Assembly (NCBI GenBank): GCA_002269645.1
Contig: NIVC01000816.1
Location: 1 to 64,000, forward strand
Direction of reading: 5' to 3'
From: Macrostomum lignano
Lineage: Eukaryota
Length of the DNA stretch: 64,000 bases
Under the pieces are notes generated by a model. That model had not been told where the DNA came from. It ran no database searches and saw nothing but the letters and a program-made list of their open reading frames with translations. The position numbers were made by a program, and so were the translations under genes. Shown piece after piece: positions 1-64,000 of this stretch (positions are counted from its first letter, which is position 1; every line of letters begins with the position of its first letter).

Positions 1-1165
1 ACAGGAAGACACAAAGACAGGAAGAGACTCAAAACAGGAAGAGACTCAAAGACAGAAGAGACTCAAAGACAGGAAGAGACTCAAAGGACAGGAAGACACA
101 AAGGACAGGAAGAGACTCAAAGGACAGGAAGAGACTCAAAAGACAGGAAGAGACTCAAAGAGACAGGAAGACACAAAGGACAGGAAGAGACTCAAAGACA
201 GGAAGAACAAAGGACAGGAAGAGACTCAAAAGACAGGAAGAGACTCAAAGGACAGGAAGACACAAAGGACAGGAAGAGACAAAGGACAGGAAGACACAAA
301 GGACAGGAAGAGACTCAAAGGACAGGAAGATCAAAGGACAGGAAGACTCAAAGGACAGGAAGAGACTCAAAGGACAGGAAGACACAAAGGACAGGAAGAG
401 ACTCAAAGGACAGGAAGAGACTCAAAGGACAGGAAGAGACTCAAAAGACAGGAAGAGACTCAAAGGACAGGAAGACACAAAGGACAGGAAGAGACTCAAA
501 GGACAGGAAGAGACTCAAAGGAGACAGGAAAGACACAAAAGGACAGGAAGAGACTCAAAGGACAGGAAGAGTCAAAGGACAGGAAGAGACTCAAAGGACA
601 GGAAGAGACTCAAAGGACAGGAAGACACAAAGGACAGGAAGAGACTCAAAACAGGAAGAGACTCAAAGGACAGGAAGAGACCAAAAGGACAGGAAGAGAC
701 TCAAAGGACAGGAAGACTCAAAGGACAGGAAGAGACGCAAAGGACAGGAAGAGACTCAAAAGACAGGAAGAGACTCAAAAGGACAGGAAGACACAAAGGA
801 CAGGAAGAGACGCAAAGGACAGGAAGACAAAAGACAGGAAGAGACTCAAAGGACAGGAAGAGACTCAAAGACAGGAAGAGACTCAAAGGACAGGAAGATC
901 AAAGGACAGGAAGACACAAAGGACAGGAAGAGACTCAAAGGACAGGAAGAGACTCAAAGGACAGGAAGACTCAAAAAAGACTCAAAGGACAGGAAACCAA
1001 AGGACAGGAAGAGACTCAAAGACAGGAAGAGACTCAAAGAGACAGGAGAGACTCAAAGGACAGGAAGGAGAGACCTCAAGGACAGGAAGACACAAAGGAC
1101 AGGAAGAGACTCAAAGGACAGGAAGAGACCAAAGGCAGGAAGAGACTCAAAGGACAGGAAGACAA
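1..1165. repeat. ~19-bp minisatellite (CAAAGGACAGGAAGAGACT)n with many indel variants
   Basis: Directly visible tandem array; the ORFs 701..886 and 1076..1258 are translations of it. Confidence 0.95.
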
Positions 1166-1914
1166 AGCACAGCTAAGCAAACAGACAATCAAATAAACAA
1201 AAGCGAAGGTCTGATCTATCGCATAATTCAGCCAGTCGAACAGAGCTCGAGCCAACACATGTAATTAATAGATAATTAATCAGCTTTAAGCAGTCACTTA
1301 GCAAGGGGGTCTGTCATCAGTGCGAAGTTTCTAACGCAGCAGATCGAGCCAAGAATTGTACACAGGGACAGAATAAAGAAAATTATGGGGGGGCTGATAG
1401 ATTCACTAATTTTATAAAGCTTAAGGTAATTTATTAAAAATATGAAAAAAGCAAAATACAAACTGATGGACAGGGAGACTGGGCCGACGCTGGAGATGAC
1501 AAACACACACTGATTGACAACTTGATTCGTAAAAAACGACTGAAACAAACATCCGGCATTAGCCATGACAAAACTGACTCCAGCCTCGCGCGGCTGTCAC
1601 GGACCAAACAGAAAGCTGGGGCATCGGACGAAGCGGAAAAATCTATCGGACAAAAACAGGTTTTTCTGCAGGGCGGAAACTCGCGGATCGCTGAACTCTG
1701 AACTATTTTTGTAGCAACACAGCTGCAAGACAAAGCCGACTGCTGGCCTGGGTTCCGGGGACAGGCCACCGACCCCACTCCACTTCATCTGCCCTGGCAG
1801 CCCTGAACCTTGATCGCAAACAATGACTGGCTATTGAGTCGGTCGAGAAGCCTGTTATTCGATTGACTGAACACTGGCACGTAAACAGCGCTTGTTTTCA
1901 GTGAGTGAATGGAT

Positions 1915-2375
1915 ATGAGACAGACAGACAGACAACAGACAGACGACAGACAACAGACAGACAGACAAACAGGCAGTCATAAACACTAAGACGGACACAC
2001 AGTCAGACAGTCAGAAAACAGGGAGACAGACAGAAGACAGACAGGCAGACAGACAGACAGACAGAAAGACAGACAGACACACACAGACAGACAGGCAGAC
2101 AGACAGACAGACAGACACACACACACAGACAGACAGACAGACACACACACACAGACAGACAGACAGACGCCAGACACACAGACAGACAGACAGACAGACA
2201 CACAGACAGACACACACACACAGACAGACAGACAGACAGACAGACACACACAGACAGACAGGCAGACAGACACACACAGACAGACAGGCAGACAGACACA
2301 CACAGACAGACAGGCAGACAGACAGACAGACAGACAGACACACACAGACAGACAGGCAGACAGACAGACAGACAC

Positions 2376-2414
<39 letters not shown>

Positions 2415-2545
2415 CAGACAGACAGACACACACAGACAGACAGGCAGACAGACAGACAGACAGACAGACAACACAGACAGACAGGCAGACAGACAGACAG
2501 ACAGGCAGACAGACAGACAGACAGACAGACAGACACACAGGCACA
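1915..2545. repeat. (GACA)n/(CA)n compound microsatellite
   Basis: Directly visible. Confidence 0.95.
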
Positions 2546-2736
2546 TCTATATGGAGACAGCTAGACAGTTAGAATTGAAACAGCTCAGCACGCGAGCCGC
2601 ACCCTCAGTGCAGCAGTTAAGTTCTGTCATATTCAACTGACTGCATATTATTATGGTCAGTAATAAAAACTAATACTAATATTACAGGGTGCGCAGTTAA
2701 GAATAAATAAAAGCAAGCCCCTCCCCGCAAAGCAGC

Positions 2737-9730
<6,994 letters not shown>

Positions 9731-9996
9731 GGCGCGGCTGCCGCCCTGGTCGGATAGCTGATCAATGGAACTGAGTGATGGCAAGAGGACTGACCAAGCA
9801 GCTGGGCGGCGCCGGCGGCTGAAAGAGATCGGGAGTTGGTGAAATTATTTGAAAGAACATCGCGCTCATTGACCGCTGCCTCATGTCACCCCCATGCCAG
9901 AAACTGACTCAAGAAGGCAGCGCTGGGAGCCCCCGCACGACACCCAAGCAACTTTCTTATTTACCTATTTCAGCTCTAGATATAGCTCGTACTGAA

Positions 9997-10250
9997 GGGT
10001 TGTAGCCTAGTGGTTAGACTTGAAGGTCCGGGGTTCGATTCCAGTCCCACAATTCGTGTCCTTAAGCAAGACACTTAACTCTGCATTGCTTTGGTTTACC
10101 CAGCTGTAAAATGGGTGCCAGCATTGGGCTGGCGTAATTGAGGGTGTGTGGCGACCCCCCTCCTGTCCCTGGACTGAACAGCCGTATGCAGCCTTCAGGT
10201 GCACATCTGCCAATCAAGTAATCAATTATTGTTATTGATTGTTGATTGGG
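9997..10250 (+). mobile_element. tRNA-derived SINE with a CORE/MIR-like body
   Basis: A-box TAGCCTAGTGG and B-box GGTTCGATTCC. Then GTGTCCTTAAGCAAGACACTTAAC...CTGTAAAATGGG, which resembles the CORE domain of MIR-type SINEs. AT-rich simple tail. Confidence 0.75.
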
Positions 10251-11039
10251 TGTAATAAACAATTAACAACCGTGATTGACTGCTGCTATTAAACAGACCG
10301 CTCCGGAGGATCCAGTGTCATTTCACCGTGTCTACGCTGGTGTCTGTCCGCCCGCGACAATTGCTTGGTTTCGCTAGTGAAAATGCTTGTAATTTTACTA
10401 CTGTTAATTCTTAGCAAAGATCAACACGGTTTGAATGATTAAATAGGTCAGCGAAACCCTACGGCTAACACAAGAGCAGAATTTATTAATAATTATAATT
10501 TTATAATGAAATTCTCAATATTATTATGCTTCAAAAACTATTCAAGAGTTTGCCACTGCACTAATATTCACCAAGGAAACTGAATAAGCAGAATCGAGAT
10601 AATATATGCAGTAGAGCTTAACTGAGAGCCGTAGCTCAACTCGATATCGGAGTAGCAGAAACAACAGCAAATATTTTAGTGACACTTTCGCACGCTTCTA
10701 CTAATTTAAGTAGTGCACAGCGAACAGAACAACAATAATTATAATAATGACAGATATAAATTTTCCGTGCCAGATAAGGAAATAATTTTTTAGTAACAAT
10801 AGCATAGGATGGATAGGAGAGTAGGGGCTCTCAAATCAATACCTACGATTGATAAAAGTTATGAAATAATCACATTTTAAATAATAAGATTACAGTATAC
10901 GGAATACACATCAATATGTTTCTAATAGGTATGGCAACGTTAGTGAATTTTGATAATCAGATGAAAAAACAATAATTGACTTTCCTTTTAACCAGTACGA
11001 CCTGCTGATACAGCTTACTGAGTAACTGCAGATGGACTG

Positions 11040-11405
<366 letters not shown>

Positions 11406-11473
11406 AGCCAGCCAGTCGCAAACAGTGAAAGTGAGTCCAAGTCCGCAATGCCGGGCCATAAGCTACTCAAGCC

Positions 11474-14066
11474 TCAGTTGCCCCCGTCCTGCACGTTAAC
11501 CTGGATGGTTTTGCCCTTGGGGTCGTCAAATCGGTCAGGCGTGGCCACACTGACCAGCATGAGGACGCCGTACATGAGGATCACGGTGATCACAAGCAGC
11601 ACCAAGAGGCTGAACCAGACCTCAACAGAGAAGAATCCGACGCAGTCGTTGACATTCTTGGAGAATTTGCCGTCGGCAGGGATGCCGAATGGCTGCAGCT
11701 GGAATTTGCCGAAGATCAGAGTCAGCGCCGCGGAGCCGTTGCTACCGGTGCCGCCGCTGGTGGACAGCCTGGTGTTGTTGGTGCAGTGGTAGCAGCTACC
11801 GTTGGGCGTGATGAAGCTGGCCAGACTCTCCTGCGTCAGGGCGGTCTCGGCCACGTTGGTGCAGTTGGCGGAGCTGCCGGACTTGCAGGAGAGCGAAGCG
11901 GTGCCGGAGGCGATGCTCCAGGGACTCGTTGAGCTCTTGGTGTCGCCGACGAAGTTCAGAGTGAGCTTCAGTGCAGCGAGAGGCGACTGCAGAGCCGAAT
12001 CGGGAAACGACAGGGCCAGGGTTCGATTCCCACCTGCGGCGTTGCACGTGCTGAGCTTGGTGTCGATGATGGAGGAGCCGTCGGCTACGGGGAGCACGGG
12101 CGGCAGCGTCTTCACCTTGCTGTTCTGGGTCAGCTGGACCTGCGGCGGGGTGAGAGTTTAGGGAGGGGCTCAGCGGCTGATCTCCTGGCACAGTCAGGGC
12201 AGCTTTTGGAGTCACGGTCCGACGCTATGAGGTTTACATGTGCGAGCGGTTTGTGTAGGCTATTGGGCGATTATCCTGAGGGGTTCAGGGCGACTATTCT
12301 GAGGGTTTAGGGCGATTATCCTGAGAGGTTTAGGGCGAGTATCCTGAGGGGTTTAGGGCGAGTATCCTGAGGGGTTTAGGGCGATTATCCTGAGGGGTTT
12401 AGGGCGATTAACCTGAGGGTTTAGTGCGATTATCCTGAGAGGTATAGGGCGATTATCTTTAGGGCGATTATCCTGAGGGTTTAGGGTGATTATCCGGAGG
12501 GGTTTAGGGCGATTATCCTGAGGGCTTTAGGGCGATTATCCTGAGGGCTTTAGGGCGATTATCCTGAGGGCTTTAGGGCGATTATCCTGAGGGCTTTAGG
12601 GCGATTATCCTGAGGGCTTTAGGGCGATTATCCTGAGGGTTTAGGGCGATTATCCTGAGGGCTTTAGGGCGATTATCCTGAGGGCTTTAGGGCGATTATC
12701 CTGAGGGGTTTAGGGCGATTATCCTGAGGGGTTTAGGGCGATTAACCTGAGGGTTTAGTGCGATTATCCTGAGAGGTATAGGGCGATTATCTTTAGGGCG
12801 ATTATCCTGAGGGGTTTAGGGTGATTATCCGGAGGGGTTTAGGGCGATTATCCTGAGGGCTTTAGGGCGATTATCCTGAGGGCTTTAGGGCGATTATCCT
12901 GAGGGGTTTAGGGCGATTATCTGGAGAGTTTAATGCGATTCTTTCGAGTTTTGAGGCGATTTATTCAAAGATTAAGAAGGGCGATTCTTCAGAGAGGCAA
13001 CTAGATAATTTTTATGGGAGGTTTAGGCGCAATTCCCGGCAGAGCTTATGGCGAATACCCAAGAATTTGTTTGAAAGATTCAGAATAACAAATCCAGACA
13101 CAGTTTCAGAAAACCAACCTGCAGGGAGGCGAAGTACAGCAGCACATCGCTGCTGCAGTTCACAAAGGTGCCATTGGAGCTGGGCGAAGCGGTCGGAGCC
13201 GCGAGCAGGTGGCGGCCAGCGGAGACGGCGGCCTCAGCAGAGGCGGCGGCATCGGCGGCGGCCGGAGCCGGATCCGACTCGTGGGTGGCGGTGAAGACGG
13301 CGACGAATGGCAGGCCGCGAGACTGGGAAAAAAAGCGGAAAAAACTTTTTTAATGCTGCATATACTACTAGTAGAGAGATAAATAAGCGAACTATAAATA
13401 AATATTTTAAAAGACTGCGTTTTAATCTATGTAAGTTTCAGAATTTTTTTGAAAATTGCTTTTCCCTAAAACAGCCAAAATACCGTCGTACCTAGTCAGT
13501 CAGTCAGTCAGTCAGTCAGATCATCAGCTCACCTGCAGCGCAGCGCACGCAGCGCCAAGCAGCCGATCAGCGGCGCCGGCGTCGGCGGCCCGAGCGAGCA
13601 CCAGCCGCGAGGCACCGCCAGCAGCAGTGGCAGCTTCGACCACTCGGTCGACCTCTTTGCCATCGTTGGCGACATCGATGGGGGCGCCGCCGCGCCAGTC
13701 GAGGCTTCGCAGCGCCGGCAGCAGCTTGTCGGCCTCTGCCACCAGCAGGTGCCGGCCGCCGAGCTTCTCCGACAAGCCGGCGACGCTGGCGAAGGGGCTG
13801 GCCGAGCCCTGGCCAGCCGAGTAGACGTCGCCGCCGGACCTGGCGAAGTCGGGCAGGGAGAGGCCCTCATCGACAGTGACGACCAGCAGCAGGCCGCCGG
13901 CGGAGCGGTGCAGGGCTTCGGCCAGCTGCTGAGAGTTCAGGCGAGCCGACGACAGGCTGGCGAGGGAGTCGACGGAGCCGCGGCTGCTGACCACAACGGC
14001 GGGCACCGAGGCGGAGGCGCAGGCCAGGGAGGCCAGAAAAGCCAATAGAGCGAGTTGATGCGGCAT
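11474..14066 (-). CDS. ATP6AP1: V-type proton ATPase accessory subunit S1 (Ac45), 467 aa, 3 exons
   Basis: Exons 14066-13533, 13322-13119 and 12139-11474 are all phase 0 and join in frame. Signal peptide, GRHLL processing-like site, and the C-terminal signature LQLQPF...FSKNVNDCVGFFS..W..L...TM...TPDRFDDPKGKTI. Confidence 0.92.
12265..12930. repeat. ~23-bp minisatellite (TTTAGGGCGATTATCCTGAGGGC)n, ATP6AP1 intron 2
   Basis: Directly visible. Confidence 0.95.
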
Positions 14067-14129
14067 GGCAGCTGGGTTGCATGGGGGACATCAGAATTGA
14101 ATTCGAGTTGGCAAAATTGCTACAAGACT

Positions 14130-14500
14130 ACATGGGGATCAAATGATAACCAAGACTATATTATGGATCAGGTGAGAACCAAGACTATATTGGGGATCAG
14201 GTGAGAACCAAGACTATATTAGGGATCAGGTGAGAACCAAGACTATATTGGGGATCAGGTGGGAACCAAGACTATATTGGGGATCAGGTGAGAACCAAGA
14301 CTATATTATGGATCAGGTGAGAACCAAGACTATATGAGGATCAGATCAGGTGAGAACCAAGACTATATTAGGGATCAGGTGAGAACCAAGACTATATGAG
14401 GATCAGATCAGGTGAGAACCAAGACTATATTAGGGATCAGGTGAGAACCAAGACTATATTGGGGATCAGGTGAGAACCAAGACTATATGAGGATAAAATT
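14130..14500. repeat. 29-bp minisatellite (GATCAGGTGAGAACCAAGACTATATTGGG)n between the MRPL30 stop and the ATP6AP1 start
   Basis: Directly visible. Confidence 0.95.
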
Positions 14501-14641
14501 AAAACCAATACTATAAGTGGATCGGGTAAACAAAGACTACGCTAATAGCAAAAAGACTACAAGAGCAGTTGGCCACGGAGTGCAGCATATTGTAAGAGAA
14601 CTAACATGTGCTAATCAGTAGGCAGGTATATTTGCAAGCAT

Positions 14642-17079
14642 TCAATAATTGCGCCAAGGAAACGCATTAAAATCGGCTTCAAAGTTCAGATTGGGCCGCT
14701 TAGTGCCGTCCGGGTTGGTCCGCCTGGACAGGCTCTGCTTCATGGCGGCGTCCCGGCGCCACAGGCCCGAGTAGCGGTAGGCGGAGCCGTCCTGCATGTG
14801 CTGGTAGCGGTGGTGCTGGGTGAAATACTCGCTAAACATCAGGCAGGCCTTCCAGCGGCGCTCGTGGTAGCGCGGCATCGAGTGGATTCGGCGCTTGGAG
14901 GCTTCCAGCTCGGCCTCGGCGTGCCGCTCCGGCTGGACCTCCACGGCGGAGCCGGCGAGACGGCGGCGCATGCGCAGCTCGCCGCACTCGTTTGTGTAGC
15001 AGTTGGACAGGTCCGCCTCGGTGGCCGGCAGCCCGTCTGGCATCGTCAGCGGCTGGATCTGCGGCGAGGGAGGGCGATTCTCTATGGATCTCTGTGCTCA
15101 GGGGCGATTCTACAGGGGTCTCTGTGCTCAGGGTGATTCTTTAGGGGTCTCTGTGCTCAGGGGCGATTCTTTAGGGGTCTCTGTGCTCAGGGCGATTCTT
15201 TAGGGGTCTCTGTGCTCAGGGGCGATTCTTTAGGGGTCTCTGTGCTCAGGGGCGATTCTTTATGGATCTCTGTGCTCAGGGGCGATTCTTTATGGGTCTC
15301 TGTGCTCAGGGTGATTCTTTAGGGGTCTCTGTGCTCAGGGGCGATTCTTTAGGGGTCTCTGTGCTCAGGGGCGATTCTTTAGGGGTCTCTGTGCTCAGGG
15401 TGATTCTTTATGGATCTCTGTGCTTAGGGGCGATTCTTTATGGATCTCTGTGCTCAGGGGCGATTCTTTAGGGGTCTCTGTGCTCAGGGGCGATTCCTTA
15501 TGGATCTCTGTGCTCAGGGGCGATTCTTTATGGATCTCTGTGTTTAGGGGCGATTCTTTATGGATCTCTGTGCTCAGGGGCGATTCTTTATGGATCTCTG
15601 TGCTCAGGGGCGATTCTTTAGGGGTCTCTGTGCTCAGGGGCGATTCTTTATGGATCTCTGTGCTCAGGGGCGATTCTTTATGGATCTCTGTGCTCAGGGG
15701 CGATTCTTTAGGGGTCTCTGTGCTCAGGGGCGATTCTTTAGGGGTCTCTGTGCTCAGAGGCGATTCTTTAGGGTCTCTGTGCTCAGGGGCGATTCTTTAT
15801 GGATCTCTGTGCTCAGGGGCGATTCTTTAGGGGTCTCTGTGCTCAGGGGCGATTCTTTAGGGGTCTCTGTGCTCAGGGGCGATTCTTTATGGATCTCTGT
15901 GCTCAGGGGCGATTCTTTATGGATCTCTGTGCTCAGGGGCGATTCTTTAGGGGTCTCTGTGCTCAGGAGCGATTCTTTATGGATCTCTGTGCTCAGGGGC
16001 GATTCTTTATGGGTCTCTGTGCTCAGGGTGATTCTTTATGGATCTCTGTGCTTAGGGGCGATTCTTTATGGATCTCTGTGCTCAGGGGCGATTCTTTAGG
16101 GGTCTCTGTGCTCAGGGGCGATTCCTTATGGATCTCTGTGCTCAGGGGCGATTCTTTATGGATCTCTGTGTTTAGGGGCGATTCTTTATGGATCTCTGTG
16201 CTCAGGGGCGATTCTTTATGGATCTCTGTGCTCAGGGACGATTCTTTAGGGGTCTCTGTGCTCAGGAGCGATTCTTTAGGGGTCTCTGTGCTCAGGGGCG
16301 ATTCTTTATGGATCTCTGTGCTCAGGGGCGATTCTTTAGGGGTCTTTGTGCTCAGGGGAGATTCTCTATGGATCTCTGTGCTCAGCGGCGATTCTCTATG
16401 GGCCTCTGTTTTTGTTGGATAGGACTCAGGTGCGATATTTTTATAGGCTTGGAACTGGGTAATGATTATTGACTTTGGATTGAGAGGCGATTCTGACAAA
16501 CGGCTCATACAAGAGAAGAAGCAATCAAATAAAAGCAGCAGTGCTATTTTGTCTCTAAGGATTCTAAGACTAAGATCCGACACAAAAGAAGCAAATAAAC
16601 GCCAAGCTTACCTGCAACAGGTGCTGCACTTTCCGCAGATCATCAGCCACACTGGGAATATTGGGCAGGGGCAGCCACTGCCGCATAGGGGTGTCCTTTT
16701 CCATGCCCAGCTTGTACAGCAGGCACTTTTCATAGTAGGTGCTGGCTTTCCAGGGCAGCAGGCGCCGGATCATGAGCACCTTGGTGGGCTCCGGCTGAGC
16801 AGCCGCCTGGCCAGACTGCTCCAGTTTCTGCTTCTGGGCGGCCTCAGCCGCGTGCAGATCGAACAGCCGCTTGGCCCAGGCCTGCGGCTGCAGGTGCTCA
16901 ACGCTGCCCGGCACCGGCTTGGACTCCCAGGTGCGGCCAACCTGGAGGACGCCGCTGGAGTGAAGGCAGCGACGGGAGACGACGCTGACGCCGCACAGGC
17001 GAATCGAAGTCAATGGGGACGGCATGCAGCAATAGGAGAGCAGGGCTTTATTAGCTACTGGTAGTAGCCACTCAGGCAT
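14642..17079 (-). CDS. MRPL30: Mitochondrial ribosomal protein L30 (uL30m) with a long C-terminal extension, 2 exons
   Basis: Exons 17079 (or 17025)-16612 and 15058-14642 are phase 0. The sequence YEKCLLYKLGMEK...LPNIPSVADDLRKVQHLLQ|IQPLTMPDGLP...SNCYTNECGEL matches the MRPL30 pattern [28 protein letters not shown]...TCLKSTGEL. Confidence 0.82.
15072..16405. repeat. 30-bp minisatellite (GGGGCGATTCTTTATGGATCTCTGTGCTCA)n filling the MRPL30 intron
   Basis: Directly visible; runs to within about 15 nt of the 3' splice site. Confidence 0.95.
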
Positions 17080-17840
17080 GGAAATACCTTTATTCGATTC
17101 AAAATCAGGTTCATCTAGATAAGTTGATGCAACTACTTTTCTAAGTAGTTTGTTTGCATAAAGAGCTTACTTTAAATACTTATACTTGGCCATGGGTACA
17201 TATGGGTATTGGCAACTGCTATATATAGCAATTTACATTACCAAAACTAGCTACCACATAGTAATACTATAATTTGCGAAATATTTTAATTATAATAATC
17301 ATATATCCTACTGTCAAAATTTTCTTTAGTTTAAATATAGGTTACTAATATAACTTATAAAAAATATAACCTAATAATAACTTATAATATATAATATTTC
17401 CTGATAATATTACCAATATTCTATCTACTAATCTTGCTATATATATAGGCCTAGACCTTTTCATTAAATACAGTATAAAGAAATTAGCCTTGAATAAGAT
17501 TATATAATTGTATAATTGTAATATTTATTAGCACTAGAATTCTAGAAATATTCTTAAAATCTAGGATTAGAGGCAAAAACCTAAAAAGCATTTTATAAGT
17601 AAGTATCATCTATATCATGAGCTTTTTCCACCTTTTTTATTTTAATAGACTTCTTTTTATTTAGAACTTGAGATTTGTCCTTGGATATTTGCTCTCATTT
17701 GCCTATAGACACTTAAATATTCAAAACTATACCAAACAGCATTCACAAAAAATTATATTTAGTGCAATAAAAGCCAAAATATATTTTTGTAAATAGTAGT
17801 ATACAATATAATTAACAATTATCTTATATACCAATATACT

Positions 17841-18120
17841 CATACATGCGCAACGTCCAAAATTCGGTTGGCCGTGCGACTTAGTTTTAACAAAAATGCG
17901 ACGTAGTTTTTGGCCAAAAATGCGACTTACATGTAAAAAAACCCTAAAGCAAAATTAACGCAACTTTGGGTAAACGGCGGGAGTAACTATGACTGTCTTA
18001 TCAGGCTACTTAGTACTACTGCGTGGGTATTTTTTGGGTGGGCATTTTTGCGACTTCCTTGGTTGGCTGCCAAATCAGTCGGCCGGATCGGCCGACTCGG
18101 CCGACTGTTGCGCATGTATG
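17841..18120. mobile_element. 280-bp hAT-type MITE
   Basis: 14-bp TIRs CATACATGCGCAAC / GTTGCGCATGTATG and an 8-bp direct repeat AATATACT at 17833-17840 and 18121-18128. Confidence 0.85.
17968..18000 (+). other. 33-nt 28S rRNA fragment (helix 69 region); not a gene
   Basis: GGGTAAACGGCGGGAGTAACTATGACTGTCTTA versus the conserved 28S GGGTAAACGGCGGGAGTAACTATGACTCTCTTA: one mismatch, compared from memory of the 28S consensus. Confidence 0.85.
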
Positions 18121-21100
18121 AATATACTAAGACTAAATAATAGCACAGAGGGCTAGCTTTCTTTGGCAAACCATAGAATGTTCTACCATACTTTTGCATT
18201 TAATCTGGTATACAATGTATAAAAACTATTCATATTTATATAAATACTGTTAGTGCAACTAGAAAAAGTGATCAAGGCATAGCTACCCCATTTCGGCAGA
18301 AATACATAAAAAATATAAGCCATATGCCAGTCCTAAGCTTGCACTAGGCCCATGCAAGTACAAGAATTGTACAAGAATCCTATACCCATGCAAGTAGGAA
18401 TGTTTTGCCTTGCATGCCATATGGCCTACTTAGACGCAGTAGAGGCATTTATATAATAAGAATAGGCCTAGACCACCAATGAAATTTTGGTCAATATATA
18501 GATGTTTACATTGGCATTGGCAATGGCTAGACTTCTAGCACTAGAACCTATTCTCTAATGGCTATGGATCTAATAGCTTCTATTCTATTCTTAGATGGAA
18601 TTAGACCCTAAATAAAAACAAAGATATAGTATATCTATATAAGAAGTCTTTCAATATTAGAAATAGCCATTTTGAATCTCATCATATTGTTAGGGCCATA
18701 AGTGAGATTTATAAATTTGAAAAATATTAAAATATTTGCATTTTATATCTTGTTGAGTATTTTGTTTTCTTTCTTGTTTGTTGTTTTGATTTGTTGAGTA
18801 TTTTTTAGTTTATAAAAATTGGTCTAATAATAAAAAATTCATGACCATTTTCACTAAAGTTTTTTTACCTTTATAGTGTATTTTCCAATAATAAACTATG
18901 ATTTATAATACCAAAAAATTATCATTTTGTATTTTAAAACATAACTTTGTAACCACTAAACCAATTTTTGTGTGAAAATATATAATAGTCAATTTTTCAT
19001 GATTATAATTTTTTGCTCTTTTAATCTGTAAATATTGGGGAAAATATAGCATAGTTTAGCTTGAAATTGGTGATATTTCATGCAGAGACTTTAAATAAAA
19101 AATGGAAAAATGAATAATTATGATTTCTAAATGGATTGTGATAGTATTTTGTTTAAAAAGTATTTTGTACTATGGCTATATCTATGATATACTTTTTAAG
19201 CTTTTAGTACATAGTACTTTTTGTCAATATGGCTATATGCTATAAAAACAAGCAAGATATTTAAGGCTCCTTGTTTGATACTTAATTACTTTCATTAGAA
19301 CCAAATCTAAGGCAACATATATATGGAATATATCAATTTTTTAGAGCCTACTATTTTACCTAAAGGCTTTTAAGTGCTTTACTCAAGCAGCTAGGTTCAA
19401 AGATCCTTGGTCACAAGATAAGATTAATCTATAGGCAAGTAATGTTATGCAAGCAAGTAAGTCCAAAATTGGGTTGATTTATTGCACTGCTTAGCAAGTT
19501 GTAGCAGAATATGCAATGATAGCAAGACAATATTGGGGAAGCTACTAGATGAGCCATTTACCATTCCCAAGACTACTAAGTCAATGGTCATGGAAAATAC
19601 TATTAGCTTAACTATTCTGACCATGCTTAGGATGTAGCTTAGCCTTTGAGCAGTATACCTTAACTGGCTAGCAGTTACTTTCTTAGGAGAAACATCTCTG
19701 CAAGAAAGCTACATAGAATTTAGCAAACTGTCAAGGAGAGTTTTGTTGAGGTGGCTAATCTATAACAAGGACTAATTGATCATGATGCCAAGATAATGCA
19801 ACTCCAATGAAAGATTGGCAAATGCTAAGACTTGTATATGATTAGATTAGCCAAAGGCTATGCCACATACAATTGTATTTAGTATATAGCTAATGTAATG
19901 ATAATGTATATAACAAACTAAGCAAATGGCATGATTCTGCATGATGACTTATTTACTATTCACCCATTAGTTAGCTACCCCATTTTATTTGTTATCTAGT
20001 ATGCAGCTATCCACTCCACTATGTATATTTTAATGTTAGTTTATTGTCAGTAAAAACTGTGTGACAATGAGATTATATTTGATTTGGGCTATTAGGGATA
20101 GGGGCTACTTATGCCAATTGGTTTTTACCAACATTAAATTGATGTTGAAATGTATATAGCCAATGTATATAACAAACTAAGCAAACAGCATGATTGCATG
20201 ATGACTCATTTACCACTCATTTCTTGGTCAGCCACTTCATTCTGCTTATCCTCTAGTGCCATAGTCCCAAGTATGCAATGTTTATACAATAATATTTTTG
20301 CTTTGCACCTTATACATAGGAGGGTTAGATCAAATCTACTGAGCGTGCACTGCTAGATTAAAAGAAGGATTGCAAATTGAGGTGTTACAACAATAAAGGA
20401 CCTTTTTAACATTGCGACAATAAAAGACCCTTTTCTGCATTGCAATAATAAAGGACCTTTTTGCACTATAACAATAGAAGACCCTTTTTTATATCAACTT
20501 TTTTATAGAAGATTGCAAATAAACAATAGGGCCTACTTTTAAAATGTTTCTCTTTGCAACCTAAATACATTTATTTGCTTTTTATTTTTTATATTTTCTG
20601 TCTTTCTTAGGCCCATTAATATAGAATATTTATTTTATAAGTGACAAGTATCACTGCATATTTTTAAAAAGACTACAAATTTTTATGGCATAGCGATAGC
20701 TATTAGATAGCTCTGACTATGGAGCCATATATAATTTTTATGCCAGACTATTGTGCAAAGCATGCCAAAACTTTTCTACTTTTTAATATATACCATGCAT
20801 GCCTAGGTTAAGTTGCATATAAGAATTTCCCCCAAAATTATCTTTAGGAGTATGGGTCCAATGTGTAGCCACCTTATTCCTAGTCCTACTAGGCCTAGCC
20901 TATATATATTTTAATTTTAATGTAAGTTTAATTTTAACATAGGTAAAAACTGATTGGCCAAAGTTATATACTATTCTATTAGTACTTGCATCTTACTTTG
21001 TACATGCCTACCATAGCCATCCTAGTTATGAGTCATTTTAAACTTTCTATTATTGCCTAGGCAGTGACTATTTGTCTAGTATCAGATAAATAATGTAACC

Positions 21101-23962
21101 ATTATTTGTCTAGTACTGGATAAATAAAAGTGAAGTTATTTGTCCAGCACAGTATAGATGTAGATATATAATAAAAACTTGTAAAATACAGGGAATACTC
21201 AAAAAGTAGTATATAGTTCACTTTTAGGCTAGAAGCAGAAAATATTTATTATGATTAGATAGTGCTGTTTCTTAAAAATTCTAGAACTTTGGGCAAAAAA
21301 TACTTGGGCACAAGTCTACATGTCATTGCCTAATCTAGCAGTTTTGTATAATTTTTACCTTTATTATATTTTGTTCTATATATATTGGTATGTTTTGGTT
21401 TCACAATAAATAGTAGTCATAGTATAGTCAAAATTAATAACGACAATTGCTGCTATATAACACAAATGCCAAAGTAAGGACTTAGAGTTATTACAATAAC
21501 AATTGGAATTGTTACAATAAAAAAAGTGGAGTCATCACTACAGGTTTGAACTGAGTACTGACTGATCATTAGGAAGACACTAACATCATGCTAGTATACC
21601 TTGCTAGAAATGGAAAAGATAGGCAGAGTGGCATATGAATTCATGCAACTCAGCCAGTATTGGACAAATAACTTCTAATATTTATCTGGTGCCAGATGAA
21701 TAGTCACTGCCTATTGTCTATTTAATTGCTTTTAAAATTATTTATGTATGCCAAATATACTTTACAAATTAACTCTTAAGTTATATGGACTAAGTTATAT
21801 GCATCTTTAATGGCTATAGATCTGGCATATAAACTAGGCCTAGGCCTACTGCCTACTCTGTTTATTTTAAATATAGGCTTATACATGATATCAATAATAA
21901 TTGTAGAAGTGGTTAATAATTTCTAGGAATATAACAGTTTGAATCTGCACTAATAATTTGTTTTACTCTATAAAATATTCTATATATTCTATATATTCTT
22001 AATATTTGATGATTGTTAAAAATACACACTTTCGGATAGTATAAATAAGAGTAGGCTGAGACTCCCTAAGAGGAAGAAGAGACAACTCATTTGCTAGCTA
22101 TAAGCTCAAAACGTGTTTGATTGAATCATTTTCAGATCATTGCTTATTTCTAAAGAGTATTGCAGAGAAGGTTGAAAGTTGGGAATTGAGAGTTCATGCA
22201 AGAGTAGTACTAAGAGTAGGCCTAATCGCTGTGACCCTCTAATCTTGGTAATGCCCAGACTGGAGAGAGAGAAAAAGTACATATACCAGTAAGACTGCTC
22301 AGGCCATATACTAAGAACACTACCAGACCACCTACTAAGAACGCTACCAGAACACTACAAGAATGCTACCCAGAAATATATGAGATTCTAAGAAACAGTT
22401 AAAACATTAAGGCAAGATTAAGTCAAATGTCAACAGTAGAAATTTAATAGAGAAAGTAAGCCCTACAACAACTTTGGTGGCTTAACAGTGGGATTTTGTA
22501 TTGTACAGGAACACCCCTAGCACAACTTTGGTGGCAATTAGTATAATAGTTGGACAGAAGTAATCCCTAGCATATAATGAAGAGCTCCAATTGTAAAACT
22601 CATATATTAAATGTTAATCTAGGCTCCTAATTTAGTAATAAATTCTTTACTTTTGTTAGTAATAAAATTGTATTATATTGTTTGATAAATAAAATGGAGA
22701 GCTTGCATGCATGGGCATGGAAGCCATCCACCCAGTGTTTCAATTGTGTGCACATCTTTAACTTATTAATACAATATGTTGTAGGCCTATACTCTTCAAA
22801 TTATTGGAAATTCGAACCTACATTGTCATTAGCTTTAGCTATTTTGTATTTATTGGTATTGGTAGTGCCAGAACAGCAGAACTGTAGCCATTGCCAAATA
22901 GAATAAATTTATCAACTGATCATTTGAGTGATCAACTGTGTCATATTATAATTTATAGGGAAAGATAGTAAATCTTTACGACTTTAGGCTTATTTCCGTT
23001 TCCACTTTCTCATTCCAGCCACTTGAATAATTAGATTAGGGCTAGATCTAGCTAACCTAACCCAATGTTAATAAGCGTCAGTCTATTTCTGCCTCTGTCC
23101 ATATTACACGCGTCGCGTCGCTTACGTATTTTACTTTTACGTTATGAAATGTCAAATGAATTTGTTTATTCAAGTTAACCTGTTCATGATTAATCTAATA
23201 TATCTAATATATTTTTTATTAAAACTCAACTTCAACTTACTAATGACTAAAAGGGCGATGAAGTCAATTTAGACATTTTCTATAATGTACCCTCATACTT
23301 GATACTTATAATAAAACATCACTAATTTTCGATCGACGACAAAAAAGTGAAAATTAAAAATTCGCTATTTACTATTTAAAACAAGTTAATTTATACAAGA
23401 GAGTTTGAGTTTTTACTGATTAGCTTTAAGCAGAACTTTATGCATACAATTTAATGGCTGTTATTAGGTGGCTACACTAATTTTTGAGATTTCTAGCTTT
23501 TTTTCTAACGTAAATGATTATCATCGTTAAAAAACGAGAGCTCTATAAGCATTTTTTGTTTTTTTAATTATTATTAATCAGACGCTGGTTCAAGAGTGAG
23601 CGAAGCACCCGCTGCTAGAAAACCTCTGAGTCCAGCCTAGCTGCAGACTAAGGGTTAAGGCGCGGCCTACTAGAGCCTGCAAGTCAGTGAGGAGTGTCAG
23701 TCAGAGGCATGGTGCAGCCCCCTGGCCCCGGGCGGAGTCTCCCACAAGGCGGGGCTGAGCAGCAGGTCGGCGAGCGGGGGCCCAGTGCTCCGTGTGTGCA
23801 TGGGGACCGCAGGTGGTAGTGGCGTCAACACCTGCTGGCGTCGCCTCTGCAAAGTGCGACCCAGGGGTGCATGCACACGCGGGTCGATCCGGGCCGCCAG
23901 CTCAGCGTTGCTCTCGGAAGAGAACCGGGGGGATGCACTATATAAGCATACAATCATTGTTC

Positions 23963-24148
23963 CAGGAGCGGATCCAGAAAGGGGGCCATGACCCCCGTCA
24001 GCCGCGGCCAAAAAATTGGGCCACATGCTTTTTTTGGCTGCAACTGGCCAGGTCTCATTACATGTACAGTGTAATTTCCTATATTTGGGTTGTGGTGCTT
24101 GGTATAGCTACCCCCTCCCCCCCCCCAAAATTTCTGGATTTGCGCCTG
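23963..24148. mobile_element. Small MITE-like element
   Basis: Imperfect TIRs CAGGAGCGGATCCAGAAA / TTTCTGGATTTGCGCCTG; no clear TSD. Confidence 0.5.
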
Positions 24149-25427
24149 TTTAGTTCAATGGATTTCTTATTTGCGCAGTCATAATAAACATACAGTATGA
24201 CATTACATGTACATTTGCATTTGATGGGTCATTTAAATTGATAAATACGCCAAATTTAATTTGTACGTTCCACGATGCGGTTCGTTTATTCGTTTGTCAC
24301 AAAAAAGCCCGTACATGTACATATGTATCTCACGTTTTTTATACTTTGACTCGCAAAATACTCATCTTTGATATTTGGTACATGCTACATCAACTTTTGT
24401 AGAACATAAAGCTGTCAGGAGTGTCAGAAAACAGTTCTGTATTCGGGGGCCTGCACTACATGTACAGAGAACTTTTTACTGGGCTTAGATTGTTCATGTG
24501 CAGGCATAAAACAAGGAACGCTGCACACACTAGCTCATATAAAAGAAACCTGCAGATATCATTTACACAGACTGAGAAAATTCTCGGATCTGTAATCGTT
24601 CAATGCACAGCAGCAATACACAGGTAATGCACAGGCAACTACACAGTCAAGTTTCAACGCTGTCACGCTGCAACTATGATAAGCTTGCAATGATAATGAC
24701 CTAGGAAAGGCAATGTAGAGAGAGATCTACCAGGCTTGGCCAGTGACGCACCGGCACCAATTCAGGCACCAATAAGATAATACTTAACACTCGAGTTAGC
24801 AAGAAAGCCAAGCAAACTGAAAGAAAAAAACAACAATATCTCAGCTTTAATGTTTCTAATACGTTCAGAGAAGCGAATGTGAAGTCTTTAAAAAGAGCAC
24901 AATTGATTTACTCCTATAGAAAACCTACGCAACAAAATCGAAGAACAATATGAAAAACGAAGTCGACGTGCCTCGTCTTTAAGATAGCCATACCAATCAT
25001 TAACACCGGAACTGTTACTATTATAACAAACTAGTCATTTGGAAAAGTATTATAGCAAAAAATAGAGATCAGATGCGGAATCAGATTACTAATAAAACTA
25101 TAAAAACCCAGTGCAGCGCAGAGCTGAAGGAAGACGGAGGATCCTTTTCTTTTTTATCGTTTCGATTCGCTGCGGCACTGCAGTATAAAGTACAGAGAGT
25201 ACGTTATAGCTGGATGAATAAGAGCAAGCAGACACAGTGTCAATAGAATGTCGCAACGATTACAAGTGTGTGAATATTTAAGAATAAATATAATAATCTA
25301 TTCCAAGAAATGTTTTTTAAATCAGCAAACTAAATCATAGTTTTATTTGTTGATAGAAACTATTCGTTAGCAGAGGAGCAACCAAGTGCGGGCATTTCTC
25401 TCTGATGACCTTGGTGTGGCAAGGTCA

Positions 25428-25515
25428 TCTATCATCTATCTATCTATGTATCTATCTATGTGTCTATGTATCTATGTATCTATGTATCTATCTCTCTATC
25501 TCTCTCTATCTCTAT
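25428..25515. repeat. (TATC)n-type microsatellite 3' of the DyP stop
   Basis: Directly visible. Confidence 0.9.
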
Positions 25516-25547
25516 CCAGTATCAGGTTGCAGCCTCGCCCAGCTCAC

Positions 25548-28500
25548 TCAGGCGAACTTGGCCAGCTCAGAGGTGGGCGGGAAGTACCAGTAGTTGCCAG
25601 CCACGCAGCGGGTGATCCGCATGATGTCGTCGGAGTGCGAGTCGCTGCCCTTGCCGACCATGCGGTCCAGCATGAAGTTGAAGTTGTCCGGGCTGGCCGC
25701 GTAGGCGATGAAGAACAGACCGGACTCGCCGGACACCGTGCTGGGGGTTGGGGAGCGGCTTGGCGATTGCAGGTGCGACTGAGAATAGGGAATCGGCCGG
25801 ACAACAATGGGGAATCGCCCTGACACCAATTGGGAATCATCCTGACACTAATCGGGAATCGCCCTGACACCAATCGGGAATCGCCCTGACACCCATCGGG
25901 AATCACCCTGACACTAATCGAGAATCGCCCTGACACCAATCGGGAATCGCCCTGACACCAATTGGGAATCATCCTGACACCAATCGGGAATCGCCCTGAC
26001 ACCAATCGGGAATCACCCTGACACCAATCGGGAATCACCCTGACACTAATCGGGAATCGCCCTGACACCAATCGGGAATCGCCCTGACACCCATCGGGAA
26101 TCACCCTGACACTAATCGAGAATCGCCCTGACACCAATCGGGAATCGCCCTGACACCAATTGGGAATCATCCTGACACCAATCGGGAATCGCCCTGACAC
26201 CAATCGGGAATCACCCTGACACCAATCGGGAATCACCCTGACACCAATCGGGAATCGCCCTGACACCAATTGGGAATCATCCTGACACCAATCGGGAATC
26301 GCCCTGACACCAATCGGGAATCACCCTGACACCAATCGGGAATCACCCTGACACCAATCGGGAATCATCCTGACACCAATCGGGAATCGCCCTGACACCA
26401 ATCGGGAATCACCCTGACACCAATCGGGAATCACCCTGACACTAATCGGGAATCGCCCTGACACTAATCGGGAATCGCCCTGACACCCATCGGGAATCAC
26501 CCTGACACTAATCGAGAATCGCCCTGACACCAATCGGGAATCGCCCTGACACCAATTGGGAATCATCCTGACACCAATCGGGAATCGCCCTGAATCGCCC
26601 TGACACCAATCGGGAATCATCCTGACACCAATCGGGAATCATCTTGACACCAATCGGGAATCGCCTTGACACCAATCGGGAATCGCCCTGACACCAATCG
26701 GGAATCGCCCTGACACCAATCGGGAATCACCCTGACACTAATCGGGAATCACCCTGACACTAATCGGGAATCATCCTGACACCAATCGGGAATCACCCTG
26801 ACACCAATCGGGAATCGCCCTGACACCAATCGGGAATCACCCTGACACTAATCGGGAATCGCCCTGACACCAATCGGGAATCATCCTGACACCAATCGGG
26901 AATCGCCCTGACACCAATCGGGAATCGCCCTGACACCAATCGGGAATCACCCTGACACTAATCGGGAATCACCCTGACACTAATCGGGAATCGCCCTGAC
27001 ACTAATCGGGAATCATCCTGACACCCATCGGGAATCGCCTTGACACCAATTGGGAATCACCATGACACCAATCGGGAATCGCCCTGACACCAATTGGGAA
27101 TCACCCTGACACCAATCGGGAATCGCCCTGACACCAATCGGGAATCGCCCTGACACCAATCGGGAATCATCCTGACACCAATCGGGAATCGCCCTGACAC
27201 CAATCGGGAATCATCCTGACACCAATCGGGAATCGCCCTGACACCAATCGGGAATCATCCTGACACCAATCGAGAATCGCCCTGACACCAATCGGGAATC
27301 ATCCTGACACCAATCGGGAATCGCCCTGACACCAATCGAGAATCGCCCTGACACCAATCGGGAATCGCCCTGACACCAATCGGGAATCGCCCTGACACCA
27401 ATCGGGAATCGCCCTGACACTAATCGGGAATCACCCTGACACTAATCGGGAATCGCCCTGACACTAATCGGGAATCACCCTGACACTAATCGGGAATCAC
27501 CCTGACACCAATCGGGAATCGCCCTGACACTAATCGGGAATCACCCTGACACTAATCGGGAATCGCCCTGACACCAATCGGGAATCGCCCTGACACCAAT
27601 CGGGAATCGCCCTGACACCAATCGGGAATCACCCTGACACCAATCGGGAATCGCCCTGACACCAATCGGGAATCGCCCTGACACTAATCGGGAATCACCC
27701 TGACACCAATCGGGAATCGCCCTGACACCCATCGGGAATCACCCTGACACTAATCGAGAATCGCCCTGACACCAATCGGGAATCGCCCTGACACCAATTG
27801 GGAATCATCCTGACACCAATCGGGAATCGCCCTGACACCAATCGGGAATCACCCTGACACCAATCGGGAATCACCCTGACACTAATCGGGAATCGCCCTG
27901 ACACCAATCGGGAATCGCCCTGACACCCATCGGGAATCACCCTGACACTAATCGAGAATCGCCCTGACACCAATCGGGAATCGCCCTGACACCAATTGGG
28001 AATCATCCTGACACCAATCGGGAATCGCCCTGACACCAATCGGGAATCACCCTGACACCAATCGGGAATCACCCTGACACCAATCGGGAATCGCCCTGAC
28101 ACCAATTGGGAATCATCCTGACACCAATCGGGAATCGCCCTGACACCAATCGGGAATCACCCTGACACCAATCGGGAATCACCCTGACACCAATCGGGAA
28201 TCATCCTGACACCAATCGGGAATCGCCCTGACACCAATCGGGAATCACCCTGACACCAATCGGGAATCACCCTGACACTAATCGGGAATCGCCCTGACAC
28301 CAATCGGGAATCGCCCTGACACCCATCGGGAATCACCCTGACACTAATCGAGAATCGCCCTGACACCAATCGGGAATCGCCCTGACACCAATTGGGAATC
28401 ATCCTGACACCAATCGGGAATCGCCCTGAATCGCCCTGACACCAATCGGGAATCATCCTGACACCAATCGGGAATCATCTTGACACCAATCGGGAATCGC

Positions 28501-31500
28501 CTTGACACCAATCGGGAATCGCCCTGACACCAATCGGGAATCGCCCTGACACCAATCGGGAATCACCCTGACACTAATCGGGAATCACCCTGACACTAAT
28601 CGGGAATCATCCTGACACCAATCGGGAATCACCCTGACACCAATCGGGAATCGCCCTGACACCAATCGGGAATCACCCTGACACTAATCGGGAATCGCCC
28701 TGACACCAATCGGGAATCATCCTGACACCAATCGGGAATCATCCTGACACCAATCGGGAATCGCCCTGACACCAATCGGGAATCGCCCTGACACCAATCG
28801 GGAATCACCCTGACACTAATCGGGAATCACCCTGACACTAATCGGGAATCATCCTGACACCAATCGGGAATCACCCTGACACCAATCGGGAATCGCCCTG
28901 ACACCAATCGGGAATCACCCTGACACTAATCGGGAATCGCCCTGACACCAATCGGGAATCATCCTGACACCAATCGGGAATCGCCCTGACACCAATCGGG
29001 AATCGCCCTGACACCAATCGGGAATCACCCTGACACTAATCGGGAATCACCCTGACACTAATCGGGAATCGCCCTGACACTAATCGGGAATCATCCTGAC
29101 ACCCATCGGGAATCGCCTTGACACCAATTGGGAATCACCCTGACACCAATCGGGAATCGCCCTGACACCAATTGGGAATCACCCTGACACCAATCGGGAA
29201 TCGCCCTGACACCAATCGGGAATCGCCCTGACACCAATCGGGAATCATCCTGACACCAATCGGGAATCGCCCTGACACCAATCGGGAATCATCCTGACAC
29301 CAATCGGGAATCGCCCTGACACCAATCGGGAATCATCCTGACACCAATCGAGAATCGCCCTGACACCAATCGGGAATCATCCTGACACCAATCGGGAATC
29401 GCCCTGACACCAATCGAGAATCGCCCTGACACCAATCGGGAATCGCCCTGACACCAATCGGGAATCGCCCTGACACCAATCGGGAATCGCCCTGACACTA
29501 ATCGGGAATCACCCTGACACTAATCGGGAATCGCCCTGACACTAATCGGGAATCACCCTGACACTAATCGGGAATCGCCCTGACACCAATCGGGAATCGC
29601 CCTGACACTAATCGGGAATCACCCTGACACTAATCGGGAATCGCCCTGACACCAATCGGGAATCGCCCTGACACCAATCGGGAATCGCCCTGACACCAAT
29701 CGGGAATCACCCTGACACCAATCGGGAATCGCCCTGACACCAATCGGGAATCGCCCTGACACTAATCGGGAATCACCCTGACACTAATCGGGAATCGCCC
29801 TGACACCAATCGGGAATCGCCCTGACACCAATCGGGAATCATCCTGACACCAATCGGGAATCGCCCTGACACCAATCGGGAATCATCCTGACACCAATCG
29901 GGAATCATCCTGACACCAATCGGGAATCGCCCTGACACCAATCGGGAATCATCCTGACACCAATCGGGAATCGCCCTGACACCAATCGGGAATCATCCTG
30001 ACACCAATCGAGAATCGCCCTGACACCAATCGGGAATCATCCTGACACCAATCGGGAATCGCCCTGACACCAATCGGGAATCGCCCTGACACCAATCGGG
30101 AATCGCCCTGACACTAATCGGGAATCACCCTGACACTAATCGGGAATCGCCCTGACACTAATCGGGAATCACCCTGACACTAATCGGGAATCGCCCTGAC
30201 ACCAATCGGGAATCGCCCTGACACCAATCGGGAATCGCCCTGACACCAATCGGGAATCGCCCTGACACTAATCGGGAATCACCCTGACACTAATCGGGAA
30301 TCGCCCTGACACCAATCGGGAATCGCCCTGACACTAATCGGGAATCACCCTGACACTAATCGGGAATCGCCCTGACACCAATCGGGAATCGCCCTGACAC
30401 TAATCGGGAATCGCCCTGACACTAATCGGGAATCACCCTGACACCAATCGGGAATCGCCCTGACACCAATCGGGAATCGCCCTGACACTAATCGGGAATC
30501 ACCCTGACACCAATCGGGAATCGCCCTGAGAAGCGGGTCCAAGCATGGCCGTCAATCCTCACCCATAAGGCATGGATTGGCGCACAATCTCGAACTGCTT
30601 CTTCTGCTCGAAGGCGTTGCCCCCAGTCATCCTGGCCACGTGAGAGGAGATGGACTTGCGCCGCAGCTCGGTGCTGTCCGTGATGTCCCGGCCAACGAAG
30701 CTTTCCAGCTCGGCCGGCTTGGAGTCCCGGATCTTGGCCAGGTCGTGAATCCAGCGCTGCGTGATGACGAAGCTGCCGCCGCCCCGGGCCACAGCGATCT
30801 GCTTGCGACTCTCCTCGTCAGCCGCGTTCTCCGTGCCGTCGATGAAGCCGCTAAGGTCGCGCCCGTTCCGGTACACGAAGCTGTAGATGTCCTCGAATGA
30901 GCGGACCGAGCCCTTGGGCATGGCGGCCGTCACGGCTTGGCACAGCTCAAACAGCTTGCTCACCTGGGTGCAGCCGAGATAGAAATTAACTGTACCATTT
31001 TCATCCCCAATGGCCACTCTCACTGGCTCCCTAGTGGAATACAGTGTCTGCTTAGATAAAAGTGCAACAAGGACTTTATAAATCCACACAAATGAATTAT
31101 CTGGTGATTTCTGTCCCAGTGACAGCAGAGAAACGCACCTGGTTAGACTTGGCGTGGATGAACAAATCGCCGCCAGTGCTCGGCAGTTCGCCCAGAGCCC
31201 CGCGCCTGTGCGGATAGCTGAAGTCCACGGAGGCGGCGCTGCCCGACTGGCCGACAGCGGCCCGGTAGAAGCTGTAGCCGAAGCCCACGCCCGCCCAGGT
31301 CTCGTCAGATTCGTCGCGCAGATCCGGTGGGCACACCTGGGATGGGTGGGGGTGTGAAAGAAGGTTAAGACAAGAGCGGTGGCACATCAAAGGGCTCTGT
31401 GATGGACTTGAGAGAGGCGGCACATCAAAGGGCTCTGTGATGGACTTGAGAGAGGCGGCACATCAAAGGGCTCTGTGATGGACTTGAGAGCGGCGGCACA

Positions 31501-32026
31501 TCAAAGGACTTTGTGATGGACTTGAGAGCGCGTGGCACATCAAAGTACTTTGTGATGGACTTGAGATCGGCGGCACATCAAAGAATTGTGATGAATTTGA
31601 GAGCGGCGGCACATCAAAGGACTGTGATGGACTAAGAACTTCAATGCGGCGGCACATCAAAAGAATGCACCCAAGATCTTTACCCACCTTGTCCACCAGC
31701 TTCTGCAGATTGGCAGCAACGCGAAGCACCTCCCGCTTATCGGCGCGAGGGTCCAAATGGATGGTGAGGTACAGCGCGTGGTCCTTGGTCTCGCTGTAGA
31801 CAGTTGGCTGGACATTGTCCGAGGCGGCAGCGGCGGTGACGGCGGTCAGGGCGCCTCCGGGCAGGGCGGCAAGGCGCCGGCGCTGATCAACAAAAGCGAC
31901 GGTGGCGGCGGCAGCCAGCAGCAGGCGGGAGGGCCGGGGTGGCGGCGGAGCTCCGCCAGATGACAGGCCCCGACGGCAGCCGAGGCGAGCAGCGGTGGCG
32001 GCGACAAGGCGACAGCGGTTGAGCAT
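25548..32026 (-). CDS. Dye-decolorizing (DyP-type, YfeX-like) heme peroxidase with a putative mitochondrial presequence, 376 aa, 4 exons
   Basis: Exons 32026-31688, 31336-31139, 30963-30563 and 25740-25548 (phases 0,0,2) join in frame. Motifs: TGGDLFIH, RDLSGFIDGTEN (GxxDG Asp), SSHVARM (proximal His), IVRQSMPYG (distal Arg), GLFFIAY, GNYWYFPP. The N-terminus MLNRCRLVAATAARLGCRRGLSS is Arg-rich with no acidic residues. Confidence 0.92.
25810..30530. repeat. 22-bp minisatellite (GGGAATCGCCCTGACACCAATC)n, about 215 copies, filling DyP intron 3
   Basis: Directly visible; copy number is length divided by 22. Confidence 0.97.
31375..31662. repeat. ~38-bp minisatellite in DyP intron 1
   Basis: GGCACATCAAAGGGCTCTGTGATGGACTTGAGAGAGGC repeated about 7 times. 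Confidence 0.9.
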
Positions 32027-32489
32027 GGCTTCAAGTGTACAGAGTGAGCTCTATTGGCAGAGATAATGCTAATGCATGCAATCAAGTAATGTGCACGGGG
32101 TGTTAGCTTGCTCACAGATAATTGCATTTGTTATTAGAGGCAGGGGCAACCTGGCAAACTTTCCTATGGGGGGATACACCAAGGTCAAAGTGCTATGACA
32201 GAGTCACATGGTAGCATGTATAGCAACAAAGGGCAACAAAAAAGTTTTGGTCAGGCTCTTTAAGGGGGGGGGATACACCCCCTATCCCCTGGACATTGTT
32301 GCATATTATATCTCTTTTCTAAAAAATTTTTCCTAAATAGGCCCTAGGTCTTATAGCATAGTTTCAAAGAAACCAATATCCTTATAGCTATATAGCATTT
32401 TAACAAAAGTAATAATTAGAAGCTATTGGGCAGCTCTCTACTTTACTTTATATCTTTATCCCCATTTCTTAATATTTAACAGGCTTATA

Positions 32490-33493
32490 CGAGGGGTGTC
32501 CAAAAAGTAGCTTTGATACTTTTAACCGTAGCTCTCATTCTATAGCTTCCTATGATTTAAAATTTTATGAACTGATAGCGGCAAATCTCTTCTACAGACT
32601 ACTTTTTGAATTTTTAAATTGATACTAGAAGTAGTAATACCCAGACTAAAAGTTATACCCATGAAAGTAATAGTACTTGTACCGTAGAGTTACACAAATT
32701 ATATTGAAATTTATAATAGTCAACTTTTGCACTCATTCATTAAGAAGGCATCAATAAATGTCTTGTTTAAGCAATATCAAAGCCCAATTGCAAAATTATG
32801 CTCACTGTGACTGATTGAAATTTGTCTATGGATGGAATCATATGCAGAAATATAAAGCATTAAATTCATTACTTTATTTGCAAACAGAGTAGCTTGCATT
32901 TTGCGATTCATTCATCATTGCCCATACTCAACAACAACACATGGATGTGCACTCAGTTGTTGCTTAGCAAAGTACCATCTTCACTCTTTGGGGCGCTGGC
33001 CATAGTGCCCCAGAAATTCACACTAAACTTTGCTCTGCGCATGGATCCTCTGTGGTTAGCAAAATGACAGTTTATCAATGGATTGAGCAGTTCAACAAGG
33101 GAAGGACTGACTTGGCAGATCAGCATCGGATGGGATGGCCATAGATTTATTGACCTTATATACTAGTGGACTCTATTCTGGATCTTCTTGATGAGGACTC
33201 CCAAATGACCATTAGAGAGATTGCTAACAGGTTGGACAAACCAAAATCAATAATTCATTGAAGCTTACTTGGCATGGATCTCGTGAAGCTCAGCCTATAA
33301 TTTGTGTAACTCTCTAGTGTAGGTACTGTTACTTTCATGGGTATAACTTTTGTTCTCTAGTATCAATTTTTTAAATTCAAAAAGTAGTCTGTAAAAGAGA
33401 TTTGCTGCTATCAGTTCATAATTTTTTTAATCACAGGAAGCTATAGAATGAGAGCTACGGTTAAAAGTATCACTACTTTTTGGACATCCCTCA
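32490..33493 (+). mobile_element. Decayed, internally deleted mariner (Tc1/mariner) element
   Basis: TA flanks; ~190-bp TIRs starting CGAGGGGTGTCCAAAAAGT. Transposase relics TVYQWIEQFNKGRTDLADQHRMGWP* and LLDEDSQMTIREIANRLDKPKSIIH* at about 33065-33260. Confidence 0.85.
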
Positions 33494-35975
33494 TAGTTTT
33501 TGAAAGACAAAACTGTCTGCCTAGCCTAGGCTCTAATAGACAAATTATTAGAATAGACAACAACAAACTAACACCCCATTAAATGCAAATAAATAAGCCT
33601 AATATAAGCTTATTAGTCTATAAAAATATTAAATAATAACTAATTAATTAAATTAATTAAATAATAATAAATGTCATCAGTAAAATTTGACAATATAAGC
33701 CTAGAAATAGCCTTAGGCCTAGACTATATATGGCCTATTGCCTAGCCCCAGGCCTAGCTTATAACAAAAATATTTATTGGCTATTATATAAACTAGGCCT
33801 ATAGGCCTAATATTAAAATGAATTATTTAAATACTTAGCTTTTAATTATAAAACATACAATGATATTAGGGGCCTACATATAAAATTCTAGGCCTATTAT
33901 AAAGCTACAACTTTTAAATTCACCTAAGATAGGCCTAATAATGATTTGCTTTTTGTTTGATATATGACTATTCGACTATATGTATAGTAATTCTTAATCT
34001 CACAAATAAATTAGGCCCTGAATTCTGAAATGTACCTTCTTTAAAATTTACCTTCTAGATTTTTTACCAATTCTAGACCTATAGCTATAATTTATTTCAT
34101 AATAGTAAATAGAATAGAATAGGCCCCTAGTATATAAAATTGATTGGCCAATTTTGTGTTTTGTCATTGTCATAAAAAAGCAATCATAGGAAAATTTTGA
34201 TTGCTTGAAAAGTTTTGATTGATTGAAAATTATTTTCCTATGATTAGGGAGTTAAATAAAATATAATTAAAATATTTTCCATCGCAGGTTCTAAAATATC
34301 AAAGCCAAAGGATTGCCATGGCATTTGCAATAATGGACATTCAAAATGTATTTTAGGTTTTAATTTTATATAATATCTCAATTATTGCACTACACGTAGT
34401 CCGGTTGGTTGGTCTACTCAGAATCTTGGGGCCTTTCATATTGCTTGCTCTGGTTCCAGAACCAGAACCAATTTGTGAAGTATAACTTTTTGTCTCCATA
34501 ACTAGAGGGAGATACGTGCTATAATTTTTATTATTGAATGACAATCGCCAAGAAGAAAGTGAAAAATTGTGCTAAGTTAGGTTGTTAAGGCAGTCAAATA
34601 TTGACAGAGTTTAATAGTTATACTGCTGTTTTTCTTGGAATTCCGAACCGATTCTGGTTCTGGAATTGGTAATATGAAAAGGCCCTTGGTTGGTTCGGCC
34701 GGTTAAATAAGTGGAAAAATTATTGCAACGGCAATTATCCACTAGGCCTATCTCTGCACTACCACTATCCTCTAAAGATATGCTAAAAATCTTGGGCAAA
34801 TTTTTGGCACAAAATTGGACTAGCAATTCTAGAGCTGAAAATAAAACTTCATTTGTTATAGTACGTTAAAACATAAATCTCTTTTACTCAGCGGTTGCCA
34901 GCAATATCTTCAGCAATATATTTTTTAAACGGCTGTGCCACAATAATTTGGAGCCTAAAAGCTTTGCGACTTGTCTAGAAAAGCTTCGGCAATTGTTATA
35001 GTTATTGCTGAAGCTACAAAAAGTATTGCTGCAGGCGACCGCTGAGTCTTCTACCAAGGATATAATATCCATCTACCCTGCTTCTACCCTTCCCTTCTAC
35101 CTTGCCTTCTACTTGGGTAGTGCTTGATACGTAATTTGAAGTTTCCGCCGACCGAGAGTCGACCGAAAGTCGGTCGGGTTGGGAAAAAGAAAGCGCGTGC
35201 TGGAACGCCGTAATATCAGGATAGGCATCTGCATGGCGCACTACATGATGTACATGTAAAGCCATGCATTGCGATAGGGATATTAAAATTCGAAACCAAT
35301 AAGTGAGATTGGCATCCTATATGTGTATTTCCGCTCGGCGTGCTGCTGCCACGCTATATACTAATTGCCCATGTGGCTTTCATGTGGCGCCAATAGTATA
35401 TTGTAAGAGCTGCATGTTCATATAATTGCAGTGAGTCTCAGCTTCATCTAGCTCCAGTTGTGCATGCATCATAGGGCACGCTTCGGGTCGAGCCATTGAA
35501 CTCCAGCCACACTCTCTCGCTAGCTCAAGGCCGTCTGGCGAGATACGTGTGGTGACGCCACTTGTTCATTTCAGGGAACACTATAGTCAAGAAGTTCTTT
35601 GCTCTTACCAAGGCCACGACCCGGGAATTCACTGTGAGGACTTGTTGTTGAGCGCAAGTTCAAGCTCTTGCTACTGTACACATCAAGGCTTTTTCCGTGC
35701 AGCGCATTTTGCCACGGGTCAAATTTTGTCTGCATTGCCACCCCCCCCCCAATGCTTTAATAAGTCTTAATGAGATTTACCCGATCAAAACATTTCGATA
35801 GTAAATTGCATATCAAATTCAGATTTTTCTTGTAGGTTTTCATTTTTATATAAACTCACATGCAGGGGGTACATCGGTGAGCTACGACGTAATTTCTGCA
35901 TATGCCATGGGGATCGGTTTCGTCTCCTAAATCTCTTTATAAGACTTACTAAGCATTTTAGGGGGCAATGCAGAC

Positions 35976-36322
35976 CAGGGGCGTCGCCATTGATTTTATG
36001 GTGGGGGGATAAAGCCAAGAATTGTACATGTGCATGTACATGACAGATTTCCAACAGTACATGTACATTGTTTCAGAATCATACATGTAGGTGTTGTCAG
36101 CGATCATTTTGGCGCCTCAGGCACCATTTAAGAGCCGCAGGCATTCATTCTGGCGCCGCAAGCATTATGTTTTGTTGCCCTGAAGCAAAATTATTGATTT
36201 CCATAACGTACCAGGTCAACTAAAGGTGTGAGGGGGGACAAAGCATTGGCATGTCCCCCCGCCATAACTTTTACTGAGGCCGGGACGTGTCCCCCCTGTC
36301 CTCCCCGGTGGTGACGCCCCTG
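35976..36322. mobile_element. 347-bp hAT-type MITE
   Basis: TIRs CAGGGGCGTCGCCA / TGGTGACGCCCCTG; perfect 8-bp TSD ATGCAGAC at 35968-35975 and 36323-36330. Confidence 0.88.
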
Positions 36323-36493
36323 ATGCAGACAGAATCTGCCGCATGGCTAAATGTGCTACAGGAAAAAGCATTGCAGGCAAATCTCCTGCGGGCAAATCTC
36401 GGCGGGCAATTCGTCTGCGGGCGATTCTCATGAACCCCCTGGTCAACACCCAGCTTCGCGAACGGAATGAATGCTCTGCACCTGCTCTGCGCG

Positions 36494-37653
36494 CCTCAGG
36501 CTTTGATCCTGATTCTAATCTTTATCGATTTCAAGAAGGCATTCGACTCGGTTGTCAGAGCCGTGCTTCCAATGGTGCTCCGCGCGTACAACGTGCCTGA
36601 GCAGCTGATCTCCGCCATCATGGCGATGTACCGTGATACGACAGCTGCTGTGACAACACCGGACGGCCTATAGGACTCCTTTGAGATCTCCTCCGGAGTG
36701 CTTCAGGGAGATACGCTGGCGCCGTTCCTGTTCGTCCTGGTGCTTGACTGGGTGCTGCGGACTGCTCTTCCTACCGACGACGACGGCTTTCTGCTGCGGC
36801 GACGCGTGGGTCGACGTCAACCGGAGAAGCGGCTCAGCGTGCTTGGCTACGCTGACGACCTCGCCCTGCTGTCCTCGACCGTCGAGGGCGCCCAACGGCA
36901 GCTGGACAGGCTAGTTGCCGTTGCGGCGAGCGTCGGCCTGGTGGTCAACACGCAGAAGACCGTTGTGCTCTGCGTGCCGGACGACATCGAGGCTGCAATT
37001 TTCTGCCGAGGCGCTGACGGGCAGGCGACCGAGCTCCCGCGATGTCAGCAGTTCGTCTACCTCGACGGTCTGGTTCCAGACGCTCGCGAGGACCTGCGAC
37101 GCCGCCGCGGGCTTGCCTGGGCTGCCTTTCGTTCTGTGAGGGCAGTCCTGCAGTCCGAGGCCCTACCGGACCGCAAGAGGGCGGCGCTGTTCCAGGCGGT
37201 AATCGAGACCGTCCTGCTGTGCAACGCCGAGACCTGGACGCTGACGGACTCACTTGAACAGCAAGTCGATGCGGCGCACGCTGGCCTGCTGCGCGCCGCC
37301 TTCAACATCGGCGTCGAGCGAGTCAACAACGCGGCACTCTATCGCCGCGCTGGCCTGCCACGTCCAAGCGATCTACTGCGCCGTCGGCGACTCCAGCTCG
37401 CAGGCCATCTCATCCGCGCCGAGTCGTACTGCCCACAGCCGGTGCAGGAGGTGCTGCTGCTCACGCTGTAGGCACCCTACCGGCGAGGTCAAGCGCGAAC
37501 TCGGCGTTACGTTGACTGTCTGCTGGCTGACGCCGGCGCCCCGGACACTGCCGGTGGCGCGGCCTTTGTTCGCGCCCAAGCCATGAAGCGCGCCCTGTGA
37601 CGCTGACTTTTGCCATCCTGACAGCGTATTTTGTTGTGTTGTTGTTGTTGTTG
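36494..37653 (+). mobile_element. 5'-truncated RTE-clade non-LTR retrotransposon
   Basis: RT motifs FIDFKKAFDSV, GVLQGDTLAPFLF and GYADDLALL; two in-frame TAG stops (36671, 37469); (TTG)n tail; TSD TCTGCGCG at 36486-36493 and 37654-37661. Confidence 0.9.
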
Positions 37654-38675
37654 TCTGCGCGTCGATCCGCGCCTCCTGCCACCCACTCTGGTATAGCTCA
37701 AAACTAAAGTCTTCTTTGAACAGATCAGTGAATGCAGGTGAAGACAGCGTCACAGCATGACAGTGCATGGTGTCATGCTGTCTCTGCTACAGTGTCCGCG
37801 ATGCCCGAGGGCGCGTGGCCTGTCCGCCATTCACGCCCTGGCAGGGCAACAGGCCGCGTGTTTCGCTAAACCGGCAGGTGATGAGTCTGCAAACGATCGC
37901 TCAGAAATAGGCTGCGCGAGTTCTTTGCCGCCATCGTTAACCCGCGCTTCAACCGCGCTTCCAGACGATCTGACATTGACTTCGAAGACGCTGTGGCATT
38001 GGACTACCTACTGGCTAACGCAGCCGACTTTGTTTAAGACCTGCTAAATGGAGCAAATAACTGTGTCTATGAACCTCTGCTGATGCTATTCTACTGTAGG
38101 TATGGATATAGTGATCTTTAGAAATTTCCGTAAGGTGTGGAGTTTAACAAAAGCATAACCCATAAGCTCCACCTCAGAATGTTAATGAGGAAACATGGCT
38201 CGATCCTTTTTGCTACACACCTGGACTTTTCAAATTGAGACATCAAATCACATTATAAAAGCAATGTCATCAACAAAGCTGTTCTGTTACTGATAAACCG
38301 ATCAATTTGCATTGCATCACGTTCAGGGTGAAAAAAACTTCTATTGAATGCGGGCCAACAACAATTATCAACTCATCGAAGTAAAATCAGGTGTTTATTT
38401 CGTTACTAGATGGTGAATAAAAATATGCATTTTCTATTAGAAATAGGTCGATCCTATGATACGACTATGCTGGAGTGACTCGCCGCAGATTATTTTGTTC
38501 AAATAATCGATTATCAATGGTACATCTAATTTGGCTAATACACTCGTAATTATGGCGCTGATATCAGAAAATTTGAATAATCGATTATCTGAAACAGTGA
38601 GCGTCATAATGCTGGTCCTAGCTCGTACAGTCAGGCAAATCAGCTACGACTTTGCCACAGTCATCTCCACATTCT

Positions 38676-40516
38676 CTAGTTAAGCTCCTTGTCCACAATG
38701 AGCTCGCCAAGGCCGCTGCCAGCCTTGTTGAGGCGGGCGATGAGTTCCCGCAGATCCCGGATGCCCGTCACCTGCTCGGTCAGGAACTCGGACTCGATGA
38801 AGTCCACCAGCTGAAAGTTCAAGAATTGAGTAGCAATTTTGCATAAAATATGTGCATATGCAGTTCTTTTCGGTAAAGTCAAAGTGAGCATTTTTGTAGC
38901 TAATGGAAGACATGCTGCACGTCGGGACGGAGGCTGGGAGGGGATTGAGTCAGCTGAGGGCTGACCCACCCAGCCAATCAGCGACGTGCCTCAGAGCGTA
39001 GCGTTTTGACCGTTTGGGTTTTACTAATGAGCTTCGTTGGAACAATACGTGAAGACAAGAAGGCCCCGAACACATGAGAACAAATTTAGTAAGTTGACAG
39101 GGAATGCACCCAATATTTGACATGGTAATTCTGCACCCAATCAGAGCAGCCAGCTACAGTAGGACTCACATGCGGGTCGCTCTCCATGTCAGCCCGATCT
39201 CGCAGTCTGTACAACTCCTGCGTGATGTTCTTCTCGGCGCCAAGAGCCATCTCGGCTGCGTCAAGGGCGGAGAACCACTCGAACTTGCTGGGAGGCTGCA
39301 ACAAAGATAAGTTTATGGGGCTACATTGAAGCTTAATCTGTAGTTTGAAAAATAAATATAAAATTGTTATAATCACCGGGAACTGGGATCAGACGATCAA
39401 GTGACCAGGGTATCACATGACCAGGTGTTAAGTTATCGCTAAGCGTTAGGTGACCAGGTGACCAGGCACTCACGGTAATTGGCTTCAGCCTGACGTGGCC
39501 GCCCCGCATGTTGAGGTAGTCGATCAGTTTGTGCGCGCGCTCTCGCTCCTTGTTGGCGGCTTTCTTCAAGAATTTCTTAAAGCCGGGAAGACCGACGCTG
39601 GGCCTGCCGAAGTAGCTGGCCTGCGGGCGGGCGGTCGGCAAAGTTGCGCTTTGGAATTTGAGCCAGGGAATTGAATCGAATGAAACAGACGTCAAAATAT
39701 CTGGAGTCCACCCACACGATGCTAAGATTTTCTTACAACAAAATTAGCTCGTATTTAGAAAAAACAACCACAAACTTTGAACAAGCTTGAGGGTGAGCGT
39801 GAGCTCAAGGTAGGCTCGCATCCCCTGACGCTCTGCAGGGTTCAACATAAACATAGCATAAAAAATTTGGGTCGGTGGCGACCTTGGCAATGCGTGGGAT
39901 CAGGAAAGACTTACCATTGACTCGTAGAGGTACATGGCGTTGAACTCTCTTTGGATCTGGTCGTTGATCATCGACACCGAGCTGCTGCCGAATCGCTGTT
40001 GAATGTCTGCGGATTTCGGGGGTTCAGCAACGGCTATGCATGGCTTGTACTACTTGACAAGTAAGCTTACAATCTCATGTAAGAAGTTTTTGCTGCAGTG
40101 ATGGAAGATATGGCTTCTCACTGTCTCTCTGGCCTCTGCTTGGCTTCTCACTGTCTCCTATGACCACTACTTGGCTTCTCACTGTGTCTGTGGCCACTGC
40201 TCGGCTTCTCACAGTCTGTGTGACCACTTCTTGGCTTCTCACTGTGTCTGTGGCCACTGCTTGGGTTTTCACAGTCTGTGTGACCACTGCTTGGCTTCTC
40301 ACTGTCTCTATGATCACTGCTTGGCTTCTCACTGTCTCTATGGTCACTGCTTGGCTTCTCACTGTCTCTATGGTCACTGCTTGGCTTCTCAATACTCACC
40401 TGAGCATTATTATAGTTTAGTTTTGCGCCTTGTAAACAGATTTTAAGAGTTTTTACAAGAAAGCTGATTAAAAACATTACTACAGATTTAAATAAAAAAA
40501 TACTCGTAGATTTCAT
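38676..40516 (-). CDS. Secreted ferritin, copy 1 (219 aa, 5 exons, signal peptide)
   Basis: Exons 40516-40400, 40049-39915, 39620-39474, 39295-39170 and 38810-38676 are all phase 0 and open. Four-helix ferritin motifs INDQIQREFNAMYLYESM, KLIDYLNMRGG, DPHLVDFIESEFLTEQV. Exon 1 is hydrophobic. The acceptor before exon 2 is weak, so exon 1-2 joining is less certain. Confidence 0.85.
40110..40390. repeat. 30-bp minisatellite in ferritin-1 intron 1
   Basis: TTGGCTTCTCACTGTCTCTATGGTCACTGC repeated about 9 times; only about one unit is present in the copy-2 intron. Confidence 0.9.
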
Positions 40517-40994
40517 TTTAGCCTCATGCAAGAACTCATCCCACAAATAAATGAAACCGGTCTTCAAACCATAAAAAATGGGTGATAGCCCACATCACAA
40601 GAAGCACCTAAGGCCAAGCAATGGCATCTCACCGAGAGTCTCATCGTCGCCCTGCTGCATGGAGACAACCACAAGGTGCAGGAGAATCGCTGAAAGCAGA
40701 GAGAACCGGGCCATTGTCGCTTCTGTTGGTTTGTGTCAAAGAATCAGTCAACTTAGCACGGCCAAAATTGAGCCTTTTTAAGGAAGTAAGCTGACAACTT
40801 CTGAAGTGACAGCCCATTCAGATTCAAGCGTATCGGCCGTCTTATCAGTAGGGCAAGAGATTCCAGGCCAGCAGAGGAACCTGTTATCAACTTGGCGTCT
40901 GGTTGAATTCTTGCTTGCATTTTGCTGATAACTTTTTTACTTCTCACGGCTCTCTGACCCAGCCGGCCTCACCTAGCTACACCTTTGCATTCGA

Positions 40995-41152
40995 TGAGCT
41001 CAGCTCAGACTAATACTCGTGTCTATTGAGCTCAGCTCACACTGATTCTCGTGTCTAATGAGCTCAGCTCACACTGATTCTCGTGTCTAATGAGCTCAGC
41101 TCACACTGATTCTCGTGTCTAATGAACTCTGCTCACACTGATTCTCGTGTCT
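40995..41152. repeat. 32-bp minisatellite upstream of ferritin 1
   Basis: TGAGCTCAGCTCACACTGATTCTCGTGTCTAA repeated about 5 times. Confidence 0.9.
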
Positions 41153-41199
41153 AGTTGTCTGTCTCGTTCTAGGATCTCCGGTGCGATCTGACGTTCGTT

Positions 41200-41750
41200 T
41201 CAGGGCTTCTATGTCTGAAAGACAGCATCTACGTGCGCGAAGACAGCACCAGGAATTCCATCCTCAACATCCTGCACGCGGGGCACCCTTACATCGTGAA
41301 GATGGGCCTGAATGCCAGGGATTACTTCTACCATGGCCTGGCATGCACAACTGCATCGAGCGCACAGTCAGCCAGTGCGAAGCCTGCCAGCGGAACATAA
41401 AAGAGGCTCTGACGTCCGTGGAGATTCCGACTTCCCCTTCTAAATCTACTCGTCTGATCGATTTGAGTACAGCGGCGCCTCCTACCTGGTGTACAGCCTG
41501 GTTGTAGTGCAAGTACTGCAGGACCACTTCCAGAACTTCGGTGTGCATGAGAAGCTTATCAGCGACGGCTTCTCGGATTTGGAGCTCCGTCAACTGATTA
41601 CGAGGTTTAGTCGAGCACAGGACATCAAGCCCACCGTATCCGCAGTCGAACGGCAGAGCAGAGCGGTAAGTGCAAACAGCGAAGGATCGGATGAAGAAGT
41701 GCAAGGAGACTGGCCAAAGCCTGGAGACGGCACTCCTGCACATCCTGCGT
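41200..41750 (+). mobile_element. Ty3/Gypsy-type integrase relic
   Basis: HHCC zinc-finger pieces LHAGHPYIVKM...WPGMHNCIERTVSQCEACQ; core pieces FGVHEKLISDG and LETALLHILR; frameshifted. Confidence 0.75.
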
Positions 41751-43809
41751 ATACACACTATTGATTTTGTACATGTACATTTCGGCATATTACCACACAT
41801 CGCGGGCACATATTATATATCGGGGGATAGGTTAAAATACACACATCGTAGATGTAGAAGCAGACACAATGCAGGAAAATTATGATACGAGTGTACATAT
41901 TAGTGCGTAAAAGTATCATATTATGACACCCTGTAGCACATATTGACATAATGCAGGGGAAAATATTGACAGAAATAGTACACAATTGTAGAGGTAACAA
42001 CCCGCCAACTAGTAAGGGCATCCAGCACTTGTTCAGGTTTTTATTATTTCGAGACGAGTGTCATGCCCCCGCAAGAGATCTTATCAGAAATTTGTTGAAC
42101 TCCACTGCAACTCTCCCCAGAGCCTCCAAATGTGAGTTTTTAACCCAGGGTCGAGTACAAAGGACCCGCCCACTCTTAACCCCAAGGGGTGATCCTAGCG
42201 GAGACCAAGTACAGTGCGGACGGAGAGGGGTAACAGAAAGCGCTGCATCAGACCGCGGGGCTGCATTCCTCCCCCGAGGTAGGCGCGTCAGCTCCCACTC
42301 CTCATTTAACCATCAAGTAAACTAAAGAAGTCAAGCAGAAAGCCTTACAATCACCCGCAACCAGCACAAGTAAGAGTACTTTCCACTAGAGAGCCATAGT
42401 GCAAGATTCGCGAGCCAAGTTGAAGAAGCACACCAAATTACACTAAAGACATATGTATTAAAAAGCATACCGGCACCTCTACAAAAACACAGTATGTACC
42501 GATTAAAGTTGCTTTTGGTGCAGTGTATTTAATAAAAAGCAGGTACCTAACACAAAAGTAGGCATCAATGCAGTGCACGGGCTAAACTGTATTTACAAAC
42601 GCAGGGCAACGAACTACACACAATGTAGCGCATAGACATAATTGTACGCATAAATGTACGCAATTTCCGGTATATAGGACCAAATGTACGCAAATGTACA
42701 CAATGTACACAAACACAAACACACACACACACACACTCAGGCGCATCCTGCAGCGCATCCTGCAGCACCGATCGCCGCAGGCGATGGCGCCATCGGCAGG
42801 AAGCTCTTGCTGTGAATACGCCTGAGTGTGTGTGTGTGTGTTTGTGTTTGTGTACATTGTGTACATTTGCGTACATTTGGTCCTATATACCGGAAATTGC
42901 GTACATTTATGCGTACAATTATGTCTATGCGCTACATTGTGTGTAGTTCGTTGCCCTGCGTTTGTAAATACAGTTTAGCCCGTGCACTGCATTGATGCCT
43001 ACTTTTGTGTTAGGTACCTGCTTTTTATTAAATACACTGCACCAAAAGCAACTTTAATCGGTACATACTGTGTTTTTGTAGAGGTGCCGGTATGCTTTTT
43101 AATACATATGTCTTTAGTGTAATTTGGTGTGCTTCTTCAACTTGGCTCGCGAATCTTGCACTATGGCTCTCTAGTGGAAAGTACTCTTACTTGTGCTGGT
43201 TGCGGGTGATTGTAAGGCTTTCTGCTTGACTTCTTTAGTTTACTTGATGGTTAAATGAGGAGTGGGAGCTGACGCGCCTACCTCGGGGGAGGAATGCAGC
43301 CCCGCGGTCTGATGCAGCGCTTTCTGTTACCCCTCTCCGTCCGCACTGTACTTGGTCTCCGCTAGGATCACCCCTTGGGGTTAAGAGTGGGCGGGTCCTT
43401 TGTACTCGACCCTGGGTTAAAAACTCACATTTGGAGGCTCTGGGGAGAGTTGCAGTGGAGTTCAACAAATTTCTGATAAGATCTCTTGCGGGGGCATGAC
43501 ACTCGTCTCGAAATAATAAAAACCTGAACAAGTGCTGGATGCCCTTACTAGTTGGCGGTTGTTACCTCTACAATTGTGTACTATTTCTGTCAATATTTTC
43601 CCCTGCATTATGTCAATATGTGCTACAGGGTGTCATAATATGATACTTTTACGCACTAATATGTACACTCGTATCATAATTTTCCTGCATTGTGTCTGCT
43701 TCTACATCTACGATGTGTGTATTTTAACCTATCCCCCGATATATAATATGTGCCCGCGATGTGTGGTAATATGCCGAAATGTACATGTACAAAATCAATA
43801 GTGTGTATA
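41750..43809. mobile_element. ~2.06-kb foldback element: ~990-bp near-perfect inverted arms with a ~76-bp spacer
   Basis: Arm 41750-42742 is the reverse complement of arm 42819-43809; mirrored ORFs appear in the track. Termini TATA-CACACTA...TAGTGTG-TATA. Confidence 0.9.
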
Positions 43810-44149
43810 TACGTCTGCATCGTTTTTGTCTATGTTTTAATAATATACACCTGCATTATACTGGCTTTCCATATGAGTGGCAACTCCTTTGTAACCTACA
43901 ATTCGTTGGCTCAGTGTTAGTGGTATTTTGTAATTAAATTACTACGTCTAAATGTTGTATTATTATTGAATTCAATTATTATTGAATTTCACTCCTCATG
44001 TGCTAGGGAGGTCTAATTGTAATATAATCTTGCTATTAATCTACCATCTCTACTGTAAGTAGACTGTGACTTGGTGTCTGGGCTCGAGTTGTGTACTCTT
44101 TGTATGAATGCATTCTTGGTGTGTAACTCCTGACCATCCCTTCCCTCTG

Positions 44150-46900
44150 GGAGCACTGCAGGTAGACTAGTATGGCTTGGTATTCAGGGCTGGCGTGTGC
44201 ACGTAATACTCTGTAATATTTACCGGACTCGGGTGGGGAAGCTCGCTGTACGGCTCTCTCCGTGGGGTGTGATTCACCGCCTCTCTGTCCCGCGCCTCCT
44301 GCCAGGGCAGCTCTCTGTCCCTCCGCGGGGGTGACTTACACACTGCCTCTCTGTCCCGCGCCGCGTGCTGCGACATGCCGGGTAGCGTCCTCTATCTCCT
44401 ACTGCCTCCACGCACTCTCTGTCCCCCTCCTGCTACAGGAGGGCTGGTTGCTCGCTGTACAGGGCAGCGTCAGCATCTGGGTTTCCTTCCTGCACCGTCT
44501 ACCCCACCACTATACTGACTAACCGCATGCACACGACATTGGTGGGAGGGGCGGAGTTCCCCACTGACGGGTGTACACCTACTCGACGCTGAAGGTACAC
44601 TTGCTGAACGCCCACCTTGTCAGATGTACACTTGCTGAACACCCATCCTGTCAGATGTACACTCGCTGGACGCCCACCCTGCCGGATGTACACCCCGGGT
44701 GACTAATTCGCTTACTTTTCTATTAAAATACTTGCCATTTATTATGTCTGCTTTTTATTCAATTTTATATGGTTTGAAGGTTTATTTTGCTGTAATACCT
44801 AGTTTCTTATAAAAATCTACTCTCGACGATGGTTGTGTTGGCTATTTCATTAAAATAACCTGCTTTTGAATAAAACGTTGTATTTAAGCCTCCAGTTTTT
44901 TTTCAAAATCATAATGGAAACCCTCCCGACACCCCTGGAACCTCCTCGAGCAGCTTACATAGAGCTTGCAGACCCTCGAAACCCCTCTAGTGTGCCCTGA
45001 TTTCAGCGGTCTAGAGGTTAACATCTGAATTTTTACACTATATTTTCCTTACATACAGCAATACAGGAGGGTCTGGAATAGTGAGTCTGGCGGGAGAGGG
45101 GGCTTGTGGGATGATGAGGATGTGTACACTGTTTAGCAGTTTTAGCCTACCTTTTGGGCTAATATGCTTACTATTATTACTACTATTATACCTACTATGT
45201 ACATACTATTATACTACCCACTATTAAATATGCGGCACTAAAACCAACTTTTGATAATACATAGCGTGTTTTGGTGGATTCTCCCTCACGTCTCTGTCCC
45301 TACACATGTGCTTTTTAGTATTCTCTGTTTGTGTACCTCTCTGTAACGTCTCTGTACGCTCAGACTGGTTTCTCCGTCCCCGCGCGCGCCTCTACTAAAG
45401 TTTGCTGTTACCTACCCCTACACACTGCTCTCTGTCTCCCTCCGCGCACACCTCTCTGCCCTTGCATGCAACTTGCATGTCTACTCCCCTGTCCTGCCCT
45501 CGCGTGGGTCCCTGTCTATACATAGCTACCAGACCCTACCTCTCTCTGTGCCTTGCTCGCAACTCTGTCCCAGGCCCCCCTTCATACTTCTCTGTCCCGG
45601 GCTGCAACTGGCTGACACGCGCCTCTCTGTTCCCCAGCCTGCGTGGCTGCCTACCCCTGCACACTGCTCTCTGTCCCCCTCCGCGCCTCTCTATCATCCT
45701 ATTCCTGCAGCTGACCGTGCCGTTCAGCTCTGTCCACGCACGGCTCCACCCCTGCCCGTGTCTCACTGTACCGCCCTGTGTGGCTCCCTTACCCTGCGCG
45801 TTTGCTCCCCATCTCCCTCCTGCTCGATATGTTTCTGTTCCCTCACACTACGCACACGTGGCTGGCTCTCTGTCCAAACACATCTCTGCTCCTCCACTCT
45901 ATCCTCGCGTGGCCCCTTGACGGTTCGCATGCCCCTGCATACCCTGCCTGCCTCTCTGTCCCCTGCAACTGGGGAGGGAGCTCTCTATCCTCTGTATGGC
46001 TTTCTCTGTGGGGTGTGTGTGACTCACACTACCTCTCTGTCCTAGCATGCGCCTCTCTATCCGGCTCCTGTAGCAGGCTGTGTTGTTCACATCTCTTTCC
46101 ACCCACCCTCTGCCCGTACACGCTCAGTGTACAGGGCTGCGTCAGCATCGGGGTTAAAACTTCTCGCTCCCTATGCTTCAACAGTATAATAACCTAGTGG
46201 CCGTCTCTCTGTCCACCCCCCCCCCTTTCTGCTCGTACACGCTCATTGTACAGGGCTGCGTCAGCGTTAGGGTTGAAACTTCTCGCTCTCTATGCTTCAA
46301 CAGTATAATAACCTAGTGGCCGTCTCTCTGTCCACCCCCCCTTTCTGCCCGTACACGCTCATTGTACAGGGCTGCGTCAGCGTTAGGGTTGAAACTTCTC
46401 GCTCCCTATACCCCACAACCGTGTAGTGTCCTAGTATGGGCGCGACCTGGGTTCGATTTCGCTAGTTGAGATGTAGGTGAGAGAGGGGAAGAGGCCCGTA
46501 TCGATGACTACATATCGGTGTACACACATATCGGGAGAGTGTACACTCGGGGCGCCTGCTGCATACATATCGGTGTACATATAGGGAGAGTGCGCATACA
46601 TATCGGGAGGGGCGCCTGAGGCGGGGAGGGCGCCTGCGGCATACATGTCGGGGGAGGGCGCGTGCGGCGGGGAGGGGCGCCTGCGGCATGGACGCCTGCT
46701 GCTCTGGAGGGTGCGCTTGGGATCTGATTGATTTGGGATCTGATTGATTTGGGATCTGATTGATTTGGGATCTGATTGATTTATTGGGATCTAATATCGG
46801 GAGGGTGCGCCTGCGGCGCTTGGCGCCACGCGCCTGCGGCGCGCGCGCGTGCCGAGCGCCGATATCGATACGGGTATCGATCACCTAGTGATCGGGGCGC
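44150..46900. repeat. Composite diverged repeat region of unknown class
   Basis: Recurrent CTCTCTGTCC motif, ~120-bp tandem units at 46100-46430, GGCGCCTGCGGC repeats, and a short (GATCTGATTGATTTGG)x4 array. Confidence 0.6.
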
Positions 46901-47849
46901 CAGCCAATGAGAGGCGAGGAGGGTTGACACCCACCCCACCTCCAAAATCAACGGATCTGCCGGCCCTTAGTAGTAAGCTCGATTAGCTCAAGTTCGTTGC
47001 AAGGTTTTATTGTTCCGGCGAACTGATAGCTTCAGTCTGTTGCAGGGAGGGGATCGGCTATCCTTCAATCAATTTGTTGAGCCAAAAATATATCACTTCA
47101 GCCGGATACCTGCGTTTCAGAATGAAAACTACATGTAGCAATCAGCGCCCCGTTGCTTACCGCCCCAACAGTCTGACGTCTTTCGTCCTCAAACTCGGCA
47201 ACGAAGAATGGAATATGAAAATTCAATAAACTACATGTAGCTTCTGACCGACATCTCAGCCATTTCCCCCCTTGACATCTTTGTCTAGAGTGACGGTTTA
47301 GACTGTTACTGCCTGGATTCTTTCATTCATGGTTTTTGCTAATAGAAAACTGAACCAATTGAGAAAATATATTTACAAACAGGAGCAAACTTTAATTCAC
47401 CTTTATCAGTTGATCAAGGCGAAATACAGTAAAAACCGCATGCACTTTACTGCTGCGGCGGCCATGCAGCTGCAGGATCAAGCACGGGCAGACAAGCGAG
47501 CGCCGACCTGTTGACGACAGGCGTGCCCGAAACCAAGCGAGGTTGGCGTCCTACACATGAATATTTCCGCTTCGGCGTGTTGCTGTCACGCTTGCTCATG
47601 TGGGTCTTTCGTGTGGCGCCAGTAGTACAAGATGACCATAGGTGCCGTTGGACAAGATGGATCAGGTGTTAAGTGACCAGGGAATTCGGATAACGATACT
47701 ATACGATACTATAATTCGTAATTATAGCGCTGGTATCAGAAAATGGAGTCATCGATAATCTGAAACCCAGCTTGAGCGTCATAATGCTGGTCCTGCAGTC
47801 AGGCAAGTCAACTACACGCATGACATCGCGTCGGTCCTCTCCGCAGTCT

Positions 47850-49936
47850 CTAGTTGAGCTCCTTGTCCACAATGAGCCCGCCAAGGCCGCTGCCAGCCCT
47901 AGACAGGCGGGCGATGAGTTTCCGCAGATCCCGGATGCCCGTCACCTGCTCGGTCAGGAACTCGGACTCGATGAAGCCCACCAGCTGAAATTTCAAGACT
48001 CGAGTATCAATTTTGTAGAGTGCACGTAGACATAGAGACATATACAGTTCTTTTCTGTTAAGCTGAAGGTGAGCTTTTTTGTAGCCAATGGAAGACTTAG
48101 ATAGAATTTTTAGTATATGGATAATAGTCTCTTGAAAAATGCTGACGCTGATGATTGGCTGGCTGGTGGTAGGGAGTTCGGGGCGGAGGTTGGGGGTGAG
48201 TCAGCTGGGGCTGAGCCAGCCAGCCAATCAGCGAGGTGCCTCACAGCGTAGCATTTTGGCTGGTGCTTTGTTGGCATTAGAACTATGCGTGAAGCCAAGA
48301 AGGCCCCAAATACATGAGAATGAATTTATCGATTTGACAGGAATGCACTCAATATTTGACAGGCTAGTTCAGTACCCAATCAGAGCGGCCATCTACAGTA
48401 AGGCTTACATGCGGGTCGCTCCCCATGTCGACGGCCCGATCTCGCAGTCTGTACAACTCCTGTGTGATGTTCCTCTCGACGTCAAGAGCCATTTTGGCTG
48501 CAGCAAGGGCGGAGGACCAGTCAAACTTGCCTGGAGGCTGCAACAAAGATACGTTTATGGGGCTACATTGAAGCTTTAAGCGGTAGTTTGAAAAATAAAT
48601 ATAAAACTGTTCTAATAACCGGGAACTGGGATCAGAGGATCAAGTGACCAGGGATCAGGTGACCAGGGGGTCAGTTAACCCTGGGGATCAGGTGACCAGG
48701 ATATTAGGTGACCAGGGGATCAGGTGACCAGAAGATCAGGTGACCAGGGATCAGGTGACTAGGGGATCAGGTGACCAGGGGGTCAGTTAACCCTGGGGAT
48801 CAGGTGACCAGGGGATCAGGTGACCAGGGGATCAGGTGACCAGGTGTTCGTGACAAGATGTTAGGTTACCAGGTGTTAGGTTACCAGGTGTTAGGTGACC
48901 AGGTGTTAGGTGACCAGGGGATCAGGTGACCAGGGGATCAGGTGACCAGGTGTTGGTGACAAGATGTTAGGTTACCAGGTGTTAGGTTACCAGGTGTTAG
49001 GTGACCAGGTGTTAGGTGACCAGGGGATCAGGTGACCAGGGGATCAGGTGACCAGGTGTTGGTGACAAGATGTTAGGTTACCAGGTGTTAGGTTACCAGG
49101 TGTTAGGTGACCAGGTGTTAGGTGACTAGGTGTGAAGTGGCTTGGTGAACAAGCACTCACAATAATCAGCTTCAGCTTGACGTGGCCGCCCCGCATGATG
49201 AGGTAGTCGATCAGTTTGTGCGCGCGCTCTTGCTGCTTGTCGGCGGCCTTCTTGAAAAAATTCTTGATGCAGGGAAGACCGACGCTGGGCCCGCCGAAGT
49301 AGTTGGCCTGCGGGCGTGGCGGTCGGCGAACTTGCGTTTTCAATTTGAGCTAGGAATTTGGATTGAATGAAACTGAGGGGTTCAACGGATAGAGTTTCAC
49401 ACGATGGCTAAGAGTTTCTTTTAACAAAATTATTGATAGAAAAGTTTCCATAAACTCTGAGCAAGTTAGAGGGTGGGCGTGAGCTCAAGGTACGCTCGTA
49501 CTCCCTGAGTAAGACGCTGTGCAGAGTTTAGCACGAATTAAGGTCGTTGGGTGGAGACCTTGGCAATGCGTGGGGTCAGGAAAAAGACTTACCATAGTCT
49601 CGTAGAGGTACATGGCGCTGAACTCTCTTTCGATCTGGTCGTTGATCATCGACACCGAGATGCTGCAGAGCCTCTGTCGAATGTCTGCGGATTGCGGGGT
49701 TCAGCAACGTGCATGGTTTATGGGCTCGTATTACCTGCTAGTAGCTTAAAATTTTGTCTGAAGATTTTGCAGCGCTGCAGTGGTTTAAGATATGGCTTCT
49801 CACTGTCTCTATTAGCCACTGCTTGACTTCTCAATACCCACCTGAGCATTATAAGTTAGTTATGCGCTTTACAGAGGTATTTTACAAGTTAGTCGATCTG
49901 ATTAGAGGCCAAAATTAAGCTTAAACTAGATTTAAT
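47850..49936 (-). pseudogene. Ferritin copy 2: signal exon dead, exons 3-5 still open
   Basis: The start ATG is changed to ATT (49934-49936). Exon 1 has a TAA in frame, and exon 2 has indels and an in-frame TGA. Downstream, 49649-49593, 49307-49161, 48537-48409 and 47984-47850 join in frame (155 aa from an internal Met). Confidence 0.75.
48640..49135. repeat. 15/16-bp minisatellite (GGATCAGGTGACCAGG / TGTTAGGTGACCAGG)n in ferritin-2 intron 3
   Basis: Directly visible; only a few degenerate units occur in the copy-1 intron. Confidence 0.92.
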
Positions 49937-50389
49937 TTTAGCTTCTTGACCTTATGAAATCAAAATACGCCAGGTCGTATGAAGGTCGCGATAGCCCAGA
50001 TCACAAGTAGCACCGAAGGCCGGACAACGGCAACTCACCGAGAGTCTCATCGTCGCCCTGCTGCATGGAGACAACAACCAGGTGCAGGAGAATCACTGAA
50101 AGCAGAAAGAACCGGGCCATTGTCGCTTCTGTTGGTTTTCTTTCGAAGAATCAGTCAATATAGCTTGGTAAAAGTTGAGTCTTTTAAAGGAAGGAAAAGC
50201 AACTTCCAAACTGACAGCCTATTCATATCGGCCGTCTTATCAGTAGGGCAAGAAATTTCAGGCCAGCACAGGAAACTTGTTACTCGTATCAACTTGGCCT
50301 CCGGTTGAATTCTAAATTTTGCTGGCTACTTTTTTACTTCTCACGGCTCTCTCTGACCCTGCCGGCCTTAGCTGACACCTATTGACTCT

Positions 50390-51455
50390 GCTGCAGGGCG
50401 CTCCGGGCATCCGGACACAGTGGGGTGGCGATTCCGCTAACCCCTTGGCGACCATGGGCAGCTGGTGCTGCGGTGTCGCGCAGGGACATCCGGTGGTGCC
50501 GGTGTCCGCAGTGCGGTCCCCCTCCGGAGACCCTAAAAAGGATATTTTCGGGCCTAAAAACCTCGGAGAGGTCCGGTTTTGGGCCGAGGTAGGTGAGCCT
50601 GTCCTGAGTAAAGGCGGGGCATTCACAGATGAAGTGCTCCGCATTCTCGACACCGGAGACGCAGAAAGGGCATTCTTCGCTACGGATTTTTTCCTGGAGG
50701 TGGCGATGCCTGGCAAAACAGCAATGACCCGAGAGGGCCATGGTCACCGCCCTGATGTCCCTGCGGCTGAGTCCAAGCAGGGTGCTGTGGAGGGCGGGGG
50801 AAGGACAGGGGAGATTTCTGGCAGTCGGGGGCATTCGTCCACATCTCCCTGTGCTTTGAAGCCACCCACTGGTTGATCAGAGCGCGTTGATCGCCACTGA
50901 ATGTTTGAGTGGAGGGTAATCTCCTTCCCCCAGACACGCTGATTGTACATCTCAATGGCGCAGGAGCTGATGGCGAGAACTTCGTTCTGAGAAACGGTGG
51001 AGCAGGTGCCGCGGTGTGCTGGGAGAAGGTCGCCGCAGTTCTCCCTCCAGATACGATGCAGTAGCCGTAGTCAGAGGCGGAGTTGATTTGGGACCCTGTA
51101 GTGTACGCCCCCTCTATGCCTTCACGCTATTCTCTGACTAGCTTTAGCCGGAGGTTCCACTTTCTAAAGGCGAACTGCTTCTGGATGAGGGCCACCCACG
51201 TCGAGCAGACGGCGGGTGGTCTTTACTGCCGCCCCTCTGACAAAGAGGTCACCGGGAAGGTCCAGAAAGGAGTTCATGCCAGCAAAGGGCGTAGAGGGAG
51301 TCGCGCTCAAGAAGCGCGGCCTTGCACCCTATTAGGAGCTTCAAGAAGCCCTTTCACCTCTAGGGCACTGTTCCAAATGTAGCCGGCAAAGGAGATGGCC
51401 GGTCTAACAATGGCAGTGTAAATCCACCTGAGGCGGCCCAAAACAACCTGATATT
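50390..51455 (-). mobile_element. Truncated, degenerate RNase H-bearing LINE (R1/LOA/I-group-like)
   Basis: RT C-terminus WIYTAIVRPAISFAGYIW; RNase H relic [14 protein letters not shown]; C-terminal zinc knuckle LSGHC...CPFCVSGVENAEHFICECPAF. Confidence 0.78.
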
Positions 51456-51464
51456 TCGGGTTTA

Positions 51465-51540
51465 TGATATTTCGGGTTTATGATATTTCGGGTTTATGAT
51501 ATTTCGCGTTTGTGATATCAATATTTCGGGTTTATGATGG
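51465..51540. repeat. 16-bp tandem repeat (TGATATTTCGGGTTTA)n
   Basis: Directly visible, about 4-5 copies. Confidence 0.85.
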
Positions 51541-51667
51541 CGACCCCATTTATCCTACTTGGAAAGAGGCACACATTTCTTGCCCCACATGCGCAGTCTA
51601 GTTATACTTATTAGTCTGTGCCTGGTCTGCATCCGGATTTTCTTGTGCCGGACAACATTGAAAATTG

Positions 51668-51965
51668 CACTTTCTGATCCACTCCACTGCGGCCCAAAAC
51701 AACCTGTTGGAACTTTCTGATCCACTCCACTGCGGCCCAAAACAACCTGTTGGAACTTTCTGATCCACTCCACTGCGGCCCAAAACAACCTGCTGGAACT
51801 TTCTGATCCACTCCACTGCGGCCCAAAACAACCTGCTGGAACTTTCTGATCCACTCCACTGCGGCCCAAAACAACCTGCTGGAACTTTCTGATCCACTCC
51901 ACTGCGGCCCAAAACAACCTGCTGGAACTTTCTGATCCACTCCACTGCAGCCCAAAACAACCTGT
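51668..51965. repeat. 43-bp tandem repeat (about 7 copies) within the piggyBac relic
   Basis: ACTTTCTGATCCACTCCACTGCGGCCCAAAACAACCTGCTGGA. Confidence 0.92.
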
Positions 51966-51989
51966 TGGGCCAGGATGCGCAGCAGCTGT

Positions 51990-54900
51990 CACTACGTATC
52001 GTGCAGATAGAGCTGGGTTTTGGAGGTGAGGTGGGTGTCAGAGCCAATGCAAATTCAACGCCTATCTAAATACATTAGACCGATTCTAATTGGTCCAGAG
52101 TCATTATGTGAGACATTTATACTCTCATGTAAAATCTATACATGTAATCAGTGTACACTGTATCGTACAGAAGCGACGACCAGTACAATATAGTACGCAT
52201 AATTAGCGCTTCACAGTTGTTGTACGTAGAAACGCGCGCCCCCATCCCCACACAATGCAGCATTGGTGTACGCAGAATTAACTGTCCATATTAACTGTCC
52301 ATATACCAAAAATTGACAGAATTAGAGCGCCCACCCCATAACTGTCCATATTATTACCTGTCCATATTTACTGTCCATCCCAAAATTGGTGTACGCGCAG
52401 AATTGTAGCGCCCGCCCACCCCATAACTGTCCATATTATTACTTGTCCATATTTACTGTCCATATACCAAAAATTGGCAGAATTGTAGCGTCCGCCCACC
52501 CCATAGCTGTTCGATCAAACCCAAACTTCGTGTACGCACAGAATTGTAGCGCCCACCCATCCAGAAAATATTCTGTCGCCTCCCACAATTAATTGGCGGC
52601 CCCACGCGGAGGCATGATGAGTCAGTCAGCCGCTGTAAATCGCCGCTATCCACTCTGTTATATCCACCCCTTCCATACTTCACTCTCTAGAATTCAGCCC
52701 TCGTCGTAGTATACAAAAACGCTATCCTAAGCGTGATATGGCAATATGTAGTTGTAATAATCCATGTGTTCATATATGTACATTAATTCCATGTACATTA
52801 ATCCCCATCTATCTCAAATTGGATATGTACATTAATTCCATATCCCAAATTGTCTATCCCCAATTCTATATGTACACTTACATTAATCTACAGTGTCATC
52901 CCCAGCGCGCGCGCACCAAAATTACATGTACAATACTACATGTACACAGAGGTGAGAATTACTAATCTCATCTACTACCAAATGAGTCAACATTCAAGTT
53001 TTAAAAACCACGTTATATACATATTCCTATTTATATGTCAATTATTCAAAACCTACATGTAGCGGATTACACTACTACCTTTAGTAGAGTTACAAATCAA
53101 GATTCTATTGAAAAAGACTGTATTCATATAGTTTTCACATTGGAAAAGCGTATATTTTCATTTCAATAATTGAAAAAGAGAGCAAAAACAGTAAGGAGAC
53201 AACAGCAAGTTGAGACTTAATTATAGCCTGTACTACCAAACCCTCCTGCACCGCGAATTGAGTGGGTGTGGGAGGCCTCCTCATCGCCATTCCCTCTAGT
53301 ATATCCTCACCCCTCGAAGCCCCTATACTGAATGTTGAATCACCCTTTAACTCGGACCATAGTCAAATTCAACCCTGTTCGAAAACAGCCACCCCTCCGA
53401 TGTTCACCAGACACAGCGCAGACCCCATAACAAATCGAGCTAAATTTTAACACTCGCCCCTGTTTTCTCTGTCCCCCCTTCTAAATGCCAAGGAATTTCG
53501 ACCCTCTCTCCATTTTCAGTGTACAGACAGACCTTTCCACAGCACAGACCATATATTAAACTTCAAAACCCCTCTCTTCTTCGATTACGTCATCCATGCC
53601 GCCCCAGTTAGCAAGAAACCAACTTTTAATGCACACATCAACCCCGCGAGCAAATCCGAGTCCGCCAACCTCTACCTGCATTGACAAACCCCAGCTGCAT
53701 TTGTAAATGTACACAGCCTATGTATGAATCAGTGTCTCCACCGCATGCAATTCTGATTTACTTGATCTAAACTTTGTAAATTGTATAAGTCACCCTTGCG
53801 TTATACTAGAAGTAGTGAAGTCCACATATTTAAATACGTGAGGCTATTCAATTCTGCCTCTCCGCATCCCCTACCTTCTCACTTCAAGCTTTCAGACTTG
53901 GTCTTTGAGACGGTCGGTTTAATCTGTTAGAAGCAGGAATGAATCATGCACTGACCTCTCCATACAAAGTAAAGTTGGAATTTCAGACAAGAAATTTGGT
54001 TATTTTAAAAGCTAAATGACTAGAAATGCACATTTTTTTCATTGAAATGCAGCTTTTTACAGTTTTTTTTACGATTTTAACCTTAAAATGCAGACTTTGT
54101 TGATCAAAATCAGTAGTTTCATCACTAGAAACCATACTTTCAACAGCTAATTTGTCCAAATGTCGCTTTCAACTTGACCTTAGACTGCTTTTAAGCAGGA
54201 ATGAACCCCACACAAACATCCACAAGCCAGCCCAAAATCATCCAAAGACATGGCTATTGAAGCCTAAATTGCTAGAAATGCGCATTTTTTCATAAGAAAA
54301 TACAAATTTTCACAGTTTTTATGCATTTTTACGTTAAAATGCAGACTTTATTGATCAAAATCAGTAGTTTCATCACTAGAAACCATACTTTCAGCAACTA
54401 ATTTGTCCAAATATCGCTTTCAACTTGACCTTAGACAGCTTTTAAGCAGGAATAAACCCCCACGAACATACACAAGCTAGCCCAAAATCATCCAAAGACG
54501 GCTGTTGAAGACTAAATTGCTAGAAATGAGCATTTTTTCATAAGAAAACACAAATTTTCACAGTTTTTACGCATTTTTTACGTTAAAATGCAGACTTTAT
54601 TGATCAAAATCAGTAATTCATCACTAAAAACCACAATTTTAACACAAAATTATCACAAATGCTACTTCTGGAACTCTGAGACAGCTTTGAGCAGGAATTA
54701 TAATCGCACATGGATTACCCGAGCCAGTCCAATATTCCACTGAAGCCAGGGTTTTTTAAAGCTGAATTGTTAGAATTGCTCATTCTTTCGTTTAATAAAT
54801 GACAATTTTCACAGTTTTATTATTTTCTAACGTTAAAATGCGAAATGTATTGGTCAAACTTAGTAGTTTCATCCCAAAAGCCATAATTTCAACCGCTAAT

Positions 54901-57900
54901 TTGTCCAAATGCTGATTCAAAGTTGGCAAGAGACAGCTTTCGAGCAGGAATGAGTCACACACTGATCTCCATATGCACACCCCGGCCCAAGTTGGAATTA
55001 AATGTGTCAAGTGTACAATTGATTCAATCGATTACTCGTTTATACGCAAAGCATCGAGAGAGTTTTTAATTGCATCCAAACTTTCTGACTAATGCCTTCG
55101 TGTGTTCCAAAGAAGGAGACACTGATTCATAGGGTGTGTACATTGACAAATGCAATTACAGCACGCAGGGTAGGGTTGGCTTTGGTAGACGCGCGGATTT
55201 GCTTGGTTCGCATTGTTCATATATGCGCATCGAATTTTTTTTCTTGCTAACTGCTTCTATGGGGATGTATAGATGACGTAATCAGAGATAGGGCTTTGGT
55301 TGGGGGAGGCTGGGTCCGTGCTGTGAAAAGATCTGCTTGCTTCGTCAAAATGTACATTGGGATTGAGAGAGAGGCCGGTCGAATTTCGTTGACAACTAGA
55401 AATGGAAAGGTTTGGTCAGAGAATAGGGGTGTATGTGTGTTTTGGCTTTATTCAAAATGGTCTGTGCTGCGAAGACGAGTCCATTGACCATTGGGTGTTT
55501 GCTGTTTTGCCAATTCAGTATACTGAACCTGTTAAACTGATTGCCTCATGAGTCACTTTTCTGGGGTATGTGTAGGAGAGAGAGGCCTGAGAGAGACAAG
55601 GGCTCGATTTGGGTGGGTCCTCTGGCCCCATTCGTATTGGCTAATTTGGCGAATTGGCAAATCTACTTGCATGGGTTAAATTATTGAATATGGTCAGAGT
55701 TGAAGAATTTAGAGGATGAATCAAGATGTAAAGTTGGCAAAAACAACACTGATTCACCACATCTAAAAGATGACTGCTAGGAGCTTCGGAAATAAGACTA
55801 CTGTACACAGCAGCATCAACAAAAGGTATTAAATTGTCAATCAAAATCGACCCGTAGATGTGCGATTTTGCATGGTTCACAGTGTTCATATGTGCATCGA
55901 AAAATTTTGTTTCTTGCTAACTGCTCCTATGGGGGAGGTGGATGACGTAATCAAGATAGGGTTTTGGTTGGAGGAGGCTCAATATATGAGTCTGTGCTGT
56001 GAAAATATCTGTTTGTACACTGAAATTGGAGAGGGAGGGTCGGAATTCCTTGACAGTTAGAAATGGTAAGGTCAGAGAGACAGGGACGAGTGGTTCTGTT
56101 CTACATGGGTCTGTGCTGTGAAGACGAGTCTAATGAACATTGTGTGTTGGCTGTTTTGCCAATTCAGTAATAAAACCTGTCCAGCTGATTGCCGCATGAG
56201 TCACTTTTCTCGGTGGGTGCAGAAGGAGAGAGAGAGGTCTGGGAGGGACAGTTTAAATGTCAATCGAAATCAACGGACCGCTTCGCAGACTGTATATGTT
56301 AAAATTATTATAGCTAGGTTTATAGCAAACTGTACGTTTTAACCCAATATTCAAGAATAATCCCTTCCCTGACTTCTTGAGGGGTATTACACGTACCAAA
56401 TACATACATTTGAATGATGAAACAGCATTAAGTTGTAAAAATTATGGTTTCTGCTGATGAAGTGATTAATTTTGTTCAATAAAGTCAGCATTTTAACGTT
56501 AAAAAAGAGTAAAAACTGTGAAAATTGACCTTTTTAAAACGAAAATGTGCAATTTCTAGTAATTTAGCTTTCAATGAAAATGTCTTGGGTGGAATTCCAA
56601 CTTGGGCCGGGGTGTGCATATGGAGATCAGTGTGTGACTCATTCCTGCTCGAAAGCTGTCTCTTGCCAACTTTGAATCAGCATTTGGACAAATTAGCGGT
56701 TGAAATTATGGCTTTTGGGATGAAACTACTAAGTTTGACCAATACATTTCGCATTTTAACGTTAGAAAATAATAAAACTGTGAAAATTGTCATTTATTAA
56801 ACGAAAGAATGAGCAATTCTAACAATTCAGCTTTAAAAAACCCTGGCTTCAGTGGAATATTGGACTGGCTCGGGTAATCCATGTGCGATTATAATTCCTG
56901 CTCAAAGCTGTCTCAGAGTTCCAGAAGTAGCATTTGTGATAATTTTGTGTTAAAATTGTGGTTTTTAGTGATGAATTACTGATTTTGATCAATAAAGTCT
57001 GCATTTTAACGTAAAAAATGCGTAAAAACTGTGAAAATTTGTGTTTTCTTATGAAAAAATGCTCATTTCTAGCAATTTAGTCTTCAACAGCCGTCTTTGG
57101 ATGATTTTGGGCTAGCTTGTGTATGTTCGTGGGGGGTTTATTCCTGCTTAAAAGCTGTCTAAGGTCAAGTTGAAAGCGATATTTGGACAAATTAGTTGCT
57201 GAAAGTATGGTTTCTAGTGATGAAACTACTGATTTTGATCAATAAAGTCTGCATTTTAACGTAAAAATGCATAAAAACTGTGAAAATTTGTATTTTCTTA
57301 TGAAAAAAATGCGCATTTCTAGCAATTTAGGCTTCAATAGCCATGTCTTTGGATGATTTTGGGCTGGCTTGTGGATGTTTGTGTGGGGTTCATTCCTGCT
57401 TAAAAGCAGTCTAAGGTCAAGTTGAAAGCGACATTTGGACAAATTAGCTGTTGAAAGTATGGTTTCTAGTGATGAAACTACTGATTTTGATCAACAAAGT
57501 CTGCATTTTAAGGTTAAAATCGTAAAAAAAACTGTAAAAAGCTGCATTTCAATGAAAAAAATGTGCATTTCTAGTCATTTAGCTTTTAAAATAACCAAAT
57601 TTCTTGTCTGAAATTCCAACTTTACTTTGTATGGAGAGGTCAGTGCATGATTCATTCCTGCTTCTAACAGATTAAACCGACCGTCTCAAAGACCAAGTCT
57701 GAAAGCTTGAAGTGAGAAGGTAGGGGATGCGGAGAGGCAGAATTGAATAGCCTCACGTATTTAAATATGTGGACTTCACTACTTCTAGTATAACGCAAGG
57801 GTGACTTATACAATTTACAAAGTTTAGATCAAGTAAATCAGAATTGCATGCGGTGGAGACACTGATTCATACATAGGCTGTGTACATTTACAAATGCAGC

Positions 57901-59605
57901 TGGGGTTTGTCAATGCAGGTAGAGGTTGGCGGACTCGGATTTGCTCGCGGGGGTTGATGTGTGCATTAAAAGTTGGTTTCTTGCTAACTGGGGCGGCATG
58001 GATGACGTAATCGAAGAAGAGAGGGGTTTTGAAGTTTAATATATGGTCTGTGCTGTGGAAAGGTCTGTCTGTACACTGAAAATGGAGAGAGGGTCGAAAT
58101 TCCTTGGCATTTAGAAGGGGGGACAGAGAAAACAGGGGCGAGTGTTAAAATTTAGCTCGATTTGTTATGGGGTCTGCGCTGTGTCTGGTGAACATCGGAG
58201 GGGTGGCTGTTTTCGAACAGGGTTGAATTTGACTATGGTCCGAGTTAAAGGGTGATTCAACATTCAGTATAGGGGCTTCGAGGGGTGAGGATATACTAGA
58301 GGGAATGGCGATGAGGAGGCCTCCCACACCCACTCAATTCGCGGTGCAGGAGGGTTTGGTAGTACAGGCTATAATTAAGTCTCAACTTGCTGTTGTCTCC
58401 TTACTGTTTTTGCTCTCTTTTTCAATTATTGAAATGAAAATATACGCTTTTCCAATGTGAAAACTATATGAATACAGTCTTTTTCAATAGAATCTTGATT
58501 TGTAACTCTACTAAAGGTAGTAGTGTAATCCGCTACATGTAGGTTTTGAATAATTGACATATAAATAGGAATATGTATATAACGTGGTTTTTAAAACTTG
58601 AATGTTGACTCATTTGGTAGTAGATGAGATTAGTAATTCTCACCTCTGTGTACATGTAGTATTGTACATGTAATTTTGGTGCGCGCGCGCTGGGGATGAC
58701 ACTGTAGATTAATGTAAGTGTACATATAGAATTGGGGATAGACAATTTGGGATATGGAATTAATGTACATATCCAATTTGAGATAGATGGGGATTAATGT
58801 ACATGGAATTAATGTACATATATGAACACATGGATTATTACAACTACATATTGCCATATCACGCTTAGGATAGCGTTTTTGTATACTACGACGAGGGCTG
58901 AATTCTAGAGAGTGAAGTATGGAAGGGGTGGATATAACAGGGTGGATAGCGGCGATTTACAGCGGCTGACTGACTCATCATGCCTCCGCGTGGGGCCGCC
59001 AATTAATTGTGGGAGGCGACAGAATATTTTCTGGATGGGTGGGCGCTACAATTCTGTGCGTACACGAAGTTTGGGTTTGATCGAACAGCTATGGGGTGGG
59101 CGGACGCTACAATTCTGCCAATTTTTGGTATATGGACAGTAAATATGGACAAGTAATAATATGGACAGTTATGGGGTGGGCGGGCGCTACAATTCTGCGC
59201 GTACACCAATTTTGGGATGGACAGTAAATATGGACAGGTAATAATATGGACAGTTATGGGGTGGGCGCTCTAATTCTGTCAATTTTTGGTATATGGACAG
59301 TTAATATGGACAGTTAATTCTGCGTACACCAATGCTGCATTGTGTGGGGATGGGGGCGCGCGTTTCTACGTACAACAACTGTGAAGCGCTAATTATGCGT
59401 ACTATATTGTACTGGTCGTCGCTTCTGTACGATACAGTGTACACTGATTACATGTATAGATTTTACATGAGAGTATAAATGTCTCACATAATGACTCTGG
59501 ACCAATTAGAATCGGTCTAATGTATTTAGATAGGCGTTGAATTTGCATTGGCTCTGACACCCACCTCACCTCCAAAACCCAGCTCTATCTGCACGATACG
59601 TAGTG
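51990..59605. mobile_element. 7.6-kb non-autonomous CACTA/CMC-type foldback transposon with ~3-kb TIRs
   Basis: Termini CACTACG...CGTAGTG; 4-bp TSD CTGT at 51986-51989 and 59606-59609. Arms 51990-54999 and 56593-59605 are near-perfect reverse complements with ~250-bp internal subrepeats. No transposase ORF. Confidence 0.9.
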
Positions 59606-60140
59606 CTGTCGCTCTCGGAACGCATCATCGTAGAACTGTCTCGGGATATCTTGGACCTCAGATACAGGATCTTTTGTGGCACTTGGTTTTGCTCGGCACG
59701 GCTCACTGACTGGTTGCTCCAGAGACACTCTGTTGACAGGCACAGTGCGAGCACAACGCGGTGTTCCCGCTGCGGCTCTGAAGCAGCAGGTGTTGCACCC
59801 ACCATCCAACGCCTTTTCTAGGCGTGGGGAGCTGCTTGCTGTGAAGATTGTGGATCGGCGAGCCTCTGGCCTAAAGACCGTGTACATGCTAGACAGTGCT
59901 GGCACAGTGTGCAAGTTACAAGGGTTCAGCCAGGCGGTCAGGAGCAGCAACTGTTGAAGTCTCAGACAGCTCTAGACTACAACCAAAGCATGGGAGGAGT
60001 GGACAGGATTGAGTTGTGAGCCCTACAAGACAAGTAGAAGAACGCAGAAGTAGTTTTTCAAGCTGGCCTCCTATCTCTTGCTGCAACTTGTTCGCAACTC
60101 CTTTATGGCCTATAAGCACATTGGCGGCAGCAGCAGCAGT

Positions 60141-62031
60141 TTCTGTCTGCGGCAGGCCTGGGGCAGGCCTTTGCTTCGCCAGGGCCTGCCCCAGGGCTCG
60201 GTGCTTGCGCCCTTTCTCTTCCTGCTGTTCATCGATGGCGTGGTCCGGGTGTGCCCGCCCGGAGTCGCTCCGTCCCTGTACGCCGACGACCTCGCCATCC
60301 GCGTCCAGCTCTGTGGCCGCGGCTACCAACTCCCTTCAGGAGGGCCTCGACGCGGTGGCCAGCTGGAGTCGTCAGATGAAGCTGACCCTGAACCCCTCGA
60401 AGAGCGTCGTCACGCTGTTCACGAACTACACCAGCGAAGCCGGCCTTCAGCCCCAGATCCTGCTCGAGGGCTCGCCTCTCGCCGTGGACCCCAACCCGCG
60501 CTTTCTCGGCGTCATCCTCGACAGGACGCTGACCTTCGGCCCCCACGTCCGCGACGTCACCTCCAAAGCCCGCGCCCGCTGCAACGTTTTGGCCGCCCTG
60601 GCTAACCAGGACTGGGGCTGGCGCAAGGAGAAGCTTCGGACCGTCTTCAACGCGCTCATTAAATCTGTGCTGGACTACGCCGCACCGGCCTGGCAGCCGT
60701 GGATCAGCGAATCGCGCCGCGACGAGCTCGAACGGACCCAGAACCGTGCTCTCCGCCGCATCACTGGCCGACTGCAGACATCGCCCGTCGAGGCCCTCCG
60801 GCTAGAGGCCGGAGTCATCAGCTACAAAATGCACTCTAAGTGCCTCATCGCGCGGTCGTGGGAGAAAGCGCTCCGGCTGCCCGCTGACCACCCGCGGCAT
60901 CGTGCCGCCCGCCGCGGGGACCGCCACCCACCGCCTCGTGCGGCCCAGCTGGCGGCTTGCGGCCTCTCAGCTCAGCGAAGTCCTGCCGCCCAGCCTGAGC
61001 AACCGCCAGCCGTTCTTTCCGCCGAGCGCTCCTACTTCCGTCCAGCCTACTTACCGCCTCCGCAGATTCTGCCGCACCCTCCCGTTGTCCGTCACGCCGA
61101 CCGAACCTGACCTCTGCCGCAACGCCGCCATCGACTGCATCCGGGAGCTGACGGCGTCGCTCTCCGCACCGATCTGGGTGGTGTACACCGACGGCTCCGC
61201 CACCGGGGGGATGCTTTCCGGAGGCCACGCTTTTGTGGTTACGGAGGGCGACCCGTCTGCCCCGATCGTCGTCCATGCCGAGGCCCGCCGCGGCTCGCCC
61301 ATTACGTCCAGCTTCGACGAGGAGGTCGCCGGTACCAGCGCCAACACCTCCCCCCCGTCCCTGGTCATCTGCTCGGACAGCCGCAGCATGATCGATGCGC
61401 TCGCCGCCAACAACTGCGGCGTCGGCCTGGCCCTGCAGGCGCTGGCCCTGACGGACGCGGACGTCATCATCCAATGGGTGCCCAGCCACTGCGGCGTCCC
61501 TGGCAATGAGCACGCCGACCGCCTTGCCAAGGAGGGCTGCGCCTTGCCTTCTTCTGCTGCCCCCGTGTCCTTCAACGCCGCCGCCGCCGTCTGCCGTAGA
61601 GTCCTCAGTGACCCGCCGGCGGCCCATGTGCGCATACGGGAGGCTTACCGCCTCGTCTCTCCAGCCCGCGATCGCGAGTCTATCTCCTCGCGTGCTGATC
61701 AAAGACTGCTCGCCCAGCTCCGCACCGGCCATTCCACGGCGCTCAGGGCATATCATACGCCCTGAGCGCCTCTACGCGCTTGCCAGCTACTGCCACACAT
61801 GCTGTCCTGAACCCGGCCGTGCCCGCCACTTGCGCCCGGTGCGCCGAAGCGGACGACACCATCGACCACTGGCTCTGCGACTGCCCGGCCCTTTACACCA
61901 GGCGGACGCAGTTTTTTGGTACTCCTCGGCCCCCGCTGTCGGTCCTGGGTTCGGATCCGGCCGGCGTGGTCGCACTGGCTCGCGCGACCTTGTGCCACGC
62001 GAGGTGCTAGCCTGCAGCAAAGCAAAGCAAA
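60141..62031 (+). mobile_element. 5'-truncated RT-RNase H LINE (I-group-like), frameshifted
   Basis: GLPQGSVLAPFLF, LYADDLAI, RFLGVILDRTLTF; RNase H VYTDGSA and IQWVPSHCGVPGNEHADRLAK; zinc knuckle CARC...TIDHWLCDCP; (GCAAA)3 tail; TSD GCAGCAGCAGT at 60130-60140 and 62032-62042. Confidence 0.9.
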
Positions 62032-62329
62032 GCAGCAGCAGTAGCAGCACCTCGAGCAAAATGTTGCTGCTGCGCTGCATCTGCCAACGCGCTTGCCAGC
62101 TACTGCCACACAGCGACACCCAACAAAGCACTGTCGAATTTGCAATGCTGGCCTGCAGAAGCGAACTGTCTTTCTCTGTGCCGCTTGCAACGGGCAGCCA
62201 AGCTTGTGCCCTGAGCCGTGCTTCAGAGCATGACACGAGGCCCAAAACTAACAGCACATGCTGATGGAGTATGCTGGAACAAGCTGCTTGACACTTTTTT
62301 TACCTGGTTAGCTTCCTTTGTCGCAATTA

Positions 62330-62850
62330 TTTTCATGTTGTTTTCTATACTGTCATGTTGTTTTCTATACCGTCATGCTGTTTTCTATACTGTCATGCTG
62401 TTTTCTATACTGTCATGCTGTTTTCTATGCTGTCATGCAGTTTTCTATGCTGTCATGCTGTTTTCTATGCTGTCATGCTGTTTTCTATACTGTCATGCTG
62501 TTTTCTATACTGTCATGCTGTTTTCTATGCTGTCATGCAGTTTTCTATGCTGTCATGCAGTTTTCTATACCGTCATGCTGTTTTCTATACTGTCATGCTG
62601 TTTTCTATGCTGTCATGCAGTTTTCTATGCTGTCATGCTGTTTTCTATGCTGTCATGCTGTTTTCTATGCTGTCATGCTGTTTTCTATACTGTCATGCTG
62701 TTTTCTATGCTGTCATGCTGTTTTCTATACTGTCATGCTGTTTTCTATACTGTCATGCTGTTTTCTGTACTGTCATGCTGTTTTCTATACTGTCATGCTG
62801 TTTTCTATACTGTCATGCTGTTTTCTATACTGTCATGCTGGTTTTGTGCT
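62330..62850. repeat. 20-bp minisatellite (TGTCATGCTGTTTTCTATAC)n
   Basis: Directly visible. Confidence 0.95.
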
Positions 62851-63428
62851 GTCATGCTGTTTTGTCTCTACTTGTGACGATGCTGTTTTTATACGATTGC
62901 GTTGCTGTTTTCTGTGATATGTTTCTAATAGTATACTACTCGTTTTGTTATATCTCAGGTTGTTAAAGCAAAAAGTCACGTGATTCTAAAATCTAGTCAG
63001 TTCAATTCCCAAAATTTTTCATCGAAGTTTAATTTCCAGTTAAGGGTAAAGCACAACTTCTACTGAATGCAAGTTTGAATGCAAGTTTTTTTTCAAAGCC
63101 GGAAAATGTTCGAGCGATGCATCGAAGTAAAATCAGATGTTTATTTCGTTACTAGTTGGTGAATAAATGAAAATATGCTTTCTCCATTGTAGTAAAGTCG
63201 ATCTTCTAATACGACTATGCTGGAGTGACTCACCGCAGATTATTTTGTTCAAATCATTGATAGTTAAAAGGAATTCGGATAATGCGCTCGTAGTTAAAGC
63301 GCCGATATCAGAAAATGGAGTCACGTCGATATTTAATCTGAAACCTTGAGCGTCATAATGCTGGTCCTGAAGTCAGGCTAATCAGCTACACCTATGAGAC
63401 TTTGCGTCAGTCCTCTCCTCCACAGTCT

Positions 63429-64000
63429 CTAGTTGAGCTCCTTGTCCACAATGAGCTCGCCAAGGCCGCTGCCAGCCTTGTTGAGGCGGGCGATGAGTTC
63501 CCGCAGATCCCGGATGCCCGTCACCTGCTCGGTCAGGAACTCGGACTCGATGAAGTCCACCAGCTGAAAGTTCAAGAATTGAGTAGCAATTTGAGGAATA
63601 TCATGAGGAATACCACGCGCACAGTTATTTGCTATTAAGCTAAAGGTGAGTTTTCGCAGAAAATAAAATAATATGTTAGAATAATAGTCTGCTAAAAATT
63701 ATGGAAGTCGCTGATTGGCTGGCTGGTGGTTGGAACGTCGGGGCGGATGTTGGGGGTGAGTCAGCTGGGGCAACTGACAGCTGACCCAACCAGCCAATCA
63801 ATGACGTGCGTCAGAGTGTAGGCGGATCAGGTGACCAGGGGATCAGGTGACCTGCTGTCAGTCAGTCACCGTTTCGACACCGTGCACCCAATGCACCCAA
63901 TATTTGACATGGTAATTCTGCACCCAATCAGAGCAGCCATCTACAGTAGGACTCACATGCGGGTCGCTCTCCATGTCAGCCCGATCTCGCAGTCTGTACA
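63429..64000 (-). CDS. Ferritin copy 3, 3' part only (last exon 63563-63429 and end of exon 4 from 63957)
   Basis: The last exon is almost identical to that of copy 1 (LVDFIESEFLTEQV...DKELN*); splice sites are intact; the gene continues beyond the window. Confidence 0.85.

What the first reader, a model, noticed from the sequence alone, without database searches (positions are those of the whole stretch)
25548..32026. Intact, intron-containing, apparently mitochondrion-targeted YfeX-like DyP peroxidase in an animal
DyP-type peroxidases are mainly bacterial and fungal and are absent from the standard animal models. This copy keeps all catalytic residues (GFIDG Asp, proximal His, distal Arg), has three spliceosomal introns, and gained a ~68-aa Arg/Ala-rich N-terminal extension that looks like a mitochondrial presequence. 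E. coli YfeX oxidises porphyrinogens and was proposed to extract iron from heme. A mitochondrial version could act in heme/porphyrin metabolism or H2O2 removal. Origin by HGT or ancient retention is open.
Basis: partly seen in the sequence, partly recalled or inferred. Interest (0 to 1): 0.8.

Follow-up and report, generated by a model that had tools for sequence, protein, structure and literature searches.

The report
Known flatworm DyP haem peroxidase gene
This is a real, intact haem peroxidase gene of the flatworm Macrostomum lignano, but it is already annotated and belongs to a published animal-wide enzyme family; its predicted mitochondrial address remains untested.

Summary
On the minus strand, 32026-25548, four exons joined by three GT-AG introns encode a 376-aa class P/B (YfeX/KpDyP-like) DyP peroxidase. 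The catalytic Asp221, His287 and Arg307 are all present, the predicted fold is confident, and dN/dS is 0.10.

The novelty claim does not hold. The exact protein is already in NCBI and UniProt for Macrostomum lignano. Orthologues at 50-65% identity occur in molluscs, annelids, brachiopods, bryozoans, nemerteans, priapulids, hemichordates, placozoans and other flatworms. A 2022 paper defined this clade as DyP subclass P1, and a tapeworm member has been assayed.

Ancient retention is favoured over recent horizontal transfer. Other animals share 5-8 intron positions, related protists carry the same N-terminal architecture, and the best bacterial identity found is 40%.

The N-terminal extension is conserved and two-part: an acid-free basic segment with an MPP-type R-3 motif, then a Gly/Ala-rich hydrophobic stretch. 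That points to the mitochondrial inner membrane or intermembrane space rather than the matrix, but this is sequence inference only. This copy has 7 residues deleted from that stretch. All three Macrostomum introns lie at lineage-specific positions, and two are swollen by tandem repeats.

The parts
31688..32026 (-). Exon 1 (aa 1-113): start codon, the whole N-terminal extension and the first beta-alpha unit of the DyP domain
   Evidence: Gene model. A transcript contig from a related species aligns to 31685-32027. An in-frame stop lies 8 codons upstream.
31811..32026 (-). Coding region for the N-terminal extension (aa 1-72): a basic acid-free segment with an R-3 motif (R20-G-L|S-S), a hydrophobic run, and a linker ending in the conserved AA motif
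   Evidence: The HMM match starts at aa 73. pLDDT is below 60 for aa 1-70. The conserved architecture is seen in 81-89 homologues.
31889..31924 (-). Hydrophobic run L35-V46 (LLLAAAATVAFV). It is only 12 residues here, against 19-20 in the paralogue entry A0A1I8HSY2 and in the related species, because of a 7-codon in-frame deletion
31337..31687 (-). Intron 1 (351 nt, GT-AG, phase 0, after aa 113). Its position is shared with none of 5 other animal phyla, and it contains a 38-bp minisatellite at 31373-31633
31139..31336 (-). Exon 2 (aa 114-179)
30964..31138 (-). Intron 2 (175 nt, GT-AG, phase 0, after aa 179), at a lineage-specific position
30563..30963 (-). Exon 3 (aa 180-312 plus 2 nt). It carries the GFIDG motif (D221 codon at 30838-30840), the proximal His287 codon (30640-30642) and the distal Arg307 codon (30580-30582)
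   Evidence: the codons were read directly from the sequence
25741..30562 (-). Intron 3 (4822 nt, GT-AG, phase 2), at a lineage-specific position. It consists of 33 nt of unique sequence, the satellite, and 43 nt of unique sequence
25784..30529 (.). 22-bp satellite (AATCGGGAATCGCCCTGACACC, about 215 copies, 91% matches) with a higher-order duplication at a lag of 1836 bp. It fills intron 3
25548..25740 (-). Exon 4 (aa 313-376 plus the stop codon at 25548-25550): C-terminal beta-strands and helix of the DyP domain

Best explanation
This is a functional nuclear gene of the flatworm Macrostomum lignano for a haem-b dye-decolorizing (DyP-type) peroxidase of class P/B. It belongs to the eukaryote-specific, mostly metazoan subclass P1. 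Mechanism, inferred from the family: H2O2 binds on the distal face of the haem; Asp221 and Arg307 promote heterolytic O-O cleavage to Compound I; His287 is the proximal iron ligand; the enzyme is then reduced by an electron-donor substrate that is still unknown. The precursor carries a conserved two-part N-terminal signal. The first part is an acid-free, Arg/Ser-rich amphipathic segment with an MPP R-3 cleavage motif. The second is a Gly/Ala-rich hydrophobic stretch, followed by a linker that ends in a conserved 'AA...QPSV' motif. This most likely directs the protein through TOM/TIM23 into mitochondria. In typical family members it arrests the protein in the inner membrane with the catalytic domain on the intermembrane-space side, and a second cleavage then releases a soluble enzyme of about 34 kDa. 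The likely role is removal or use of respiratory H2O2. The gene was inherited vertically from early animals, probably from early eukaryotes, and was lost in vertebrates, tunicates and, according to the published survey, several other lineages. In the Macrostomum lineage the ancestral introns were lost and three new ones arose, two of them later inflated by tandem repeats. Shown here: the gene structure, family membership, catalytic residues, fold, purifying selection, phyletic spread and intron pattern. Inferred: haem binding and activity, mitochondrial and IMS localisation, processing, and physiological role.
For: Gene and enzyme: exon model; support from a related species' transcript; identity to the annotated proteins; HMM matches above the curated cutoffs; PDB sequence hits at E about 1e-37. 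The AlphaFold domain has pLDDT of 90 or more. Foldseek target-normalised TM-scores are 0.85-0.90 to VcDyP, KpDyP and YfeX. D221, H287 and R307 are invariant. dN/dS is 0.10 overall and 0.07 in the domain. A tapeworm family member has peroxidase and catalase-like activity and is induced under aerobic conditions (bioRxiv 10.1101/2022.11.07.515413). Ancient vertical descent: named orthologues at 50-65% identity in at least 9 phyla. Five to eight intron positions and phases are shared among oyster, hemichordate, priapulid, placozoan and schistosome. Animals group together in 92 of 100 NJ bootstraps, and animals plus protists in 72 of 100. The best bacterial identity found is 40% or less. This agrees with published subclass P1 (PMC9719856). 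Targeting: in 81 homologues the segment before the hydrophobic stretch has a median length of 34 aa, with 20.5% R+K and 0.7% D+E, against 13.7% D+E in the domain. The R-x-[FYLIMV]-[SAT] motif occurs in 54 of 81 sequences, against 21 +/- 4 (maximum 33) in 500 shuffles. The hydrophobic moment exceeds that of shuffles. The hydrophobic stretch starts at a median of residue 34, with a KD17 median of 1.44. The same layout is seen in Echinamoeba and in unnamed protist sequences. It fits the definition of a stop-transfer bipartite presequence (PMC8061763). As an internal contrast, schistosome-specific paralogues carry classical signal peptides whose hydrophobic core starts at residue 8-10 with KD above 1.9. 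Processing: a blue-mussel gill 2-DE spot identified as DyP-like ran at 30.4 kDa and pI 6.00 (PMC5302490). The predicted Mytilus precursor is 42.1 kDa at pI 8.86. The form cut after the AA motif is 33.8 kDa at pI 6.04.
Against: There is no localisation experiment for any animal DyP, and no trained predictor (TargetP, MitoFates, DeepLoc) could be run. The targeting case rests on composition and motif statistics. The EmDyp authors read the equivalent hydrophobic helix as a secretory signal. A basic N-terminal tail followed by a hydrophobic helix is also the layout of a type II signal anchor. In this window's copy the hydrophobic run is only 12 residues, too short to span a membrane, so its sorting may differ (matrix, or impaired). 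The linker between the hydrophobic stretch and the proposed second cleavage site is 25-40 aa, longer than in classic IMP substrates. The mussel spot was identified from only 2 peptides. The phylogeny is a rough NJ tree on 69 sequences, and the presumed bacterial representatives in it are unnamed. The bacterial scan was limited to two peptide patterns. Transcript support for the splicing comes from a related species and from the existing annotation, not from M. lignano reads examined here.
Confidence: 0.6

Rival explanations
1. The enzyme is the same, but it enters the secretory pathway. The hydrophobic stretch would act as an uncleaved or cleaved signal anchor, and the DyP domain would be lumenal, extracellular or tegumental, protecting the animal against external or host-derived oxidants.
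For: The EmDyp preprint predicts a transmembrane helix near the N-terminus and interprets it as an export signal; an alternative 5' splice form lacks it. A basic tail followed by a hydrophobic helix fits type II topology. Schistosomes do have DyP paralogues with genuine signal peptides, so secretion has evolved in this family. The conserved small-residue 'S-A-A' motif resembles an AXA signal-peptidase site.
Against: The hydrophobic stretch starts at a median of residue 34, far from the N-terminus, and is only moderately hydrophobic (KD17 median 1.44). The preceding 34 aa exclude acidic residues almost entirely (0.7%) and are enriched 2.5-fold over shuffles for the MPP R-3 motif. The AA motif lies 25-40 residues beyond the hydrophobic core, too far for signal peptidase. 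EmDyp is induced by aerobic growth, which fits a respiratory source of H2O2.
Confidence: 0.2
2. It is a mitochondrial matrix enzyme. The whole extension would be a long matrix presequence, or in this copy the shortened hydrophobic run would no longer stop transfer. The enzyme would then act on matrix H2O2 or on haem and porphyrin intermediates near ferrochelatase.
For: This window's copy has only a 12-residue hydrophobic run, and all three BOX15 gene models share it. The first part of the extension has all the features of a presequence. YfeX oxidises porphyrinogens in vitro (PMC3215433).
Against: Across phyla, and in the related Macrostomum species, the uncharged stretch is about 18-20 residues long and strongly conserved in position. 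A mere spacer would not be expected to be conserved in that way. From my own knowledge: nematodes are haem auxotrophs. Trichinella carries a family member, which argues against an obligatory role in haem synthesis.
Confidence: 0.15
3. The gene is a recent horizontal acquisition from bacteria, or bacterial contamination of the assembly.
For: DyPs are mainly bacterial and fungal, and the best characterised relatives are enterobacterial.
Against: The gene has three spliceosomal introns and is embedded in Macrostomum-type repeat DNA. GC3 is 0.84, with AT-rich flanks. Identity to any prokaryote found is 40% or less, against 50-65% to other animals. Intron positions are shared between placozoan and bilaterian orthologues. 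Animals group together with 92% NJ support.
Confidence: 0.02
4. This copy is a decaying paralogue. The 7-codon deletion in the sorting segment would mark it as a redundant copy of a polyploid genome on its way to becoming a pseudogene.
For: M. lignano DV1 carries large duplicated blocks (PMC5730564). At least four protein variants exist in the cluster, and one of them lacks the proximal-His segment. The deletion is derived relative to the related species.
Against: The ORF is intact, every invariant family residue is retained, and the splice sites are canonical. The catalytic domain is 100% identical to the longer paralogue entry over the aligned part. The same 376-aa product is encoded on two contigs.
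Confidence: 0.05

Closest known systems
DyP-type peroxidase subclass P1 (Yoshida/Sugano classification, Biochem Biophys Rep 2022, PMC9719856); Echinococcus multilocularis EmDyp is the only assayed animal member (bioRxiv 10.1101/2022.11.07.515413)
   Same: It has the same catalytic domain of about 300 aa, the same conserved distal Asp/Arg and proximal His, and the same phyletic group (Platyhelminthes and other Metazoa plus some protists). Like EmDyp, it has an N-terminal extension that contains a hydrophobic helix.
   Different: Nothing essential: this is a member of that subclass. EmDyp is longer (434/461 aa) and uses alternative 5' splicing. The Macrostomum gene has the extension fused into exon 1 and has a different intron set. 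The published work does not discuss mitochondrial targeting.
Enterobacterial class B/P DyPs: E. coli YfeX (5GT2), Klebsiella KpDyP (6FKS), Vibrio VcDyP (5DE0)
   Same: The fold matches, with target-normalised TM-scores of 0.85-0.90. The GXXDG motif and the catalytic triad match residue for residue. The domain is the same size.
   Different: Identity is only 30-39%. The bacterial enzymes are cytoplasmic, have no N-terminal extension and are intronless. The porphyrinogen-oxidase activity shown for YfeX has not been tested for any animal member.
Yeast cytochrome c peroxidase Ccp1 and other stop-transfer IMS proteins (cytochrome b2, Smac/DIABLO, AIF)
   Same: By analogy only: a haem peroxidase, or an IMS protein, made with a two-part presequence consisting of a basic matrix signal followed by a hydrophobic sorting segment, with maturation in two steps (PMC8061763).
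   Different: Ccp1 belongs to the unrelated peroxidase-catalase superfamily. No localisation, processing protease or electron donor is known for animal DyPs. The similarity between the Ala-rich hydrophobic stretches of Ccp1 and the Macrostomum protein is recalled from memory and was not tested.
Dictyostelium discoideum DyPA (7O9J)
   Same: It is a eukaryotic class P DyP with a solved structure, and Foldseek gives E = 1.5e-25.
   Different: It is cytoplasmic and belongs to subclass P4, not P1 (PMC9719856). It lacks the two-part extension and has a lower structural match (target-normalised TM-score 0.80-0.82).

Membership tests
DyP-type peroxidase superfamily (TIGR01413 / Pfam PF20628 / IPR006314) | Profile-HMM match above the curated threshold | tested here: met
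   TIGR01413 scores 137.4 bits against a cutoff of 100.5, covering aa 73-372 of the protein and positions 1-323 of the 323-position profile. PF20628 scores 106 bits against a cutoff of 20.
DyP-type peroxidase superfamily | Two-domain ferredoxin-like alpha+beta fold | tested here: met
   The AlphaFold model has pLDDT of 90 or more for aa 71-376. Foldseek gives target-normalised TM-scores of 0.85-0.90 and rmsd of 2.6-3.1 A to 5de0, 6fks and 5gt2.
DyP-type peroxidase superfamily | GXXDG motif with the distal catalytic Asp, the distal Arg and the proximal His | tested here: met
   G218-F-I-D221-G222, H287 and R307 align to KpDyP D143, H215 and R232. All are invariant in 66 animal sequences.
DyP-type peroxidase superfamily | Binds haem b and shows H2O2-dependent peroxidase activity | not testable with these tools
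   Only indirect evidence exists: recombinant EmDyp, a tapeworm member of the same family, is active.
Class P, subclass P1 (eukaryotic/metazoan DyPs) | Groups phylogenetically with metazoan and protist sequences, apart from bacterial class P enzymes | tested here: met
   In a rough distance-based NJ tree, animals group in 92 of 100 bootstraps and animals plus protists in 72 of 100. Identity is 50-65% to animals, 40-45% to divergent animals and protists, and 40% or less to bacteria. This is consistent with PMC9719856.
E. coli YfeX orthologue (porphyrinogen oxidase) | Close orthology and porphyrinogen-oxidising activity | tested here: inconclusive
   Identity is only 30-39%, and the animal clade is separate from the presumed bacterial sequences. 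The activity cannot be tested here. 'YfeX-like' is a database label, not a demonstrated function.
Mitochondrial bipartite (stop-transfer) presequence proteins | N-terminal positively charged, acid-free, amphipathic segment with an MPP cleavage motif | tested here: met
   In the window protein, the first 25 aa contain 5 R/K and no D/E, with the motif R20-G-L|S-S. Across the family, R+K is 20.5% and D+E is 0.7%; the R-3 motif occurs in 54 of 81 sequences against 21 +/- 4 in shuffles; the hydrophobic moment is 0.71 against 0.54 in shuffles.
Mitochondrial bipartite (stop-transfer) presequence proteins | Hydrophobic sorting segment of membrane-spanning length immediately downstream | tested here: inconclusive
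   The family has a median uncharged run of 18 aa starting near residue 34. The paralogue and the sister species have 19-20 aa. This window's copy has only 12 aa (LLLAAAATVAFV) because of a 7-codon deletion.
Mitochondrial bipartite (stop-transfer) presequence proteins | Demonstrated import, two-step processing and IMS residence | not testable with these tools
   The only evidence is circumstantial: a mussel 2-DE spot at 30.4 kDa and pI 6.00 fits removal of the whole extension, predicted at 33.8 kDa and pI 6.04, against a precursor of 42.1 kDa and pI 8.86.

The most novel reading that the evidence does not exclude
Subclass P1 DyPs, in animals from placozoans to hemichordates and in several protists, may be resident haem peroxidases of the mitochondrial intermembrane space. 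They would be imported through an ancient, conserved stop-transfer bipartite presequence and released by a second cleavage. That would make them an unrecognised analogue of fungal cytochrome c peroxidase for respiratory H2O2, lost in vertebrates, tunicates and the classic invertebrate models. The Macrostomum copy in this window, with its truncated sorting segment, would then be a natural variant with altered sub-mitochondrial sorting.
Probability: 0.35. Interest if true: 0.55.

Novelty: already known. Interest (0 to 1): 0.3.

Why it matters
As a gene discovery it matters little. The protein is already in the databases under the right family name. The animal clade was described in 2022, and flatworm DyPs have been flagged as parasite-specific drug targets since 2009. 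What remains open is where these enzymes act and on what substrate.

If the conserved two-part N-terminus really sends them to the mitochondrial intermembrane space, many invertebrates would possess a haem peroxidase for respiratory H2O2 that vertebrates lack. That bears on redox biology, on hypoxia and reoxygenation tolerance in molluscs and worms, and on the choice of anti-helminth targets. M. lignano is transgenic-tractable, so the localisation test is feasible.

The complete replacement of ancestral introns by three new ones, two of them swollen by satellites, is a small but clean example of intron turnover.

Tried and rejected
1. A look-up of genomic contigs for the paralogue P0001 found nothing on record. 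The paralogous locus and its introns could therefore not be compared.

2. A weak Pfam Glyco_hydro_4 hit (17 bits against a cutoff of 23.2) was rejected as noise.

3. Literature searches for mitochondrial localisation of any DyP or YfeX-like animal protein found no such claim.

4. I asked whether the Macrostomum introns might be copies of a dispersed element ('introner'). No copies of intron 1, intron 2 or the unique flanks of intron 3 occur elsewhere in the window. Only 64 kb was searched.

5. A Pfam scan of ten long ORFs elsewhere in the window gave only a reverse-transcriptase fragment. No neighbouring gene informs the function.

6. Bacterial contamination, recent HGT and pseudogene status were considered and rejected; see the rival explanations.

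7. The bacterial sister group was not resolved. The genome-contig scan is seeded by two peptide patterns and is biased towards Enterobacterales and Acidimicrobiia. The NJ tree uses unnamed cluster representatives.
Full report
**1. What is in the sequence**

The finding's coordinates are exactly the limits of a minus-strand coding sequence. The ATG is at 32026 and the TGA at 25548-25550. Reading the minus strand gives four exons: 32026-31688, 31336-31139, 30963-30563 and 25740-25548. They are separated by three introns with canonical GT...AG ends and pyrimidine-rich acceptors. The spliced ORF is 1131 nt, or 376 codons. An in-frame stop lies eight codons upstream of the ATG, and GC3 is 0.84 against AT-rich flanks.

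Of the 6.5-kb span, 4.75 kb is a 22-bp satellite of about 215 copies that fills intron 3. Without the array that intron would be 76 nt long. Intron 1 (351 nt) holds a 38-bp minisatellite.

**2. Is the gene model real?**

- A 1487-nt transcript-like contig from a public sequencing run (L001, encoding P0002, 87% aa identity, evidently a related Macrostomum species) carries the uninterrupted ORF.
- That contig aligns to the window in four blocks whose ends coincide with my exon ends.
- My 376-aa translation is letter-for-letter identical to NCBI PAA63793.1 and PAA76471.1 (BOX15_Mlig003816g2/g1, Macrostomum lignano). It is also identical to UniRef A0A267EQH5, named 'Dyp-type peroxidase C-terminal domain-containing protein'.
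- The window therefore comes from M. lignano, and the gene is already annotated.
- Against the related-species transcript, dN/dS is 0.10 overall, 0.07 in the catalytic domain and 0.26 in the N-terminal extension. That is clear purifying selection.

**3. What the protein is**

- TIGR01413 (Dyp_perox_fam) matches residues 73-372 end to end at 137 bits, against a cutoff of 100.5.
- Pfam Dyp_perox_C scores 106 bits.
- The best solved relatives are the class B/P enzymes KpDyP, ElDyP, E. coli YfeX and VcDyP, at E about 1e-35 to 1e-37.
- In the KpDyP alignment, D221 (in G218-F-I-D-G222), H287 and R307 fall on KpDyP D143, H215 and R232. The deposited KpDyP variants carry D143A and R232A substitutions (entry titles).
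- All three residues are invariant across 66 animal homologues.
- An AlphaFold model built on that alignment has pLDDT of 90 or more for residues 71-376 and below 60 for residues 1-70.
- Foldseek against the PDB returns VcDyP, KpDyP and YfeX first, with target-normalised TM-scores of 0.85-0.90.

Family membership is thus met on every feature that can be tested in silico. Haem binding and activity cannot be tested here.

**4. How widespread, and how new?**

The homologue search returned named orthologues at 50-65% identity from the following groups:

- dozens of molluscs;
- Lingula;
- bryozoans;
- a nemertean;
- annelids;
- Priapulus;
- three hemichordates;
- Trichoplax;
- many trematodes.

Most of these are labelled 'dye-decolorizing peroxidase YfeX-like'. 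An all-against-library search adds a 40-45% identity tier: cestodes, Trichinella, acanthocephalans, the amoebozoan Echinamoeba and marine protist transcripts. Naegleria follows at 36%. Proteins of about 300 aa, presumed bacterial, start at about 35%.

The literature already covers this ground:

- Schistosome DyPs were noted as a flatworm-expanded family absent from vertebrates in 2009 (PMC2764848).
- A 2022 phylogeny of all InterPro DyPs defined subclass P1 as 'mainly of Metazoa origin'. It includes Amoebozoa, Excavata and SAR members, and is absent from fungi, tunicates and vertebrates (PMC9719856).
- A 2022 preprint expressed the Echinococcus enzyme EmDyp. It showed peroxidase and catalase-like activity and induction under aerobic conditions.

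**5. HGT or retention?**

I mapped the exon structures of five annotated orthologues onto a protein alignment. Oyster, Saccoglossus, Priapulus, Trichoplax and Schistosoma share five to eight intron positions with identical phase. Five of these are shared between the placozoan and the bilaterians. The gene was therefore already intron-rich in early animals.

- In a rough NJ analysis the animals group in 92 of 100 bootstraps, and animals plus protists in 72 of 100.
- The best prokaryotic identity found was 40% or less, in Morganella, Providencia and Acidimicrobiia. That scan was pattern-seeded and hence biased.
- Echinamoeba and other protist sequences carry the same N-terminal architecture as the animals.

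Together this favours ancient vertical retention with many losses. It excludes recent transfer or contamination.

**6. An unexpected detail: intron turnover**

None of the three Macrostomum introns coincides with any intron in the other five animals. They lie after aa 113 (phase 0), after aa 179 (phase 0) and within codon 313 (phase 2). None of the shared ancestral positions is occupied in Macrostomum. The alignment is ungapped and highly conserved at all these sites.

Schistosoma keeps most ancestral positions, so the replacement is specific to the macrostomid lineage. No copies of the introns occur elsewhere in the window.

**7. The N-terminal extension**

Comparison across 81-89 full-length homologues shows a conserved three-part layout:

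- **(i) Basic segment.** Median length is 34 aa. It contains 20.5% R+K, 22.5% S+T and only 0.7% D+E, against 13.7% D+E in the domain. Its helical hydrophobic moment is above that of shuffles. The motif R-x-[FYLIMV]-[SAT] is present in 54 of 81 sequences, against 21 +/- 4 in shuffles. In the window protein it reads R20-G-L|S-S.
- **(ii) Hydrophobic stretch.** It is Gly/Ala-rich and uncharged, about 18 residues long, with a KD17 median of 1.44. It typically reads '(R/K)P-LLLG...G..YG.Y' followed by K or R.
- **(iii) Linker.** It is 25-40 aa long and ends in a conserved 'S-A-A...P-x-S-Q-P-S-V' motif just before the domain.

This is the textbook description of a bipartite stop-transfer presequence (PMC8061763). 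It predicts import through TOM/TIM23, MPP cleavage, arrest in the inner membrane with the enzyme facing the intermembrane space, and possibly a second cleavage.

Two further observations fit this reading. Schistosome-specific paralogues show what a real signal peptide looks like in this family, with a hydrophobic core starting at residue 8-10 and KD above 1.9. A blue-mussel gill 2-DE spot identified as DyP-like ran at 30.4 kDa and pI 6.00 (PMC5302490). That fits loss of the entire extension, predicted at 33.8 kDa and pI 6.04. It does not fit the precursor at 42.1 kDa and pI 8.86, or an MPP-only product at 39.0 kDa and pI 6.52.

The caveats are substantial:

- No trained predictor could be run, and there are no experimental localisation data.
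- The mussel identification rests on only two peptides.
- The EmDyp authors read the helix as a secretory signal.

I put mitochondrial targeting of some kind at about 0.6, and the IMS version at about 0.35-0.4.

**8. A peculiarity of this copy**

Relative to the paralogue entry A0A1I8HSY2 and to the related species, the window's gene lacks seven codons (VGTAAAA) inside the hydrophobic stretch. This leaves a 12-residue run, LLLAAAATVAFV, instead of 19-20 residues.

The same short form is encoded by all three BOX15 gene models, so it is probably real rather than a local error. An assembly-specific collapse in a GCN-repeat cannot be excluded. A 12-residue run cannot span a bilayer, so this copy may be sorted differently, for instance to the matrix.

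**9. Function**

The chemistry can be stated with confidence from the family. Haem-b Compound I forms on H2O2, assisted by Asp221 and Arg307, with His287 as the proximal ligand. The physiological reductant is unknown.

Porphyrinogen oxidation, shown for YfeX in vitro (PMC3215433), is possible. However, a family member occurs in Trichinella. By my own knowledge, nematodes cannot make haem, so an obligatory role in haem synthesis is unlikely.

Removal of respiratory H2O2 is the most economical role. It agrees with the aerobic induction of EmDyp. An analogy with yeast Ccp1, an IMS haem peroxidase with a two-part presequence, is attractive. It is only an analogy, and part of it rests on memory rather than on a test.

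**10. Verdict**

The gene and its family are already known. The residual interest lies in the untested localisation of an enzyme family missing from vertebrates, and in a neat case of intron replacement. Interest: 0.3.

Noticed in passing
window 25741-31687 (introns 1-3), compared with loci L002-L006: All three Macrostomum introns lie at positions shared with none of five other animal phyla. Those five share 5-8 positions among themselves. The ancestral introns were therefore lost and three lineage-specific introns gained.
   Followed up: partly
window 25784-30529: A 22-bp satellite of about 215 copies fills intron 3. It has a higher-order duplication at a lag of 1836 bp that repeats the same rare irregular 32-bp unit. 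The pre-mRNA must be spliced across 4.8 kb of satellite.
   Followed up: partly
window 12265-12921, 15072-16409 (+) and 25784-30529 (-): Three different minisatellites (23/46-bp, 30-bp and 22-bp units) share a GGGCGATT core (AGGGCGATT in most units of the first and third arrays). AGGGCGATT occurs 140 times, against 0.5 expected, which suggests a related satellite family in both orientations.
   Followed up: partly
whole window, e.g. 7-1162, 3153-3825, 4769-5740, 6201-6974, 7636-8087, 14123-14539, 48633-49133, 62333-62863: The window is unusually dense in tandem arrays. There are about 25 distinct mini- and microsatellites, including long (AGAC)n and (AGAT)n tracts at 1918-2540, 8681-9260 and 11042-11415. 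This agrees with the published 15% simple and tandem repeat content of the M. lignano genome.
   Followed up: no
window 25420-25520: A TCTA/TCTATGTA-type microsatellite lies about 30-130 nt downstream of the DyP stop codon, presumably in or near the 3'UTR.
   Followed up: no
window 36698-37471 (+): This ORF has a reverse-transcriptase (RVT_1) match at E = 7e-9. It is a retroelement fragment about 4.7 kb upstream of the DyP start.
   Followed up: no
window 60016-61765 (+): In this GC-rich region (67% GC), overlapping long ORFs read like the C-terminal RT part and the RNase H domain of a non-LTR retrotransposon (motifs 'FLGV..D..L.F..H' and 'VYTDGSA'). This was judged by eye only; Pfam gave no hit at 1e-3.
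   Followed up: no
protein P0297 (UniProt A0A1I8HJQ7, an M. lignano paralogue entry; not in the window): This annotated paralogue lacks the 8 residues SISSHVAR, which include the proximal haem-ligand His. It is either a mis-spliced gene model or a dead copy.
   Followed up: no
proteins P0113, P0116, P0117 (Schistosoma paralogues; not in the window): Schistosome-specific DyP paralogues have replaced the two-part N-terminus with a short classical signal peptide. This suggests that secreted DyPs evolved secondarily in blood flukes.
   Followed up: no
loci L002-L004 (oyster, Saccoglossus, Priapulus): A conserved phase-0 intron sits exactly at the boundary between the N-terminal extension and the DyP domain (QPS|VYS). 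'Isoform X2' entries without the extension exist in several molluscs and a nemertean. Alternative first exons may therefore give dual localisation, as reported for EmDyp.
   Followed up: no
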